Below are positions 1 through 64,000 of a DNA stretch of 64,000 nucleotides, one piece after another; positions within the stretch are counted from its first letter, which is position 1, and each line of letters opens with the position of its first letter. The notes below the pieces were generated by a model that was not told the DNA's origin, searched no databases, and saw nothing but the letters and a program-made list of their open reading frames with translations. The position numbers and the translations under genes are program-made. The DNA is from Elusimicrobiota bacterium (lineage in GTDB: Bacteria; Elusimicrobiota; UBA5214; JBBAAG01), in the NCBI GenBank assembly GCA_041658405.1, contig JBBAAG010000001.1, forward strand, positions 43,386-107,385, given 5' to 3'.

Positions 1-332
1 TAAAGAACAGAAAAATCGGTGTTATAAATACCTATACCAGCTATGAACATGTATTCACCATAGAAGAAATCAAGATTCTCCAGTCAGTGGCTAACCAGGC
101 GGCAGTGGCTATTGAAAATACTAAATTAATGGAAGAAAATATTGCTGCCCGGGAAGCTTTAGAAACACGTAAATTGGTTGAACGCGCTAAAGGAATATTG
201 ATGAAAGAACTTAATATGGATGAAAATGAAGCACATAAGACAATCCATAAAAAGAGTATGGATTCCCGAAAAACAATGAAGGATGTTGCTGAGGCAATTA
301 TATTGAGTAATGAAATAAAAAGGAATATATAA
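1..332 (+). CDS. GAF-ANTAR RNA-binding antitermination regulator, 5'-partial (continues upstream of window)
   Basis: The frame is open from position 3. The upstream part reads ...EEIKILQSVANQAAVAIENTKL, a typical GAF domain C-terminus. It is followed by an ANTAR-like segment (ARE ALETRKLVERAKGILM...HKKSMDSRKTMKDVAEAI). The track ORF 87..332 begins at an internal GTG. Confidence 0.6.
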   Translation, partial: KNRKIGVINTYTSYEHVFTIEEIKILQSVANQAAVAIENTKLMEENIAAREALETRKLVERAKGILMKELNMDENEAHKTIHKKSMDSRKTMKDVAEAIILSNEIKRNI

Positions 333-342
333 GGTTTATACT

Positions 343-422
343 CCTTAACTTTGACAAATGTAAGTTAAGGTAAATATATAAACCGGACTTTGACGTCCTC
401 TGTGTTCCAACTTTGAGGTTGG
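343..422 (+). promoter_or_regulatory. Structured leader with two hairpins between the ANTAR gene and the downstream regulator gene (possible ANTAR target or attenuator)
   Basis: There is a perfect 8-bp inverted repeat ccttaact(343-350)/agttaagg(363-370) with a 12-nt loop. A second hairpin is ccaac(407-411)-tttgag-gttgg(418-422), with a hexaloop that has G at position 4. Both lie in the 168-bp leader upstream of the CDS at 500. Confidence 0.25.
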
Positions 423-499
423 GGTATAGAGGGCTTATCATTTGAGGACATTGATGTTCTCCGTCACAACGATGTAATTATGATAGGAGGTGATGGGGG

Positions 500-1000
500 A
501 TGGAGTTCGAATTTTTTATAGGAAGGGTATATCCTAAATTAGTAGGGATTGCCAAAAAAGTTAATACCAGTTTAATATCTGTCGATGAAGAGGATTTATT
601 ACAGGAAATGCGCCTTCATCTATGGAGGATCTGGCAAAAAGGTGAATTTGAAGATAAAACGGAAAGCTATTTACTTCAAGGTTGCTGGTTTTATATAAAA
701 AACTATTTGCGGGTTGTAGGTGACAAAACAGGTGTCGTCAGCATAGACGAGTTAGTCAGTAATGAACGCCTTTCTCCAGAGAATATATTCTATGATAATT
801 TTCCGTCAATCCACGAATTTGTTATTGGAAAAATAATGATTGAAAATGTTGTTGGTGGTAGCCTGACAAAAAGGGAACAAGAAGTTTTAGGTTTAGCTTC
901 AGACGGATACAACCTCAGGGAAATTGGGACAAGATTAGGTATTTCATTTGTTCGGGTATCAACAATTAAGAAGCATATCTATAAGAAATTTGAAAGTTGA
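500..1000 (+). CDS. Transcription regulator with a LuxR/GerE-type C-terminal HTH (sigma-70 region-4-like); possible ECF-like sigma or response-regulator-less activator
   Basis: The C-terminus LTKREQEVLGLASDGYNLREIGTRLGISFVRVSTIKKHIYKKF is a textbook LuxR-type HTH. A GGAGGTGATGGGGG Shine-Dalgarno sequence sits immediately upstream of the ATG at 500. Confidence 0.55.
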   Translation: MEFEFFIGRVYPKLVGIAKKVNTSLISVDEEDLLQEMRLHLWRIWQKGEFEDKTESYLLQGCWFYIKNYLRVVGDKTGVVSIDELVSNERLSPENIFYDNFPSIHEFVIGKIMIENVVGGSLTKREQEVLGLASDGYNLREIGTRLGISFVRVSTIKKHIYKKFES

Positions 1001-1010
1001 GGGAGCAAAG

Positions 1011-2696
1011 ATGGTGCGGATAGGTTGTGCTCAAATTAACTGTACTGTTGGAGACCTGGAAGGGAATACTAAAAAAATACTTGAATTCATAGAGTTATCC
1101 CGAGAGAAGGACATAGACATTCTTATTTTCCCGGAACTTGCTATTACCGGCTATCCTCCTGAAGACCTGTTGTTTAATCCTGGGTTTATAAAAGAAAATA
1201 TAGCTAAGTTGAAAGAAATTACAAATAATGTCGGGGACTGCGCGGTTTTAGTTGGGTTTGTTGATTCTCAGGGTAAAAAAATATATAACGCGGTGTCTCT
1301 CATACATAAATATGAGATAAAAGGTGTTTATCAAAAGATGCTGCTTCCAAATTACGGTATATTTGATGAAAAACGGTATTTTCAAGCCGGTAACAACCCG
1401 TTGTTGTTTGAAATGCATGGGAATATATTTGGAGTAAATATCTGCGAAGATATCTGGCATGAAGACGGCCCGACTAAAACACAGGTATTGAACGGTGCAC
1501 GGTGTATTCTCAGCCTGAACGCTTCTCCTTATAATATGGGCAAGCTAAAATCAAGGGAGGATATTCTCTGCAGCCAAGCACAAAAGAATGGGGTGTATAT
1601 CGCATACGTTAATCTTGTTGGCGGCCAGGATGAAATTGTATTCGACGGACAGAGTATGGTAATAAACCCATACGGAAAAATTATGTGTAAAGCAGAAGCG
1701 TTTAAGGAAGACCTTATGATAACCGACCTGGAAACAGGTATTGAGAAGATGCCTTTTGTGACTACGAAGAATACGGGATTACCTGTAATCCCGATTAAAA
1801 AAGAAGTTGTTACTAATAAACCAGTTATTCCGGAGAGGAAAACTAAGAAGTTGGAAATACTGGAAGAAGTATACAGTGCGCTTGTGCTTGGATTAAAAGA
1901 TTATGTTACAAAAAACGGTTTTAAGAAAACAGTGCTGGGCTTAAGCGGAGGTATTGATTCATCAATTGTCGCTGCTTTAGCCGTTGATGCGTTAGGTAAG
2001 GATAATGTCACGGGAATATTTATGCCAACGAGATATTCATCGGTTGAATCAAAGACCGATGTCTGCAGCCTCACAGAGAAGCTTGGGATAAAACTGTTAA
2101 ATTTTTCAATTGAACCAATTTATCATCTGTACCTTATGCTGCTTGAACCGTATTTTGGAGGAAATAAAAGAAATGTTGCGGAAGAAAATCTGCAGGCGCG
2201 TATAAGGGCAAATGTATTGATGGCGTTTTCCAATAAATTTGGATGGCTGGTTCTCAGCACTGGCAATAAATCTGAAGTAAGTACCGGTTATGCAACACTA
2301 TACGGCGATATGGCAGGTGGGCTTGCGGTTATCAAGGATGTCCCAAAGACGCTTGTTTATAAACTGGCAGAATACAGGAATACTATCGGCAGTGTAATCC
2401 CTGAAAATGTTTTTGTTAAAGAACCAACTGCGGAATTAAGGTTTAACCAGAAAGATAGTGATGTGCTTCCTCCATATGAAGTCCTTGATGATATTTTAGA
2501 AGGATATGTTGAGCATAATAGAAGTTTAGAAGAAATATTGTTGAAGGGTTACCCCGCAGATGTAGTTGCCCGTGTAATTAGTATGGTTAACAAAAGTGAG
2601 TACAAGAGAAAACAGGCGGCTCCTGGTATTAAAGTTACCACAAAAGCATTCGGGAAAGAGAGAAGAATGCCGATCACAAATAAGTTTAGGGGTTAA
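1011..2696 (+). CDS. nadE: Glutamine-dependent NAD+ synthetase (N-terminal CN-hydrolase domain plus C-terminal NAD synthetase domain)
   Basis: MVRIGCAQINCTVGDLEGN is a nitrilase-type N-terminus. The C-terminal half carries the SGGIDSS PP-loop motif. Total length is typical (about 560 aa). The track ORF 948 is an upstream extension; the ATG at 1011 follows a GAGGGAGCAAAG Shine-Dalgarno sequence. Confidence 0.85.
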   Translation: MVRIGCAQINCTVGDLEGNTKKILEFIELSREKDIDILIFPELAITGYPPEDLLFNPGFIKENIAKLKEITNNVGDCAVLVGFVDSQGKKIYNAVSLIHKYEIKGVYQKMLLPNYGIFDEKRYFQAGNNPLLFEMHGNIFGVNICEDIWHEDGPTKTQVLNGARCILSLNASPYNMGKLKSREDILCSQAQKNGVYIAYVNLVGGQDEIVFDGQSMVINPYGKIMCKAEAFKEDLMITDLETGIEKMPFVTTKNTGLPVIPIKKEVVTNKPVIPERKTKKLEILEEVYSALVLGLKDYVTKNGFKKTVLGLSGGIDSSIVAALAVDALGKDNVTGIFMPTRYSSVESKTDVCSLTEKLGIKLLNFSIEPIYHLYLMLLEPYFGGNKRNVAEENLQARIRANVLMAFSNKFGWLVLSTGNKSEVSTGYATLYGDMAGGLAVIKDVPKTLVYKLAEYRNTIGSVIPENVFVKEPTAELRFNQKDSDVLPPYEVLDDILEGYVEHNRSLEEILLKGYPADVVARVISMVNKSEYKRKQAAPGIKVTTKAFGKERRMPITNKFRG

Positions 2697-2752
2697 CAAA
2701 ACAGCCGGGTTTTTACTTGTATAAGTATGTAGCTAATAAAAGGGGGAGCGTT

Positions 2753-4342
2753 ATGAATCTAAGGAAACCGAATGGTAATGAAGCAACAAAAACATTTAAC
2801 CGTTCAAAAAGTATTGTACCGATGTCAGGTTTGTGTAATACCTGCCTTGATGGTTGCAAAGGCGGGTGTGAAGTCTGGCTTTCATCTTTCAGAGGCAGAG
2901 AAGTTCTTTATCCGGGACCGTTTGGTGAGGTAACCAGTGGCGCTGATAAAGATTATCCTGTTGATTATTCACACCTTAATATTCAGGGTTATGCAAGAGG
3001 AGCAAAAGGATTGCCGGAAGGTGTTGCCGCTAACCCTGATACCACAAAGTTCCATGATGTAAATACGGAGACAGAATACGGGTGGGGTAAGAAAGTTAAG
3101 ATGCGTATCCCTGTTTTTACAGGAGCATTGGGTTCAACGGAAATAGCACGCAAAAACTGGGAACATTTTGCTGTAGGTGCTGCGATATCCGGTATTACCC
3201 TTGTCTGCGGGGAAAATGTCTGCGGGATCGATCCGGAACTAGAACTTGATAGTTTTGGGAAAATAACAAAATGTCCGGATATGGACAGAAGAATAGGTGT
3301 GTATAGAAGATATAACGAAGGATACGGCGAAATTCTTGTGCAGATGAATGTTGAAGATACAAGGTTCGGCGTAGCGGAATATATCCTGAATAAACATAAA
3401 CTTGAAACTATTGAGTTAAAATGGGGGCAAGGCGCAAAATGTATCGGCGGAGAGATAAAGGTTAAATCCCTGGAAAGAGCTATTGAACTAAAAAAAAGAG
3501 GGTATATTGTCACCCCTGACCCGGAACTTCCTGAAATCCAGGCAGCATTTGATGATGGTGCAATTACGGAATTTGAAAGACATTCAAGGTTAGGTTTTAT
3601 TGATAAAGAATCGTTTATGAAGGAAATCGATCGTCTGAGAAAACTGGGGTTTAAGAGGATCACATTAAAGACCGGTGCGTACTCAATGGTAGAACTCGCA
3701 ATGGCGCTACGCTGGGGTTCTGAAGCTGAACTAGACTTGCTTACAATAGACGGCGCTCCCGGGGGTACCGGAATGAGTCCGTGGTCTATGATGAATGAAT
3801 GGGGAATACCGACATTTTACCTTGAAGCTCTTACTTACGAATTTGCTGATAAGTTAACAAAAAAAGGGTTGAGAGTCCCCGATATCGCTATTGCCGGAGG
3901 ATTTTCAAATGAGGAAGGTGTATTTAAAGCACTTGCTATGGGCAGTCCGTACATAAAAGCAGTATGCATGGGAAGGGCAATTATGATTCCCGGGATGGTA
4001 GGGAAAAATATTGAAAATTGGATAAAAGAAAATAATTTGCCGAAAACAGTCTCAAAATACGGTAGTACACCCGAAGAATTGTTTGTATGTTACGAAGAAG
4101 TAAAGAAGAAGTATGGAGATGAAATTAAAAACATGCCTTTGGGTGCAGTCGGGATGTTTACGTTTGCACAGAAATTAAAAGTAGGGCTTCAGCAGTTAAT
4201 GGCGGGAAGCCGAAATTTTAGGATTTCTACTATTTCCCGGAATGATCTTATGTCACTAACAGAGGAGGCAACAAAGATTTCTGGTATTCCGTATGTGATG
4301 CAGGCATACAGGGAAGAAGCTGAGAAATATTTGAATTCATGA
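2753..4342 (+). CDS. Glutamate synthase domain-2-like FMN-dependent oxidoreductase (stand-alone GltB-like protein with N-terminal Cys cluster)
   Basis: LLTIDGAPGGTGMSPWSMMNEWGIPT matches the GltB FMN/substrate-channel region (...IDGHDGGTGASP...). The N-terminus has CNTCLDGCKGGCEV. A strong Shine-Dalgarno sequence AAAGGGGGAGCG precedes the ATG at 2753, so the track ORF 2717 is probably over-extended. Confidence 0.65.
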   Translation: MNLRKPNGNEATKTFNRSKSIVPMSGLCNTCLDGCKGGCEVWLSSFRGREVLYPGPFGEVTSGADKDYPVDYSHLNIQGYARGAKGLPEGVAANPDTTKFHDVNTETEYGWGKKVKMRIPVFTGALGSTEIARKNWEHFAVGAAISGITLVCGENVCGIDPELELDSFGKITKCPDMDRRIGVYRRYNEGYGEILVQMNVEDTRFGVAEYILNKHKLETIELKWGQGAKCIGGEIKVKSLERAIELKKRGYIVTPDPELPEIQAAFDDGAITEFERHSRLGFIDKESFMKEIDRLRKLGFKRITLKTGAYSMVELAMALRWGSEAELDLLTIDGAPGGTGMSPWSMMNEWGIPTFYLEALTYEFADKLTKKGLRVPDIAIAGGFSNEEGVFKALAMGSPYIKAVCMGRAIMIPGMVGKNIENWIKENNLPKTVSKYGSTPEELFVCYEEVKKKYGDEIKNMPLGAVGMFTFAQKLKVGLQQLMAGSRNFRISTISRNDLMSLTEEATKISGIPYVMQAYREEAEKYLNS

Positions 4343-4356
4343 AAGGAGAATGTGTT

Positions 4357-4509
4357 ATGGAGAAAAAAGGATTGTGCTGTACATGTATCAACGATAAAGA
4401 GTGTATGTTCACAAAAAAAGTTGCTGTACTGCAATGCGAAGAATTTTCTGATTATGAAGAGAAGTCTAAAGGAAAAAGAAAATCTGTGAAGAAAGGAAAG
4501 GTAAAATAA
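4357..4509 (+). CDS. 50-aa Cys-rich, Lys-tailed micro-protein (MEKKGLCCTCINDKECMFTKKVAVLQCEEFSDYEEKSKGKRKSVKKGKVK)
   Basis: It is not in the ORF track because it is shorter than 60 aa. A Shine-Dalgarno sequence AAAGGAGAATG lies 7 nt upstream of the ATG. The gene sits in a 180-bp gap between the gltB-like gene and pyrG. It has a CC-x-C-x6-C-x11-C pattern and a basic tail. Confidence 0.35.
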   Translation: MEKKGLCCTCINDKECMFTKKVAVLQCEEFSDYEEKSKGKRKSVKKGKVK

Positions 4510-4521
4510 GTTTTATTATTT

Positions 4522-6120
4522 ATGAATAAATCTAAATACATTTTTGTTACCGGCGGAGTTGTTTCTTCGCTAGGAAAGGGTATCACGGCTGCTTCCATAG
4601 GAAACCTTCTGCAAAGTTGCGGGCTTAAGGTTAATATAATCAAGATCGATCCGTATTTAAATATAGATCCCGGTACTATGAGCCCTTTCCAGCACGGGGA
4701 AGTGTTTGTAACGGATGACGGTGCGGAAACGGATCTTGACCTGGGGCATTATGAGAGGTTCATGGGTATTAATGTAACGAAGGAAAGTAATTTTACCAGC
4801 GGGATAATTTATGACAGTATTATTACAAAAGAGAGAAAAGGCGAGTTTCTCGGAGGTACCGTACAGGTAATTCCTCATGTTACAGATGAAATAAAAGCAC
4901 GGATAAAAAAATCGGGTGAAAACAACGATGTTGTTATAGTTGAAATAGGAGGTACCACCGGTGATATAGAAGGACTGCCGTTTTTGGAAGCAATCAGGCA
5001 GATGAAGATGGACCTCGGTCAGGATAATGTGTGTTATGTCCATGTAACCCTTATACCATACTTGCGCGCATCGGAAGAACTTAAAACAAAACCTACACAG
5101 CAAAGTGTTGCTAAGTTAAGAGAAATTGGTATAGATCCGCAGATAATAGTATGCCGGACTGAAAAAACTATCTCATCTGAGATGAAAAAGAAAATCGCGC
5201 TTTTCTGTAATGTCCAGGAAAAAGCTGTAATTGAAGAAAAAGATGTTGCATACAGTATTTACGAAGTACCGCTTATGCTTTATCACCAGGGCGTAGATAA
5301 ACTGATACTCGATATGCTTCACTTAAAGGGCAGGGTATGTAACTTAACAGAATGGGAAAACCTATTGGATAAAATACAAAGCTGTAAAAATACAGTTAAT
5401 ATTGCTATTGCCGGTAAATATACGCACTTAAAAGATGCATATAAGAGTATATGGGAAGCACTTACACACGGAGCTATAGCTAATGGAGTTAAGATCAATA
5501 TAAAGTATGTGGATGTAGAAAAGGATAACCTCGCAGAGGTATTAAAGAATGTTAGCGGTATACTTGTTCCCGGTGGGTTTGGAGACAGAGGGATTGAGGG
5601 TAAACTTGAAGTAGTCCGGTATGCCCGGGAAAATAAGGTGCCGTATTTTGGCCTTTGCCTGGGAATGCAGTGTGCAGTTATAGAATTCGCAAGGAATGTC
5701 TGTAAATTAAAAAATGCTAATAGTACCGAGTTTAATATAAATACACCGTATCCTGTGATTGACATGATGGAAGAACAAAAAAAATTGTTTAATAAAGGCG
5801 GGACTATGCGGTTGGGGCAGTACCGATGTAAAATCCAGAAAGGCTCTCTAGCATTTAAGGCATACAAAAATGAATTGGTATATGAACGCCACAGGCATAG
5901 GTATGAATTCAATAATACATTTAAAAAACAGTTGATGGATAACGGATTGAATATTACGGGTGAGTATGAAGAAAAACATTTGGCTGAAATTATTGAGTTA
6001 AAAGATCATCCGTGGTTTGTGGGAGTACAGTTCCATCCGGAGTTCAAATCAAGGCCTACTAAACCTCAGCCGTTATTCAGGGATTTTATTAAAGCGTCAG
6101 TTTCTTTCGCTGGTAAATAA
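4522..6120 (+). CDS. pyrG: CTP synthase
   Basis: The N-terminus [23 protein letters not shown] is the PyrG signature. The C-terminus is a glutamine amidotransferase domain (GLCLGMQ). Confidence 0.9.
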
Positions 6121-6129
6121 TAATATGAC

Positions 6130-6927
6130 TTACTTTTTTATTCCCAGTAATGCCTGCGCGTTTTTGTAGTAAATATTTTCGAGCTGGTCTGCTGATAACC
6201 CTAATCCGTCAAAGATGGATTTCATATGTTCCGCAGTTTCCCACGGGGAGTCTGTACCAAAAAGTATTTTATCCGCGCCGTGGTTGAGGATAATACGTTT
6301 CATCTGCACGCGGTCCATTTCCTGGACATACGCGGTATCAAAATACGCGGAGGTGCCAATTAAATGTTTTTCTACATCGTCCCACATACGCCACCCGCCG
6401 AGATGCGCGAGGATAAGTTTTAATCCCTTTATCTCAGTAATAGGTTTTAACCGTTCCGGTGTTCCGTGGACATCAGCATACGCGATGTCTCTTCCTGCGT
6501 GAATAAGGATTATGAGGTTATATTTTACACACGCGTCGTATATTTTGTATAACCGCATATCGTCATCCGGATAAAAGTCCTGGTATTCCGGATGAAGTTT
6601 AATACCTCTAACCCCGTTTTTTGCAATAAATTCAAGTTCCGCTGCAGGGTTCGGGTAGTCGGGATGCATTGCTCCAAAACAGGTGACATTGCTGTGATGG
6701 TGGTTGGTAGTGATCATCTTACGGTTAATCGCTTCAACCTGTTCCGGTGCAGTTGCTACGGGCTGGTTGACTGATAATGTTACACCGTGTGCCTGCATTA
6801 ACTTTTGTAATCCCGTAAGTGTACCGTCGCTGTAATACTTTTCGCCGCCGGTTGCCTGCGAGAGTTTTTCAACTGCCTGTTTTGCTATTTTATCCGGGAA
6901 TATATGCGCGTGGATATCTATCAGCAT
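6130..6927 (-). CDS. Amidohydrolase-2 family TIM-barrel metal-dependent hydrolase
   Basis: It starts MLIDIHAHIFPD (metal-binding HxH) and has a later HAG/HLGG histidine. Length is 265 aa. Confidence 0.6.
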   Translation of the reverse strand: MLIDIHAHIFPDKIAKQAVEKLSQATGGEKYYSDGTLTGLQKLMQAHGVTLSVNQPVATAPEQVEAINRKMITTNHHHSNVTCFGAMHPDYPNPAAELEFIAKNGVRGIKLHPEYQDFYPDDDMRLYKIYDACVKYNLIILIHAGRDIAYADVHGTPERLKPITEIKGLKLILAHLGGWRMWDDVEKHLIGTSAYFDTAYVQEMDRVQMKRIILNHGADKILFGTDSPWETAEHMKSIFDGLGLSADQLENIYYKNAQALLGIKK

Positions 6928-6928
6928 A

Positions 6929-7360
6929 TTACAGGTTTTTTATGATATCTTCCGTAACAATAGAAATACCGTTTTTCTTTAACGTTTCCAGTGCGGATTT
7001 CGGGTTATCAAACCGGAACACCACAATCGCTCTATCACTTTTTTTCTCAACCGTAGCGTACATATACTCAACATTGATCCCCTGTTTATCAAAAAGGGAC
7101 AGCATTTTCGCAAGACCGCCGGGTTGGTCGTCAACTTCAACAGCGGTTACTTCGGTTACTTGCGCAACAAAATTGTTTTTCTTCAGCGTAGCAACGCATT
7201 TTTCCGTATCATTTACAATCAACCGCAGGACACCGAAATCAGCGGTATCCGCCAAAGCTAGTGCGCGGATGTTGATACCATTATCCGCTAAGACTTTTGT
7301 TACTTCCGCGAGCCTGCCTTTTTGGTTCTCAATAAACACCGATACTTGTTTTATGTTCAT
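6929..7360 (-). CDS. Tandem ACT-domain regulatory protein (partner of PaaK-like ligase)
   Basis: It is 143 aa. VFIENQKGRLAEVTKVLADNGINIRALALA is an ACT fold motif, and a second ACT repeat follows. It lies immediately downstream of the PaaK-like gene. Confidence 0.65.
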   Translation of the reverse strand: MNIKQVSVFIENQKGRLAEVTKVLADNGINIRALALADTADFGVLRLIVNDTEKCVATLKKNNFVAQVTEVTAVEVDDQPGGLAKMLSLFDKQGINVEYMYATVEKKSDRAIVVFRFDNPKSALETLKKNGISIVTEDIIKNL

Positions 7361-7397
7361 TTAATCCGTTCTCCTTTTTGTTTTATTGTTCAATTAT

Positions 7398-8702
7398 TTA
7401 TATCGTACGTTTATCTACTATACGCTTTGCTTTGCCTTCACTGCGGGGAATAGATTTTGGTTCCGCAAGTTTTACTTTTGTGTGAATATTCAATGTTTTG
7501 TATAGTTCGGACTCAATTTTTTTCTCTATACCTGCAAGATTTTTTATTTCATCTGAGAAAAGTTTGTCGTTCATCTCGACCTGTACTTCAAGTACGTCAA
7601 GATGCTCCCTGCGGTCAACGATAAGCTGGTAATGCGGTTCAATGCCTTCAAGTTTAAGTAATACTTCCTCGATCTGCGATGGGAAAACGTTTACTCCGCG
7701 GATAATCAGCATATCGTCCGTACGGCCAAGGATACGGTTCATCCGTACAGATGTACGCCCGCATTTACACTTTTCGTGGTTCAAAAACGTGATATCTCTT
7801 GTGCGGTAGCGTATCACCGGGGTACCTTCTTTGGTTAACGTTGTGAACACAAGTTCGCCTTTTTCGCCGTCAGGTAATACTTTACCGGTTTCCGGGTTAA
7901 TTATTTCTGGATAAAAAACGTCTTCAAACAAATGGATGCCGCATTGGTGTATGCACTCATTACCCACACCGGGGCCAATGATTTCGGTCAGGCCAAAGAT
8001 GTCCAAGGCTTTTATATGAAGATTTGCTTCTATCTCTTTTCTCATATTTTCGCTCCACGGTTCCGCACCGAAGAATCCTACCCGCAATGAAGTTTTTTTA
8101 AAGTCCATACCTTCTTCACGTCCGGCTTCCGCTAAGTACAGCGCATAGGATGGTGTGCATGTGAGAACGGTTGGTTTAAAATCGCGAAGTACCTGTAACT
8201 GGCGCTTGGTATTACCTCCGGAAATAGGGATCACAGTTGCGCCTAGGTTTAACCCGCCATGGTGGATCCCAAGCCCGCCGGTGAATAATCCATACCCGTA
8301 CGCGTTTTGGATAATATCGTTTTTTGTTACTTCACCAAGGACAAGAGTACGTGTCATAACCTCTGCCCATAACGCTATGTCGTTACGCGTATAAGCATCC
8401 ACTACTGGCGTTCCCGTTGTCCCTGAAGATGTGTGGATCTCGATAATCTCGGATTTATCCACTGCGAGTAAGCCCCAGGGGTATACTTCGCGCATATCGG
8501 TTTTTGTGGTGAACGGCAATTTTTGGATATCGTCTAATGACTTTATTTGTTCGGGTTTAACTCCGGCAGTATCAAATTTTTTGTGGTAAAACTCTACTTT
8601 GTTATACACGGTGTTGACAATACTTGCCAACCGTTTGCCTTGCAGTTCGGACATCTCCGCCCTTGGCATAGTTTCATGTTTTTCATCCCAAATGGTAGTC
8701 AT
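7398..8702 (-). CDS. Phenylacetate-CoA ligase family (PaaK / F390-synthetase-like aryl-acid--CoA ligase)
   Basis: It is 434 aa. The AMP-binding core and overall length fit the PaaK family. The ACT partner gene lies directly downstream. Confidence 0.8.
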
Positions 8703-8802
8703 AATGTTACAACGCTCCTTTTATACATTGAAAAATATATACGTTCAAGTTTGTCGCGCTATTAAAAAGCATTTTAGTAAATATTTGCGTAAATGTTAAT
8801 AC

Positions 8803-10011
8803 CTATAATGTGCCGCGCTTGCCTTTTTCAAATACTGCAATAACTTTTTGTAGTTCATCAGGTATTTGTATATGCTGCGGGCATTTTGGCACGCATTTGT
8901 TGCAACGGGTACACAACGACGCGCGGCCGTTAGTATCAAATTTCCCGTCTTTTCCCGGCCGTCCGCGTTTTTTTGAGAGTCCGCGGTACTTGCTGTAGAT
9001 AAGCCATTGTGTTATACGGTTGCCGACAGTACCCCGGTGGTCAACTCCGCGGTTGTTGAGCAACGCAAAGTTTTGCGGAATGTTCACTCCTGACGGGCAG
9101 GGCATGCAGTACTGGCATGCGGTACAAGGTACTACGATTTGTTTACGATAAATCGCAGCAAGCTCGGTGATCACCGCGTTTTCTTCTGCTGACAAACTCC
9201 CGATACCCGACGTGTCAGCACATTCACAGTTTTCGTCTACCATTTTTTTGTTACCCATACCACTGAGGACACACGCAACTTCCGGGCGGTTCCACAAAAA
9301 TTGTAGTGCCCAGTCTACCGGCGAACGTTTAATTGTTGAACGGGACATTACATCAACGGCTTCCTTCGGCGGGTTCACCAGCTGTCCGCCTTTGAGAGGT
9401 TCCATCACAACAACAGCAATCCCTTTTTTGTACGCGTACTCCAACCCTTCAGTAGTCGCCTGGATTCCGGTGTCCATATAGTTATACTGTATCTGCGTCA
9501 TATCCCAAGCGTAATGGTCAATAATTTTTTTGAATACCGGTAACGTGTCGTGTATGGAGAACCCTATATGCTTGATTTTGCCCTGTTTCTTCGCTGCTTC
9601 CATTTTATCGAGCAGGTTGAGTTTCTTCATTTTTTCAAACGCGCCGTTGTCCAGCATGTGGAATAAGTAAAGGTCAATACAATCCGTCTGCAACCGTTTA
9701 AGCTGGCTGTTGAGAAACTTGTCGAAATCAGCAGCGGTGTTTGTCATGAACACCGGTAGTTTGGTTGCAATTTTAACTTTTGCGCGGTAACCGTCGCGTA
9801 ACGCTTTCCCCAACACCTGCTCGCTTTGCCCAAAATGGTACAACCACGCGGAATCCACATAGTTTATCCCGAGGTCAATCCCGTGACGGATAATTTCAAT
9901 TGCATACTTTTCGTCTACCCGTTTGAGAAACCCGGAGGTCGGTAAACGCATACATCCGAACCCTAACGCCGATACTTCCCACGGTAAACTTCCAAGCTTG
10001 CGGTATTTCAT
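8803..10011 (-). CDS. Aldo/keto reductase fused to C-terminal 4Fe-4S ferredoxin domain
   Basis: MKYRKLGSLPWEVSALGFGCMRLP is an AKR N-terminus. The C-terminus has CTACQYCMPCP...CTRCNKCVPKCP (2x CxxCxxCxxxCP). Confidence 0.75.
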   Translation of the reverse strand: MKYRKLGSLPWEVSALGFGCMRLPTSGFLKRVDEKYAIEIIRHGIDLGINYVDSAWLYHFGQSEQVLGKALRDGYRAKVKIATKLPVFMTNTAADFDKFLNSQLKRLQTDCIDLYLFHMLDNGAFEKMKKLNLLDKMEAAKKQGKIKHIGFSIHDTLPVFKKIIDHYAWDMTQIQYNYMDTGIQATTEGLEYAYKKGIAVVVMEPLKGGQLVNPPKEAVDVMSRSTIKRSPVDWALQFLWNRPEVACVLSGMGNKKMVDENCECADTSGIGSLSAEENAVITELAAIYRKQIVVPCTACQYCMPCPSGVNIPQNFALLNNRGVDHRGTVGNRITQWLIYSKYRGLSKKRGRPGKDGKFDTNGRASLCTRCNKCVPKCPQHIQIPDELQKVIAVFEKGKRGTL

Positions 10012-10072
10012 ATAGACCTGCCTTTACAAAATGTTTTTCTAATACTACGAATATGCGTTGTTTAGACTTTTG

Positions 10073-10906
10073 TTAATCATTGTTCAATATCTTATCATAC
10101 TTCCTGCGGAGTTTTTCCAATATATCGCGGATCGCATAAGTGATAGCTCCTGGGTTTTGCCGCGGAATGTCGTGCCTACCGGAAAGCCATATCTGCTTGC
10201 TGGTTGGATATAGGCGCGAGAAATCTTTACGTTTATTATTTGTGAACCGAGCGAGCTCGGTGTTCCCCTTGTCTTCAACGCTAAGAATTATAATGGGTAT
10301 GTTGTTTGGTGTTGGTAAACTCAAGACTTCCGTTCCGGTATTTTTGAGTTCTGCAAACTCCGCTTTTGCCGCAGGAGAAAGCCAAAGGTTGAACAATAAC
10401 TGTACGAGTTTCGGTTGGTTTTCTATCGCACCAACGTTTTCAAACTGTGTGGGATGAGTCGGGTCAATGAGAATAAGCCCCGCGATTTCATCGGGATACT
10501 TCCTTGCGAAAAGCTGCATGTACAACCCGCCTACTGAATGGCCAGCCAAAATGTAAGGCGGGTACAATTCTTTATTCTGCAGAAACGCGCGGAGCTCGTC
10601 TACGATTGTTGCTCCGGTACGGGAGGTAGAATGTTTCGCACTTTTCCCGTACCCGGGACGGTTGTACGCGAATACTGTGTTGGTTTTCCCAATTTCGTTG
10701 ACGGTTTTATTAAAACTTTCCATTGTCGCACCCAGGCCGGTTTCAAACACTACGGTGGGAGTGGACCGGTGAATAAGCTTAAATTCTATTCTGGTAGTAG
10801 ATATACCGCCGTTTTGTTTGACAGTTTCAGAAGAAGCGTTGTTTATAAAAACAATAAAGATGTTCAATACTGAAAATAATATAATATTTTTTATTTTATA
10901 CAACAT
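10073..10906 (-). CDS. Secreted alpha/beta-hydrolase (lipase/esterase-like)
   Basis: It has an N-terminal signal peptide and a GHSVGG nucleophile elbow. Confidence 0.6.
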   Translation of the reverse strand: MLYKIKNIILFSVLNIFIVFINNASSETVKQNGGISTTRIEFKLIHRSTPTVVFETGLGATMESFNKTVNEIGKTNTVFAYNRPGYGKSAKHSTSRTGATIVDELRAFLQNKELYPPYILAGHSVGGLYMQLFARKYPDEIAGLILIDPTHPTQFENVGAIENQPKLVQLLFNLWLSPAAKAEFAELKNTGTEVLSLPTPNNIPIIILSVEDKGNTELARFTNNKRKDFSRLYPTSKQIWLSGRHDIPRQNPGAITYAIRDILEKLRRKYDKILNND

Positions 10907-10952
10907 GTTCGTTCATCCCATTGTATATATTATCATATTCCACGTGTTGCAT

Positions 10953-10981
10953 TGACTTTTGGCAACTTGTTGGTTATACTA
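10953..10981 (+). promoter_or_regulatory. Near-consensus sigma-70 promoter (TTGACT-N17-TATACT) for the 11035 gene
   Basis: TTGACT is at 10953-10958, followed by a 17-nt spacer and TATACT at 10976-10981, about 55 nt upstream of the ATG at 11035. Confidence 0.4.
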
Positions 10982-11034
10982 CTTATATCGACAAATGGCC
11001 GGGTTGAGGAAATTTTGGGGAAGGGACGATTACG

Positions 11035-11343
11035 ATGGCGATTGTTAACACTTTGAAAATGTATGAAATGTTGAGCGAAAAAGTTGATGAAAAAACTGCG
11101 CGGGCAGTGTCGGAAGCAATAGAATACGCGTTGGAAGAAAACGAAATGCACCAATTGAATGTATTAGCGACAAAACAAGATCTTAGAGGCCTCGAAGTTC
11201 GGTTTACTACCGAGATGGCTGAGCTGCGGGTTGAACTTAACGACAAAATCAGCGCATCAAAAACCGAGATGATACGCTGGATGTTCCTGTTTTGGATTGG
11301 TCAGGTCGCTGTGATGGCTGCGTTATTCGCGTATTTTAAGTAA
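11035..11343 (+). CDS. Small coiled-coil protein with C-terminal transmembrane anchor (DUF1640-like)
   Basis: It is 102 aa. It has a hydrophobic C-terminus MFLFWIGQVAVMAALFAYF and a predicted coiled coil. Confidence 0.4.
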   Translation: MAIVNTLKMYEMLSEKVDEKTARAVSEAIEYALEENEMHQLNVLATKQDLRGLEVRFTTEMAELRVELNDKISASKTEMIRWMFLFWIGQVAVMAALFAYFK

Positions 11344-11348
11344 ATAAG

Positions 11349-11939
11349 TTACTTAAACTGTTTGTCTACAACATTCCTAACTTCAATCAACCACTTTTTA
11401 CGTTGTTCCAATGTACTATCAACAATCGGGCTGAAGGTTGTACGGTAAAACGTTTTTGCACCGCACAAATCGGTAATACAGTTTTTCCAGGTTAACTGCA
11501 GCGGGTCGCAAAACACAGTGTGTTCCCTCTCGCCCGGCGTGTTTGAGGTGTTGAATATAACCGCAGCGCGGAGTTTGAGTAGTCCTTTTGGCAAGCCCGC
11601 GCCGTTATCTCCTTCAACAAACTCGTACGCTACTCCTGCACGGAGCACGCGGTCAATCCAGCCTTTAACAATTGCCGGGGGTTGGCCCCACCAGTTGGGG
11701 TGTACAACTACGAGGCCGTCTGCGTCAACGATTTCGGTGCAGTACTGTTGAATTTTTGGGTCAACTTTCCCGTGTTTTGGAATTTCGTCTAACGGGAGTA
11801 TGGGGTCGAACTTTTCCGTATATAGGTCGTGGAAAGTGACGGAGTGCCCGGCGGTGATTAATTGTTCTACCGCAGCAGTAGCAATCGCGTGGTTAAAACT
11901 TTCTTTCCCGGGATGGCCAAGGATAACGGTTATTTTCAT
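11349..11939 (-). CDS. Flavodoxin-like fold NAD(P)H dehydrogenase (quinone)/FMN reductase family
   Basis: MKITVILGHPGKESFNHA is the typical N-terminus of the NAD(P)H oxidoreductase family (flavodoxin_2). Confidence 0.65.
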   Translation of the reverse strand: MKITVILGHPGKESFNHAIATAAVEQLITAGHSVTFHDLYTEKFDPILPLDEIPKHGKVDPKIQQYCTEIVDADGLVVVHPNWWGQPPAIVKGWIDRVLRAGVAYEFVEGDNGAGLPKGLLKLRAAVIFNTSNTPGEREHTVFCDPLQLTWKNCITDLCGAKTFYRTTFSPIVDSTLEQRKKWLIEVRNVVDKQFK

Positions 11940-11941
11940 TA

Positions 11942-12520
11942 CTATATTTGTTTTCCAATTTCAAACGCAGCGAGGTTGGCGGCATCAGTACTTTTTGGAA
12001 CCAACGCGGTGATCGCTGACTTCCACGCATCGGAGGTAATACCTTCGAGCATTTCGGCGATTACGCCCAGGATCGCGACGTTAAGATATTTTTGGTTACC
12101 AATTTTTTGTGTCAACTCTTTTGGATCAACTGCCACGACTTTGGCGAACCGTGCGCGTAGTTCCGCGTCAATACCTTCAGGATACTTCTCAATGTTTGCC
12201 GGTAAGACACGGTATTTGACATACACCACCGCAGTTTTTGGTGAAACATACTCAAGCCACCGGAGCGATTCCATTTCTTCCAACGCGACGAGGATATCCG
12301 CCTGTCCTTCGGGGATCACGGGAGAATATACTTTGTTACCGTACCGTACATGTGAGAATACCGACCCGCCGCGTTGCGACATCCCGTGGATTTCGCTTTT
12401 CTTTGCGTCAAACCCGGAGTACATCGCGGCTAACGATATAATATCGCTTCCAAGGATAATCCCTTGCCCGCCAACTCCGGAGAACAGGATATTCGTTACC
12501 TTAATATTTGTGGTTGTCAT
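11942..12520 (-). CDS. iorB: Indolepyruvate:ferredoxin oxidoreductase beta subunit
   Basis: LFSGVGGQGIILGSDII is the pyruvate/ketoisovalerate-oxidoreductase gamma-type motif. Size is typical (192 aa). There is a 4-bp overlap with iorA. Confidence 0.8.
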   Translation of the reverse strand: MTTTNIKVTNILFSGVGGQGIILGSDIISLAAMYSGFDAKKSEIHGMSQRGGSVFSHVRYGNKVYSPVIPEGQADILVALEEMESLRWLEYVSPKTAVVYVKYRVLPANIEKYPEGIDAELRARFAKVVAVDPKELTQKIGNQKYLNVAILGVIAEMLEGITSDAWKSAITALVPKSTDAANLAAFEIGKQI

Positions 12521-14130
12521 ATAGTTTTTCCCGCATCTTTAATGTCTTTATGTTTTGCATGTTTGCGTTTGAGTATCATACACGGATCTTTGACGACAAG
12601 TAACGCCAGTTTTTTCGTTGCGAGCAATGACTGTATTACAGATTTCAGGGTTTTCATGTCATACGCACCAACAATTTTGACGTTACCTTCCCCGATCCCA
12701 ACCGCTTTTCCTAACGCGTGATAGTCAATGGCAACAGTTTCTGTTCCGTCGATCCGCGTCCCTGATAACGGGTTAGGTTGCAGCCCGGTCATCGCAGTAG
12801 TACCGTTGTCCAACACGATGATCAGCAAATGGCGTTTATTATACGCTGCATTCACAAGACCTGTAATTCCGCTATGCGCAAATGTTGAGTCACCCAGGAC
12901 TGCAACAACGCCGGATTCTTTATCCCGCGATTCTACGATTTCAATTCCTTGCGCCACTCCGATACTCGCGCCCATCTCAATGCAAGTGTCCATCGCGTTG
13001 AACGGGGGAAGCACGCCGAGGGTGTAACACCCAATATCGCCTGACACTGTTAACCCCAGTTCGTGTAATACCGTGAACACGCTGCGATGCGGGCATCCCG
13101 GGCATAACTGCGGCGGCCGCGGGGGGATGTTGATTGACACTTGCAGTTTCGCCGGCATTTTCTCGCCGGTAACGCATTGTTTTACCAACGCCGGGCTGTA
13201 CTCGCCAAGTATGGGGAACATGTCTTTTCCAACAACGTTTGTGATACCCCACGCCCGGATTTGCTGTTCAACCACCGGGTCGAGTTCTTCGACGATAAAG
13301 ACTTTTTCCATCTTCGTGCAGAACGCGGTGATAAGTTTTCTTGGTAACGGGTTTACCATCCCGAGTTTGAGGATGGAAACTGTTGGTGGTAAAGAGTCTT
13401 TGACGTATTGGTAACAAATCCCGGAAGTTATGATCCCGATTTTGTTATTGTTAATTTCCTCATGATTAAGTTTACACGTTTCAGCATATTCTGCCAGTGC
13501 GGTTAACCGTTTTTCTACAAGTACATGCCGTGCCCGCGCATATACAGGAATCATCACGTACTTCTTCGGGTTTTTCACAAACCCTGATGGTTTAACCGGT
13601 GTCAACGGGTTGGACAGTGTCGCGACACTTCGCCCGTGTGACAACCGCGTGATACCACGGACTAGTACCGGCGTGTCAAACATTTCGCTTAACTCAAACG
13701 CTTTAAGGATAAATTCTTTCGCTTCCTGTGAATCAGAAGGTTCAAGCATCGGCACTTTCGCAGCAACCGCGTAATGCCGGCTATCCTGCTCGTTTTGCGA
13801 CGAGTGCATGTCAGGATCGTCCGCAACAATGATAACAAGCCCGGCGTTGACGCCGATATAAGCTGAAGTAAACAACGGGTCCGCTGCGACATTAAGCCCG
13901 ACATGCTTCATCGTAACGATGGTCCGTGCGCCGGCTAATGCTGCTCCAATACCTACTTCCATCGCTGTTTTCTCGTTTATAGACCATTCGGTATAAACCC
14001 CGGGGTAGGATTTGAAGTTTTCTAGGATTTCCGTTGATGGTGTACCGGGATAACCAACACCTACTGTCGCACCGGCTTCATACGCGCCCCGCGCAAACGC
14101 TTCATTACCTGACAACAACACTTTTTCCAT
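12517..14130 (-). CDS. iorA: Indolepyruvate:ferredoxin oxidoreductase alpha subunit (TPP-binding)
   Basis: The N-terminus LLSGNEAFARGAYEAGATVGVGYPGTPSTEI is the IorA signature. CPGCPHRS lies in the TPP domain. The gene is coupled to iorB. Confidence 0.8.
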   Translation of the reverse strand: MEKVLLSGNEAFARGAYEAGATVGVGYPGTPSTEILENFKSYPGVYTEWSINEKTAMEVGIGAALAGARTIVTMKHVGLNVAADPLFTSAYIGVNAGLVIIVADDPDMHSSQNEQDSRHYAVAAKVPMLEPSDSQEAKEFILKAFELSEMFDTPVLVRGITRLSHGRSVATLSNPLTPVKPSGFVKNPKKYVMIPVYARARHVLVEKRLTALAEYAETCKLNHEEINNNKIGIITSGICYQYVKDSLPPTVSILKLGMVNPLPRKLITAFCTKMEKVFIVEELDPVVEQQIRAWGITNVVGKDMFPILGEYSPALVKQCVTGEKMPAKLQVSINIPPRPPQLCPGCPHRSVFTVLHELGLTVSGDIGCYTLGVLPPFNAMDTCIEMGASIGVAQGIEIVESRDKESGVVAVLGDSTFAHSGITGLVNAAYNKRHLLIIVLDNGTTAMTGLQPNPLSGTRIDGTETVAIDYHALGKAVGIGEGNVKIVGAYDMKTLKSVIQSLLATKKLALLVVKDPCMILKRKHAKHKDIKDAGKTI

Positions 14131-14135
14131 ATGTA

Positions 14136-14564
14136 TTAAAAACTTTCCAGTTCGTTTTCCGGCAACAGTTTTATCCCGGCGGCTGCTAATACAGTCTCGG
14201 CTTCGGGATACTTCTCAACTTCCATAATAATTGCCGCCTGTTTCTTGTCTTCCAACACAAACCCGTAACAATCCTCGAGGTTAATATTGTTTTTCGACAT
14301 CGCGGATAAGAGGTTGAACATCCCGCCGGGTTGGTCGTCGATTACTGCAATAATAATTTTTCGTTTTGATACCGCAATACTGTTTTGTTTAAGCCTGTCA
14401 TACGCGAGATCGGGATTGTTAACCAACAGTTTTAGCACACCGTACTCGCCCGTACTTGCGAGAGTAATCGCACGGAGGTTGATACCGTTATCCGCAAGAA
14501 CTTTAGTTATTTTTTCAATTTTTCCAGGTTTATTCTCTACGAAGATCGATAAGTGATACGCCAT
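14136..14564 (-). CDS. Tandem ACT-domain regulatory protein (paralog of 6929..7360)
   Basis: It is 142 aa. IFVENKPGKIEKITKVLADNGINLRAITLA parallels the other ACT protein. It lies between the second PaaK-like gene and iorA. Confidence 0.65.
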   Translation of the reverse strand: MAYHLSIFVENKPGKIEKITKVLADNGINLRAITLASTGEYGVLKLLVNNPDLAYDRLKQNSIAVSKRKIIIAVIDDQPGGMFNLLSAMSKNNINLEDCYGFVLEDKKQAAIIMEVEKYPEAETVLAAAGIKLLPENELESF

Positions 14565-14595
14565 AAATGTTTTATTTTACCTCCGATAAATTATT

Positions 14596-15894
14596 TTATA
14601 CACTTTTTTTTCTGAAATCATATACCCGCTGGGCTTTACCTTCCGCTGCGGGTAAACTATTAGGTTCAACCAGCTGGACAATAGGGTTCAACCCGAGCTC
14701 GGACCTAAGTTCTTCCGTCACTTTACGCTGGATTTGTTCAAGTTCTGTCAACGTTCCGCGGAAAATGTTTTCGTTGATCTCAATTTTGATGATAAGTTTA
14801 TCCATAAAACTTTCTTTTGTTAACTCAATAATATAATTATTGCCCACACCGGGTATACGCAGGATTGTGCGTTCAATCTGTATCGGGAAAATGTTTACCC
14901 CGTTGATGATAAGCATATCGTCACTACGCCCGGTAATCCTTGCGATCCTGCGGTGTGTCCGCCCGCAGGAACAGCGGGTAGATATTATATGTGTGAGATC
15001 GCGTGTGCGGTAGCGTATCAGCGGCATTGCCTGGCGCTGAAGCGTGGTTAATACAAGCTCGCCTTCTTCCCCGTCGGGAAGGACTTCGCAGGTATCCGGG
15101 TTAATGATTTCCGGATAAAAATGGTCTTCCCATAGATGCATACCATTTTGATGCGAGCATTCAAATGCAATCCCGGGCCCGCACATTTCGCTTAACCCGT
15201 AGGAGTTATAACATTTTATTTCATAAAGATTCTCAATTTGTTTCCTCATTTCCTCGCTATGCGGTTCTGCGCCGATGAAGGCAATACGTAGTTTAACGTC
15301 TTTCTTTGGGTCGAGGTTGAGTTCTTTAAATACATCAGTTAGCCGTAATGCGTAGGAGGGAAGAATATGCATAACTGTAGTCCCGAACTTTTGCATAAAC
15401 CATATTTGGCGTTTACTATTCCCCGGCCCGATCGGGATTGTAAGCATCCCAATCTTTTCCGCACCGTAATGGAACCCAAGCCCGCCAGTGAATAAACCGT
15501 AACCCATAGTGTTCTGGAACACGTCGGTATCACGTACCCCGGACATGTACATACATCTGGCGATCAGTGTAGCCCAGTTATCTATATCTTTCCGTGTGTG
15601 ATACACGACAGTAGGATTGCCGGTAGTACCTGACGAGGAATGTAACCGAATAACAGATTGAATATTTACCGCAAGCATACCGTAAGGAAAACTGTTCCGC
15701 AGGTCGTCTTTCACGGTGAATGGCAGGGATTGTATTGTTTTAACTGTTTTTATTCCATCTGCCGGGAAGGTTTTGAGTTTATCACGGTAAAACTCTGACT
15801 TCTTTGCGTGTTTTACAGTTTTGTTGAGTAACTGTATCTGTAACGCCTCAAGTTTTTTGCGCGGTATTGTTTCATATTCCTGCTGCCAGTACAT
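14596..15894 (-). CDS. Phenylacetate-CoA ligase family paralog
   Basis: It is 432 aa and collinear with the 7398..8702 protein. Shared motifs include SSGTTG and [17 protein letters not shown]. Confidence 0.8.
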   Translation of the reverse strand: MYWQQEYETIPRKKLEALQIQLLNKTVKHAKKSEFYRDKLKTFPADGIKTVKTIQSLPFTVKDDLRNSFPYGMLAVNIQSVIRLHSSSGTTGNPTVVYHTRKDIDNWATLIARCMYMSGVRDTDVFQNTMGYGLFTGGLGFHYGAEKIGMLTIPIGPGNSKRQIWFMQKFGTTVMHILPSYALRLTDVFKELNLDPKKDVKLRIAFIGAEPHSEEMRKQIENLYEIKCYNSYGLSEMCGPGIAFECSHQNGMHLWEDHFYPEIINPDTCEVLPDGEEGELVLTTLQRQAMPLIRYRTRDLTHIISTRCSCGRTHRRIARITGRSDDMLIINGVNIFPIQIERTILRIPGVGNNYIIELTKESFMDKLIIKIEINENIFRGTLTELEQIQRKVTEELRSELGLNPIVQLVEPNSLPAAEGKAQRVYDFRKKSV

Positions 15895-16006
15895 TTTAAC
15901 AACCCTTCCTTTTGGTTAATAACTTAATATTTTATAAAATATGCGGGTTATTAACAACTTATGCTTTCTTGACAAAAAGCGTACAAAAAGTAGTAAAATT
16001 ATTATT

Positions 16007-16504
16007 ATGAAACGTATTAATCAGCTGTCTGTCTGTACAGTAAAACAAATGTGTACATTATTTCTAACAATAATAATATTGCTGGGTTATACCGGTCTAT
16101 TACCCGCAGTAGAACAAAAACCCGGAATTAAAAAGGTTAAACCCGCTGCAGTAAAAATATCTACATCAACCGTAAAACAGGAAGAACCAAAATATTTTGT
16201 ACGTAAAAGCACAAACACGGATTATTCTCTTACAATGCTTGAACTTGGCTCAACAAATTGTATCCCATGCAAAATGATGGAAAAAGTGTTGTACACACTT
16301 GACGCAAAGTATGGCCGGCAGGTTAATTTTGTCTTTATTGATGTACGTTCAGCAGAAGGTACGCCCTATGCGCATAAGTATAACATTCTCGGTATTCCTA
16401 CCCAGGTATTTCTTGATAAAGACGGGAATGAAGTATTCCGCCACGTAGGATACTTCCCCGCGGACGAAGTTGTGAAAACATTTAAACGGTACGGGGTTAA
16501 GTAA
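16007..16504 (+). CDS. Membrane-anchored/secreted thioredoxin-like protein (CxxC)
   Basis: It has an N-terminal hydrophobic segment and an NCIPCK redox motif. The track ORF 15941 is probably over-extended; the ATG at 16007 gives MKRINQ... Confidence 0.55.
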   Translation: MKRINQLSVCTVKQMCTLFLTIIILLGYTGLLPAVEQKPGIKKVKPAAVKISTSTVKQEEPKYFVRKSTNTDYSLTMLELGSTNCIPCKMMEKVLYTLDAKYGRQVNFVFIDVRSAEGTPYAHKYNILGIPTQVFLDKDGNEVFRHVGYFPADEVVKTFKRYGVK

Positions 16505-16513
16505 GCCGCTACT

Positions 16514-16996
16514 ATGACTACCAACATCCAGTCGCTGTTAGAAGTAATGAATAAAATGAAGGAAGCCGAGATGAAAGTCGGCGAACTGTACCTTCTCTGC
16601 GCCAATAAATGGAAGGAAGATAAACATTTTTGGATTGACATCGCGGGAACAGAGGCTAAGCATGCCGAATACCTTCAGCAGATGATGGATATGATAATAA
16701 CGAATCCCAACAAATTTAGCTACAACCGTCCGTTTAACATTACCGCAGTTGAAACTATGATTAAATTCGTGAAGAAAAACATTGAACGGTTGAACAAGGA
16801 TGAGATTACTAAAGACAATATGCTTTTTATTGCCCGCGATTTTGAAAACTCGGTAATTGAACAAAAATATGTTGAGATTATTGATACGCTAGACCTAAAA
16901 TACAAAGAGTTGATGAACCGTATCGTGGAGGAAACATTTGAACACAGGAAAATGTTGATAGACCGTATAAACATTTCCTGTAAAAGAGGATGCTGA
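16514..16996 (+). CDS. Four-helix-bundle ferritin-like (half di-iron motif E...ExxH) protein, paralog A
   Basis: It is 160 aa. The glutamate in VGELYL and the motif EAKHA are spaced about 27 aa apart. It forms a tandem pair with 16997..17461. Confidence 0.4.
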   Translation: MTTNIQSLLEVMNKMKEAEMKVGELYLLCANKWKEDKHFWIDIAGTEAKHAEYLQQMMDMIITNPNKFSYNRPFNITAVETMIKFVKKNIERLNKDEITKDNMLFIARDFENSVIEQKYVEIIDTLDLKYKELMNRIVEETFEHRKMLIDRINISCKRGC

Positions 16997-17461
16997 ATGG
17001 AAAACTTAAACGCGTTACGTGAGATGATGAAAAAAATGGCGGAAGCTGAAGTAAAAATCGGCGAGCTATACCTTCATTGTGCGAGAGTGTGGAAGGAAGA
17101 TAAGGAATTCTGGATTTCAATCGCGGGTGAAGAAGCTAAACATGCAGCAAATTTAGAAAAAATGTTTCAAATGATAGAACATGAACCGAATAAATATAAA
17201 CTTAAGCATGAATTTAAGATTGAATCGGTTGACTTAATAATAAAAGGGATCAGTAATACAATGGAAAACCTTAAATCCGGTAAAATGATTAGGCATTCTA
17301 TGTACTTCGTTGCACGGAATATTGAAAGTTCGTTACTTGAAAAGAATTATGTGGAAATTATCGAAACTGAAGTTCCGGAATATAACGTAATGATTAACGA
17401 TATTATTAAGCAAACGGTTGATCACCGCAAGATGCTCATAGCAAAAATTGAAAAAGGGTAA
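16997..17461 (+). CDS. Four-helix-bundle ferritin-like protein, paralog B
   Basis: It is 154 aa. The motifs IGELYL and EAKHA are positionally equivalent to paralog A. Its start abuts the stop of paralog A (TGA/ATG). Confidence 0.4.
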   Translation: MENLNALREMMKKMAEAEVKIGELYLHCARVWKEDKEFWISIAGEEAKHAANLEKMFQMIEHEPNKYKLKHEFKIESVDLIIKGISNTMENLKSGKMIRHSMYFVARNIESSLLEKNYVEIIETEVPEYNVMINDIIKQTVDHRKMLIAKIEKG

Positions 17462-17472
17462 CCGTACAAACC

Positions 17473-19200
17473 TTACGCCAGATGCGTCATAATTTCATCT
17501 AATGCCGCACCGGCAGGTACCATCGGGAACACGTTTTCTTCTTTCTCCACCCAGCAATCAATAATTACAGGTTTATCTTTTACTGCTAACGCTTTCTTCA
17601 ATGCTTTTACTACGTCTTCTTTTTTATCTACACGGATACCCACTGCACCATACGCTTCCGCGAGTTTAACAAAATCAGGGACCAGCGCAGGACAGCCGTG
17701 ATTCGGCCCGTCGCATTTGGGGGAACAACTGTCCGTTTTGTGTAAACACACAGCGGAGTAGCGTTTCCCGTAGAATAACTGTTGCCACTGGCGTACCATC
17801 CCGAGATATGTGTTGTTTAGTATTACAACTATAACATTTGTTTTGTTTAATACCGCAGTTGCGAGTTCCTGGATGTTCATCTGAATACTTCCATCCCCTG
17901 CGATATCAATCACGGTTTTGTCAGGTAACGCAAACTTCGCGCCGATCGCTGCGGGAAAACCATAGCCCATAGTCCCTAACCCGCCGGAGGAAATAAATAA
18001 TCTCGGTTTCTTCGCCTGATAAAACTGCGCGGCCCACATTTGGTTCTGCCCGACTTCGGTTGTAACAACAGCTTCGCCGTTGGTAAGTTTTGATATTTGT
18101 TCCACAACATACTGCGGGCGCAGTTTATTGTCTTGTGTATAAGTCAATGGCTGTTCTTTTTTCCATTTATTAATTTGTTTTAACCATTCCACATGCTTTG
18201 TCTTAGCTACGATTTTGTTGAGTTCACTGAGTACAACTTTGCAGTCGCCTACCACAGGGATATCGGTCTTAACATTTTTTGAGATTGATGTAGGATCAAT
18301 GTCAATATGCACAATCTTAGCTTTTTGCGCGAACGCTGTGAGTTTACCCGTACACCGGTCGTCAAATCTTGACCCTACTGCAATTATGAGGTCTGAGTTT
18401 TGCATTGCGTGGTTTGCCCAGTACATCCCATGCATACCAAGCATGCCAAGGGATAGTTCGTGATCCGGAGGGAACGCGCCGATTGCCATCAGTGTTGAGG
18501 TAACCAGGATCTCGCATTTTTCCGCGAGTTCCAATAGTTCAGCGCTTGCATTCGATGCGATGACACCGCCGCCTATATAAAGCACCGGCTGTTTTGATGA
18601 TGCAATCGCATCAGCAACACGTTTTATCTGCACAGGATGGCCTGTATAGTTTGGTTTATACGACCGGAGTTCAACTTTTTCCGGGTATACAAACTTAGTT
18701 TTCTGCCGGGAAACGTCTACTGGTATATCAATCAGCACAGGGCCCGGGCGGCCGGTTTTTGCGATATAGAATGCTTCACGTATAACTCTTGCGAGGTCCG
18801 CTACGTCCTTCACCAGATAATTATGTTTTGTAACAGGCCGTGTTATACCCGTGGTATCAGCTTCCTGGAACGCGTCATTACCAATAAGATTCGTCGCAAC
18901 CTGGCCTGTAATTGCTACCATCGGGATGGAATCCATATACGCCGTAGCAAGCCCGGTTGTAAGATTTGTAGCTCCCGGGCCGGAAGTTGCAATGCAAACA
19001 CCTACTTTTCCTGTTGAACGCGCATAACCGTCCGCCATATGCGCTGCGCCTTGTTCATGACGGGTAAGGATGAGTTTTATTTTGGAACCATAAAGCGCGT
19101 CAAATATCGGAAGTAATACTCCGCCGGGGATACCAAACATTATATCCACGCCTTCTTTTGTTAAGCATTCAACTAAAATCTCTGAGCCAGTTTTTTCCAT
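17473..19200 (-). CDS. ilvB: Acetolactate synthase large subunit (TPP enzyme)
   Basis: The N-terminus GSEILVECLTKEGVDIMFGIPGG and the C-terminal TPP-binding GDGSIQMNIQEL motif match. Confidence 0.85.
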   Translation of the reverse strand: MEKTGSEILVECLTKEGVDIMFGIPGGVLLPIFDALYGSKIKLILTRHEQGAAHMADGYARSTGKVGVCIATSGPGATNLTTGLATAYMDSIPMVAITGQVATNLIGNDAFQEADTTGITRPVTKHNYLVKDVADLARVIREAFYIAKTGRPGPVLIDIPVDVSRQKTKFVYPEKVELRSYKPNYTGHPVQIKRVADAIASSKQPVLYIGGGVIASNASAELLELAEKCEILVTSTLMAIGAFPPDHELSLGMLGMHGMYWANHAMQNSDLIIAVGSRFDDRCTGKLTAFAQKAKIVHIDIDPTSISKNVKTDIPVVGDCKVVLSELNKIVAKTKHVEWLKQINKWKKEQPLTYTQDNKLRPQYVVEQISKLTNGEAVVTTEVGQNQMWAAQFYQAKKPRLFISSGGLGTMGYGFPAAIGAKFALPDKTVIDIAGDGSIQMNIQELATAVLNKTNVIVVILNNTYLGMVRQWQQLFYGKRYSAVCLHKTDSCSPKCDGPNHGCPALVPDFVKLAEAYGAVGIRVDKKEDVVKALKKALAVKDKPVIIDCWVEKEENVFPMVPAGAALDEIMTHLA

Positions 19201-19236
19201 AAAAATAAATTCTTTCCCTGCCTTATTCCATAATTC

Positions 19237-20991
19237 CTATTTCAACACCGCGCCGGTATTTGCTGAAGATACAAGTTTTGCGTACCGCGAAAGATAGCCC
19301 GTGCGTACCTTTGGTTGTAACGGTTTAACTTTTGCTGTACGGATTTTTATATCCGCATCTGTCAGCCGTACAGTAAGCATACGGTTTGGGATATCAATTG
19401 TTATCATATCACCGTCCTCAACCACTGCGATCGGCCCGTTATCCGCAGCTTCCGGAGAAATATGCCCGATACACGGACCGCGGGTACCACCGGAGAATCT
19501 GCCGTCAGTAATTAATGCTACGGATTCAGATAAGCCCATCCCTACAATTGCGGAGGTGGGGGATAACATTTCACGCATACCCGGCCCGCCCTTCGGTCCT
19601 TCATGCCGGATAACTATTACAACGCCTTTATCAATTTTTTTGTCAGTGATAGCTTTCATTGCATCAGCTTCGCTGTTGAACACTTTGGCTTTACCTGTAA
19701 ATGTAAGCATTTTATCTTTAACAGCGGACTGTTTTACTACCGCGCCATCCGGTGCGAGATTGCCATGGAGTATCGCAATCCCGCCTTGTTTACCAAACGG
19801 ATTATTTAATGATCTAATAATCTCGGGATCCAAGACTTTACCACTCGCCGCGATTTCTGTTATATCCCTGCCACTGACAGTAGCTGCGGTGTTTAGTTTA
19901 CTTTTTAAGACTGATAGTACCGCTGAAATACCGCCTGCGCGGTCAAGGTCTTCCATATACACATCCCCCGCGGGTTCAAGACGAACAATATTGGGGGTTG
20001 TTCTTGAGATATCATCAAACTTTTTTAATGGTAACTCTATCCCGCATTCACGCGCGATTGCCGGAAGGTGAAGAACCGTATTTGTTGACCCGCCAAGCGC
20101 CATGTCCGCCATAATAGCGTTATTAAACGCTTTCTCCGTCATTATACGTTTTGGGAGTAACGTTTGTTTTTCTATGAGTTCCACCACACGCATACCGGAA
20201 TCATAGGCAATACGCCGTTTCTTTGCAGAGACCGCCGGCGCTGTTGCGCAACCCGGTAAACTCATACCCATTACTTCAGTTAAACACGCCATAGTATTGG
20301 CAGTGTATAATCCCTGGCATGAGCCCGCACCGGGACATGCACAGATTTCCACTGCGGATAGTGCAGCGTCATCCATTTTCCCGGCGGAGTACAACCCTAC
20401 CGCCTCAAATGTATCGCGTACTAAAGACCTGTGTTTACCCGCATGAAAACCCGCAAGCATCGGCCCGGCAGTAACTACGATTGATGGTATATTCAACCGT
20501 GCAACTGCCATAAGCATACCCGGGGTTATTTTATCACAGTTTGTCAGGAGTATCAGCCCGTCAAGCCCGTGTGCGCGTGCAACGCATTCTATGGAGTCCG
20601 TGATTAATTCACGGCTGGGTAATGAATAACTCATGCCTTCGTGTCCCATGGCAATACCGTCACAGATTGCGGGTAAGCCAAAAATAAAGGGTGTCCCGCC
20701 TGCAGCGGCAACTCCCCGTTCTACCCAGCGTTCAAGATCACGTATGTTTATATGTCCCGGTACGAGGTCACTGAAACTCGACGCTATACCAACAAACGGT
20801 TTATCAATCTGTCCTTTAGTCAATCCTGTAGCATATAATAACGCGCGATGCGGTGCGCGTTGATATCCTTCTTTCACCGCACGGCTGTTAAATGACGGTA
20901 CCAGTTTTTTTTCGTCCTTACCTGTCTGCACAGTACCCGCTTTTTTTGATGACTTAACACTTTTCTTACTATTTTTTCCTGACATTTCCAA
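19237..20991 (-). CDS. ilvD: Dihydroxy-acid dehydratase (with Lys-rich N-terminal extension or later true start)
   Basis: The ILVD/EDD family core is present (CDKITPG, SGGT...). The 23-bp overlap with the upstream gene suggests the real start is slightly internal. Confidence 0.85.
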
Positions 20992-22567
20992 ACTCTCCCC
21001 TCTTCTTCAATAATTTGTATTCAATTGCATCTACTAACGCTATTAAACTCGCTTCAATAATGTTTTCTGATACTCCTATGGTAGTCCAGGTGTCTTTTCT
21101 ATCACGTGATTCTATTAACACACGCACCTTCGCTGCGGTACCGGCTTTTGCGTCAATCACACGTACCTTGAAGTCTGACAGGCTCATATCCGCGAGTTCT
21201 TTATAAAACTTGGCTAATGCTTTCCTCAACGCAGTATCCAGCGCGTTTACCGGCCCGTCGCCATCCGCGGCAGTATGTTCTGTCTGGCCGTTAACTTTAA
21301 CTTTAACCGTAGCTTCCGACCTCCACCCGCCTTTTTCTTCTTTCTCAATGATCACCCGCATGCCTTCCAGGTCAAATAACGGGACATACTGTTTCAATGT
21401 TTTACGCAGTAATAATTCAAACGATTCCTCTGCTGCTTCAAATTGATACCCTTGTTTTTCCAAATTTTTTACGGTATTCAACACTTTTTTTGCGGTATCA
21501 TCATCTTTACCGTTACTCAATTTTAAGTCCGTCATTTTTTGGAGGACATTACTTTTCCCGGAATATTCGGAGATAAGAATTTTTCTTGTATTCCCAACAT
21601 CCTCCGGTTTTATATGTTCATAGGTTCCTGTATGCCGGCTGACCGCGCTCGCGTGGATACCGCCCTTATGCGCAAACGCTGCGGTACCAACATACGGCTG
21701 GTAATCATTGGGGACCATATTTGCTATCTCCGAAACATACCTCGAAAGTTCTGTCAGGTTCATAATTTTTTCGGGGGATACACAGTTATACCCGAGTTTT
21801 ATCTGCAGGTTCGGCAGTATCGCACAGAGATCGGCATTCCCGCAGCGTTCGCCATAACCGTTAATCGTTCCCTGGACAAGCGTTGCGCCTTCCATAACAG
21901 CGGTAACACTGTTCGCTATCCCGCAGCCGGAATCATTATGCGCGTGTATGCCAAGCGGTACACAGCGTACCTGCATGCGTACGTACCGCATAATATCCTG
22001 TATCTGCCCCGGGAGCATACCGCCATTAGTATCACACAAAGTAAGATTTACTGCACCCGCGGATGCCGCGGTTTTAAGGACTTCCACAGCGTACTCGCGG
22101 TTATTGATGAAACCATCAAAAAAATGTTCCGCATCAAAGATAACATCCATACCTTTACTTTTGAGGAACCCGATTGAATCACGGACCATACAAAGGTTGT
22201 TCTCTAATGTAGTCTTTAACGCGTGAGTTACATGCAGCGCCCAGGATTTACCGAATATACTTGCCACCGCAGTTTTGGCGTTCACCGTGGCAATAAGGTT
22301 AGGGTCGTTCTCCGGTTTATTATCCTTATGCCGGGTGGAACAAAACGCAACTACTTTCGCGTGGGTAAGTTTTACCGTCCTTGCACGTACAAAAAATTCG
22401 CTGTCTTTCGGGTTTGAGCCCGGCCATCCGCCTTCTACGTAATCAATCCCGAACTTGTCTAATGCGAGTAATATTTTTATTTTATCTTCTACTGATAACG
22501 ACACCCCCAGAGCCTGTGCGCCGTCACGTAGGGTTACATCAAAGACGGATATCTTGCTGGTTTTCAT
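20969..22567 (-). CDS. cimA: LeuA-family 2-isopropylmalate/(R)-citramalate synthase (CimA-like, with LeuA dimerisation domain)
   Basis: [25 protein letters not shown]...[13 protein letters not shown] resembles Geobacter-type citramalate synthase. It has a HMGL-like barrel and a C-terminal regulatory domain. Confidence 0.7.
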
Positions 22568-22587
22568 ATATCAAATAATTCCCTGTT

Positions 22588-23811
22588 TCATCCCTGGCGT
22601 TTAGCAAGGCCAAATGCTTCATGCAAAACTCTCACTGCGTGTATAATATCCGCGCTGTCTACCATACACGAAATCTTTATCTCGCTGGTGGAGATCATTT
22701 CAATATTAATCTTTTCTTTTGCCAGGGCACTGAACATCTTTGCAGCGACACCCGCATGGCTGCGCATGCCAACCCCTACGATTGAAACTTTTGCAACGTC
22801 TTTATCACAGAGAACATCTTTTGCACCGATTTCTTTTTTTAATTTCGCGAGTATCGGTAAAACTTTATCCAAATCATGTTTTGATACCGTAAACGATATA
22901 TCGTTAGAACGGTCCTGTGCGGCAGATTGTATGATCATATCTACCATAATATTAGCTTTCCCAAGCTCGCTAAAAATCTTAGCTGCAACACCGGGTTTAT
23001 CCGGTAAGTCAGTGATTGACAGTTTTGCCTGGTCTTTATCAAACGCAACGCTGGAGACTACTACTTCTTCCATATTATTTACCTCCCTGCGAACAATTGT
23101 ACCTTTCTCCGTAGAAAATGTTGAGCGTATATGCAGAACAACATTATATTTTTTTGCTACTTCAATTGACCGTGCCTGCATTACCTGCGCGCCGGAACCT
23201 GCCATCTCAAGCATTTCGTCATAACTTATAGCATCAATCTTCCGCGCGTCAGGTACTACCCGCGGGTCGGTGGTATACACGCCTTTGACGTCAGTAAATA
23301 TTTCGCATTCATCCGCTTTCAATGCCGCGGCTAATGCTACAGCCGTAAGGTCAGAACCTCCCCGTCCAAGAGTTGTTATATCGCGGTTGGGGTTTTGTCC
23401 CTGGAAACCTGCAACTATGACAATTTTATTTTTTTGTAATTCCTTATAAATTTTTGTGGGTATAATCCGCGTAATCCTTGCTTTTGTATGAGTACGGTCC
23501 GCATAAATACCTGCTTGCGGGCCGGTTAATGAGATTGATTCCTGCCCGAGTTCACGGATTGCCATCGCTAATAATGCGATTGATACTTGTTCACCCGTTG
23601 CAAGCAGCATATCCATCTCACGGTCGGACGGGTTCTCTGTAATCTCCTTCGCTTTTGCGATAAGGTCGTCTGTCATGTCTCCCGGAGCGGAAACTACAAC
23701 TACTACCTTATTTCCGCGTTTTTGTACTTCAATAACCCGTGATGCTACATGTTTTACTTTAACAGTATCCGCGACGGATGAACCGCCGAATTTCATTACA
23801 ATAAGTGCCAT
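22588..23811 (-). CDS. lysC: Aspartate kinase (with C-terminal ACT domains)
   Basis: MALIVMKFGGSSVADTVKV is the AAK-family N-terminus. Length is 407 aa. Confidence 0.85.
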   Translation of the reverse strand: MALIVMKFGGSSVADTVKVKHVASRVIEVQKRGNKVVVVVSAPGDMTDDLIAKAKEITENPSDREMDMLLATGEQVSIALLAMAIRELGQESISLTGPQAGIYADRTHTKARITRIIPTKIYKELQKNKIVIVAGFQGQNPNRDITTLGRGGSDLTAVALAAALKADECEIFTDVKGVYTTDPRVVPDARKIDAISYDEMLEMAGSGAQVMQARSIEVAKKYNVVLHIRSTFSTEKGTIVRREVNNMEEVVVSSVAFDKDQAKLSITDLPDKPGVAAKIFSELGKANIMVDMIIQSAAQDRSNDISFTVSKHDLDKVLPILAKLKKEIGAKDVLCDKDVAKVSIVGVGMRSHAGVAAKMFSALAKEKINIEMISTSEIKISCMVDSADIIHAVRVLHEAFGLAKRQG

Positions 23812-23847
23812 AATCTTTTAACGGTACTCCTGATAAATAAAATAATC

Positions 23848-24801
23848 CTAAACTTTTTCCACCCTATACCCTGTATCATCTATCTCCAACACTTTATACG
23901 ACGCAAGAACATTATACTTTTTCCACGCTGATACCATACGCTCACCGATGATACTCCCTGTTTTCTTACTTTCCGTTACTGCCAGCATTGTCGGGCCAGC
24001 GCCGCTGAGCGCGACACCCATTGCGCCGGCACGTTTTGCTGCAGCATAAACTTTATAAAAACCGGGGATAAGTTTTGAACGGTATGGTTGGTGTAGTTTG
24101 TCTCTCATCCCAAAATCCAGTAATCGCAGATTACCAGTTATAAACGCTGTGGTTACCATACCTACTCTTGCACAGTTATACACAGCGTTACGCATAGGTA
24201 TATTTTTTGGTAATACCGCCCGTGCTTTCTTCGTCGTGAGTTCAAATCCCGGTATACACGTTATGGCATAAATTTTACTTTTTATTTTGTCAAACTTTAT
24301 GTACCCGATCTTTTTGTCTTCTATATATGACAAACACACTCCTCCGACAATTGCAGGGACAACATTATCCGGATGCCCTTCAAGTTTAGATGCCATATTA
24401 ATAATATCTTCAGTTGTAAACCTGTCATTCAACACCGCGTTTACCGCGGTAATACCGCCTACTCTTGCCGCAGCGCTGCTGCCTAACCCGCGGGTTACCG
24501 GTATGTTATTCACAAGCTTAAGGCTTACCCCTGCAGAATGTATCCCCGCTTTTTTTAGTGCAACTTTGATAGCGGTGAATACCACGTTATCCTGTGTCTT
24601 CGAAATGCTTTCACAACCCTCACCCAGGATATGGATATTCTTAAGCACCACTCCACCTTTTTTCACGGAGGGGGATAAAGTATCGATCTCCACATCAACG
24701 GTATTATATAAGCCCACCGCCATGCCCAGACAGTCAAACCCTGACCCGAGATTACCGCTGGTTGCGGGGATTGTAACTCTTACCGCACGTTTAAATCCCA
24801 T
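23848..24801 (-). CDS. thrB: Homoserine kinase (GHMP kinase)
   Basis: IPATSGNLGSGFDCLG is the GHMP motif. Size is 317 aa. Confidence 0.8.
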   Translation of the reverse strand: MGFKRAVRVTIPATSGNLGSGFDCLGMAVGLYNTVDVEIDTLSPSVKKGGVVLKNIHILGEGCESISKTQDNVVFTAIKVALKKAGIHSAGVSLKLVNNIPVTRGLGSSAAARVGGITAVNAVLNDRFTTEDIINMASKLEGHPDNVVPAIVGGVCLSYIEDKKIGYIKFDKIKSKIYAITCIPGFELTTKKARAVLPKNIPMRNAVYNCARVGMVTTAFITGNLRLLDFGMRDKLHQPYRSKLIPGFYKVYAAAKRAGAMGVALSGAGPTMLAVTESKKTGSIIGERMVSAWKKYNVLASYKVLEIDDTGYRVEKV

Positions 24802-26071
24802 ACTTGCTTATTTCCCGCATTGCACAAAATGTGCCGCACATTGTGCAGACTTCTTTATCCTTCGGTACCGACTTACTGCGTTCCTCATGTACTTTACGCG
24901 GATCTATCGCTAACCTTTCCTGGGTTGCCCAGTCAAGGTTTTTCCGTGCTTTAGAAAATTTTTTGTCCCACTCAAATGCCGGTTTTAATCCTTTTGCTAT
25001 ATCACCTGCGTGGCCGGCAATACGCGCAGCTATGATACCGTTATGTACATCCTGAATATCAGGCAACCGCAGATGTTCCGCCGGAGTTACATAACAAATA
25101 AAATCCGCACCTGCTGCAGCGGCTACAGTACCGCCGATAGCTGCAGTTATATGATCATACCCCGGTGCGATGTCTGTTACTAACGGTCCCAGAAGATAAT
25201 ATGGCGCGTTATGCGTAAGGCGTTTTTGTAGTTTCACGTGTGGAACTATTTTATCTAATTGCATATGCCCCGGGCCTTCAACTATGACACTCACTCCTTC
25301 TTTCCTCGCGGCAGTAACCATTCCCGCTAAAATGTGTAGTTCAGATAGTTGAGCATTATCATCAGCATCCGCTAATGCACCCGGGCGTAAACCGTCACCC
25401 AGGCTCAGGGTAACATTATATTTCTTCGCAATTTCAAGTACTCGTTCAAAGTTCTGGTATAACGGATTCTCTTTATTATTCGCAAGCATCCATCCTGCGA
25501 GAAACGCACCGCCACGGCTTACTATCCCGCAGATACGTTTATGTTTTCTCAACCTCTTCACAGTTGAGAGTGTAACCCCGCAATGTACCGTCATAAAATC
25601 TACGCCGTCACTCGCATGGCGTTCAAGCGCGGAAAATAAGGTTTCCGGATCCATTTTGTGGACGGGTAAACCTCTGCGTGATGTCTCAACAATTGCCTGG
25701 TAAACCGGGACTGTACCTACAGGAATCGGTGATTCTTTTATTACCATAGCACGGATTTTGTTGAGGTTACCCCCGCAGGAAAGATCCATCACGGCATCAG
25801 CTTTTGCTGCAACAACCGCTGCGAGTTTCTCGCGTTCTTTTTCAATTGATGAACAATCAGTCGAAGTTCCGATATTGGCATTAACCTTTGTACTCATCCC
25901 TTCACCTACTGCGGAAGGAGTTTTCATTTTTCTTTTAATATTGTTGGTTATAACCACAGTCCCGCGGTTAATACGCGAGATTAGTGTTTTTACGTCAATG
26001 TTTTCCGTTTTTGCAACGGCAGTAAGGTTTACTTTACATTTTTTACTGAGTATATCAGATATTTTTTCCAT
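24791..26071 (-). CDS. thiC: Phosphomethylpyrimidine synthase (radical-SAM ThiC)
   Basis: It has the ThiC core. The C-terminal CTMCGTFCAMREI (Cx2Cx4C) cluster motif is present. Confidence 0.85.
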   Translation of the reverse strand: MEKISDILSKKCKVNLTAVAKTENIDVKTLISRINRGTVVITNNIKRKMKTPSAVGEGMSTKVNANIGTSTDCSSIEKEREKLAAVVAAKADAVMDLSCGGNLNKIRAMVIKESPIPVGTVPVYQAIVETSRRGLPVHKMDPETLFSALERHASDGVDFMTVHCGVTLSTVKRLRKHKRICGIVSRGGAFLAGWMLANNKENPLYQNFERVLEIAKKYNVTLSLGDGLRPGALADADDNAQLSELHILAGMVTAARKEGVSVIVEGPGHMQLDKIVPHVKLQKRLTHNAPYYLLGPLVTDIAPGYDHITAAIGGTVAAAAGADFICYVTPAEHLRLPDIQDVHNGIIAARIAGHAGDIAKGLKPAFEWDKKFSKARKNLDWATQERLAIDPRKVHEERSKSVPKDKEVCTMCGTFCAMREISKYGI

Positions 26072-26092
26072 ATTATTACAACCAATCCTTCC

Positions 26093-26545
26093 CTATATTA
26101 CCTTGCTTTTTTTACGCCGCCGGGGTTTAACTTTATTAATGTTAATAAGTTTCACCACCTGTTTCTCTAGGCTGTAAAGCCTGAACCTTATTCTTTGCAG
26201 GTCACTCACTGCGTCACGAGATAATAACCTGCTGTACTCTTCTAAAACACGAACCGCTTCCTGTGCACGGCGAAAATTGCTGGTCACCAGTTCGTGCAGC
26301 GTTTCAAATCCTGTTGATGTAAATTCTTTACCAACATCACCATCGCTATCCCGCGTGGTGATTAACAGGTTATACACCGCAGAACCTATCCTGCTAACCC
26401 TGTGCCTTAACCTGCGGAGATCATTCACAACCTTTTTGTTATCCGCCAGAAACCGTACTGTATCTTCCACCACGCGTAAGCCTTCTCTCGCGCGGTTAAA
26501 GTTTGCGTCAATTAATCGGTAATACTTACTACTTTTTTTTCCCAT
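26093..26545 (-). CDS. Conserved hypothetical protein (YYRLIDANFNRAREGLRVVED...), possibly thiamine-related accessory domain
   Basis: It is 150 aa, directly upstream of thiC with a 21-bp gap. I cannot assign a family without a search. Confidence 0.35.
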   Translation of the reverse strand: MGKKSSKYYRLIDANFNRAREGLRVVEDTVRFLADNKKVVNDLRRLRHRVSRIGSAVYNLLITTRDSDGDVGKEFTSTGFETLHELVTSNFRRAQEAVRVLEEYSRLLSRDAVSDLQRIRFRLYSLEKQVVKLININKVKPRRRKKSKVI

Positions 26546-27014
26546 ATGCGTTCAGTATTTTTTTAATAATGCCAGTGGTGGATTTCCCGGCAATAACTTT
26601 TATCCGTACAGTTTCCCCTGCAATATCATGGCCTATAATGTCGTTATACTTCCAGTCCCCGCCTTTTACCAGGATATCCGGTACCAATGCGCGGATAACT
26701 TTCTCCGGTGTGTCTTCGTTATATACCACCACGTGATCCACGGGGGTTAGTGCGGCAAGCATTTTTGCGCGGTCAAGTTCCGGAACTACAGGCCGCTTCG
26801 GGCCTTTTATCCTGCAGACTGATTTATCTGAGTTCAAACCGACTACCAGGATATCGCCTAATTGCTTGCACCGGTAAAAAATCTGTAAATGCCCGGTATG
26901 CAGTATATCAAAACATCCGTTTGTAAACACTACCCGCTTCCCCGCGCGTTTATACCGCCGGGTAAGCGTTACCATTTCCCGCAGGGGGATAAGTTTACTT
27001 TTCCACCAGTTCAT
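26529..27014 (-). CDS. rfaE: D-glycero-beta-D-manno-heptose-1-phosphate adenylyltransferase (RfaE domain II / HldE C-terminal-like cytidylyltransferase)
   Basis: VVFTNGCFDILHTGHLQIF is the cytidylyltransferase HxGH motif. Length is 161 aa. Confidence 0.75.
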   Translation of the reverse strand: MNWWKSKLIPLREMVTLTRRYKRAGKRVVFTNGCFDILHTGHLQIFYRCKQLGDILVVGLNSDKSVCRIKGPKRPVVPELDRAKMLAALTPVDHVVVYNEDTPEKVIRALVPDILVKGGDWKYNDIIGHDIAGETVRIKVIAGKSTTGIIKKILNAYGKKK

Positions 27015-27588
27015 CTTCTACCAACTGGCAAATAATATGCCCCGCTGCAATATGCCCTTCCTGTATCCTTGCTGTTACATCTGACGGGATTTTCAGGCAG
27101 ACATCCACCATTGAACCAATTTTTCCGCCGGACTTACCAGTAAATCCTACCGTCACAGCACCCTGTTTCCGTGCCTGTTTCAGCCCGTGAATAACGTTAA
27201 CAGAATTGCCGCTGGTGGAAAGGCCGATCACAACATCGCCTTTCTCTGCTAGAGCTTCAACCTGGCGGGCAAACATTTGTTTTATTCCCAGGTCGTTCAC
27301 CAGTGCGGTAAGTACTGCGGTGTTGCAGTTTAAAGCCAAAGCCGGTAACCCGCGACGCGTGCGCTGGAACCGCCCGACAAGTTCTGCGGATAGATGCTGA
27401 GAATCACACGCTGACCCGCCGTTACCGAAAAACATGACTTTACGCTTGTTCTTTAAGCAACACGAGATCAACCCGGCTATACGCACAATGTCATCCACAC
27501 AATTGTCCTGTGTATGCTTGAATACATCAATACTTGAGGAAAGACTTGTTAGCACAACTTTTTTCTTTTCTTTAACTGTTAACCGCAT
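26995..27588 (-). CDS. gmhA: Phosphoheptose isomerase (SIS domain)
   Basis: FFGNGGSACDSQHLSAELVGRF is a SIS-domain GmhA motif. Length is 197 aa. Confidence 0.75.
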   Translation of the reverse strand: MRLTVKEKKKVVLTSLSSSIDVFKHTQDNCVDDIVRIAGLISCCLKNKRKVMFFGNGGSACDSQHLSAELVGRFQRTRRGLPALALNCNTAVLTALVNDLGIKQMFARQVEALAEKGDVVIGLSTSGNSVNVIHGLKQARKQGAVTVGFTGKSGGKIGSMVDVCLKIPSDVTARIQEGHIAAGHIICQLVEDELVEK

Positions 27589-27620
27589 AAAAATAATATT
27601 TATTCCTTCCGGCGCAGTGT

Positions 27621-28970
27621 TTACTGCGAAAGTATACGTTTTTGTACAAAGTCTGTACTGACCTTCCCTGCCTGAAACTTTTCGTCATTCATGACTTTTA
27701 TATGGAACGGAATCGTGGTCTTTACGTTTTCAATCACAAACTCGCCTAACGCGCGGCGCATCCGGTCAATTGCGCGTTTACGGTCTTTATCAATAACAAT
27801 AAGTTTTGCGAGTAAACTGTCATAGAAAGACGGTATGGTGTACCCGCTGTATAGGTGCGTATCAACTCTTACCCCAGGACCGCCGGGGGGGATAAACTGC
27901 GTAACTTTACCCGGTGACGGTATAAAATCAAGGTCAGGGTCTTCAGCGTTAATCCTGCATTCAATCACGTGCCCTAGCATACGTGTATTTAAACTTCCAA
28001 CTTCCAGTTTTTCACCTGCAGCGAGACGGATCTGCATCCTTACAAGATCAAGCCCGGTGATCATCTCAGTGACAGTATGTTCCACCTGTATCCTGGTGTT
28101 CATTTCAAGAAAATAAAAGTTTTTTTCTTTATCCAATAAAAACTCTATTGTCCCGACGGTTGTGTACCCCACGGTTTTTGCGCAGCGTATCGCCGCGTGG
28201 CCCATACGTTCCCTGAGCTTGCTGTCCACCGCGGGACACGGTGATTCTTCCACTAATTTCTGGTGCCGACGCTGGATTGAACAATCGCGTTCCGGGAGAT
28301 ATCTTGTCTCCCCGAATTTATCTGCAACAATCTGGAACTCCACATGCCGTGGTTCTTCAATATATTTTTCAAGGTATACCTGAGAATTACCAAAACTTGA
28401 CTTTGCTTCCGCCTGGGCAGTAAGTAATGCGTTATTCAACGCTTCTTCATTTTGAACGACACGCATACCCTTTCCGCCGCCGCCTGCACGGGCTTTCACC
28501 ATTAATGGGAACCCAATCTTTTTCGCGATCTTCAAAAGATTGGGGTCGTCAGCATTAATCGGGCCATCAGTCCCTGGTACTACCGGTACACCTGCTTTTT
28601 TTACGGTTTCACGTGCTTGAATCTTATCACCCATCTTAAGTATCGCGTCTTTTGACGGGCCAATAAATTTGATATTACAGTCCGCGCAGATACCGGCAAA
28701 CTGCGTATTCTCCGCAAGAAAACCGTAGCCCGGATGAATAGCATCCGCACCACTGATCTCCGCAGCTGAGATTATACTCGGGTAATTAAGATAACTTTCA
28801 GTTACAGGTGCCGGGCCTATGCAAATAGATTCATCCGCAAGTTTTACATGCAACGACTCGCGGTCGGCATCGGAATGTATTGCCACGGTCTTTATCCCCA
28901 ACTCCTTACACGCACGGATGATTCGTACTGCTATTTCTCCGCGGTTGGCTATTAACACTTTTTTAAACAT
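27621..28970 (-). CDS. accC: Acetyl-CoA carboxylase, biotin carboxylase subunit
   Basis: [26 protein letters not shown] is the canonical AccC N-terminus. An ATP-grasp domain is present. Confidence 0.9.
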
Positions 28971-29003
28971 AATAGGTTCCTTTTAGTTTGTTTTGGGATA
29001 CTA

Positions 29004-29498
29004 TCACTTTTTATCGTCAATCTTATCACCGTTATCCGCGGTGAATTCTACTTCGAACAGATCCTGCCCGTACTCCACAGGACTGCTGTTTTCTACCATA
29101 ATTTTAATGATTTTACCTTTTACATTCGACATAACGTCTTTATTAAGCTTCATTGTTTCTATGATACCAACCTTTTGCCCCGGGGTTATATGGTCGCCTT
29201 CAAGTACCATCGGGGGACGGTCAGTGAGTGACCGGAAAAACCGGCCGACAATCGGTGATTTTATCATCCCGCTTTTCGGGGATTCAACCTTTTCTTCCGC
29301 AGCTTCTTCCGCTTTATCCTTGTCTTTCTGCTGCCGCGCTTTTTCGTCTAACTCTCTCTCCAGAGCTTCCGCCGCAAGAGCTGCGGAATCTTTTGCACGG
29401 CGGAAGTTTATCTTTGTACTCCCATTTTCCCAGCGCAATTCTTCAATATCAGTATTTTTTACGAGCTCCACAAACTTTTTTACGTTGTCTAATTCCAT
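29004..29498 (-). CDS. accB: Biotin carboxyl carrier protein
   Basis: It has the biotinyl-lysine motif IETMKL and lies immediately downstream of efp and upstream of accC. Confidence 0.8.
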   Translation of the reverse strand: MELDNVKKFVELVKNTDIEELRWENGSTKINFRRAKDSAALAAEALERELDEKARQQKDKDKAEEAAEEKVESPKSGMIKSPIVGRFFRSLTDRPPMVLEGDHITPGQKVGIIETMKLNKDVMSNVKGKIIKIMVENSSPVEYGQDLFEVEFTADNGDKIDDKK

Positions 29499-29526
29499 AA
29501 AAATATTTTTGCTCCTATTAAAAAAA

Positions 29527-30087
29527 TTATCCGCGTTCTACGTACTCGCCGGTAGTTGTATCAATAACAACGTATTCATCTTCTTTGATAAACAACGGTA
29601 CCTGGATTTCGTATCCGGTTTCCAGTGTCGCAGGTTTTGTGGCATTCGCTACGGTATCACCGCGCGCGCCGGGTGCGGTGCTTGTGATTTTTAGCCTTAC
29701 CTTCGGAGGTAATTCCACACCGATAATTTTGTCATCTAAATACAAAACGTCAAGCGTTGCGTTCTCAACAATAAAGTTCAACGCGTTAGTTATCATCTCT
29801 TTATTGATCGGCACCTGTTCATACGTTTCCTGGTCCATAAAATAGTACATACCGTTTTCTACGTATAAGTACGTTTTGGGACGTTTTTCTAGGGATAATT
29901 CGCGGAAACGTTCCCCTGACTTAAACGAACGCTCAACCGTTGAACCTGTACGGAGATTACGCATTTTTGTGCGCATAATCCCGCCACCTTTCCCAGGTTT
30001 ATGATGCTGGAACCATACTACGGTATACGGTTCTCCTTCCACTTCAATGTTTAAACCATTATGAAAATCTGATGTATCTACTGCCAT
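29527..30087 (-). CDS. efp: Elongation factor P
   Basis: FQHHKPGKGGGIMRTKMRNLRTG is the KOW-like region of EF-P. Length is 186 aa. Confidence 0.9.
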   Translation of the reverse strand: MAVDTSDFHNGLNIEVEGEPYTVVWFQHHKPGKGGGIMRTKMRNLRTGSTVERSFKSGERFRELSLEKRPKTYLYVENGMYYFMDQETYEQVPINKEMITNALNFIVENATLDVLYLDDKIIGVELPPKVRLKITSTAPGARGDTVANATKPATLETGYEIQVPLFIKEDEYVVIDTTTGEYVERG

Positions 30088-30138
30088 CTTTGCGTTCTAC
30101 TCCTTTATCTATCCCTATACATCCCTGTCTTCGATTTT

Positions 30139-31203
30139 TTAAGTTAACCGTTTACACCCGGTTTTTGTGATGATTACGGTATTCTCAATCCTTACCCCGC
30201 CACGGTTGGGGATATATACACCCGGTTCTACGGTTATCACATTACCTTTGACCAGAAGATCCGCGCTTTTTGCGCTTACCGTCGGAGCTTCATGAACTTC
30301 TAAACCCACCCCGTGACCTGTTCCGTGTATAAACCGTTTACCGTACCCGCTGTGTTCCACAACCTGCCGTACCGCGGTATCCACATTTTTTGCGGGGATG
30401 CTTGGTCTTACAGATTCTATCCCTGCGTTATACGCGGTATCAACAACCTTATATAGTTTATTAAACAGTTTATTAAGTTTACCTATAAAAACCGTCCTTG
30501 TCAAGTCACAACAATACCCCTGGTATTTAACGCCAAAATCAAGTATTACGGGTTCATTTTCCCGGATTTTACGTTTTCCTGGTACGTGGTGCGGGTACGC
30601 GGAGTTCGGGCCGGACGCTATAATAGTTTCAAACGCGGGGATACAGTAGTATGAAAGTATCAAAGTATCAAGTTCCTTTGCAAGTTCGTGTTCGGTCTTC
30701 CCTGCACGGAAGAAGGTTCTTGTCCATTCAGTAAATACCTTATCCGCAATACGGCCTGCGGTACGGATAAAGCCGGCTTCCACACTATCTTTCACTGACC
30801 GGATCTCACGGATAACTTTTGTACAATCTTCAACTGGTATCTCGGGGCCTAGTTTCTCAATAATTGCGCGTGCCTGCGAATGAGTGGTACACCCGAAATC
30901 CAGCATTACCCCGCGAAGATTATCGCGTGATGCAATCTCCGCTACTCCCGCTATGATATCTTTTGTGCATTTAAAAAATAATCCGCGTTGCCGCCCTGCG
31001 GTATTGCGTATCTGTTCATATAGCAGCTGCGGGGTCAGGACATACCATTTATCAGAAGACAAAAACAGCCAGTATCCCGAAAAAGTTATGCCCGTGAAAT
31101 AGGAAGTTAGTACCGGTGAAGTGAATAATACACCGCGTAAAGTGTCACCATAATACTCAGCTATCTTATTCCTGCGGGATAATAATGATTTCAAGTTTTT
31201 CAT
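30139..31203 (-). CDS. pepP: M24 family Xaa-Pro aminopeptidase/creatinase-like metallopeptidase
   Basis: The C-terminal pita-bread fold has conserved HGTGHGVGLEVHE. Length is 354 aa. Confidence 0.75.
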   Translation of the reverse strand: MKNLKSLLSRRNKIAEYYGDTLRGVLFTSPVLTSYFTGITFSGYWLFLSSDKWYVLTPQLLYEQIRNTAGRQRGLFFKCTKDIIAGVAEIASRDNLRGVMLDFGCTTHSQARAIIEKLGPEIPVEDCTKVIREIRSVKDSVEAGFIRTAGRIADKVFTEWTRTFFRAGKTEHELAKELDTLILSYYCIPAFETIIASGPNSAYPHHVPGKRKIRENEPVILDFGVKYQGYCCDLTRTVFIGKLNKLFNKLYKVVDTAYNAGIESVRPSIPAKNVDTAVRQVVEHSGYGKRFIHGTGHGVGLEVHEAPTVSAKSADLLVKGNVITVEPGVYIPNRGGVRIENTVIITKTGCKRLT

Positions 31204-31253
31204 AATTATTTTTTTATGTTTTCCTAATACTTTTAATGGATTTATTATAGTTC

Positions 31254-32354
31254 TTATCTGGAAGGTACCAGTACTCGGGTTAAGATTTTTTTGTCAATAA
31301 CAATCCCGGTTATTACATTCCCGATTTTTGTCGGTAAAACCGCTTTTATCTTACCATCAGAAACTTTTTTATCGCGTGCCATTGCGGATATCACAGCCTC
31401 AACCCCTAATTCCTTAGGCCAGGAGGTAGGTAAGCCATACGCGTGAAGTAAACGTTCAATCCTCACCGCAAGGCCTTTAACGGTATAGCCCATGGATTCC
31501 GCAGTTTTTGCAGCAACAACTGTCCCGATTGCCACTGCCTCGCCGTGGGTATACTTTTTGTACCCGGTTAAGGTTTCTACTGCATGGCCAAACGTATGCC
31601 CGAGATTAAGTTTTGCACGGAGGCCGTAACGTTCATACTCATCCTTCTCAACGATCCCGGCTTTAATTTTAACGCAGCGGTATACTATTTGTTCCAAAAC
31701 ACCGGAGTTATAACCCATAACCTTCCCGATGGTTAATTCCAGAATCCTGAATAACCCGGCATCCGCGAGGACACCGTATTTCACTACTTCCGCAAGGCCG
31801 CCCCGCAGTTCGCGTAATGGTAAAGTTTTTAGTACCTCAGTATCCGCTACTACCGCCGCGGGTTGATAAAACGCACCGACAAGGTTTTTCCCAACCGCAA
31901 GATCAACCCCTGTTTTCCCGCCAACCGACGAATCTACCTGCGCAAGTAATGTCGTGGGAACGTGTATCACGGGTACACCCCTGAGATACGTCGCAGCAGC
32001 AAATCCCGCAGTATCACCGACAACACCGCCGCCTACCGCAATGACCGCTGTACGGCGTTCAACAAAATGCGCTGCAAAGAAAGCGTATATTTTTTTTATA
32101 GTATCAAGGTTCTTGTATTTCTCACCCGCAGGTATGACACTTTTTCCGGTAATCCCGGCAGTTTTTAGAGCTGATTCCACTTTTTTCCCGTAAAGTTTGT
32201 TTACATTACCGTCAGTAATAACGGTTACTCTATTAATACTACGGTTCTTCAATACACAGGGTAGTGACTCAAGAGTATTTTTGCCGATAATAATGTCGTA
32301 CCCGCGTGAAGCGGGGAGATTGAGTTTCACAACTTTATTTGTCATACCTGCCAT
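31254..32354 (-). CDS. aroB: 3-dehydroquinate synthase
   Basis: VIAVGGGVVGDTAGFAAATYLRGV matches the GGGxxxD NAD-binding motif. It is adjacent to aroK. Confidence 0.85.
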   Translation of the reverse strand: MAGMTNKVVKLNLPASRGYDIIIGKNTLESLPCVLKNRSINRVTVITDGNVNKLYGKKVESALKTAGITGKSVIPAGEKYKNLDTIKKIYAFFAAHFVERRTAVIAVGGGVVGDTAGFAAATYLRGVPVIHVPTTLLAQVDSSVGGKTGVDLAVGKNLVGAFYQPAAVVADTEVLKTLPLRELRGGLAEVVKYGVLADAGLFRILELTIGKVMGYNSGVLEQIVYRCVKIKAGIVEKDEYERYGLRAKLNLGHTFGHAVETLTGYKKYTHGEAVAIGTVVAAKTAESMGYTVKGLAVRIERLLHAYGLPTSWPKELGVEAVISAMARDKKVSDGKIKAVLPTKIGNVITGIVIDKKILTRVLVPSR

Positions 32355-32367
32355 CTTTTTCTTAACA

Positions 32368-32868
32368 TTATTTTTTTAAGTACTCCGCTATTTTATCAAC
32401 TACTTCTTTTACCGTTAGCTCCGATGTGTCAACCATAGTACGGCAGCGTTTATAATAACTTTCCCGGGCGGATAATAAACGTGTAATTTCCGCTAACGGG
32501 TCAGGTTTCTGTAATAACGGCCGAGCAGTATCATTTTTTATGCGGTTATATATAACCTCCGCCCGGGCGGTAAGGCATACCACTACGCCGTTGTACTCAA
32601 GATTATACATATTTTCCGCACGGAGGACAGCTCCACCGCCGAGGGTAATCACCTGGGTATCGCGTTGCGCAAGGTCAAATATAACCTCGGATTCAAGTTT
32701 ACGGAATTCCGGTTCGCCTTTTGACGCAAAAATATTGGAGACCGTCATCCCTGCGCGTTGTTCAATAACAGTATCCGTATCAACCACTATCATATTCAAA
32801 CGTTTACCCAGTTCTTTCCCTACCGCTGTCTTACCGGTACCCATAAATCCGGATAACACTATATTCAT
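32368..32868 (-). CDS. aroK: Shikimate kinase
   Basis: MNIVLSGFMGTGKTAVGKEL contains a Walker A motif. Length is 166 aa. Confidence 0.85.
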   Translation of the reverse strand: MNIVLSGFMGTGKTAVGKELGKRLNMIVVDTDTVIEQRAGMTVSNIFASKGEPEFRKLESEVIFDLAQRDTQVITLGGGAVLRAENMYNLEYNGVVVCLTARAEVIYNRIKNDTARPLLQKPDPLAEITRLLSARESYYKRCRTMVDTSELTVKEVVDKIAEYLKK

Positions 32869-32900
32869 GGCCTTACAACAACTCCATTCGTTTAGTAGAT

Positions 32901-34100
32901 TTAAACAAAATCGCTTGACGCTATATAAAAGTCTAAAGGAAATATTATAGATAAAAACTTGTATATTTGCGAACTAATCCTGTACCTGCACAACTCATGC
33001 GCTGTGGAAGTGTAGTTAAACACCAACCGTACAGCCCCGCAACGGGTAAGAGTTAATGTTTCCGCACCGGGGATGTTTTTCCGTGTGACAACAACATTTT
33101 TACCGTTATAACATAAGCTCGTGATTTCGTTATCAATTCTGAAATTAACGCTTACCTTTGAGGAGAATCCTGCTGTGCGTAACCGCTGTTCTATCTGCGG
33201 GATAAAACCTTCCAGTACCGCTGTTAAATCATTGATCCTCACCTTACCTAGAGAATGCACACCCCAGTCCGCTGCGTAGTCTATAAAACAACGGTTATCT
33301 TCATGCACGGTAAACTGGCGTTTTACAACAATGCTGTTTACATGTTTATACTTTTTAAATAACCACCGCAGTGTCTGGATAACCGTCATGGAATCACCCG
33401 CAGCGTCGTAAACGTTGATATTTGAAGAATCTTTACTTTCGCGGTAGTTAATATAAGCACTCCCACGGGAATGTGTATTGTTCTCCGCATACACTGTCTT
33501 CAGATGTATCCGTTGCCCGAACTGTTTTGTATAATCCTCGCTCTGGCGGAGAACCCTTAACTGCCTGGTGTTATGTAACGCTTCCATCTTGGGATTGAAC
33601 TTTGGATTATACTTTGATACTTTCAACCCTTTGATTGATTGGCGGTCTATATCCAGTGACCTGCGGGTAAAGGAGTATGATACTACACGCCCGCCGGTTT
33701 CCCAGCCGTAATGGCTGTACCTCAACCGTTCACCCCAGAGGATTGACATTGCAACCCCGCGGAGTGTCATTTCGTCAATACAATGGTTCAATAACGCGGT
33801 CATATACCCTTTACCTCGGGTACTTGGATGCGTTGCTACCGCGCCAATACCTCGGCAGGTAACTGTTTTTGAGCCAATACGCAAGTCCAGCGGGTACAAT
33901 CCTATATGCGCGAGAAATTCGTGGGATGGGGAATACATCGCATAATTATCTTTTAACATCCCATTCTCTGTACGGTACATATGCGTATACTCTTTATACA
34001 TTGCCCCCGGTGTTTTCGGGCGAAATATAGCGTCAAGAAAGGCAATAAGTTTTTTTCGTTCAGTTTGTTTTACTATCACGACTTCTAATTCATTACTCAT
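32901..34100 (-). CDS. GNAT-family acetyltransferase (long, Eis-like architecture)
   Basis: RGIGAVATHPSTRGKGYMTALL is a GNAT motif A (acetyl-CoA binding). Length is 399 aa. Confidence 0.5.
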   Translation of the reverse strand: MSNELEVVIVKQTERKKLIAFLDAIFRPKTPGAMYKEYTHMYRTENGMLKDNYAMYSPSHEFLAHIGLYPLDLRIGSKTVTCRGIGAVATHPSTRGKGYMTALLNHCIDEMTLRGVAMSILWGERLRYSHYGWETGGRVVSYSFTRRSLDIDRQSIKGLKVSKYNPKFNPKMEALHNTRQLRVLRQSEDYTKQFGQRIHLKTVYAENNTHSRGSAYINYRESKDSSNINVYDAAGDSMTVIQTLRWLFKKYKHVNSIVVKRQFTVHEDNRCFIDYAADWGVHSLGKVRINDLTAVLEGFIPQIEQRLRTAGFSSKVSVNFRIDNEITSLCYNGKNVVVTRKNIPGAETLTLTRCGAVRLVFNYTSTAHELCRYRISSQIYKFLSIIFPLDFYIASSDFV

Positions 34101-34217
34101 ATTATCCGTCCTTACAAAAACTTCTTGTTTTTAATATAAAAAATGATATAATTAATTGCGTAAACAAGTCAATCATTAAGGTTTTTTCAGAAGGAAGGGA
34201 TAGGTATTTACCGGCAA

Positions 34218-35006
34218 ATGAAAACTGCAACCGCAGTATTATCAGCATTATTAGCCGTAACCCTCGCAAACTCCTTATGTTTTTGCGAGGATACGTATGT
34301 CTCAAAAAAAGTTCTGGCATTAAAATGGACATCCTCACGTCAAACCGCTACCGAATGCAAAGTACCGAAAACCGCACGGAAGGAATACACCGGAAGTTAT
34401 ACCTTCGCAATCGCACCGGATAATAAAACATACTTCTACGATCTGGAAGGTAACAGAGTTATGATCTTTAACAAGGGAAATTATGTGGATGAGATAAAAA
34501 TACCGTTCCATGCACTGGTGTACGCGCTATGTGTTGACCCTAAAAACCAGGTGTATGTGGTATACAAAAAACAAGACCTCGCGGATCCTTTAAAAATGTC
34601 TACTATGATGAACATCTACGACCAGGCATCACCCGGGGCGGTTATCTCCACAAAACTTACTGATTCAACTACCGCGTTTTACGCAGTAGAACTCGATGGT
34701 GAGTGTAATATGTGGCTTGAAGACGGTGTGTACCGTTATGACGTGTTTAAATCCGGGAAATTTGTCAACGCAAAAACCAGGAATATAAATAAAACAAAGG
34801 TTATCGCACAGCAGATAAGTTATCCCGCGGAAGTAAAAGTTCTGGCGGATAAAACTGATCCGAAGTATCAGCCAATGATATCCCGCGGTATACAGAAACA
34901 CAACCTGCCCGCAGAATTTGAGTACGCGGTACTGACACTAACCTCGACGGGGGCAGAGATCACAGGTTTTGCTAAATCCAGTGATAAACCAAAGAATAGT
35001 AAATAA
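34218..35006 (+). CDS. Secreted hypothetical protein
   Basis: It has the signal peptide MKTATAVLSALLAVTLANS. I recognised no family. Confidence 0.4.
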   Translation: MKTATAVLSALLAVTLANSLCFCEDTYVSKKVLALKWTSSRQTATECKVPKTARKEYTGSYTFAIAPDNKTYFYDLEGNRVMIFNKGNYVDEIKIPFHALVYALCVDPKNQVYVVYKKQDLADPLKMSTMMNIYDQASPGAVISTKLTDSTTAFYAVELDGECNMWLEDGVYRYDVFKSGKFVNAKTRNINKTKVIAQQISYPAEVKVLADKTDPKYQPMISRGIQKHNLPAEFEYAVLTLTSTGAEITGFAKSSDKPKNSK

Positions 35007-35026
35007 TATAAAGGAGAATTTTAACA

Positions 35027-35467
35027 ATGAACGGTTTTAAATGCACGGTATGCGGTTATATGTCAATCACAGGTACAGCGCCGGATAAGTGTCCCGTCTG
35101 CGGAGCTAGTAAAGATAAGTTTGTCAGCCAAACAATCCAGCGCCCGGTTGATCCCAATAATTTAACGGAAGCTGAGAAAAAACATACTCCTGTTATCATA
35201 GTAGAAAAAAAGTGCGGGCTACTCCCCGATAGCGGGTGTACGGATGTACACACAAAAATCGGTGCGATAACGCATCCAATGACACCTGAACATTTTATAG
35301 GGTATATCTTGTTTTATGTGGATAAAGAGTACGTCGGGAAAATGTCGTTAGCTCCCGGGAAAACTAATCCCGCTGCGGCAATTCATTTAAAAGTTAATAC
35401 CGGAACAGTCTCCGTGGTTAACTGGTGTAACCTCCACGGGTACTGGATGGCTGACGCTGCGTTATAA
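35027..35467 (+). CDS. dfx: Desulfoferrodoxin-type superoxide reductase (2Fe-SOR)
   Basis: It has an N-terminal rubredoxin-like CxxC...CxxC (CTVCGYM...CPVCGA). The EKKHTPV motif equals the EKHVP centre-II motif of SOR. A C-terminal CN..HG Fe ligand is present. Confidence 0.75.
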
Positions 35468-35491
35468 AATAACGCAGGAGTTCCGTTATTT
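35467..35491. terminator. Hairpin terminator between convergent dfx and the 934-aa gene
   Basis: The perfect 8-bp inverted repeat aaataacg/cgttattt has a 9-nt loop and is followed by ttgcaattt. It overlaps the last codons of the minus-strand gene. Confidence 0.35.
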
Positions 35492-38290
35492 TTGCAATTT
35501 CAGTATAAGCTCCGCGACCTTCCGCCGCATTGCGTATAATGTTTCCGGATCATGCGTAAAGTCCGTCAACGTTTTCACAACTTTATCATCCACCGCGAGT
35601 GCAGCTTCGATCTCCGCTACGAGTTTAGTGTCAAGTTTACGTTTAGACTTAGCTTTTTCATACAAGTTTCTTAACATATAAAAATACTCATAATCCTCAA
35701 GGCCGTCACGTATATTTTCAAACCGTATCGTCGATAACGGCCCCTTAGGACCGGGGCAAAGAATACTGCCGTCACCGTTTGAGGTATCAAAACTTGCGGG
35801 GTTCCAGTCGGTATACGGCCCGGATTCAATCGGGTGCGTATTATTCGGCCACCGTGTCATCGCATAGTATAGATATCCGTCAGTTTTGTACTTAAACGAC
35901 ATCGCACCAAGTAAGAGCCGTGCTTCAATCGCGGGGTATTCCACAAACCAGTTGGCATAGGGATGTTTCGGCCCTATACACGTGTACCACCACACTTTCT
36001 TACCTTTTGCCCTAACCTTTTCCGCAAGGTCAAGGTTATACTTCGGTGTCAGCGGTACCCAGATATCCACGCAGTCAAGCCCGGTTTCCAGCCCAAATGA
36101 ATGGTCATACGCAGTTGTCATGGTCGGTACTTCCGGGGCAATAGTTTTGAGGTACCCAAAAATGTCTTTCATAATAGGAAATGTTTCTTTATTAATCTCG
36201 TCAAACCCGTAGAAACATATGCGGTCCATAGCGTTTAGACGGCGGAGAACCGGTAGCATTGCTTCATACTCCGATTTAGTTTTTTGCCTGAATTCGTCAG
36301 TAAAAACTTTTTTGGGATCATAAATATATTTCAGGTTACACATTGTCATCCCGCGGGGCATAGAGTATTCCAGAATTTCCTGATCCATAAAAGTTCTGCG
36401 GTATAAATAGTCCGGGCTCACGCGGTGGTCAAGGATAAACCCGCGGTAGGAAAAGTCTAGTTCTTTAGTCCACGAACTTTTGTATATGTTTTTAACGAAA
36501 CTATCGTAATAACTGAACGCCGTGGGTAACGACGGCTGCTGGGGTAACTCAAAATTCCAGACGGTTATTTCCAGTCCGAGAACAATACTGCCCTGCCCTT
36601 CGGTATTAACCGTGAGTTTGCCTTTGTAAACACCAGCCGGGGTATCCGTCCCCGCGTGAATGTTGACCCAGAAACAACCGGTTTCTTCTTTTTCATAACT
36701 CGCTGAGGCCAGAAAGTCGAGGATAGGATCCGGCCACCACCCCACGAAGTCCACTCTGTAATGCCGTGACGGATCCGCTGTGTGTACGTACCCCATAATG
36801 CCGGTAGTGATATCTTTCCCGGGCTTAAGCACACTTTTTTTGTCTGCACTCAATAAATCGGATACTGTCACGGACACGTTAACCAGTTTTTCAGTAATCG
36901 GTATCACTACTACCTGGAACGCTTCAGATTCATTTTTTGCAAGTTCCACTTTGATATTATCACGGAATTCCGCAGTTACCGGCCGGCTTGAGATAAACAC
37001 TTTCCGCATTGGCGGTTCGTACCCCACAGCGAACTTCGCGTCGGGATACACGGATAAGGTGTTGACATACAACACCGCTTTCCTGCACTGTAACCCAATA
37101 GATTCAAGCCGGGTGATTGCGGTATCCCAGAGTTCACCCGTAAGTTCCTCATAATCCTTCAACCGCTGTTCAATTGACAGTATTTCATCGTCAAGGCCAG
37201 AGAGTGACCTCATAACTTTTTCGTACGTCTCAGGAGAGGATTTCTCAAGTTTAGCAGCGTATTGTTTTACGGTATTTAGTTCCGCACGGATACCGTCAAC
37301 ACTGTAAGCCGGGGAGGAAAGTGTCACGGAATACCAAGTACGGTATATAGGGTTCCGCCCTTCATCACGTATCGTAATTTCTATATCCGTCACCTCGTTG
37401 GATAATATCCAGTACTTAACCTCTGACCAATAATCGGTAGTGATCAATGGTGTCGGCGGTGTCTTTACCGCCATATTACCCGCTACCTGTGTTACACGGC
37501 CACGGAAGCCCGAAGGGAACGGGGTAAAACTAATTACGTTCTTACCCCAATAAGGTTTTGGTACATCGGTTACCTGTACACAAGTGTTTGTACTATTAAA
37601 TATCAACTGCCCGAACTGGTCCGGTTGGTGGTAGTCCGGGTCAGTTTTTGCCCACATAGTGTAATCCTTACGTTTAACCGCATTTCTTGCGAAGTTACAC
37701 CAGATATACGATCCCGGGACAGGGGTTGAGGATATACCGATATCGTTAAACGGAAGTTTTAGTTCTGTAATCCAGGAATAGGTTGTACGGGTAACTGCAA
37801 GGGTTAATCCCTGTGCATTCCAGGTTTTCCCGCCCTTACCGGTCTCATCGTATACCGTACCGGAAGAGTTTATAACGAAATGATAGTAAGACTGGTAAGT
37901 GGATTGTTCCGTAAAAAATAGTTCGATACTTTCATTCTCCCATACATGTCCGTCACGCTTGGCAACTGTAGAAACTATTTTACTTATCTGCGGTTCGTAA
38001 CACTCAATCCCGGCATATACCGCTTCCGGCGTATAGTACATTTTTACCTTGGTTTGATGGTTAACCCAGTTTTTAGTATTAAACGAAACAAAGCCGGTAA
38101 TCCACGTAGCCTTACCCCATTGCGGATCATCAAGCATGCCGTCAATTTTTGTATCACCTTCAACCATTGGGATTGCGAGGATATTGTTCAGCGGATACGC
38201 GGAGTGCAGGGTTTGGGTTAATCCTGAAATTAACAGTGCGGATAGTACGGTTACCAATACAAGTAACGGTTTTACATTTCTTAACATCAT
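35486..38290 (-). CDS. Large secreted protein: N-terminal CBM9/DOMON-like carbohydrate-binding domain plus C-terminal glycoside-hydrolase-like region
   Basis: It has a signal peptide. IDGMLDDPQWGKATW...ENESIELFF matches the CBM9-like pattern that recurs in the 39405, 41070 and 59961 genes. Length is 934 aa. Confidence 0.5.
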   Translation of the reverse strand: MMLRNVKPLLVLVTVLSALLISGLTQTLHSAYPLNNILAIPMVEGDTKIDGMLDDPQWGKATWITGFVSFNTKNWVNHQTKVKMYYTPEAVYAGIECYEPQISKIVSTVAKRDGHVWENESIELFFTEQSTYQSYYHFVINSSGTVYDETGKGGKTWNAQGLTLAVTRTTYSWITELKLPFNDIGISSTPVPGSYIWCNFARNAVKRKDYTMWAKTDPDYHQPDQFGQLIFNSTNTCVQVTDVPKPYWGKNVISFTPFPSGFRGRVTQVAGNMAVKTPPTPLITTDYWSEVKYWILSNEVTDIEITIRDEGRNPIYRTWYSVTLSSPAYSVDGIRAELNTVKQYAAKLEKSSPETYEKVMRSLSGLDDEILSIEQRLKDYEELTGELWDTAITRLESIGLQCRKAVLYVNTLSVYPDAKFAVGYEPPMRKVFISSRPVTAEFRDNIKVELAKNESEAFQVVVIPITEKLVNVSVTVSDLLSADKKSVLKPGKDITTGIMGYVHTADPSRHYRVDFVGWWPDPILDFLASASYEKEETGCFWVNIHAGTDTPAGVYKGKLTVNTEGQGSIVLGLEITVWNFELPQQPSLPTAFSYYDSFVKNIYKSSWTKELDFSYRGFILDHRVSPDYLYRRTFMDQEILEYSMPRGMTMCNLKYIYDPKKVFTDEFRQKTKSEYEAMLPVLRRLNAMDRICFYGFDEINKETFPIMKDIFGYLKTIAPEVPTMTTAYDHSFGLETGLDCVDIWVPLTPKYNLDLAEKVRAKGKKVWWYTCIGPKHPYANWFVEYPAIEARLLLGAMSFKYKTDGYLYYAMTRWPNNTHPIESGPYTDWNPASFDTSNGDGSILCPGPKGPLSTIRFENIRDGLEDYEYFYMLRNLYEKAKSKRKLDTKLVAEIEAALAVDDKVVKTLTDFTHDPETLYAMRRKVAELILKLQK

Positions 38291-38307
38291 AAAAAAACGG
38301 TTCTCCT

Positions 38308-39408
38308 TTATCTATTTTCTATTAACTTCAACGCTTGACTAATATAATCCGGCACGGATGACGATGGGGTGGGGGGATATACAGTAAGCATACGCCGACA
38401 TTCTTCAATTGCTGCGGTATATGATATTTTTTTAGGAACTTTACCGAATATTTTATCCGCATTTGATGAGTATATCTTCCTCAAAACTTCTTCCGGGAGG
38501 TTAAGCCCGTGCAGGACATACTTCCCAGCTTCCCAACGGTCATCGGATTCCATCAACCGCCGGATATGGAGTATATGGTTCACTGATTTCTCAACGCTAA
38601 ACTTACCTCCGCGCAAAGCGTTATCACTGCCGAAAACTATGCGTTCGCTGTATTTGACAAACATTTCCCGGGTTGTATCCAAGTTTTTTGCGATATCAAA
38701 ATACACCCAACTCCCCGGAGTGATATCCATATAAAAATTCGGGTATTCTTCGAATATCCGTGATAACCTCGGGATGTTGTGTGTCATAAAAAACATATGC
38801 GCAAAAACGAAATTTACACGGGGATGGCGTTTAACCACGCTTAATGCATCCTGCCACAAAAATTCCAAGGTCGGATAAGTATTGTCGTATACCCATCCTT
38901 TGGCTTTCAAATGTTCCGGCGCATTGATGAGGTCCCAGTATATAAGCGGGTCTCCTACGTGCCAGAGAACCGGGAGGTTATTGGTTTCTAACGATTTAAA
39001 AAACGGGGTGAATACCGGCGAACCGATTTTGTGTTTATAGCTAACATAATATTCTGGCTTGGATTCAATAAGTTTGACACCATCAAATCCCAGTGCGTGT
39101 ATCCGTTCCGCCTGGTGTTCCAAGGCTTTCGCTGCAGAAGGTTCGTCCATATCAAACACTTCAACATCATCCGGTGCGCCAAGGCCGTAAACTTTATCCG
39201 GATACAACACTTTTGCGGCAAGTACCACGGGGTTAGAGTTCACCCGTGACATTACTTCACTCCCGGGTTTCATATGCCCGAGAGTAAGCATCCCGAACTT
39301 TGTTACACCACACGCTGAGGATGATAGTCCGTCAACACAGGTGCGGATGTCCCCGGGTACATCGCAGTGTATATGCGTATCAAAAATATTTGTATTATTT
39401 ATTTTCAT
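38308..39408 (-). CDS. Amidohydrolase-2 family TIM-barrel hydrolase
   Basis: DTHIHCD is an HxH metal site, and HVGDP is present. Length is 366 aa. There is a 4-bp overlap with the upstream gene. Confidence 0.55.
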   Translation of the reverse strand: MKINNTNIFDTHIHCDVPGDIRTCVDGLSSSACGVTKFGMLTLGHMKPGSEVMSRVNSNPVVLAAKVLYPDKVYGLGAPDDVEVFDMDEPSAAKALEHQAERIHALGFDGVKLIESKPEYYVSYKHKIGSPVFTPFFKSLETNNLPVLWHVGDPLIYWDLINAPEHLKAKGWVYDNTYPTLEFLWQDALSVVKRHPRVNFVFAHMFFMTHNIPRLSRIFEEYPNFYMDITPGSWVYFDIAKNLDTTREMFVKYSERIVFGSDNALRGGKFSVEKSVNHILHIRRLMESDDRWEAGKYVLHGLNLPEEVLRKIYSSNADKIFGKVPKKISYTAAIEECRRMLTVYPPTPSSSVPDYISQALKLIENR

Positions 39409-41051
39409 TTGAAATACAGTTTAATAAACTTTTCCGGGCTGTGATACGTACGGTCAACTTTAGCTAATGAAACTGCCAGTTTACCCTCAGAAATATTATG
39501 CCCCAGGTTTATGCCCCATACATTCGTTGCGCCTATGGTGTTAATCGGTACCACAAATTCTGTACTCCAGAACTTATCCCCGGTATACGCTGCGGTTTTC
39601 CAGCCGGTTGCGTCCCATACAGTGTCATGTGTCTTCCCGCGGGAAGCTGACCTGTCATCAAATACGGTATTATTTGTATTAACTACAATACGATAATACA
39701 TATTCCCGTCAGCTGAGGGGTCGATATATAGTTCTATACTATCATCTTCCCAGACTTTACCGTCATGTGTGACTGCATCTTTTTTTATGCTATCCTTCAC
39801 TTTGATATCACACATTACTCCAATGTACAAGTTTTTGTCATCATACGCGAAGTATGCGGTGGTACCATATAGAACAGGCGCGTTATTTACTTCATTAAAA
39901 TCTGAGACGGTAACAACCGAGGTTGATATCCAAACTTTATCATCGAGACGGCCGTCGAGGATAATACTGCTATCCCCCGGGTTTTTGCTTAACGTCAACG
40001 TTTTCTCCTGTGCAGCAGCTATACTCGAACCAGCAGATGATATTTCGTCTCTCATCTGGTAAGTTGTTTGGATATAGAATTCAGGTTTTATGGTTAATGG
40101 TATAACAAACTCCTGTTCTTCTTTAATGCCTTCATGATAAATCCGGACATCCGAATGGATGGAATCCACGTTCTTCGGTGAGTTCCATTTTGGCGCTGGT
40201 AATTTATCAATGGGAAGCATGTATACTGTCCGTACCTCTATACGGTCTTTGTAAACCTTGAAGTATCTATAGCATACCGAGTTCACCAGTGCACTGGTAT
40301 TTACCTGATGAAAATTGTTATTGCGGGTATACGCGTTTATATGGTTATGCCCGTTAATGAAAACCACCGGGCGTGTAATGCCTTCCTGTGTAAGCCACTG
40401 TGTAAAACTTGCCGGGATAAAGTCCAGCCCGCGTTTTTTCATTGCACCGCCATCACGGCATGATACCGCAGGATAGTGTGTCGCAATAACCACCGGGAGG
40501 TTGCTATGTGCCTCCGCGTTTTTTATGATCCAGTCAGTCCATTCCCGCGCATCGGATTTTCTGAACGTAGCACCAATGAAGTATACCCCGGATTTTTCAA
40601 ATTCGTAGTTAAGCGCAGGTGTGCCAAAAACTATCGCGTAATTCGTTTGTTCCAGCGGTAATGCCACAACAGCTGTACTGGTTGCAACGTCGTGGTTTCC
40701 TCCCAGAATGAAGAGTTTGGTGTTAAGTTTTGACATTATTGACTTAAACTTTTCCATACTTTTAACATCGCCGTAGTTCGCAATATCGCCGGTCACTACC
40801 ACAAAATCAGGGACTGAATGATATGTTTTATTATTTATTGCATTAACAAACATTGTGAGGTACTTAATATTTTCCTGGTACGGGTTCCGTAACGCAGGGT
40901 CAGGGTTGTCGTCAGACATTATATGGACATCCGTTATTTGCGCAAATGAACATAACGGCGTTTCTGCTGCTGACTTTACAGGCTTTCCCGCACTGTACGC
41001 CTGCGGAGAAAATGTTAGAAAAACCAGTACCGCCATTAATAACCTTAACAT
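39405..41051 (-). CDS. Secreted calcineurin-like metallophosphoesterase fused to C-terminal CBM9/DOMON-like domain
   Basis: It has a signal peptide. ITDVHIMSD, VVTGDIANYG and GGNHD are phosphoesterase motifs. The C-terminus GRLDDKVWIS...EDDSIELYIDP is CBM9-like. Confidence 0.65.
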   Translation of the reverse strand: MLRLLMAVLVFLTFSPQAYSAGKPVKSAAETPLCSFAQITDVHIMSDDNPDPALRNPYQENIKYLTMFVNAINNKTYHSVPDFVVVTGDIANYGDVKSMEKFKSIMSKLNTKLFILGGNHDVATSTAVVALPLEQTNYAIVFGTPALNYEFEKSGVYFIGATFRKSDAREWTDWIIKNAEAHSNLPVVIATHYPAVSCRDGGAMKKRGLDFIPASFTQWLTQEGITRPVVFINGHNHINAYTRNNNFHQVNTSALVNSVCYRYFKVYKDRIEVRTVYMLPIDKLPAPKWNSPKNVDSIHSDVRIYHEGIKEEQEFVIPLTIKPEFYIQTTYQMRDEISSAGSSIAAAQEKTLTLSKNPGDSSIILDGRLDDKVWISTSVVTVSDFNEVNNAPVLYGTTAYFAYDDKNLYIGVMCDIKVKDSIKKDAVTHDGKVWEDDSIELYIDPSADGNMYYRIVVNTNNTVFDDRSASRGKTHDTVWDATGWKTAAYTGDKFWSTEFVVPINTIGATNVWGINLGHNISEGKLAVSLAKVDRTYHSPEKFIKLYFK

Positions 41052-41069
41052 TAAAACGCCTCCTGTTTG

Positions 41070-43199
41070 TTATAATACCTTTTTTAGTAAATAAGTTACA
41101 ACCTTACCCGGCTGGATAACAACTTCAGCGTCAATACTTTTACCTGCCAGGCAGGAGTACCACAATGATTCTGTATTGTTCTGGTAATCATATTTATACA
41201 ATGCATACCCGTTACTTTGTTGTAATGAATACTCCGCAGGGTTAATATTAAACTTAACCGAAACTGGTTCATTAACCGCGCAGTTTGTCAAAATAACGCA
41301 TACCGTATCATCATTTTTGTTATACCACGCAGAAGATTGTATTACCGCCATTTTGTGGGTTAACGTATTAGCCCAGATTTTGCGGGTTACTTCCACCTGC
41401 AGGACCGTATCCTCAATCCTTACAGGCATAGCGTACTCACCGGAGACAATATATTTTGATAATGCCCTCCGCGCCTGTGCAAGGGTTTTTAGGTACTCAC
41501 CTGCCGGGGTGGGTGATGGAAAAAAGAGTTCTGATGGTAGATCCCACGCAAGCTGCGCGCCAAAAGTAAAACATTCCGCTACGCGCGCACGAAAAGATTG
41601 GTGATCGCCTTTAAGTTCATGTTCCGCTATGTAATACATTCCGAAAGTAGAGGTGTACCCGCTGTACACCGCGGAAAACAGGGGGGCCATATCGTCACCG
41701 CAGCAGTTTACCATTAACTGGTTATCTATAAAATCAATATACGGTTCCGCATTACCTTCGGAAGTAATAAAAAACTGCGGATTTTCTTTTTGTCCATAAG
41801 TTTTTACCTGTTCCAGTAACTTACGGTAACTGCGTACCCATGCGTCACGCCCGCCTACAGGATGGGCGTGTGAGGCGTCATAACACAGTTTTGGGGGTGC
41901 AATCGCGATCTGGTCAATATAAATACCGTCTATACTGTAGTCTTTAATAAGTTTTTTTACGAGGTTAAGCACAATTTTTCTCCAACCCGGTGCGGTGGGG
42001 CACATAACACAGAGTTTACGTTTTGATGCGTAAAGTTCAATACTGACTTCACCGGTACTATCCTTCACGGCAAGAGGTTTGCCTGTGGTTTCAAACTCAG
42101 GGTTCTCACTGTCATACAACCGGCCGTTGATATACGGCATCACAGGGATATTGTTATCCTTCAATGTTTTAACTTCACCCGCAAACTCCGCTTTCGCTGG
42201 GAAGTAGTGCGGGTACGTATGGTCAAACGGTATCTGATGCCAATAATAGTAGTGGCACGCCAGAGGGATACCCAGGTACTGCGCTTTTTTTACGACATCC
42301 GCTGCCTGGGTACGTGTAGGACGAGGGGAGTTAAGCCCGGCGTTTGACCAGATAACGGTATCCAGCATTACCGGTGAATAATCTTTACGTTCATCAATCC
42401 TGCCTTTTGAACACCACAGTTGTTTTACCGCCCAGGAACGGTACTCTTTCCCTGCAGTATACCACCCGCCGGAGAGAGGTTTAAGAATAAACGCGTACTC
42501 GAGGTTCACCGTTTTTGGCTGGTTAACAAAATCTTTTGGGAAGTTTGTTATCGAATACTTTATTGTATGTTTAACTTTATCAGTCTCAAGGTTGAACTGT
42601 TTAATCCCGGCATTCCCGTCACACGCAGCGAGGTATACACTTTTTTCATTGCCTTGTAATGCATCACTATGATCTGTCTGCCCGATAAACTGCATAACAT
42701 AATGACCCGGATAGTATGGTGATAGGGTTTTATAGCGGTCACATGCATTTTTAATAACACGGCCCCAGCCGTCGCATAAGATAGTTTTTGAATCCTTACC
42801 CGCGGATACAGTGATTACCGGGAAATGCAGTTTGTTTAGTTTCCACATACCGTCATCAGGACGGGCAAGTTTTATTTTCCATAAAACATTACCGGCATCG
42901 TTGTCGTACTCAAGCCGGACAGTAACGTCAATACTTAACGTTTTACTTTCTTCAAACACTTTCCGCCACTTAAGCGTTACGCTATCCGGCGTATCCTGTT
43001 TAAGCGAATACTTACCCGGTAAAAGGTTGGTGAATACAGCTGTAGTTTTAGTTTCAGCATTAACAAATTCTGCATGCCATAACACTGTCCCGGGGATAAA
43101 GTTATAGGTTAGTCCCTGAATCCCGGTATTACCCATGTGTTCAATTGACCCGGTCTTATCATTAAATACGTGTAAAAGATTCTGTATCTGTATTTTCAT
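41070..43199 (-). CDS. Hypothetical 709-aa protein, possible glycoside-hydrolase-like TIM barrel (GHL)
   Basis: It is collinear with the neighbouring secreted-protein genes. The central region has YYYWHQ, GIYIDQIA and CYDASHAH-type motifs. I recognised no clear family. Confidence 0.35.
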   Translation of the reverse strand: MKIQIQNLLHVFNDKTGSIEHMGNTGIQGLTYNFIPGTVLWHAEFVNAETKTTAVFTNLLPGKYSLKQDTPDSVTLKWRKVFEESKTLSIDVTVRLEYDNDAGNVLWKIKLARPDDGMWKLNKLHFPVITVSAGKDSKTILCDGWGRVIKNACDRYKTLSPYYPGHYVMQFIGQTDHSDALQGNEKSVYLAACDGNAGIKQFNLETDKVKHTIKYSITNFPKDFVNQPKTVNLEYAFILKPLSGGWYTAGKEYRSWAVKQLWCSKGRIDERKDYSPVMLDTVIWSNAGLNSPRPTRTQAADVVKKAQYLGIPLACHYYYWHQIPFDHTYPHYFPAKAEFAGEVKTLKDNNIPVMPYINGRLYDSENPEFETTGKPLAVKDSTGEVSIELYASKRKLCVMCPTAPGWRKIVLNLVKKLIKDYSIDGIYIDQIAIAPPKLCYDASHAHPVGGRDAWVRSYRKLLEQVKTYGQKENPQFFITSEGNAEPYIDFIDNQLMVNCCGDDMAPLFSAVYSGYTSTFGMYYIAEHELKGDHQSFRARVAECFTFGAQLAWDLPSELFFPSPTPAGEYLKTLAQARRALSKYIVSGEYAMPVRIEDTVLQVEVTRKIWANTLTHKMAVIQSSAWYNKNDDTVCVILTNCAVNEPVSVKFNINPAEYSLQQSNGYALYKYDYQNNTESLWYSCLAGKSIDAEVVIQPGKVVTYLLKKVL

Positions 43200-43211
43200 A
43201 GTGTCTATATT

Positions 43212-44558
43212 TTATAAAACCGCGTGTTGTTGTTTCAATACCTGTCTTAACTCTTCCACCCGTGTAATCAACCCGCGGGGGGTAATTTTGTTTTTTATGC
43301 ATAACGCTGCAGCTGCGCCTGCTGCGTGTCCTACCACCGCAACGATCGGCATTATCCGCATTGCACCCTGTCCCTCCCGGGTAGAGGATATACACCGCCC
43401 GGCAATTAGCATATTATCAATTTTCAATGGGACAAGGCAACGGTAGGGTATATGGTAATAATCCCCGGGTTTTGGCCCGCCGGACATAAACGTTTGTGAT
43501 TCTTCATCATGGAGGTCAATCGGGTAATTCCCGCAGGCAATACCGTCATCAAACTTTTTTGCGTTTATAACATCCTGCCCGGAGAATACGTACTCACCGG
43601 TTATCCTCCGTGTTTCACGTACGCCAATCTGCGGAGCGGTAGTCGTGATAAATGAGTTTTTGAACCCCGCAACGTTATCCCTCAAAAAATTCCATACCAT
43701 CCATGCCTGGTACCGCGCGTCTACCTCCGCGGTGGTTAATCCTTCACCGGTGGAACCATCCAGCCCGGGTACATGCGTGGTATTGAGTTCAACCTCACCC
43801 GGGATAAGCGTGGAATAAAAAAATATGTGCTGGTGGATAGGTTTTGGGTAGGTGCCTTCCTCCTGGCCTTTTTTTGTTAGGTCAAAATATCCGGCAATTG
43901 ATGCACGGGATGCACCTTTTGTTTTGGTTGACCACTTAAAAAACTGTTCCGGTGCTGCAGCTACGTCATCAATAGTTTTGTCAATCTCCACCCCGCCGAT
44001 ACGGAACATCAGCGTCATTGCCTGAAGTTCACCGGTTGGGTGCTTACCTTTTTCATAAGGTACTCCGGAATAGTATGCAACATCACCGTCACCCGTGGCG
44101 TCCACCACAATTTTTGGGGTTATAGCAAACAATTTTGATTTCCCTGAAAATATGAGTGCGTCCACCCTGTTATTTTCTACTACAGCATCCACTACCTGTG
44201 AATGAAAGACAAGTTGTACTTTTGAGTCAACCAGCATCTCAAGCAGCACCTGTTTCATTCCTTCCGGATGGAATGCGTTTTGTATAATCGCATTCTTTTT
44301 TGCCAGCCGGTCAAGGATTTCCTGAAACAATCCGCCGCATAAAGATTTCTCGCCGGATTTCCAGTTCATAAATATACTTACCCCGCCGGCTGTACCGTCA
44401 CCGCCAAGCATACCCAGGCGTTCTACGAGTAAAGTCTTCGCGCCGGTACGCGCTGCAGCTACTGCTGCGCAAACTCCGGCAATCCCGCCCCCGGTTACCA
44501 GTACCTCAGGCGACTGGGTTACTTCCACACTTGTTTTGTACTCAATAGTTTTTGGCAT
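43212..44558 (-). CDS. FAD-dependent oxidoreductase (FAD_oxidored family)
   Basis: VLVTGGGIAGVCAAVAAARTGAKTLLVER is a Rossmann GxGxxG FAD-binding N-terminus. Length is 448 aa. Confidence 0.7.
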   Translation of the reverse strand: MPKTIEYKTSVEVTQSPEVLVTGGGIAGVCAAVAAARTGAKTLLVERLGMLGGDGTAGGVSIFMNWKSGEKSLCGGLFQEILDRLAKKNAIIQNAFHPEGMKQVLLEMLVDSKVQLVFHSQVVDAVVENNRVDALIFSGKSKLFAITPKIVVDATGDGDVAYYSGVPYEKGKHPTGELQAMTLMFRIGGVEIDKTIDDVAAAPEQFFKWSTKTKGASRASIAGYFDLTKKGQEEGTYPKPIHQHIFFYSTLIPGEVELNTTHVPGLDGSTGEGLTTAEVDARYQAWMVWNFLRDNVAGFKNSFITTTAPQIGVRETRRITGEYVFSGQDVINAKKFDDGIACGNYPIDLHDEESQTFMSGGPKPGDYYHIPYRCLVPLKIDNMLIAGRCISSTREGQGAMRIMPIVAVVGHAAGAAAALCIKNKITPRGLITRVEELRQVLKQQHAVL

Positions 44559-44592
44559 AATAAATGTACTGCGCTCCTCCTTACCTTAAAAC

Positions 44593-45480
44593 TCATAACG
44601 CCACAAGTACTACTGCTGTAAAGAAAAATAGCATACTGACAAACCCCGGGACCGTGGGTTTCTCTCCCAGGAATAACATACCAATGATAAACGTAAACGG
44701 TATCATACTGGAGGTTAGTAATGCTGCCTGTGATGCTGCGATGTTTTTTAGGGATACCATAAAAAATATTTCTCCGGTGATAAGACATAAACCGGAGATT
44801 ATACTGTACACCACACCATGTTTTGTGTAGCCCGGTTTTGTGAAATAAGATAATATCAATAATCCGATCACCGCGAAGATAGCTTTATAAAACATTGCAT
44901 TAAACGGCATGTAGAGAGTTAATACGTATTTAGTAAATACCGTACTTGACCCCCAGGATAATGCAACAAGGACTGCGCCAATCATTGCTACCACCGCGGT
45001 AGTAAGTTTGTTGTTACTCTTACTATTGTTTTTCTCTTCCCCGTTCCCGCTGAACATAGTCATAATCACTAACCCGGTAATAACGCAGAGTAGAGCAAGG
45101 AAGCTTAACAGCGTAAGTTTTTCATGTAAAAAAAGTACCGCCAGAACAACAGTCCATACCGGTGAGGATGAGGATACCGGCCCGACACGGTGTAGGCTAT
45201 CAAGTTTGAGAACATAAAAGTATAGTGTTGCACCGACAATCCAGCCGGTAAGGCTTGCCATAAAGATAGGGAATATCATCCGCGGTTCTATCGGCTGAAG
45301 CCCTTCGATCCCCAGTGTGGCAATAAAGATTAATACTACAAACACGATAAACCGTATGGTATTGAGTCCCACAGTCGTAGTGTCCCGCATTGCAATCTTA
45401 CCGAAATACATTGCCAGAGTCCAGAATACCGCGGCTAATATACACAAAATACTGTAGATAAACATATTTACGGCTAACAA
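44593..45480 (-). CDS. EamA/DMT-superfamily permease (10 TM)
   Basis: It has two repeated 5-TM halves with the EamA pattern and is highly hydrophobic. Length is 295 aa. Confidence 0.7.
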   Translation of the reverse strand: MLAVNMFIYSILCILAAVFWTLAMYFGKIAMRDTTTVGLNTIRFIVFVVLIFIATLGIEGLQPIEPRMIFPIFMASLTGWIVGATLYFYVLKLDSLHRVGPVSSSSPVWTVVLAVLFLHEKLTLLSFLALLCVITGLVIMTMFSGNGEEKNNSKSNNKLTTAVVAMIGAVLVALSWGSSTVFTKYVLTLYMPFNAMFYKAIFAVIGLLILSYFTKPGYTKHGVVYSIISGLCLITGEIFFMVSLKNIAASQAALLTSSMIPFTFIIGMLFLGEKPTVPGFVSMLFFFTAVVLVAL

Positions 45481-45591
45481 CTACTTTCTAAAGATAAACC
45501 ATATCCGCTGATCATATTTGTTTACATTATACAATATCGCGCAATTGCTTGACTTCTTATTTCAAGTATAGTAACATTTTGAGTATTATTT

Positions 45592-46083
45592 ATGACGGAT
45601 AAAAAAGATCCCAAAACGTGTTTAATACTCATAGTCGATGACGACTCCACAGTTGTAGATTTCTTCAGTACTACAATGGAGATTGAAGGGTTTACTACAG
45701 AAATTGCGTTCGACGGCGGTGAAGCTTTGGCAAGTATGCGTAAGTCCAAACCTTCACTCATCCTGCTTGACCTCATGCTCCCAACCAAAGGCGGGTACGA
45801 AGTATTACGGGAAATGCAGTCGGATAAAGAACTTAAGGATATCCCGGTAATCGTTATTACCGCTAAGAGTTTGGAAGCTGAATCAAAAAAGTTTTTGGCG
45901 GAAGGCGTTAATATCCTTGAAATTATTGAGAAACCGATTAATCCTACCATCCTCGCGCATAAGGTTCATAAAGCTCTTAATACACTGACAATGGAAGATA
46001 AAATTATTGAACGCGGGAAAAAACAGCTTGAACAGCTTAACATTAAACCTGAACAGTTAAAGAAAAAGTTATGGGATTACTGA
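45592..46083 (+). CDS. Stand-alone response-regulator receiver (REC) domain protein
   Basis: LILIVDDDSTVVDFF...ILLDLMLPTKGGYEV...ITAKS is a CheY-like fold with conserved D/D/K. It has no output domain. Confidence 0.75.
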   Translation: MTDKKDPKTCLILIVDDDSTVVDFFSTTMEIEGFTTEIAFDGGEALASMRKSKPSLILLDLMLPTKGGYEVLREMQSDKELKDIPVIVITAKSLEAESKKFLAEGVNILEIIEKPINPTILAHKVHKALNTLTMEDKIIERGKKQLEQLNIKPEQLKKKLWDY

Positions 46084-46469
46084 AGGACCGTCTGATACTT
46101 GTCGTAGATGACGACCTTATGGTTGCTGACCTGTTCAAACTTACCGTTGAATCCGAAGGCCTCCGTGCGGAGGTTGCTGGTGACGGAAAAATTGCGTTAC
46201 AAAAAATTGCTGACCTCAAACCCGACCTCGTGATACTAGACCTTATGATGCCCAATATGGGCGGGTACGAGGTACTGCGTAAACTTCAAGCTGATCCTGA
46301 ACTAAATAAAATGCCGGTGATCGTTGCTACCGCTAAAATAATGGATCCCGGGACTAAGGCGGTGCTCACAGAAGGGGTTAATGTCCCTGAAATTATTGAA
46401 AAACCCGTGGATATTGAAGCGTTAATGAAACTTGTCCACCGTATGCTTCCGCAGGAGGGGAGGAAATGA
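46071..46469 (+). CDS. Stand-alone REC domain protein (tandem paralog)
   Basis: LILVVDDDLMVADLF...VILDLMMPNMGGYEV...ATAK is present. It overlaps the previous gene by 13 bp. Confidence 0.75.
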   Translation: MGLLKDRLILVVDDDLMVADLFKLTVESEGLRAEVAGDGKIALQKIADLKPDLVILDLMMPNMGGYEVLRKLQADPELNKMPVIVATAKIMDPGTKAVLTEGVNVPEIIEKPVDIEALMKLVHRMLPQEGRK

Positions 46470-46975
46470 ACATATTTACAAAAGTATTTACTAAAAAGTG
46501 GGTGCAGATAGTATCAGCAGTTATTGTTTTTATCCTCACCGTCTACACAGTCGTATATTTTGATATAACCTCCCGTGCGAAGGAAGCGTATCTTGAAGCT
46601 GAGAAATACCAGGCATGGCATACCGATCCGCAGTTAAAGGTTAAACAACTTGAGGAACAGTATACCACCGAAAAAAAAGCGCTGGAGAAACGGTTAAACC
46701 CGTCACTCATCAATACAATCCTCGGGGTGAAGAAACTTACGAAAGAAGAACTTGCGCAGCAGGTTGATGCTATTGAGTTTGAACATACCCGCAGATTAAA
46801 CGAGTCATCTATCAAGTACGCGTATGTATGGTACCAAACCTGTGTAGAACTATTTTCTCCGCCGGAATCTAAATGGGTAAAACTTTCCCGTGAAAAAATG
46901 CCGGCAGCCAAGGAGTTGTGGAAAGCAGAACTCCGTGCGAAGAAAATTCCGTTTGAAGACTATATGCTTGACTGA
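46466..46975 (+). CDS. N-terminally membrane-anchored coiled-coil protein
   Basis: It has one N-terminal TM helix (VQIVSAVIVFILTVYTVVYF) and a charged helical remainder. It overlaps the previous gene by 4 bp. Confidence 0.4.
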   Translation: MNIFTKVFTKKWVQIVSAVIVFILTVYTVVYFDITSRAKEAYLEAEKYQAWHTDPQLKVKQLEEQYTTEKKALEKRLNPSLINTILGVKKLTKEELAQQVDAIEFEHTRRLNESSIKYAYVWYQTCVELFSPPESKWVKLSREKMPAAKELWKAELRAKKIPFEDYMLD

Positions 46976-46989
46976 CCTCAGAAAAAGAT

Positions 46990-47715
46990 ATGCCGGGATT
47001 CCTGAACTTTTTATTCAAAACATTAGTAACCATCCTCTTATTCCCGTTATCGATTGGCGCGGTATACGCACTGGCGCGGGTATTAACCGCTCCGCAGGCA
47101 CGGAATACCGCCTATTTCTGGTACCTCGCGGGGGGTACACTCGCGTATCCTGTCCTCCAAATCTTTATCCCGAAACCTATGTGGATATACACACTTGCGC
47201 ATGAGGTTACCCACGCGATTACGTCAATATTATTCGGGGGTAAAGTGTTAAGCATGAAAGTAACCGCCCGGGGGGGTAAGGTGGTGGTAACAAAATCCAA
47301 TTTTCTGGTAGCCCTGGCACCGTATGTATTCCCGTTCTACGCTGCAATACTTATGCTCCTATGGTATATTCTTACATTAACCTATGGCCCGGAGGTTGGA
47401 TTGTACTACCACTGGTTTTTACTGGTACTGGGATTACTTACAGGATTCCATCTCACACTTACATGGTACGCCATAAGTCTTGGCCAGACTGACCTAAAGC
47501 AAACAGGGGTTATGTTTTCATTATTCTTTGTGTTATTCACTAACTGCGTATTCATAGTGCTGATAATGAAAGCCGCAGCGCCGGGTAGTGTTGATACAAA
47601 AACTTTTTTTACAGACCTTGCAGCGTTCCAGGGAACCTTCTGGGTCTATGCGTACATCTACGCCATTAAACTATGGCAGTACATCATACTATTGACACGT
47701 TCCCTTACTCAATAA
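46990..47715 (+). CDS. Polytopic membrane zinc metalloprotease-like protein (HExxH within TM; Peptidase_M50B-like)
   Basis: YTLAHEVTHAITSILFGG has HExxH embedded in a hydrophobic segment. There are about 6 TM helices. Length is 241 aa. Confidence 0.5.
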   Translation: MPGFLNFLFKTLVTILLFPLSIGAVYALARVLTAPQARNTAYFWYLAGGTLAYPVLQIFIPKPMWIYTLAHEVTHAITSILFGGKVLSMKVTARGGKVVVTKSNFLVALAPYVFPFYAAILMLLWYILTLTYGPEVGLYYHWFLLVLGLLTGFHLTLTWYAISLGQTDLKQTGVMFSLFFVLFTNCVFIVLIMKAAAPGSVDTKTFFTDLAAFQGTFWVYAYIYAIKLWQYIILLTRSLTQ

Positions 47716-47720
47716 TAAGA

Positions 47721-48728
47721 TTACAAAATTGTATATTCCTCTGCGTGTATCGCCACAGGTTTTCCTATCGCGATTGATTCATTCGCGCGGTAACTCAATA
47801 ACGCGCCACGGATTGCTTTATTCACACCATTCGGCGGTTCTTTTTTGTTTAACACAGCATCCGCAAACGCATGAAGTTCGTACTCCCAGCCCTTATCACC
47901 CTTAGCAAGTTTTTCGGTAATAGTTTCCGTAGCGAAGCCATAAGCGTTAAGTTCAGTGAAGTCGTTGATATACACGGCCTTGCGGTTACTATAGATTTCA
48001 GTAACCTCCTTCGGCATTTTGTCATTACCTCTACTGGTGATAAGCGTAGTTCCCACAGATCCATCCGCAAAAGTTAGGGTTACACTCGCGGTATCCGGAA
48101 CCTCAACTTTTTCGTCAGTGATAAACACCCCGCCTGCAGCGTAGATTGTTATGGGTTCAGCGTTTATGAGTTCGCATAACAAGTCAAGGATATGCACGCC
48201 TTCCCCGATAATCCGTCCCCCTCCAAAAGTTTTATCGTGGAGCCAGTGGTTAGGTTTTGTTGTGTTCTGCAGACGGTGATAAATTATGCGTTTCGAGTTT
48301 TCAGTGGATAACATTTCCTTTGCTTTCCTCACCAGTGGAGCTAACCCGCGGTTATACCCAACAGTATATTTTATGCCAGATTTTTTCACGGCTTCCGCGA
48401 TACGCAGGCAGTCCGCGTAGTTTAACGCCATCGGCTTTTCGCAGACCACGTGTTTGCCCGCTTCCGCTGCTTTAACTGACAAGTCAGCGTGGGTATCATG
48501 ACGTGTGGTGATAAACACGGCATCAATGTTTTTGTCATCCAAAACTTTCTCCGCATCAGTTGTAGCGTACTCCGCGCCGGTAATATTTTTTAAATTATCC
48601 GCTGCGGGCTGTACAACATCGCAGGTAGCTATGACTTTGAATAATTGCGGTGCGTTCTTGATTATTGGTGAGTAAATCGTTTTCGCGAACCCTCCGCAGC
48701 CGATCATGCCGATCTTTAGTAATGACAT
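47721..48728 (-). CDS. Gfo/Idh/MocA-family NAD(P)-dependent oxidoreductase
   Basis: MSLLKIGMIGCGGFAKTIY is a Rossmann motif. A C-terminal alpha/beta domain is present. Length is 335 aa. Confidence 0.8.
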   Translation of the reverse strand: MSLLKIGMIGCGGFAKTIYSPIIKNAPQLFKVIATCDVVQPAADNLKNITGAEYATTDAEKVLDDKNIDAVFITTRHDTHADLSVKAAEAGKHVVCEKPMALNYADCLRIAEAVKKSGIKYTVGYNRGLAPLVRKAKEMLSTENSKRIIYHRLQNTTKPNHWLHDKTFGGGRIIGEGVHILDLLCELINAEPITIYAAGGVFITDEKVEVPDTASVTLTFADGSVGTTLITSRGNDKMPKEVTEIYSNRKAVYINDFTELNAYGFATETITEKLAKGDKGWEYELHAFADAVLNKKEPPNGVNKAIRGALLSYRANESIAIGKPVAIHAEEYTIL

Positions 48729-48828
48729 AAAGTATAAAACTCCTTCTCCAAATATTTTGTGTTTCCAGATACAATTATACTATTTTTGCTCATTCTATGA
48801 ATATCAGCTTGCTACCCATATCGTACAA

Positions 48829-49767
48829 TCAACTTAAGAAAATATTTTCATTGTGCCAAGAAAGGTAGTTTATTGAAGGCTTATTCTTTTCTTCGGGTAC
48901 ACTTTTTAATGAACTACCATGCACTGCATAATAATCTCTTCCATTCTCAAACTCCTCACGAATTCTTCTGCTGACTTCAACTTTTAAATCCGGTGTTATA
49001 GTAATATATCCCGTATCAAATAGCTTATGCAGATCCGAACGTAGTAATAAACCATTGGTGATTATATTGGGGCCGTTTTTAGAAATTGGCTGTATATGTG
49101 CCGCTTCTAAAACAGGTAACGTTCTTTCACCAGTAATCGCACATTTTTTATAATAAATATCTGTTACTATTAACCTGAATCCACCCTGACCTAATCTAGA
49201 TTTCGTTAGATAAGGATTTCCATATATTGCGGTCGAATCTGGCATTTCGTATTTACTTATTGTAAGTAAGGGATTGTATTTCACTAATCTTTCTGAAATC
49301 ATTTTAAACAAATTAAATCCTTCTGCTTCTTCAGTCTTATATATTTTTCCTCTAACTATATTTGAACTCCAACTTTGTGGTATATCAATCCAATCTTCTC
49401 TTTTAAAGAAAAATGGTGTTGAAAGCACGTTACATACTATTGATAGAGTGTGAATATTTTTGTTGTTAATTTCTTTGTTATATTTTTTTAAAACTGGTAG
49501 AAAATCATCTAATGCTTTTACACCATTTTTTTCTCCAAACGTTTCCCATGCTAATGCAATTGGAATTATAGTACTTGTTTCAAAAAAGCCACCACCAACA
49601 ATAAAATCTAATGGGCTATGCAATTTAAAAAGAAAAAGTTCTTTTGAAGACAATGCTTTAAAGGAGGTTAGTGATGGCTGCCAAAAATTTACTTCGTCGG
49701 GTAATGGATTTTGAGATGACAAATATTCAAACCATCTATTATCTGTTACACCTATCCAAATTTTCAC
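48829..49767 (-). CDS. HNH-family endonuclease (HNH_2-type) with N-terminal PUA/EVE-like domain; putative type IV (modification-dependent) restriction enzyme
   Basis: The C-terminus CAITGERTLPVLEAAHIQPISKNGPNIITNGLLLRSDLHKLFDTGYITITPD is the C...C...AHI.P....N.GL.L....H..FD.G pattern of HNH_2 nucleases. The N-terminal approximately 200 aa (KIWIGVTDNRWFEYL...FLFKLHSPLDFIVGGGFFE) resembles PUA-like/EVE folds. Confidence 0.65.
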   Translation of the reverse strand: MKIWIGVTDNRWFEYLSSQNPLPDEVNFWQPSLTSFKALSSKELFLFKLHSPLDFIVGGGFFETSTIIPIALAWETFGEKNGVKALDDFLPVLKKYNKEINNKNIHTLSIVCNVLSTPFFFKREDWIDIPQSWSSNIVRGKIYKTEEAEGFNLFKMISERLVKYNPLLTISKYEMPDSTAIYGNPYLTKSRLGQGGFRLIVTDIYYKKCAITGERTLPVLEAAHIQPISKNGPNIITNGLLLRSDLHKLFDTGYITITPDLKVEVSRRIREEFENGRDYYAVHGSSLKSVPEEKNKPSINYLSWHNENIFLS

Positions 49768-49964
49768 ATATTCACCTTTTTACTTTAAAGATTTAGATAA
49801 TATGATAATTCAAACGAGGCTTAACTTAACAAAAACCGATTACGGGCGCGATTACTAGCTTTTAAATTAATGATACTAAACAACAACTTATCAATCAATA
49901 AATATGTTTATGTTGTTATCATCATCTTTTTTGTATAATTGTAAGTATATTCGGATATAAAGAA

Positions 49965-51962
49965 GTGGATAAATATCAAGAAATAATTATGAAAAGATCT
50001 TACTATTCTGACTCTATTGAGCGTTTTCTTAATACAAATACTGACGAAATTCTTGGAAAACTAACAAAAAACAGCGATTTTGATTTAGGACAAGCTCAAA
50101 GAGATTCATGGATAGAAGAAATTAGTATTTTAAAGTCAGTTCTTTCTTATTATACGGGCGCGATATATTTTGAATATTCTATCCCTCGAATGGGGAAACG
50201 CATAGACGTAGTACTTCTTATTGATTCCATAATCTTCGTTCTTGAATTTAAGATTGGCGAAAAACAATTTACTTCATATGCAATAGACCAAGTATATGAT
50301 TACGCACTAGACTTAAAGAATTTTCACGAAACGAGTCATAACCAACCTATTGCACCAATTCTCATAGCAACAGGCGTTAAAAATTGTGATTTAGCTGATC
50401 CAATAATACGCATAGATGATAATTTGTTTTCACCTATACGAACCAATGATAAATTTTTAAATACTGTCATTAAATATGTTCTACAATTTTCTCCCGAACA
50501 CAAAATAGACCAACTGGCATGGGAAAAAGGGAGATATTGCCCTACACCTACCATTATAGAAGCAGCTATGGCCCTCTATAATAGCCATTCCGTTAATGAT
50601 ATATCTCGAAACGATGCTAGCGCAAAAAATCTGAGCATAACGTCAGAATCGATATCAGAAATTATTAGTTATTCAAAAACGAAATACAGAAAATCTATAT
50701 GTTTTGTAACCGGCGTACCTGGGGCCGGGAAAACTTTAGTTGGACTTAATATTGCAACCAAATATATTGATAAATCGAGTGATCTCCATAGTGTATTTCT
50801 ATCCGGAAACGGTCCGTTGGTATCAATACTACGGGAAGCTCTTGCACGTGATAAGGTTCAACAATCAAAAGAACGTGGAATACGAATAAGAAAAGGTATT
50901 GCAATGAGTGAAGTAAAGATGTTTATTCAAAATGTGCACAATTTTCGTGATGATTGTCTTGATAACTTAAAACCCCCATTGGAACATGTTGTTCTTTTTG
51001 ATGAAGCGCAACGCGCGTGGAATAAAGAACAGACAACAAATTTTATGCGTCGAAAAAAGAATAAGCCTAATTTTAACCGTTCAGAATCAGAATTTCTAAT
51101 TTCATGCTTGGATCGACATACAGATTGGGCAGTTATCGTATGTCTAGTTGGTGGAGGTCAGGAAATTAATACAGGTGAGGCAGGAATTAGTGAATGGTTA
51201 GCATCCTTGAATAACTCGTTTAAAGATTGGGATATTTATATATCCGCCCATCTTACCGATAGCGAATATAACACAAATGACGTTCTAGATAAATTAAAAT
51301 CACGAATAAATATTAACTTAAAAAATGACTTACATCTTGCAGTATCAATGCGTTCTTTCCGAGCTGAACATGTTTCGTTATTAGTAAAGCAATTACTCGA
51401 TCTTGAAAATGCCGAGGCATATAGAACTTTGATAGAAATTCAGGAAAAGTATCCTATTGTTTTGACTCGTAACTTGGCTAAAGCAAAACAGTGGCTCAGG
51501 TCGAAAGCACGAGGTTCAGAACGTTATGGCCTTGTCGTGTCTTCTCAAGCCGAACGACTAAAACCGTATGCAATAGATGTTAAATCACCAATGGAGCCAA
51601 TTCATTGGTTTCTTGATGGAAAAGAAGATGTTCGTTCTTCCTATTATTTAGAAGACGTTGCAACAGAGTTTGATATCCAAGGCCTCGAACTTGATTGGGC
51701 AGGGATTATCTGGGATGCCGATTTCCGACATTCAAATGAAGGTTGGAACCACTGGTCTTTTTGCGGTGATAGATGGAATCACATTAGGAAACCAGAAAGA
51801 CAAAGTTACCAAAAGAATGCCTATCGCGTACTTTTAACTCGTGCACGCCAAGGAATGGTGATTGTTGTACCAGAAGGAGATGCTGGTGATCCAACTCGAA
51901 AAAAAGAATATTATGACCCTACTTATGAATATTTAAAGGAAATTGGTTTTACGGAGATATAA
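49965..51962 (+). CDS. PD-(D/E)xK nuclease fused to DUF2075-type SF1-helicase-like P-loop ATPase (Schlafen/Nhi-like nuclease-helicase)
   Basis: The N-terminus [22 protein letters not shown] has the D...ExK nuclease motif. Walker A is [13 protein letters not shown] and Walker B is VVLFDEAQ. The C-terminus [13 protein letters not shown] is a helicase motif VI-like. An alternative start is the ATG at 49989. Confidence 0.65.
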
Positions 51963-51965
51963 AAC

Positions 51966-52778
51966 ATGTTTGACAACAACGTCCTCTTTGCATTCGGGCT
52001 GACCTTGCTCGCAGGGTTATCTACCGGGATAGGTAGTATCCTGGCGTTACTCTCAAAAAAGGTTAACCCCAAATATTTATCCGCAGCATTAGGTTTCTCC
52101 GCAGGGGTTATGCTCTACGTATCATTCGTAGAAATCCTGGCTGACGCACGGAAATCGTTAGTTGTTCTCTATGGTAACAAGCCGGGGTTCTGGATTGCAA
52201 CCGCTGCTTTTTTCGCGGGGATCGGGTTAATCGCATTGATTGATAAACTAGTTCCCGAGTATGAGAACCCGCATGAACTTAAGAATATTAGTGATAAAAC
52301 TGATGGCACTGCACCAGCCTGTGATCCGCGGTTAATGCGGGTGGGAGTGTTCACCGCACTGGCGATCGGTATACATAATTTCCCTGAGGGTATTGCCACG
52401 TTTATCAGTGCGTTACACACACCCGCTTTGGGGATAAGTATTGCCGTGGCGGTTGCTATCCACAACATCCCGGAAGGCCTTGTGGTATCGGTACCGATAT
52501 ACTGCGCAACAGGTAGTAGAAGAAAAGCGTTTATTTACTCGTTTCTTTCCGGGTTATCAGAACCCGTTGGCGCGATTATTGGTTACCTGTTGTTACGCAC
52601 ATTCCTTAACCCTGCAATGTTCGGTATAATTTTTGCTCTCGTAGCGGGAATTATGGTATATATTTCTCTGGATGAACTGTTCCCCACTGCGGAAAAGTAT
52701 GGGGAACATCATATCGTTATCACCGGCTTTATTGCCGGGATGGCGGTTATGGCGGTAAGTTTATTGTTATTGATGTAA
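51966..52778 (+). CDS. zupT: ZIP-family zinc transporter
   Basis: HNFPEGIAT and HNIPEGL histidine-rich TM motifs are present. There are 8 TM helices. Length is 270 aa. Confidence 0.8.
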
Positions 52779-52860
52779 ACTCTTCCTCCCTTGCGGATAA
52801 TGACGTTAAAAAAGTATACTTATGTCACTCTAAGATGAACGGGATGGGGATATTTAATAT

Positions 52861-53580
52861 ATGATAAAAACCGTAGGGTTAACAAAACAGTTCAACCGCA
52901 CATTAGCCGTGGATAATCTTAACCTCGAGATCGCGGATGGCGAAATTTTTGCCTACCTCGGCCCGAACGGCGCGGGGAAAACTACTACCCTGAAAATGCT
53001 GCTGGGGTTACTAAAACCTACTAAAGGATACGCTTTGGTAGGCGGGCTTGACCCGCAAAAAGATCCAATGAAGGTTAAGCATATGACCGGCCTTGTGCCG
53101 GAGTACCCGTACTTATACCGTAAACTCACAGGGTTTGAGTACCTTAACTTTGTTGCTGACCTTTATCATTTACCAAAAAACGATATTGACCGTATCCCCG
53201 AAGTACTGAAAACGTTTGGGCTCGAGGATTGGATGTATGACATGGTGGAATCATACTCTCATGGGATGCAGCAAAAACTTGCGCTCTCCGCGATTGTCCT
53301 GCGCCAACCGAAGTTTATATTCCTGGATGAACCACTGATCGGGCTTGATCCTCTTAGCCAGCGTAAGATGCGCGAGATACTAGTTGGGCTAGCAAAAAAG
53401 GGTGCGACAATTCTTATCTGCACACACATCCTTGAGATTGCAGAGAAAGTGTGTACCCGGGTAGGGATTATTAATAAAGGACAGTTGACGCATATAGGTA
53501 CTATCGACGAACTACGGAAGAAAGCTGATACCGACGCAGCAAGCGGGCTGGAAGATATTTTCTTCAAACTTACGGAATGA
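52861..53580 (+). CDS. ABC transporter ATP-binding protein
   Basis: Walker A is GPNGAGKTT, the signature is SHGMQQKL and Walker B is FIFLDEP. Confidence 0.8.
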   Translation: MIKTVGLTKQFNRTLAVDNLNLEIADGEIFAYLGPNGAGKTTTLKMLLGLLKPTKGYALVGGLDPQKDPMKVKHMTGLVPEYPYLYRKLTGFEYLNFVADLYHLPKNDIDRIPEVLKTFGLEDWMYDMVESYSHGMQQKLALSAIVLRQPKFIFLDEPLIGLDPLSQRKMREILVGLAKKGATILICTHILEIAEKVCTRVGIINKGQLTHIGTIDELRKKADTDAASGLEDIFFKLTE

Positions 53581-55283
53581 CGGGGATACCGGGAAATACT
53601 ATTATGCCGAACGACTTATTGATATTCCTCAGGATAAGTAATCAGACACGTAAGAACAGCCTCCGTGCTGCGACAAAGCTTGAATGGGGTGTCGGCATAT
53701 TTTTTTCTACGCTAACCCTCTTATTTTTTGCGGGAATCGGTGCGGGCTTATGGCGGTTCTTCGGGTACCTCGAGAATGTGCCGTATATCGGTGAAGCACT
53801 GGCTATCAAAGTTATCTCCATGGCATTTCTTTCATTATTTTCAATGCTTATATTTTCAAGTATGGTGACGTCGTTCACCACAATTTTTTTTGCGCGTGAC
53901 CTCCCGTTTTTGTTATCCACCCCGCTGGAGTACGGGACGGTGTTCACTTATAAGTTTATCGAGACCGCGTTTTATTCGTCATGGATGGTAATCGTAGCGA
54001 TGATACCCGTGATCGTATCCTACGGTATTGTAAAACATATGAACATATTGTTTTATTTCACAACCTTCGGGGTGATGATACCTTACTGCCTGGTTGCATC
54101 CGGACTTGGGGTGCTTATCAGCATGGTATTGATGTACTTATTCCCGACTGCAAAAACTAAGGATGCTGTAATGGTACTCTCGGTAGTGGTGGGATGCGGG
54201 ATGTACGTGTTCCTGAGATTCCTCGAGCCGGAACAGTTTATGAAACCTGATAAACTTACCGAGATTGTGCAGTACCTGAATTTTATACAGGCACCGACGG
54301 CGGTATATCTTCCCAGCTGGTGGATGACCGGTGTGGTGAAAGGGTTTGCGTTACACCAGCCGGTAGAATTATGGTTTTATTCTTTATTACTGATATCCTC
54401 GGGGTTATTGACCATAGCGTTGATTACCAAACTATCAGAAGTTACCTACTTCACATCATGGGCACGGGCACAGGAATCTGTTGGTAAACGTCCGGTGGTG
54501 GGCGGGTGGGGTGACCGCACAGTGGACTTACTGCTTCACTTATTCCCGCAGTCATGGCGCGCGTTGGCAAAAAAGGACCTCAAACTTTTCTTCCGGGATC
54601 CTAACCAGTGGACACAATTGTTACTCCTGGGCGCGTTGATTGTGGTGTACATCTTTAATATCGACAAACTTCCGTTGGATAATTATTATCTCAAGAACAT
54701 AGCAGCATTTTTTAATATCGGCCTAGCGGGGTTTGTTATCTCCGCAGTGGCGTTAAGGTTTGTGTATCCCGCGTTGAGTATTGAAGCGGAAAGTTTTTGG
54801 GTGCTCCGCAGTGCACCGTTGTCCTCACGGCAGATTGTGTGGTCAAAATATTGGCTGACATTCTTACCGGTATTTGTTCTGGGGCTTGCGATATCCGTGG
54901 TATCAAACCTACTCCTGCGGGTGGATACGTTTGTGTTTTGGTTATCCACCGGTGCTGTGATCGTGAGTATCTTTGCGTTAACCGGGCTGGCGATGGGTAT
55001 GGGCGCGGTGTATCCCCGGTTCCGTGTCGAGAACGTTGCACAGGTGGAATCCTCTTTTGGCGGGATTATGTATATGGTATACTCTTTGTTTTATAACGGT
55101 TTTGTTCTGGCAGTGTTAGCATGGCCGTTGATTATGCATTTTAAGGTTTTGTCCGGTATGGGGAAGTACAGCGCGCAGGTAACCGTTTCTGCAGTCCTTA
55201 CCGTCGCGGGGGTTAGTGTGCTGGTGTTTATCATACCTTTAATAATCGGCGTGAAACGTGTTGAGTTAATGGAGAATGAGTAG
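53577..55283 (+). CDS. Polytopic ABC-exporter-type permease (putative ABC-2/ABC_export family)
   Basis: It overlaps the ATPase gene by 4 bp. It has 10 or more TM helices and is 568 aa. Confidence 0.5.
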   Translation: MTGIPGNTIMPNDLLIFLRISNQTRKNSLRAATKLEWGVGIFFSTLTLLFFAGIGAGLWRFFGYLENVPYIGEALAIKVISMAFLSLFSMLIFSSMVTSFTTIFFARDLPFLLSTPLEYGTVFTYKFIETAFYSSWMVIVAMIPVIVSYGIVKHMNILFYFTTFGVMIPYCLVASGLGVLISMVLMYLFPTAKTKDAVMVLSVVVGCGMYVFLRFLEPEQFMKPDKLTEIVQYLNFIQAPTAVYLPSWWMTGVVKGFALHQPVELWFYSLLLISSGLLTIALITKLSEVTYFTSWARAQESVGKRPVVGGWGDRTVDLLLHLFPQSWRALAKKDLKLFFRDPNQWTQLLLLGALIVVYIFNIDKLPLDNYYLKNIAAFFNIGLAGFVISAVALRFVYPALSIEAESFWVLRSAPLSSRQIVWSKYWLTFLPVFVLGLAISVVSNLLLRVDTFVFWLSTGAVIVSIFALTGLAMGMGAVYPRFRVENVAQVESSFGGIMYMVYSLFYNGFVLAVLAWPLIMHFKVLSGMGKYSAQVTVSAVLTVAGVSVLVFIIPLIIGVKRVELMENE

Positions 55284-55301
55284 TTGAGGGGGTAACGGAA
55301 G

Positions 55302-56003
55302 TTGAGAGTTAAGAGTTTAGGGTTACTGGTTTTAGCAACACTTTTATTTGCAGCAGGTACTGCGGAATGCAGGTTTTATACTAACGGCCCGAAGGATGGC
55401 GGTAGATTTGTAGCGTTAACGTTTGATGACGGGCCTGGGCAGATGACTCCTGACTTTCTTGCGGTACTTGAGAAACAAAAGGTTAAAGCAACCTTCTTTA
55501 TGTCAGGCAGCCAGGTTAAGTATCATCCGGAAGAAGCTAAGTTGGTAGCAAAAGCCGGGCATGAGATCGGGTCGCACACCACAGTCCACCGGGGGTATCA
55601 TAAGATAAAAGTTATTGATGAGAAAGCCATAAAAATCCTTACTGACGATATCAAACAAACCGAGGCGGTACTCAGCACTACGATCGGTATAAAACCGCAT
55701 CTTCTGCGGTTTCCCTATGGGTACTGCAAAAAATGGGCGATTGATGTATGCGCAAAACTGGGATACGACGTTATCAACTGGTCCTATGGGTATGACTGGA
55801 CAAAATTGTCTGATCAGCAGTTATTGGATTACTACGTAAAAAATTCTGCACCCGGTGCAATAATTCTTATGCATGACGGGTGGAAGGTAAACCGTGTTCT
55901 CGCGTTATTACCAAAAATTATTGAAGATATCCGCGCGAAAGGGTATGAGTTCGTTACCGTAAGCGAGTTATTGAAGTTAGAAGATAAAGGGAAGGGTAAG
56001 TAA
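55302..56003 (+). CDS. Secreted polysaccharide deacetylase (NodB homology domain, CE4)
   Basis: It has a signal peptide. LTFDDGP and HTTVH are catalytic motifs. Confidence 0.75.
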   Translation: MRVKSLGLLVLATLLFAAGTAECRFYTNGPKDGGRFVALTFDDGPGQMTPDFLAVLEKQKVKATFFMSGSQVKYHPEEAKLVAKAGHEIGSHTTVHRGYHKIKVIDEKAIKILTDDIKQTEAVLSTTIGIKPHLLRFPYGYCKKWAIDVCAKLGYDVINWSYGYDWTKLSDQQLLDYYVKNSAPGAIILMHDGWKVNRVLALLPKIIEDIRAKGYEFVTVSELLKLEDKGKGK

Positions 56004-56008
56004 CCGGG

Positions 56009-56275
56009 ATGAGTATATTTGAGATCATAATGCTTCTCTGTTTTGGTGCGGCATGGCCGGTCTCAATCTACAAATCGTGGGTATCAAAGAATAACAGCGG
56101 GAAAAGTGTTACTTTTTTATATATCATTGTCATAGGATATGCCGCAGGGGTAATACATAAACTGCTCTACAGTTGTGACTGGGTGGTATATCTTTACGTT
56201 TTAAACGGAATAATGGTTCTCATAGATATTGCGTTGTATTATCGTAATAAAAACAGTGCTAAAGGGAATGCGTGA
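56009..56275 (+). CDS. Small 3-TM membrane protein, PQ-loop/SemiSWEET- or LAB_N-like
   Basis: It is 88 aa. The pattern CFGAAWPVSIYKSWVSKNNSGKSVTFLYIIVIGYAAGVIHKLLY resembles the LAB_N / PQ-loop repeat. Confidence 0.3.
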   Translation: MSIFEIIMLLCFGAAWPVSIYKSWVSKNNSGKSVTFLYIIVIGYAAGVIHKLLYSCDWVVYLYVLNGIMVLIDIALYYRNKNSAKGNA

Positions 56276-56934
56276 TGGTTGAACCCAATATTTTTGAAGC
56301 GCAGATAAACGAACACGCGGTATTCCAGGATGAACTCCTGGAACGTGAACGTGTTGTATGGACCGGTAAGCCTGATCCTAATATAATCTTCGGTGCAGAG
56401 GATTGGTTTATGATACCGTTCTCCATTTTTTGGACCGGATTCAGTCTTGTATGGGAAGCTGCTGCATGCGGAATGTTTTTTGTTAATAAACACAGCGGGA
56501 CTAACACCATACCGTCAGGGATTGATTTATTCACATACATATTCCCGTTGTTTGGATTACCCTTTGTCCTTATCGGCCTATACCTTTTATTTGGACGGTT
56601 TATATATAAACACTACCTCCGCAAGAAAACGTTCTACGCTGTAACTGACCAGCGGGTTATTATCGTCACCACGCTTGGGAATAAAAATATGAGAGCGCTA
56701 GAGCTTGATAAAATTGAGGAGATCAGCAAAACAGTTAATTCTACCGGACGGGGTACGCTGGTTTTTGGTATCAGTACTTCATTTATTAACTATGACTCAC
56801 GAAAACAGCAGGTGGGCGGGGTGGTACAGGGTAATAGTTTCAATGATATCCCTGATGCTACAGGTGTGCATAAAGAAATCCTTACCCTGCGCGAAACAGT
56901 TATTGCCCGGAAAAAAACGGATCCGCAGGTATGA
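56272..56934 (+). CDS. Membrane protein with bacterial PH domain (YdbS/YdbT-like, DUF304)
   Basis: It has two TM helices followed by a beta-rich domain. VVWTGKPDPNIIFGAEDWFMIPFSIFW and YAVTDQRVIIV are bPH signatures. Confidence 0.5.
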   Translation: MMVEPNIFEAQINEHAVFQDELLERERVVWTGKPDPNIIFGAEDWFMIPFSIFWTGFSLVWEAAACGMFFVNKHSGTNTIPSGIDLFTYIFPLFGLPFVLIGLYLLFGRFIYKHYLRKKTFYAVTDQRVIIVTTLGNKNMRALELDKIEEISKTVNSTGRGTLVFGISTSFINYDSRKQQVGGVVQGNSFNDIPDATGVHKEILTLRETVIARKKTDPQV

Positions 56935-56935
56935 T

Positions 56936-57565
56936 ATGACGGATAAATACAATAATACTTTCGGGTATGACAGTAAAACTGAAACATGGATGCTGTTGAA
57001 AGACGTAATAACCGCCAGTGAGCGTGTTTTGTGGTCCGGTAAACCTGATGCCAGTGTTATCTTCGAAAAACTTGACTACCTGTTTATCCCTCTGGGGATT
57101 GGCTATACCTGGGTTTGTACCTCGTGGTGTGTGGGTGTGACAGAAAAAGTTGTGGAGTTATACCTGGACACAAGATTCGCGAATCCCGCGAACTGGCTCT
57201 CGCTTTTGTTTCCGTTAATCGGTGCGGTACTGATATTATCAGGATTGTATCTCACCATCGGACGGTTTGTGTATAAAACGTACAAACGTAAACGCACGTT
57301 TTATGCGCTTACTGACAAACGCGTAATCATTGTTCATGCAACTGGAGAAAAAAAGGTTACCTCAGCTGAATACAGGATTATTGATAGCATACAAAAAGTG
57401 GCAACTGCAGAGGCACGGGGAACTGTTGTATTTAGTTTATCCAGTGAAATGTTTGACCCTGAACACAACAAGGATAATATACCTGAATATTTTGTATTTG
57501 CAGATTTACCGGACTACGAACTAGTGTACAATCTTGCAGAGCCGTATTTAAAATCACAGAAATAA
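56936..57565 (+). CDS. Membrane bPH-domain protein, tandem paralog
   Basis: VLWSGKPDASVIFEKLDYLFIPLGIGY and YALTDKRVIIV are bPH signatures. It starts 1 nt after the stop of the preceding paralog. The track ORF 56705 is an out-of-context upstream extension. Confidence 0.5.
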   Translation: MTDKYNNTFGYDSKTETWMLLKDVITASERVLWSGKPDASVIFEKLDYLFIPLGIGYTWVCTSWCVGVTEKVVELYLDTRFANPANWLSLLFPLIGAVLILSGLYLTIGRFVYKTYKRKRTFYALTDKRVIIVHATGEKKVTSAEYRIIDSIQKVATAEARGTVVFSLSSEMFDPEHNKDNIPEYFVFADLPDYELVYNLAEPYLKSQK

Positions 57566-57692
57566 ACGGTTAAGTAACCTTTACACGTTAAGTGTTATCC
57601 ATTATCTCAAGATATATTTAAGATTATTATGTTTAAATAATATCATAAAAGGCTTGATATTGAATTCATAAATTATATATATTGGTGTAAAC

Positions 57693-59792
57693 ATGATGAA
57701 AATATTTTTGTCTACCTTTTTGTTAAGCCTGGCTGGTTATCTGAGTAATGCTGACTGTGCAAACCTGCAAAATAATTCTTTATACGACCCGTCATTGGAT
57801 ATTACTTCAGTTGAAGCTATGGAAAAGAGTTTAATAATAAAATTAACGGGTATCCTCAAAACACCGGTAAAATTGATTGAACTTAAACCTTACCAAAAAT
57901 ATACGCTTGACTCAAAACTGAGTATCGCCTGGCAGGGGATCCCCGAAAATAACCGTATCGAAATACCCAGGTTTGCGGGTACACAGGACAGGTTATTTTC
58001 AAAATTTCAAATAATTGATTCTAAGTCCAGGCAACGGGCCGGGAAATCTCATTATGTAAACGACTTATCGTCGGTATCATTACGTAACTTCGATTTTCTC
58101 CGGCCTGCAAGTATTAAAGGGCTTCAGGTGCAGGATGTAGAAGATGCGGTTCTTCTAGGGGTTAAACATGCGGCAATAAATATTTCGGTCTCAAGTATAA
58201 TTAATTGGTCTACCGGTACCCCTAGCGAAACATGGGAAGTAGACGGTGAAAATATACCGATTAATACTAAGTATATAAGTAGATTAGACACTACCTGCAA
58301 AAACCTGACTGCTGCAGGAATTGATATTACCGGAATTCTTCTTAACCATGTGCCGGATAGCCCAAACCCGCAAAATTATTTAATTCATCCAAAAACGGAT
58401 TTAGCTAACGCACCGAATCATTTAGGAGCATTTAATACGGCTACTGACCCCGGGTTACGTTACTATCATGCAGTAATTGAATATCTGGCTAACCGTTACT
58501 CTGATCCAACGGGTAAATTCGGCTGGGTTTCCGGTTACATTATTGGTAATGAAGTTCAGTCACACCTGGAATGGTATAATATCGGTAAAATCACGTTATC
58601 TGATTTTGTTGAAGATTACGGGATTGCTTTACGGATTGCCGATCTTGCAGCAAGAAAATTTCATTCTAAAATCCGGATTTACGTATCCTTAGACCATCAT
58701 TGGAGTACAGCCCTTCGCCCTGATCCGTTAACGGCATTTAATGGTAAAGAATTTGTGGAACAATTAACTATTTGGTCAAAAAACAGCGGTGATTTCCCCT
58801 GGCATATTGCTTTTCATCCGTACCCGGAGAACCTTTTCGAACCGCGGTTCTGGAATGACCGGATGGCAGTATTAAGTTTTGACACACCCAAGATTACTTT
58901 TAAAAATATTGAAGTATTACCTGCGTTTCTAAACCAGGATATTTTATTGTACCGAGGTCAGCCGCGACGGATTATTCTCTCAGAGCAGGGATTTCATACA
59001 CCAGCGGGGATAGACGGCGAAAAAGTTCAGGCAGCTGCTTATGCATATGCTTTCCATAAACTCAGCCATCTGCCGGGGATAGACGCATTTATTCTTCATC
59101 GGCATGTAGACCATAAAGGAGAGGGTAACCTGAGGTTAGGTCTTTGGACCTGGACAGAAAATGATCCTAATGCTTCTAAGCCTGATAAGAAAAAATATAT
59201 ATATGACGTGTTCCGTCTGGCAGATACCGCACAGCGGGAAAGTGTATTCGAGTTCGCCAAACCAATCATTGGAATAAAAGATTGGGCTGAAACATTACCC
59301 GTACTTTCTACAAGTACTTATACTAAACTATCCTGGAATCCGGTCCCGGAGGAAACAGAATCTGTTGTTATCAATTTAACTGACAATATAAACAATGCCG
59401 TACTTACAAACTGTTTATCCTGGCGTAGTGAAGTTGTACTTTATAACGAAACCCTAAAAAAATCTATTTTCCATCATCCTAAGGAACTAGCTGATAGTGA
59501 CGCTACTTTTACGATTAAGCTCCCTGTTCTGAAGTCAGGAAAAAAGTTGAGTTTCGTATTTGGTACCGGTTTAACTCATGAAAGTGTTGATGGTGCACGG
59601 TTTTCTGTCTTGATTGACGGTAAAGAATTATGGGATGTTTCTGATAAAAATACGGTAATAAACGAATACAAAATTGATTTAACACCATGGGCTGGGAAAA
59701 CTGTTTTATTAACCCTCCGGGTAAACCCGCTGGAAAACACTCAATATGACTGGCTGGTCTGGGTGTATCCGCTGATAATCACAGAAAAATAA
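57693..59792 (+). CDS. Secreted 699-aa hypothetical protein, possible clan GH-A-like glycoside hydrolase
   Basis: It has a signal peptide. The IIGNEVQ (NEP-like acid/base) motif lies in a TIM-barrel-like region. I recognised no firm family. Confidence 0.35.
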   Translation: MMKIFLSTFLLSLAGYLSNADCANLQNNSLYDPSLDITSVEAMEKSLIIKLTGILKTPVKLIELKPYQKYTLDSKLSIAWQGIPENNRIEIPRFAGTQDRLFSKFQIIDSKSRQRAGKSHYVNDLSSVSLRNFDFLRPASIKGLQVQDVEDAVLLGVKHAAINISVSSIINWSTGTPSETWEVDGENIPINTKYISRLDTTCKNLTAAGIDITGILLNHVPDSPNPQNYLIHPKTDLANAPNHLGAFNTATDPGLRYYHAVIEYLANRYSDPTGKFGWVSGYIIGNEVQSHLEWYNIGKITLSDFVEDYGIALRIADLAARKFHSKIRIYVSLDHHWSTALRPDPLTAFNGKEFVEQLTIWSKNSGDFPWHIAFHPYPENLFEPRFWNDRMAVLSFDTPKITFKNIEVLPAFLNQDILLYRGQPRRIILSEQGFHTPAGIDGEKVQAAAYAYAFHKLSHLPGIDAFILHRHVDHKGEGNLRLGLWTWTENDPNASKPDKKKYIYDVFRLADTAQRESVFEFAKPIIGIKDWAETLPVLSTSTYTKLSWNPVPEETESVVINLTDNINNAVLTNCLSWRSEVVLYNETLKKSIFHHPKELADSDATFTIKLPVLKSGKKLSFVFGTGLTHESVDGARFSVLIDGKELWDVSDKNTVINEYKIDLTPWAGKTVLLTLRVNPLENTQYDWLVWVYPLIITEK

Positions 59793-59798
59793 CATATT

Positions 59799-59884
59799 TG
59801 GGCAAGGAGGGAATCGAACCCTCAAGACCTGTAAGGGTCATAGGTTTTTGAGACCTACGTGTCTGCCAGTTCCACCACTTGCCC
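59799..59884 (-). tRNA. tRNA-Leu (anticodon CAA), class II with long variable arm; CCA not encoded
   Basis: The reverse complement reads GGGCAAG-TG-GTGGAACTGGCAGAC..TAGGT-CTCAAAA-ACCTA..long V-arm..GAGGG-TTCGATT-CCCTC-CTTGCCC-A. It has a 7-bp acceptor stem, a GGTTCGATTCC T-loop and a CAA anticodon in a 7-nt loop. Confidence 0.75.
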
Positions 59885-59960
59885 AGGCTTGTTAATTTCC
59901 GCTTATTATATATAATTTAGTGCGAGTCCGTCAATTTATATGGAAACAGGGGTACTTTAA

Positions 59961-62327
59961 ATGCGTAAATTGTTAATCGCCATTGCCGTTACCGTCGCCA
60001 CTGCGATCTCATCAAGCTTGCAAGGAGCTAACATTGTGTATCCAAACTACATTGGCAAGATAATCCCCGCACCAAAAGAGGTTGTGTACTACCCGGACTT
60101 TTTGATGGTATACAAAAAAAGCGCAGTGGCGTCTTCGCTGTTAATAGTAACTTCGTCGACAGTTGCTCCGGCGGTAGAGTATGCCATTGAATTATTCAAC
60201 GGTAAATTACAGTTTGTTTCTAGCACAACCTCTGTCGTTGACGTTATCTCCGCTCCGTTGAAGGATTACGGGAAGTATGACACTATTATCTCCTTGGGAG
60301 ATAATGGATTAACCGAAGAGCTTGAGAATAAATATAACCTTACCTACAGCACAACAGCACTGGCGAATAGCGAAGGGTATGTTGTCAAAACGGTAAAACA
60401 TAACAATAAAAACGTAATTATCTGTAAAAGCAATACATCCCGCGGGCTGGCATACTCATTGATATCGTTGATTCACATGATGACTACGGATAAGGACGGT
60501 AATGTTGTGCTTCAAAAAGTTGAGGTTACCGACTGGCCATCATACAAAGTTCGTACTGTCAGCGGAACTACGCAATTCGCTAAGATGAAAGAGTATGCGC
60601 GGTGGATGCCGTTGTACAAGCTCAATATGATCGACATAAACTACAACACGCACGATTGGCGAAACCCGGATCAACGATACACCGAGTTTGTTAAAGATGT
60701 GTGTAACAATAGCCGTGATATCGGGTTAGTTGATATCATGCAGTTCGTCAACCCGTACTACTCTGTGAAGGTAACAACATCGTCAAGGATCGTGGTATCC
60801 GACCCCGCAGAACGTGACCGGTTGTTTGCCGATTTTGAGAACAGCCTCGCGCAGGGAGGGAAGTATATAATGCTTTGCGCTGATGACTATACGCATTACA
60901 AAGATAAAGAGTTTATCCTGTTTTACGAAGGGGATAAACAAATGTTTAAAACTGTCGCTGATGCCCAGGCATTCCTTGTGAACGACGTATACCGCCGGGT
61001 GAAAGCTAAATATCCTGAGACAACAATTATTTTCTGCGCACCGCATTATAGCAACGGACACGTGTACGGGTGGAGCCGCGAGCCAAAACTTGCAATTGAT
61101 TATTTTAAAGAACTCGCGGATAAAATACCGTTGGACGTTCCTATCGTATGGACCGGCCCAACGGTGCGGTCGTTCAAGATTACGGAAGATGATGTTAAAG
61201 TTTTTTCCGGTTTCATCAACGGGCGGATACCGTTCCTCTGGGATAATACGTCATACGCGCATCATAAACCATTGATTTGTTTTTTTGATGCCTACGAAAT
61301 CGACTTACCTGCAAACTTTTATGAACTTACCAACCCAAGCGGGATTCATATGAACGGAACTGTTAGTGAAATTTACAAACTTACGCATGTTACCGGCGGT
61401 GACTATATGTGGAACCCAGGGAAGTATAACGCTAACCAGTCAACAAAAGATACGCTAGCGTCTTTACTTGGCCCATCCTGTGCAGAACCGGTATTGGATT
61501 TGAAAAACCAGTATTTTGAAACGTTAAACGTTGTGTTGACCACCCCGAGGAACAAAAGTTACCAATCAACTGTATCCTCGAGCCTCTCAATCCTTGACGC
61601 TAAACTTGACAGCGTTGCAAAAGTGTGCAATGATACCGCGATGATGTCTGAGATACGCAACACCATCCGCACCCCGCGGGTGGAGTACCAAAAGGTGCTG
61701 GACATAAAAAAAGTTGTAGTCAAGAAACTTATGTCCGGAGCGAAGCTTGACCCGGCCATATCTTTTACCGACGAAAAGTGGGAAACGCTTACCCGTACTT
61801 CACAATTTATTCCGATGGATAACAGCGGTAAAATACCGCCTACCTACGCGTATGTAGGGTATGACAATAACAATTTGTATATCGCCGTCGTTGCGGAAGA
61901 ACCCTATGTAAACAAGCTCGGCGGAAAGGTTACCAAGCGTGACAGCGGGGTGTACAACGAAGATAGTATCGAACTGTTTATCGACCCGAAACTTACACGC
62001 GATACTTACTGGCACCTAGGGGTTAATAGTATCAACACACAGTACGATAGCCAGGTGAAACCGGGGACTTCAAAAACCGCGGAAGCAAATATTGAATGGA
62101 TGTCAAACGTAGAAAAAGATTATAATAAGTCGCGCTGGATTGCAAAGTTTGTTATCCCGTTTAAGTCGTTAGGCATGGTACCCGTAGCTGGGGATACCTG
62201 GGGATTGAACTTAAACCGCCAACGGTATATTGATATCGCCGACCCGCAGGAACTATCTACGTGGGCAGGCCTTACCGGTCGGATGTTTTTCCAGCCCAAA
62301 CTGTTTGGAGAGCTGGTATTTGAATAA
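59961..62327 (+). CDS. Secreted glycoside hydrolase-like protein (GH84/GH20-like N-terminal region) with C-terminal CBM9/DOMON-like domain
   Basis: It has a signal peptide. The N-terminus VYPNYIGKIIPAPKEVVYY resembles the hexosaminidase N-domain. The C-terminus NEDSIELFIDP...YWHLGVNS is CBM9-like. Confidence 0.45.
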   Translation: MRKLLIAIAVTVATAISSSLQGANIVYPNYIGKIIPAPKEVVYYPDFLMVYKKSAVASSLLIVTSSTVAPAVEYAIELFNGKLQFVSSTTSVVDVISAPLKDYGKYDTIISLGDNGLTEELENKYNLTYSTTALANSEGYVVKTVKHNNKNVIICKSNTSRGLAYSLISLIHMMTTDKDGNVVLQKVEVTDWPSYKVRTVSGTTQFAKMKEYARWMPLYKLNMIDINYNTHDWRNPDQRYTEFVKDVCNNSRDIGLVDIMQFVNPYYSVKVTTSSRIVVSDPAERDRLFADFENSLAQGGKYIMLCADDYTHYKDKEFILFYEGDKQMFKTVADAQAFLVNDVYRRVKAKYPETTIIFCAPHYSNGHVYGWSREPKLAIDYFKELADKIPLDVPIVWTGPTVRSFKITEDDVKVFSGFINGRIPFLWDNTSYAHHKPLICFFDAYEIDLPANFYELTNPSGIHMNGTVSEIYKLTHVTGGDYMWNPGKYNANQSTKDTLASLLGPSCAEPVLDLKNQYFETLNVVLTTPRNKSYQSTVSSSLSILDAKLDSVAKVCNDTAMMSEIRNTIRTPRVEYQKVLDIKKVVVKKLMSGAKLDPAISFTDEKWETLTRTSQFIPMDNSGKIPPTYAYVGYDNNNLYIAVVAEEPYVNKLGGKVTKRDSGVYNEDSIELFIDPKLTRDTYWHLGVNSINTQYDSQVKPGTSKTAEANIEWMSNVEKDYNKSRWIAKFVIPFKSLGMVPVAGDTWGLNLNRQRYIDIADPQELSTWAGLTGRMFFQPKLFGELVFE

Positions 62328-62344
62328 AGAAGGTAAACAGAACC

Positions 62345-64000
62345 ATGAAAAACAAATGTGCTTACTTAAGGATGCTGGTCGTATTATTACTATCGTCCCC
62401 CGCTTGGATTACCTGTACAAATGTTATGGGAGAAAATACTAAAGTGTTATTATCGCAAAAACAACGGCCGTATATTATCGTTAATAAAGACAAAGTCGCG
62501 GAGATAAAAGAACGTATACAAAAGTATGAATGGGCAAAAACCATTGCGGACCGGTTAATAAAACAGGCGAATAACATTGTTGCAACGCCAGTTAACATAC
62601 CGGATACCGGCGGGGAGTGGACACACTACTATGCGTGTCGGCAATGCGGCCGTACGCTGGATTATGTTGACGGTAAAAACTGGTGCCCTGTCTGTAAACT
62701 TGACCATCCCGGGATGCCGTATGATGGTGTTGTTGTCTCGCGTAAGCATCACGCTATTTTAGACAACCTTTTCAACGTTTCTATCGTATATGCACTTACC
62801 AGCGATACACGGTATGCTAAGCACGTGCGGGATGTTTTAACTGGTTATGCGGAGAGATATCGTAACTATCCTCTACACGGGGTGAGGTCAAGAACGAATG
62901 ATAAATCATGGGGTCATGTGTTTTCACAAACACTGGACGAAGCCGTAACGTTTATCTCCGTGGTATGGGCATACGATATTATCTGTAGTAATACGGTTTT
63001 CTCTGATATTGATAAACAAAATATTGAACAAAACCTTTTTCTTGAAGTAGCGAAGAATATTATGCGTAACAATTCGGGACGTAGTAACTGGCAGTCGTGG
63101 CATAATGGATTGCTTACTGCTGTGGGGTTGTGTTTAAACGATTCCAAGATGGTAAGCGATGCGTTGTACGGTGATAGCGGGTTACAGTTTCAACTAAATA
63201 ACTCTGTCCTCCCCGACGGTTTCTGGTATGAAAGTTCGCCGTCATACCATTTTTATGCGTTAAAGCCTATCAGAGAAACCGTAGAGATGGCTTCTCTGGC
63301 AGGTATTACAGAGTTTGTGGATAATAAACAGTACCGTTCATTATTCGCTGCACCGCTGGAATATGTCCAGCCGAACCTGCGGTTCCCGGGGGTAAGCGAT
63401 GCGGCAGAGTTTTCGCTTTCCGGGGAAAGCGCTAATTACGAGTACGCATACGCAAAGTTTCGTGATCCAAACTACGCGACAGCAATAAAATCGCGGGGAC
63501 GGAATTCAATGGAAGCGTTACTTTACGGCGTAGAACCGTTACCCGAAACCGCGGGGTTAGTCCTTACCAGCAAGAATTTTGGCGGCTTAGGCGCAGCTGT
63601 ATTACGTGAAGGTACAGGGTCAGATCAGCTTTATCTCCACTTCGACTACGGCCCTTATGGGTCAGGCCACGGGCATCCGGATAAACTCGCTATACATTTA
63701 TACGGATACGGGAAAGTGTTGGCGCCGGATCCTGGGGTACTCAATTACGGTGCAGCACAGTTTACTTGGTGGTACAAACAAACGTTGTCTCATAATACAG
63801 TTTTGATTAATGAAAAAAGCCAGGCAAAGGTAGACGGGATACTTGAGTTTTTCCATACTGAACCCGGCTTCCACGTGGCACGCGGTATGTGTGATAATTT
63901 ATACCCTGGTGTGGCTATGCGGAGAACCGTAGTGCTTACCGACAAATACGTGGTTGATATTTTTGATATCGACTGCGGTACTGTTCCTGTGACAATCGAT
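62345..64000 (+). CDS. Secreted heparinase II/III-like / alginate-lyase-like polysaccharide lyase, 3'-partial (runs off window)
   Basis: The frame is open from the ATG at 62345 to the window end, so the track does not list it. It has a signal peptide. WQSWHNGLLTAVGL, FWYESSPSYHFYAL and GHGHPDKLAIHLYGYG are heparinase II/III-family motifs. It has an inserted Zn-ribbon (CRQC...CPVC). Confidence 0.6.
   Translation, partial: MKNKCAYLRMLVVLLLSSPAWITCTNVMGENTKVLLSQKQRPYIIVNKDKVAEIKERIQKYEWAKTIADRLIKQANNIVATPVNIPDTGGEWTHYYACRQCGRTLDYVDGKNWCPVCKLDHPGMPYDGVVVSRKHHAILDNLFNVSIVYALTSDTRYAKHVRDVLTGYAERYRNYPLHGVRSRTNDKSWGHVFSQTLDEAVTFISVVWAYDIICSNTVFSDIDKQNIEQNLFLEVAKNIMRNNSGRSNWQSWHNGLLTAVGLCLNDSKMVSDALYGDSGLQFQLNNSVLPDGFWYESSPSYHFYALKPIRETVEMASLAGITEFVDNKQYRSLFAAPLEYVQPNLRFPGVSDAAEFSLSGESANYEYAYAKFRDPNYATAIKSRGRNSMEALLYGVEPLPETAGLVLTSKNFGGLGAAVLREGTGSDQLYLHFDYGPYGSGHGHPDKLAIHLYGYGKVLAPDPGVLNYGAAQFTWWYKQTLSHNTVLINEKSQAKVDGILEFFHTEPGFHVARGMCDNLYPGVAMRRTVVLTDKYVVDIFDIDCGTVPVTID

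Follow-up and report, generated by a model that had tools for sequence, protein, structure and literature searches.

The gene at positions 48829-49767 (minus strand) of the window, by which we mean the whole 64,000-nucleotide stretch of Elusimicrobiota DNA analysed here, encodes a protein that probably (at a rough probability of 60%) acts as a stand-alone modification-dependent, type IV-like DNA restriction endonuclease. The protein joins a putative modified-base reader of the PUA superfamily to an HNH_2 nuclease, and PUA-HNH fusions are established modification-dependent endonucleases (PMC6765204). When the whole chain was searched with Foldseek, the best match was the type IV enzyme VcaM4I (E=3e-7), and it is because of this whole-protein match that the reading of a PUA-like domain plus HNH_2 as type IV-like holds. 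Since no characterised member of the family was found in the literature, modification dependence is argued wholly by analogy, and the "type IV" label is drawn from architecture and genomic context.

An intact gene for an HNH_2 nuclease

The 312-aa protein claimed in the initial annotation corresponds to a real and intact gene. Its coordinates match exactly an open reading frame on the minus strand that begins with GTG and ends with a terminal stop codon (48829-48831), and the complete coding sequence yields a product identical to a public protein (P0001). Direct reading of the sequence revealed a Shine-Dalgarno-like AAGGTGA 4 nt 5' of the GTG (49772-49778, minus strand), and the N-terminus, MKIWIGVT, agrees with the family consensus MKFWVGVT in an alignment of 47 sequences. 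All but one of the motif strings quoted in that annotation were found in the protein, including WIGVT (residues 4-8), RWFEY (11-15), FWQPS (28-32) and FLFKLHSPLDFIVGGGFFE (45-63) in the first part of the chain, and EAAHIQP (221-227), NGLLL (238-242) and HKLFDTG (247-253) further on. The description of the N-terminal part as Trp-rich also stood, with six of the seven Trp residues falling within residues 1-133 and W12, W29, W74 and W126 invariant among the 47 homologues. The C-x2-C claimed for the HNH_2 domain is absent, as the whole protein has two cysteines only (C112 and C209). The HNH_2 domain, which starts with KKCAITGE, contains a single one of them (C209); the VcaM4I counterpart of this stretch is RCRVTG, and absence of C-x2-C is normal for HNH_2.

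The nuclease module, delimited by Pfam PF13391 and by alignment to VcaM4I, occupies residues 191-312 (48832-49197, minus strand). The Pfam HNH_2 model matches residues 209-257 (E=1.8e-12, 47.4 bits against a cutoff of 21). The module is composed of the segment RLGQGxFR (191-198), a beta-beta-alpha-Me core formed by H224, N238, H247 and D251, and a tail that ends in WHN (304-306), all of which are invariant in the 47-sequence alignment. In a pairwise alignment to VcaM4I residues 187-275, H224 of our protein falls on the catalytic His224 of VcaM4I, whose H224A variant is an inactive control (PMC7897488). A profile alignment to the PDB entry of VcaM4I (6YEX, residues 176-274) reached E=1.1e-10 over the HNH half only, identifying a nuclease half homologous to that of the EVE-HNH type IV enzymes VcaM4I, TspA15I and CmeDI, with RxGQGxFR aligned. 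The AlphaFold2 model is of low confidence in the core segment 217-229, which includes H224. As judged from sequence, the C-terminal half is a bona fide HNH_2 nuclease, as the initial annotation had proposed.

Between the two halves lies a variable linker that is predicted to be disordered (residues 166-190; 49198-49272, minus strand). The AlphaFold2 model has pLDDT <50 over residues 170-193, and the linker differs in both length and sequence among the homologues in the 47-sequence alignment. Its position is equal to that of the VcaM4I linker helix 148-178 (PMC7897488).

Full-length homologues of the protein number at least 8000, with ~52-56% identity and E-values down to 1e-139. When candidate stretches from species-representative genomes were screened, 586 of the first 600 contained a family member, and many phyla are represented among the 80 listed species loci. 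The N-terminal domain contributed 26 invariant columns to the 47-sequence alignment (~53% identity) and the C-terminal part contributed 38; considering these columns together with the HNH_2 Pfam match and the number of homologues, the architecture is not a product of chance. Searching residues 1-168 with phmmer against 1.84 billion representatives returned 2000 matches at E up to 0.001. Among the best 150 of these, nearly all had the same architecture of ~300 aa or were truncated fragments, and only a few carried an extra N-terminal extension, which could not be assigned; fusions to other effectors may exist further down the list. One protein (P0243) displayed the same N-terminal domain fused to a VcaM4I-type HNH_2, suggesting that the N-terminal domain is modular. 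Based on these sequence comparisons, the reader-HNH family is very large and crosses phyla, and its reader domain is without Pfam coverage.

A homing endonuclease is made less likely by the lack of any full-length homologue among 50,697 phage records, and in a BFVD fold search viral proteins were either HNH-only or ASCH-only, separately. Four homologues are plasmid-borne (two from Deinococcus, one from Mesorhizobium and one from Bradyrhizobium), surrounded by transposases and integrases or by a type ISP R-M enzyme together with an AbiE system.

A PUA-superfamily domain as candidate reader

The N-terminal domain (residues 1-165; 49273-49767, minus strand) is predicted to be an ASCH-like member of the PUA superfamily and is a putative reader of modified bases. 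AlphaFold2 modelled it with a pLDDT of ~90 as a mixed beta-barrel with helices (E2-8, H10-17, E25-30, E44-49, E55-69, H70-81 and further elements), and the best Foldseek match at domain level was ZmASCH (TM 0.64-0.70). The fold of this domain had been named in the initial annotation as a refuting test, and the AlphaFold2 model, with its matches to VcaM4I and ZmASCH, turned out to be PUA-like. The same annotation had described the domain as a PUA/EVE-like reader: the PUA-like fold was retained, and the EVE identity gave way to an ASCH-like one. On the evidence of the model, the fold is that of the PUA superfamily, with ASCH-type proteins as the nearest structural neighbours. These closest structural neighbours are not proven DNA-modification readers.

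Sequence searches returned little for this domain. At E<=1, no Pfam, NCBIfam or PADLOC model matched residues 1-135 or more of the query or the 46 aligned homologues, and neither phmmer nor the family profile retrieved anything for the N-terminal domain from all PDB sequences. Membership of the EVE-HNH group (VcaM4I/TspA15I) was rejected, as neither the query nor the 46 homologues matched EVE (PF01878) at E<=1, and the Pfam ASCH model (PF04266) likewise had no match in residues 1-200 at E<=1. The phosphorothioate SBD-HNH model (NF045808) scored 66.1 bits against a cutoff of 180, aligning residues 195-310 to model positions 163-283 only. PUA-Cal-type PUA domains were compared by motif only, using the motifs of PMC12871103, and both motif II (VWWGWWxKxxExxP) and motif V (TPxYY) are missing from the protein. 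[quoted passage not shown]

Many positions of the domain hold an aromatic or polar residue that does not vary in the 47-sequence alignment. By conservation alone, W12, E25, N27, F28, W29, F47 and K48, and further H50, W74, N81, F119, K141 and Y143, are candidate residues of a binding pocket.

The two-domain plan of the protein is that of VcaM4I and TagI, and like VcaM4I it is without a cognate methyltransferase. TagI and ScoA3IV are SRA-HNH type IV enzymes (PDB 6GHS for TagI); the reader of TagI is an SRA domain, which was a weaker structural match and displayed no sequence similarity to the N-terminal domain of our protein. The nearest experimentally studied analogue among non-EVE, non-SRA PUA-HNH proteins, likened here by description only, is ScoA3V (Sco5330, NP_629471.1), an HNH nicking enzyme stimulated by 6mA with a PUA-like domain "of a different clade" (PMC6765204). 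Its N-terminal domain is distantly PUA-like and falls outside the EVE and SRA clusters (PMC6765204). Close homologues of ScoA3V have been reported in Actinomycetales only, whereas the family described here spans many phyla.

The ASCH proteins ZmASCH (5GUQ), AF2351 (2KKU) and E. coli YqfB share 9-17% identity with the N-terminal domain. Unlike our protein, the ASCH proteins known so far have no HNH fusion; they are small enzymes that stand alone and act on RNA or nucleosides. ZmASCH is a reported ssRNA ribonuclease (cited in PMC7641849) and YqfB is an N4-acylcytidine amidohydrolase (PMC6972931), while a role of ASCH domains as readers of DNA modification has been proposed and explicitly called unproven (PMC11037411). 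As every activity proven for ASCH so far is enzymatic (PMC6972931; PMC11037411), we considered that the protein might not read modifications: its ASCH-like domain could be catalytic (a YqfB-like deacylase or eraser) or directed at RNA (a ZmASCH-like RNA-binding or RNase module), or the protein could be a nuclease indifferent to modification, for instance a toxin, a nickase for repair or an orphan enzyme of type II. The motif K48-x-x-S51 in FLFKLHSP, in which K48 is invariant and S51 near-invariant, has the K-x-x-[TS] spacing of K21/T24 in YqfB (PMC6972931), and the PADLOC "type II HNH" model matches residues 136-311 (E=1.9e-11). Nevertheless, the K-T-R motif of YqfB is only partly mirrored, since its essential Arg26 is without counterpart (the residue at position +5 is L53). 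In addition, HNH_2 is a DNA nuclease family of DNA restriction enzymes, the neighbouring genes belong to DNA-directed defence, and the window holds neither an adjacent methyltransferase nor an antitoxin-sized partner. We therefore judge these possibilities very improbable.

A low-GC islet and the recurrent neighbours of the family

The HNH gene is one of only two genes in a low-GC islet (48750-51600), where GC content is 27-38% against 43-48% in the flanks; the two genes of this ~3-kb islet have GC contents of 0.32 and 0.36, compared with 0.44 elsewhere in the window. The islet probably arrived by horizontal transfer. Neither convincing flanking direct or inverted repeats nor terminators were found around it. 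The two genes diverge from an AT-rich intergenic region of 197 bp (49768-49964, 25% GC), presumably with a shared promoter; as promoter-like matches were as frequent in this region as in shuffled sequence, we claim no specific promoter. The neighbours of the HNH gene in the window are an oxidoreductase, a DUF2075 protein and a ZIP transporter, and no methyltransferase is adjacent to it. It is plausible that the pair is an intact two-gene defence islet amid a chromosomal stretch of housekeeping and carbohydrate-metabolism genes.

The divergent neighbour, identified by Pfam and PADLOC, encodes a DUF2075 protein of 665 aa (49965-51962, plus strand; the start is perhaps the ATG at 49989). This protein carries a PD-(D/E)XK-like N-terminal motif (RID81...E94-F-K96), a Walker A motif (GVPGAGKT, 250-257) and a DUF2075/Schlafen-group-3 helicase domain (Pfam SLFN-g3_helicase, PF09848, E=2.4e-83), and on these grounds its sequence suggests a Nhi-like defence candidate. 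It also matches the PADLOC model PDC-S41 over residues 9-665 (E=5.1e-290). To our knowledge, PDC-S41 is a candidate system only. Nhi and Nhi-like proteins, which combine PD-(D/E)XK and DUF2075 domains, confer protection from phages (10.1101/776245; 10.1101/2022.05.11.491447); Nhi itself consists of one protein that acts alone (10.1101/776245). The similarity of our DUF2075 protein to staphylococcal Nhi is weak and partial (PADLOC Nhi, E=1.3e-6).

Across the 80 species loci of the family, three neighbours recurred at ~19% each: DUF2075, a MazG pyrophosphatase similar to DCTPP1, and a second reader-HNH gene. A DUF2075 gene lay within 600 bp of the family gene in ~15 of the 80 loci. Orthologues of the one in the window (57-77% identity) were found beside family members in four loci. 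In three of these (L027, L041 and L063, from three phyla and in varied orientations) the distance was 0-110 bp, and in the remaining one (L005) it was 2.4 kb. In another 12 loci a second DUF2075 subtype was no more than 600 bp away, frequently as part of an HNH-MazG-DUF2075 cassette.

These associations raise the possibility of an obligate two-gene system, in which the HNH protein would depend on the divergent DUF2075 nuclease-helicase for its function and neither would protect alone; possibly, the reader-HNH protein would mark or nick modified DNA, which the helicase-nuclease would then translocate along and degrade. Besides the close and repeated pairing, such a system would be consistent with the single islet and the 197-bp spacer common to both genes, and with the report of Lutz et al., who saw DUF2075 beside McaZI restriction enzymes and suggested a possible complex (PMC6765204). 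On the other hand, ~80% of the family loci are without a DUF2075 gene, and gene order and orientation vary in a way more like defence-island shuffling than a fixed operon. Furthermore, PDC-S41 is a single PADLOC model, Nhi is a single-protein system (10.1101/776245), and VcaM4I-type enzymes act alone (PMC7897488). Thus we find an obligate pair unlikely. As only about one-fifth of the family loci have a DUF2075 neighbour, a partnership, if there is one, is optional and could be defence-island clustering only.

The MazG-like gene, which is missing from this window, neighbours the family gene in 14-15 of the 80 loci and is directly adjacent in all but one of them; its product is homologous to the dCTP pyrophosphatase DCTPP1 (E ~1e-18). 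Such a frequent operon with a pyrophosphatase links the family to the nucleotide pool rather than to DNA, which would be in line with sensor-triggered abortive infection. In this scenario the PUA-like domain would bind a free modified nucleotide, upon which the HNH domain, possibly switched on by oligomerisation, would degrade DNA indiscriminately. A precedent is PUA-Cal-HAD, which senses m6-dAMP freed by phage degradation of the host chromosome, binding it in an aromatic pocket of a PUA/ASCH-clan domain, and the PUA family of PUA-Cal is reported to occur fused to HNH and to be linked to MazG-like enzymes (PMC12871103). The richness of our N-terminal domain in invariant aromatics also fits such a sensor. 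However, the PUA-Cal motifs are missing from the protein, no HAD partner was found among the neighbours in the 80 loci, and the architecture of the whole chain resembles that of VcaM4I, which reads DNA. The second reader-HNH_2 gene is informative here as well: it was found in tandem in 15 of the 80 loci, and four of these 15 second genes are full-length VcaM4I orthologues (6YEX residues 1-320, E=8.5e-87), which fits a set of DNA-modification readers with differing specificities. Taken together, we regard sensor-triggered abortive infection as quite improbable, and a DNA-directed restriction endonuclease remains our preferred reading.

Other neighbours in the family loci were HsdR/ResIII, McrBC, RAMA, Fic, AbiEii and ORF6N. 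No methylase family was included among the 25 commonest Pfam families of the 148 immediate neighbours of the 80 homologues, and Type I hsdM was found in only four of the 80 loci. Family genes are therefore without a recurrent methyltransferase beside them, and recurrent defence-type neighbours are present.

Proposed mode of action and significance

We infer a mode of action in which a base is flipped, the enzyme dimerises and inhibits itself, and activity depends on modification; any cooperation with the DUF2075 protein is likewise conjectural. The PUA-superfamily (ASCH-like) domain would inspect DNA and hold a flipped-out modified base in its conserved, aromatic-rich pocket. Recognition of the modified base would then lead the C-terminal HNH_2 beta-beta-alpha-Me domain (H224, N238, H247 and D251) to cut nearby DNA, with HNH domains probably dimerising to produce double-strand breaks. 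Until the enzyme binds modified DNA, the flexible linker probably restrains its nuclease. The DUF2075 neighbour probably provides a second layer of defence or, as a partner, processes the DNA after cleavage.

As for the target, modified cytosines are weakly suggested by the DCTPP1-like gene often found beside family members in other genomes, and the ASCH-like fold, considered together with ScoA3V, hints at N4- or N6-modified bases. Tentatively, and as a possibility that we would not rate highly, we propose that the family is a new class of type IV enzymes with an ASCH-like reader, a target other than 5mC or 5hmC, and ties to a DCTPP1-like pyrophosphatase and to Nhi-like DUF2075 proteins. If so, possible targets would include N4-acyl- or N4-methyl-cytosine, 6mA or a hypermodified base of phages, whereas EVE and SRA enzymes read 5mC/5hmC. 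Tandem pairing with VcaM4I orthologues would then provide complementary specificities, while the DCTPP1-like pyrophosphatase would sanitise or deplete modified dNTPs, so that a multi-gene system would hit phages with modified genomes at two levels, their DNA and their nucleotide pool.

Modification-dependent endonucleases such as MspJI, AbaSI and the phosphorothioate-dependent EcoWI serve to map epigenetic marks, and a clade of readers with novel specificity would be of immediate use as a tool for this purpose. An abundant family of ASCH-like-HNH proteins also offers a direct test bed for the proposed reading of modifications by ASCH domains (PMC11037411). Finally, the links to DCTPP1-like pyrophosphatases and DUF2075 proteins suggest that some "single-gene" type IV enzymes may belong to larger systems.

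The gene and its nuclease half

The gene encoding the PUA-like and HNH_2 protein lies on the minus strand at 48829-49767 and is clearly real. It reads from a GTG start, with a Shine-Dalgarno-like AAGGTGA 4 nt 5′ of it, through 312 aa to a stop codon. One protein of the public collection is identical to it, and at least 8000 match it over the full length (52-67% identity and E values of 1e-102 to 1e-139 among the matches listed). The open reading frame and the motifs quoted in the initial annotation were all found in place in the translation: WIGVT (residues 4-8), RWFEY (11-15), FWQPS (28-32), FLFKLHSPLDFIVGGGFFE (45-63), EAAHIQP (221-227), NGLLL (238-242), and HKLFDTG (247-253). The C-x2-C that it had included in the HNH_2 signature is missing, as the only cysteines are C112 and C209. 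The domain begins KKCAITGE, a cysteine pattern that is ordinary for HNH_2, the counterpart in the EVE-HNH type IV enzyme VcaM4I being RCRVTG.

Pfam HNH_2 (PF13391) matched residues 209-257 above its gathering score (E=1.8e-12). When all PDB sequences were searched, the sole credible matches were VcaM4I (6yex, E=1.9e-5 with the single sequence and 1.1e-10 with the family profile) and the SRA-HNH enzyme TagI (6ghs), both of which are characterised modification-dependent enzymes (VcaM4I, PMC7897488). These matches start only at about residue 171-186, and PADLOC HNH models also cover only the C-terminal portion. Pairwise alignment places RLGQGGFR (191-198) against RRGQGIFR of VcaM4I, and H224 against VcaM4I H224, the residue changed in H224A, a variant that was used as an inactive control for the HNH domain on its own (PMC7897488). 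H224, N238, H247, and D251 are invariant in an alignment of 47 homologues. Assignment to the phosphorothioate-dependent endonucleases (NCBIfam) was rejected, with 66 bits against a cutoff of 180 over the C-terminal half only.

A predicted ASCH-like reader domain

Residues 1-200 had no Pfam match at E≤1, the same being true of each of the 46 homologues aligned, and a family-profile search of PDB found none for this region. The 47-sequence alignment displayed 26 invariant columns in the N-terminal domain, including W12, E25, N27, F28, W29, F45-H50, W74, N81, C112, F119, and W126; judged by this alignment, the domain is constrained as strongly as the nuclease. In the AlphaFold2 model built from these sequences, residues 1-165 were confidently modelled (block pLDDT 78-97), residues 170-193 formed a disordered linker, and the HNH part had moderate confidence. 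The top whole-chain Foldseek match was VcaM4I (E=3.1e-7). Meanwhile, the top domain matches were ZmASCH chains (target-normalised TM 0.64-0.70), followed by 2kku, SmMcrB-N, TagI, and 2eve. In a viral structure library, the protein matched only separate HNH-only and ASCH-only proteins.

Because of this model and these matches, we assign the N-terminal domain to the PUA superfamily, and its modelled fold is closer to ASCH than to EVE. The PUA-like fold had been set beforehand as a point on which the type IV-like proposal depended, and both model and Foldseek recovered it. That proposal therefore stands at the level of the PUA superfamily, while its EVE-like part is revised to ASCH-like in view of the nearest structures. 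The comparison of FLFKLHS...FIVGGGFF to the EVE beta3-beta4 hairpin agrees with predicted strands at residues 44-49 and 55-69, a likeness of fold that does not imply EVE membership. The structures nearest to the N-terminal domain are those of enzymes, and K48-x-x-S51 has the spacing of K21-x-x-T24 in YqfB, as might be expected of a catalytic or RNA-directed ASCH domain. However, the essential Arg of YqfB has no counterpart in the protein and the genomic context is one of DNA defence, making this very improbable.

Membership in the VcaM4I group was also rejected. Full-length VcaM4I orthologues occur directly in tandem with homologues of our protein in four species-genome loci (L022:10942-11916, L039:9005-9988, L075:10924-11916, and L086:2441-3433; coordinates within each locus), the first matching 6yex residues 1-320 with E=8.5e-87. 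Their N-terminal domains, which gave thin profiles, aligned to that of our protein with an hhalign probability below 1%. Such pairs resemble type IV enzymes stacked side by side, each with its own kind of reader domain. In the public-collection protein P0243 (35% identical overall), an N-terminal domain of our family (E=2e-27 against residues 1-167) is joined to an HNH_2 domain nearer the VcaM4I type than that of our own family, 40% identical to that of one VcaM4I orthologue. Because of this combination, reader and nuclease behave as separable modules. Two other family members, P0188 (residues 1-99) and P0247 (residues 1-128), carry an extra domain of about 100-125 aa before the PUA-like domain, with ...GRPYPPKQLIALA...GG...LRDLGF and no Pfam or PDB match, which may be a second DNA-recognition module.

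Genomic context of the gene and its family

Together with its divergent neighbour, the gene makes up an islet of low GC (27-38% across about 48.75-51.6 kb), the two genes having GC contents of 0.32 and 0.36, respectively, and the spacer 0.25, versus 0.44 elsewhere in the window. The DNA around it is ordinary chromosome (NAD synthase, CTP synthase, acetolactate synthase, LeuA-like, biotin carboxylase, and several glycoside hydrolases). No flanking repeats marking an integration site were found around the islet, nor any methyltransferase near the gene in the window. Carbohydrate-active enzymes abound at 35486-43199 and 57693-62327 (GH123 with CBM9, DUF6259, DUF5722, NAGidase with CBM9), which suggests a polysaccharide-degrading host. 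At 45592-46469, two stand-alone response-regulator receiver genes lie in tandem (163 and 132 aa, 13-nt overlap) with no adjoining histidine kinase, followed by two small unannotated genes (46466-47715).

The neighbour (49965-51962, plus strand, 665 aa) has a DUF2075/Schlafen-group-3 helicase domain (Pfam, E=2.4e-83) and matches the PADLOC defence candidate PDC-S41 over almost its full length (E=5.1e-290). A PD-(D/E)XK-like D81...E94-x-K96 precedes Walker A (250-257), which is the plan of Nhi, a staphylococcal anti-phage nuclease-helicase (10.1101/776245), and of a Nhi-like protein validated as a defence gene (10.1101/2022.05.11.491447). Its start is ambiguous (49965-49991): the longest frame opens at GTG 49965, and ATG 49989, at about residue 9 of that frame, is the point from which the PADLOC model and the L005 orthologue run.

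Of the first 600 candidate stretches from a scan with one genome for each species, 586 were confirmed as relatives. The best 80 loci of at least 586 relatives include Nitrospira, Burkholderiales, Gammaproteobacteria, Thermodesulfobacteriota, Bacillota, Cyanobacteria, Acidobacteriota, Chloroflexota, Elusimicrobiota, Kiritimatiellia, and others. Full-length copies were found on four plasmids, adjoining transposases and integrases or a type ISP R-M enzyme and AbiE system, and in none of 50,697 phage records.

For the 80 loci, we clustered ORFs lying up to 5 kb from the family gene and searched the 148 immediate neighbours with Pfam. DUF2075 proteins occurred in about 15 loci. These included close orthologues of the window neighbour (57-77% identity; L005, L027, L041, L063) and a second subtype with a NERD-like N-terminus (630-810 aa; L005:4359-6791, L018:11198-13243, and 10 other loci), one copy of which has a Peptidase_S24 domain. 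In L005 both subtypes come after the HNH gene. DUF2075 NTPases also adjoin McaZI, another modification-dependent family (Lutz et al., PMC6765204). An obligate two-gene system of our protein and its DUF2075 neighbour is nevertheless unlikely, as DUF2075 is missing from 80% of the family loci and gene order varies.

A MazG-like protein (PF12643, about 115 aa), homologous to the mammalian dCTP pyrophosphatase DCTPP1/RS21-C6 (E about 1e-18), neighbours the family gene in 14-15 of the 80 loci (e.g. L017:10937-11284, L006:8965-9312, L005:3057-3422) and is absent from the window itself. With one exception it lies right beside the family gene, usually 20-60 bp downstream and on the same strand. HNH-MazG-DUF2075 cassettes are common with the second DUF2075 subtype (L018, L029, L032, L037, L080, L056, L021, L046, L005). 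Given the MazG link, an abortive nuclease that senses nucleotides, as PUA-Cal-HAD does (PMC12871103), is an attractive alternative, but the defining PUA-Cal motifs are absent from our protein and no HAD partner was seen among the neighbours of family loci, leaving this quite improbable. In Nitrospira, the HNH-MazG pair comes right after an ORF of 160-198 aa (L007:7408-8004, L006:7321-7920, L009:9501-10004, L010:9522-10004) resembling an N-terminal DNA methylase fragment (LNW.GKAE..FDVPTLPLFIHERLS), and in L007 it precedes a ResIII-like gene of 1053 aa; possibly, the cassette entered a type III-like R-M operon that had decayed.

A second reader-HNH_2 gene (about 300-330 aa) stands in tandem with the family gene in 15 of the 80 loci, the four VcaM4I orthologues being joined by 11 with another N-terminal domain of no assigned family. 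These 11 (about 300-320 aa; e.g. L018:13284-14186, L055:10900-11853, L021:5385-6335) make up a third HNH_2 family with the conserved N-terminal motif Y.YRG.DP.HRDN.GLR...PLIYF, and this part had no Pfam or PDB sequence match. The remaining neighbours were generic to defence islands (HsdR/ResIII, McrBC, RAMA, Fic, ORF6N, and AbiEii-type ATPases). No DNA methyltransferase family was among the 25 commonest Pfam families of the 148 immediate neighbours; PUA-HNH enzymes seldom adjoin methyltransferases (Lutz et al., PMC6765204).

Proposed action and the modification read

The best-supported reading, to which we give a probability of about 60%, is that the protein is a stand-alone modification-dependent endonuclease. 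Its nuclease identity, co-linearity, conservation, and context are documented here, as is its predicted fold; base flipping, dimerisation, auto-inhibition, and modification dependence we infer by analogy. The PUA-like domain would capture a flipped-out modified base, and the HNH_2 domains, probably dimeric, would cut close by. The linker would hold the nuclease back until modified DNA is bound, a restraint shown for VcaM4I (PMC7897488).

A type IV enzyme combining a PUA-superfamily reader and HNH is of a kind already known. The reader clade itself has no Pfam model and, by sequence comparison, appears to lack a detectable link to EVE, SRA, or PUA-Cal (the last compared by motifs). We found no characterised member in the literature of this very large and widespread family, and a field review regards the DNA-modification-reader role of ASCH domains as still unproven (PMC11037411). 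The clues to the modification read diverge. Among HNH enzymes whose PUA-like domain is neither EVE nor SRA, the one that has been studied, ScoA3V, is stimulated by 6mA (PMC6765204), and N4-acylated cytosine is a substrate of ASCH enzymes (PMC6972931). From the DCTPP1-like partner comes a hint of modified cytosine nucleotides, and the tandem VcaM4I orthologues suggest that the specificity of this family is other than 5mC/5hmC.

Follow-up and report, generated by a model that had tools for sequence, protein, structure and literature searches.

Does the 665-aa protein encoded in this 64,000-nucleotide stretch of Elusimicrobiota DNA (hereafter the window) act on its own against phages, and to which of the known nuclease-helicase families does it belong? 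The initial annotation had read it as a PD-(D/E)xK nuclease fused to an SF1-like ATPase of the DUF2075 family, a single polypeptide resembling the anti-phage enzyme Nhi, which sits in an AT-rich island next to an HNH nuclease with which it might act jointly. The gene and the parts predicted within its product are as follows, all on the + strand:

49965-51962, +: complete nuclease-helicase gene, 665 aa, GTG start; PD-(D/E)xK plus DUF2075; Nhi-like / PDC-S41
49992-50534, +: PD-(D/E)xK (restriction-endonuclease-fold) nuclease domain, aa ~10-190
50172-50174, 50205-50207, 50244-50246 and 50250-50252, +: predicted catalytic residues E70, D81, E94 and K96, respectively, of the N-terminal nuclease
50520-50579, +: strongly conserved inter-domain motif, aa 186-205, from W186 on
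50691-51872, +: P-loop ATPase domain of the DUF2075 / Schlafen group-3 helicase type (PF09848), aa 243-636
50712-50735, +: Walker A, G250-T257
51000-51005, +: Walker B, D346-E347
51159-51161, +: GGGQE motif around Q399
51825-51854, +: arginine-rich motif, R621-G630

The motifs quoted in the initial annotation were all found where it had placed them, namely, the nuclease string at aa 77-96 (with D81, E94, and K96), GVPGAGKT at aa 250-257, VVLFDEAQ at aa 342-349, and TRARQG at aa 625-630. A 100% identical protein from an Elusimicrobiota MAG is present in the database, where it is named just "DUF2075 domain-containing protein." As to the N terminus, an alternative ATG start at 49989 (M9) would yield a protein of 657 aa, and a start-codon comparison revealed that most homologues, which are 658 aa long, begin in register with M9 of the window protein. 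Because some 665-aa homologues carry a similar extension of 7-8 residues (MNxxQKxI), with no internal Met at the M9 position, we consider the start codon ambiguous.

Matches to known families were, by sequence comparison, far above chance: PF09848 scored at E=2.4e-83, the PADLOC profile PDC-S41 at E=5e-290, and the database was found to hold >8000 homologues. The PF09848 match covers profile positions 1-353 of 354. In homologues 35-50% identical to the window protein, residues G250, P252, G253, K256, and T257 of Walker A are invariant, as are D346, E347, Q349, R350, Q399, R463, R502, R621, R626, and R628; the strings GVPGAGKT and DEAQ are likewise invariant among homologues. A profile search of the PDB returned a weak match to the helicase region of SLFN11/SLFN5 (E about 5e-5), other weak P-loop matches in PDB sequences being to a Zot-like protein and to zeta toxin; neither single-sequence nor profile searches of PDB sequences returned a close relative with a solved structure. 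The C-terminal domain is thus predicted to be an SF1-type P-loop motor of the DUF2075 family in which Walker A, Walker B, and the arginine motifs (TRARQG included) are all intact, as had been claimed.

While the profile search, proposed in the initial annotation as a check, bore out DUF2075, it did not do so for the nuclease. When searched both within the whole protein and as an isolated N-terminal domain, aa 1-240 gave nothing significant in Pfam, the best hit being HSDR_N at E=0.099. We therefore modelled aa 1-245 structurally with AF2, using a 95-sequence alignment that covers two clades, including the Bacillus Nhi-like proteins. The resulting model (mean pLDDT 83.3, pTM 0.76, core ~90) shows the canonical fold order alpha-beta-beta-beta-alpha-beta, with D81 at the beginning of strand 2 and E94-x-K96 within strand 3, and all of E70, D81, E94, and K96 are invariant in both clades. 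The spacing of the site is the classical D-x12-ExK. Although not recognized by Pfam, the claimed nuclease core is therefore well reflected in the model, which predicts a PD-(D/E)xK fold with an intact E70/D81/E94/K96 site. The top structural matches of this domain in Foldseek were Can2 and Cdn1, both CRISPR-ancillary nucleases; SLFN was absent among the top 50 Foldseek matches.

Between the two domains lies the conserved motif that begins at W186. Throughout the 95-sequence alignment, the Bacillus Nhi-like clade included, its residues P195, E199, and A201 do not vary, and W186, Y191, P193, and P195 show conservation of 90% or more in alignment A2; the local pLDDT of the motif is just 51-65. 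An AF2 model of the full-length protein, made with 40 close homologues, was poor (pLDDT 60.7, with the helicase part at low confidence) and was therefore replaced by the N-domain model from the deeper alignment. A Foldseek search with the full-length model gave no significant match.

With both domains in place, we turned to the family to which the protein might be assigned. The PADLOC profile PDC-S41 aligns with aa 9-665 of the window protein over profile positions 1-653 of 657. PDC systems are 145 phage defence candidates in PADLOC whose members are embedded in BREX, DISARM, or Type I RM loci (10.1101/2024.01.29.577857); the name "PDC-S41" appeared in none of the paper texts and supplements that were searched. 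A tblastn search of plasmids recovered 28% identical full-length homologues on megaplasmids of the Bacillus cereus group. One of these, the B. cereus plasmid protein WP_246963541.1 (611 aa), aligns with aa 14-644 of the window protein at 28% identity (E=5e-57). Over the first 399 residues of the verified BcNhi-like protein, those available, the same protein shows 89% identity, and it matches PDC-S41 at E=2.3e-115, as compared with just 2e-6 for the PADLOC Nhi model. Compared directly, the window protein matches the 399-aa BcNhi-like fragment at E=2e-38. BcNhi-like, the Nhi-like protein of Bacillus cereus FSL H8-0482 (611 aa), is given as a verified defence protein by Millman et al. 2022 (10.1101/2022.05.11.491447, Table S2), whose Nhi-like family table already includes Elusimicrobia genomes. 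Since WP_246963541.1 is both a near relative of BcNhi-like and a PDC-S41 match, PDC-S41 is in effect the Nhi-like family, and sequence similarity places the window protein in this already catalogued and partly characterized group.

The likeness to BcNhi-like extends from end to end. Both are single-gene systems with an N-terminal PD-(D/E)xK domain, the conserved linker motif, and a DUF2075 ATPase; they can be aligned over ~630 residues, have the same catalytic and Walker residues, and both match PDC-S41. However, the two are just 27-28% identical, the window protein is ~50 aa longer than the Bacillus protein, and their PDC-S41 scores differ (961 bits versus 384 bits): the window protein sits in a much larger clade which spans many phyla, is conserved to an unusual degree, and dominates the PDC-S41 model.

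The comparison with Nhi itself, drawn in the initial annotation, was apt as regards domain logic, though not as regards sequence. Nhi of Staphylococcus epidermidis (SERP2475; Bari et al. 2022), an autonomous anti-phage enzyme, likewise unites in a single chain an N-terminal PD-(D/E)xK domain and an SF1 helicase that overlaps DUF2075. Yet the PADLOC Nhi model matches the window protein just at E=1.3e-6 and within aa 235-365, the P-loop region, and we therefore rejected membership in Nhi sensu stricto; the protein belongs with the Nhi-like family instead. Nhi and Nhi-like were described as having no sequence identity (Millman et al. 2022, 10.1101/2022.05.11.491447), and phage escape from the two differs as well, mapping to replication-machinery proteins for Nhi and to a DNA methylase for Nhi-like (10.1101/2022.08.27.505566).

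Group III Schlafens (SLFN11, SLFN5, SLFN13) share with the window protein a C-terminal ATPase in PF09848, as also visible in the weak profile match to SLFN11/5; they have the same layout of nuclease plus motor and are antiviral. Their nuclease, in contrast, is a two-lobed Schlafen RNase with an Ex4ExK motif, while that of the window protein has the classical PD-(D/E)xK fold of the DNase type; in Pfam, the AlbA_2 (Schlafen RNase) profile did not match the window protein. Upx, Hna, DdmD, and McrBC represent other single-chain or paired combinations of PD-(D/E)xK nuclease and NTPase which differ in domain order and in their need for partners, and also in motor family (SF2 in Hna, an AAA+ GTPase in McrB). 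None of the PADLOC models of these four systems matches the window protein.

How the family is distributed bears on whether it travels as a gene of its own. Grouped at 50% identity, the database homologues with E<=1e-3 make up 5124 clusters. When one genome was scanned for each species, 153 relatives were recovered, and the best 80 of these 153 loci were analysed together with the window, 81 loci in all. The best 80 share 63-73% identity with the window protein and come from at least 13 phyla, including Nitrospirota, Bacteroidota, Acidobacteriota, Chloroflexota, Planctomycetota, Omnitrophota, and Elusimicrobiota, with further representatives in Saccharibacteria, Dependentiae, Cyanobacteria, Desulfobacterota, Alphaproteobacteria, and Kiritimatiellae. 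Other Elusimicrobiota are 68-71% identical to the window protein, as against 73% in Nitrospirae; relatives from the same phylum are thus no closer, which points to horizontal transfer. Carriage on viral contigs is rare, with 11 relatives in IMG/VR, mostly close to contig ends, and one GenBank phage record.

To look at gene neighbourhoods, we called the ORFs of all 81 loci and then clustered them. A conserved housekeeping context for the homologues, which the initial annotation had named as a point that would weaken a defence role, did not emerge: no neighbour family was present in more than 13 of the 81 loci, and those that recurred were generic (response regulators, ABC ATPases, M1 peptidase). 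Among the 135 immediate neighbours, no Pfam family was seen more than twice; many of these neighbours are housekeeping genes, e.g., for tRNA synthetases or cytochrome bd oxidase. In 56 of 61 loci, the gene had a lower GC content than its flanks, the median difference being -5.9 points and the largest about -20. Given the lack of a conserved neighbour and this lower GC, the gene behaves as a single-gene system that has spread horizontally; it is a module that stands alone, has been transferred widely, and lies outside any conserved housekeeping operon. The defence-island signal around the homologues is weak, resting on the few neighbours that match PADLOC models (PDC-S05, PDC-S07, PDC-S24, DRT helicase, SoFic, and GajB/UvrD-like).

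In the window, the gene shares a small low-GC islet with one other gene, the HNH nuclease:

48750-52050, no strand: low-GC islet of ~3.3 kb with just two genes (HNH and nuclease-helicase), from the GC profile
47721-48728, -: Gfo/Idh/MocA-type oxidoreductase gene, islet flank
48829-49767, -: HNH_2 endonuclease gene, 312 aa, divergent from the nuclease-helicase gene; PF13391 at E=1.8e-12, PADLOC HNH models
49768-49964, no strand: AT-rich divergent intergenic region between the HNH and nuclease-helicase genes, 197 bp, GC 0.27-0.29; presumed site of both promoters
51966-52778, +: ZIP/ZupT-type transporter gene, islet flank

Both the AT-rich island and its HNH gene are as the initial annotation had described them. 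Window GC falls from ~0.46 to 0.27-0.38 between ~48750 and ~51450 and exceeds 0.45 again by ~52050, and the divergent neighbour encodes an HNH_2 protein. Signs of how the islet arrived were sought with little return: flanking direct repeats did not exceed chance level, no integrase was found at the islet, and there is no tRNA closer than 59798. A search for an empty site, in which metagenomes were scanned with the adjacent ZupT protein, gave relatives of at most 68% identity, none of them syntenic, and so turned up no uninterrupted site; a conserved partnership with ZupT was rejected. Rfam gave no match across 47000-53500, and a scan for promoters and terminators gave counts not above shuffled expectation, the sigma-70-like matches in the 197-bp intergenic region included.

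In the PDB, the HNH part of the neighbour is matched by 6yex, a 309-aa "HNH endonuclease," and by TagI (6ghs), in each case within the HNH region; we take both to be modification-dependent restriction enzymes with an N-terminal reader domain of the PUA superfamily. The neighbour is probably a modification-dependent (Type IV-like) restriction enzyme itself; its N-terminal 190 aa had no match in Pfam or PDB sequences. An HNH_2-type gene adjoins the PDC-S41 gene in 3 of the 81 loci, on varying sides and in varying orientation. In another Elusimicrobiota MAG (locus L007), the PDC-S41 gene is followed immediately by an HNH orthologue of 43% identity, and in locus L067 a third HNH_2-type gene lies directly upstream. 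By a rough estimate, this frequency exceeds chance for so rare a family, and it is far too low for an obligatory partnership. We therefore consider the HNH gene an island neighbour and no obligate partner, such that the suggested joint action of the two genes gained no support.

What, then, might the protein do? Considering its relatives, we think it likely that the product of the gene is an anti-phage nuclease-helicase that belongs to the Nhi-like family (PDC-S41) and acts alone as a single polypeptide; in this family, phage resistance is known from distant members. PsNhi-like conferred >20-fold protection against 7 of 11 coliphages (Ragucci et al. 2025, 10.1101/2025.07.10.664194), and the purified protein degraded genomic DNA of T7, SECphi17, and SPO1 while E. 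coli and plasmid DNA were spared (10.1101/2025.07.10.664194). Phages escape BcNhi-like through loss of a DNA methylase, suggesting that methylated DNA sensitizes a phage to Nhi-like (10.1101/2022.08.27.505566). By extension from these distant homologues, the motor domain would load onto invading DNA or translocate along it, and the nuclease would then degrade phage DNA, telling it from host DNA by a structural or chemical feature and leaving the host chromosome intact. Candidate features would be DNA methylation or another modification, or else replication-type DNA ends and single-stranded DNA. The HNH enzyme next to it would represent a second, separate defence gene that shares this small acquired islet.

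Some observations run against a defence role. The verified BcNhi-like is just about 28% identical; PDC-S41 formally stands among the 145 PADLOC candidates; immediate neighbours elsewhere are mostly ordinary housekeeping genes and not known defence genes; and identity between phyla, at 63-77%, is higher than usual for a defence gene engaged in an arms race.

Other readings of the locus were weighed, and we regard all three of them as unlikely. The two genes might work just together, with the DUF2075 protein as the ATP-dependent motor of a modification-reading HNH enzyme, comparable to McrB-McrC or to DUF2075 plus McaZI (Lutz et al. 2019). Their divergent arrangement within one 3.3-kb islet would suit such a pair, as would the HNH orthologue in L007 and the HNH_2-type gene upstream in L067, the DUF2075 NTPases that Lutz 2019 saw beside modification-dependent enzymes (PMC6765204), and the escape from Nhi-like by phage methylase loss (10.1101/2022.08.27.505566). 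That an HNH_2 neighbour is present in just 3 of 81 loci, on either side and in either orientation, that the DUF2075 protein has a complete nuclease site of its own, and that BcNhi-like was verified as a single gene make this arrangement very improbable. The nuclease site also speaks to abortive infection of the Schlafen-11 kind, in which the DUF2075 domain would sense phage single-stranded DNA or replication intermediates, and would thereby activate the N-terminal nuclease against tRNA or other RNA of the host, so that growth is halted instead of phage DNA being destroyed. The D-x12-ExK pattern, as opposed to the SLFN Ex4ExK motif, argues against it, and so do the lack of an AlbA_2/Schlafen RNase profile match, the top 50 Foldseek matches without SLFN, and the direct degradation of phage DNA by purified PsNhi-like (10.1101/2025.07.10.664194). 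We leave this mechanism a slim chance, seeing that the C-terminal domain shares a Pfam family with the SLFN11/5 helicase, that single-stranded DNA bound to the SLFN11 helicase domain activates the SLFN11 tRNase (PMC13056530), and that two CRISPR-ancillary nucleases, Can2 and Cdn1, head the structural matches.

Similarly improbable is an enzyme with no role in defence, be it a nuclease-helicase that serves repair or recombination in the manner of Dna2/AddAB or one that maintains an integrated element. Its high conservation across phyla (63-77% identity), the many housekeeping neighbours, and the few copies on plasmids and viral contigs would be compatible with such a function. They are countered by a sporadic distribution that does not follow taxonomy, by non-conserved synteny, by a GC content that is lower than in the host at 56 of 61 loci, and by an islet with no integrase, tRNA, or repeats; beyond these, there is the homology to proteins with demonstrated anti-phage activity and the recovery of PDC-S41 by PADLOC guilt-by-embedding within RM/BREX/DISARM loci (10.1101/2024.01.29.577857).

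For the preferred reading as a stand-alone Nhi-like enzyme, the conceptual gain is small, as the family is already in PADLOC and its distant members have genetic and biochemical support. Its use is more practical: by linking the PDC-S41 candidate to the experimentally verified Nhi-like family, it makes PDC-S41 matches readable as Nhi-like. Moreover, structural and conservation evidence singles out E70, D81, E94, and K96, together with the conserved linker motif, as direct targets for mutagenesis.

A further idea, which is conceivable yet in our view rather doubtful, is that the multi-phylum PDC-S41 clade might constitute a previously unrecognized class of modification-dependent (Type IV-like) restriction enzyme, a single polypeptide driven by an SF1 motor that would read methylation or another modification of phage DNA. 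The clade shows unusual conservation (63-77% identity across at least 13 phyla) and a composition consistently AT-richer than that of its hosts. If true, such modification dependence would explain both the methylase-loss escapers of BcNhi-like and the occasional pairing with putative modification-dependent HNH enzymes. Since it is a single-gene module that is strongly conserved and has been transferred very widely, the clade would be convenient for asking whether Nhi-like enzymes are modification-dependent.

Within the multi-phylum clade of the PADLOC candidate model PDC-S41, which the 665-aa nuclease-helicase of the window matches end to end, identity is 63 to 77% across at least 13 phyla (L001 to L080, the best 80 of the 153 related loci), and similarity among these proteins departs from taxonomy. 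Such strong conservation is unusual in a defense gene. The GC content of the PDC-S41 gene is lower than that of its flanks in 56/61 loci, with a gap of up to 20 points. Among the best-conserved segments of the window protein is a motif lying between its two domains, in which P195, E199, and A201 are invariant, the Bacillus clade included; structure prediction gives this segment low confidence.

Window 50520-50579 (aa 186-205), inter-domain motif beginning with W, by residue conservation

The start codon of the gene is ambiguous (window 49965-49989). GTG at 49965 would add an 8-residue extension similar to that of some 665-aa homologues, whereas ATG at 49989 agrees with the start of the 658-aa form, which is the majority among homologues.

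Inspection of the genes surrounding PDC-S41 homologues revealed several nucleotide-pyrophosphatase and DUF2075 neighbors, listed here with the L081 locus, a Bacillus cereus plasmid (NZ_CP095378.1) carrying a distant Nhi-like orthologue.

L007:1600-6372 and L014:7221-11974 (also in L036, L041, L049, and L072), three-gene cassette, genes just upstream of the match
L081:952-4544, minus strand, MazG/HNH_4/DUF2075 operon, located upstream of the Nhi-like orthologue at a distance of ∼3.5 kb
L011:9575-9994 and L053:9614-9943, small NUDIX protein matching PADLOC candidate PDC-S07 (E=1.2e-48)

The cassette, common to six loci from four phyla, begins with a MazG-like pyrophosphohydrolase (PF12643, ∼115 aa), followed by a DUF2075 paralogue of 729 to 804 aa and then by the 658-aa PDC-S41 gene. 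The paralogue combines a PD-(D/E)xK-like N terminus and DUF2075 with a C-terminal Peptidase_S24 (LexA-like) domain, and no dedicated PADLOC model matched this S24-fused protein. The MazG plus DUF2075 theme recurs in a distant phylum, as the L081 operon encodes a PRA-PH/MazG-like pyrophosphohydrolase, a 350-aa HNH_4 protein, and a second DUF2075 protein of 637 aa. The NUDIX protein is a further nucleotide-pyrophosphatase neighbor; in both L011 and L053, its gene precedes the PDC-S41 gene by 6 to 12 nt.

In the window itself, the following features lie upstream of the nuclease-helicase gene.

45592-46469, plus strand, pair of successive ORFs of 163 and 132 aa, each resembling a stand-alone response-regulator receiver
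48829-49767, minus strand, HNH_2 protein (312 aa)

PDB 6yex and TagI (6ghs) have HNH domains that the C-terminal nuclease of the HNH_2 protein resembles. The N-terminal 190 aa of the HNH_2 protein are conserved (43% identical in L007) and had no match among Pfam models or PDB sequences; the protein is possibly a modification-dependent restriction enzyme whose reader domain is uncharacterized.

Downstream, the ZIP/ZupT-type transporter gene begins 4 nt past the nuclease-helicase stop codon (window 51962-51966), with no terminator-like site in between. None of 80 metagenome ZupT loci had a DUF2075 or HNH gene nearby, and the ZupT adjacency is therefore incidental. The two receiver-like ORFs, just upstream of the nuclease-helicase region, overlap by 13 nt.
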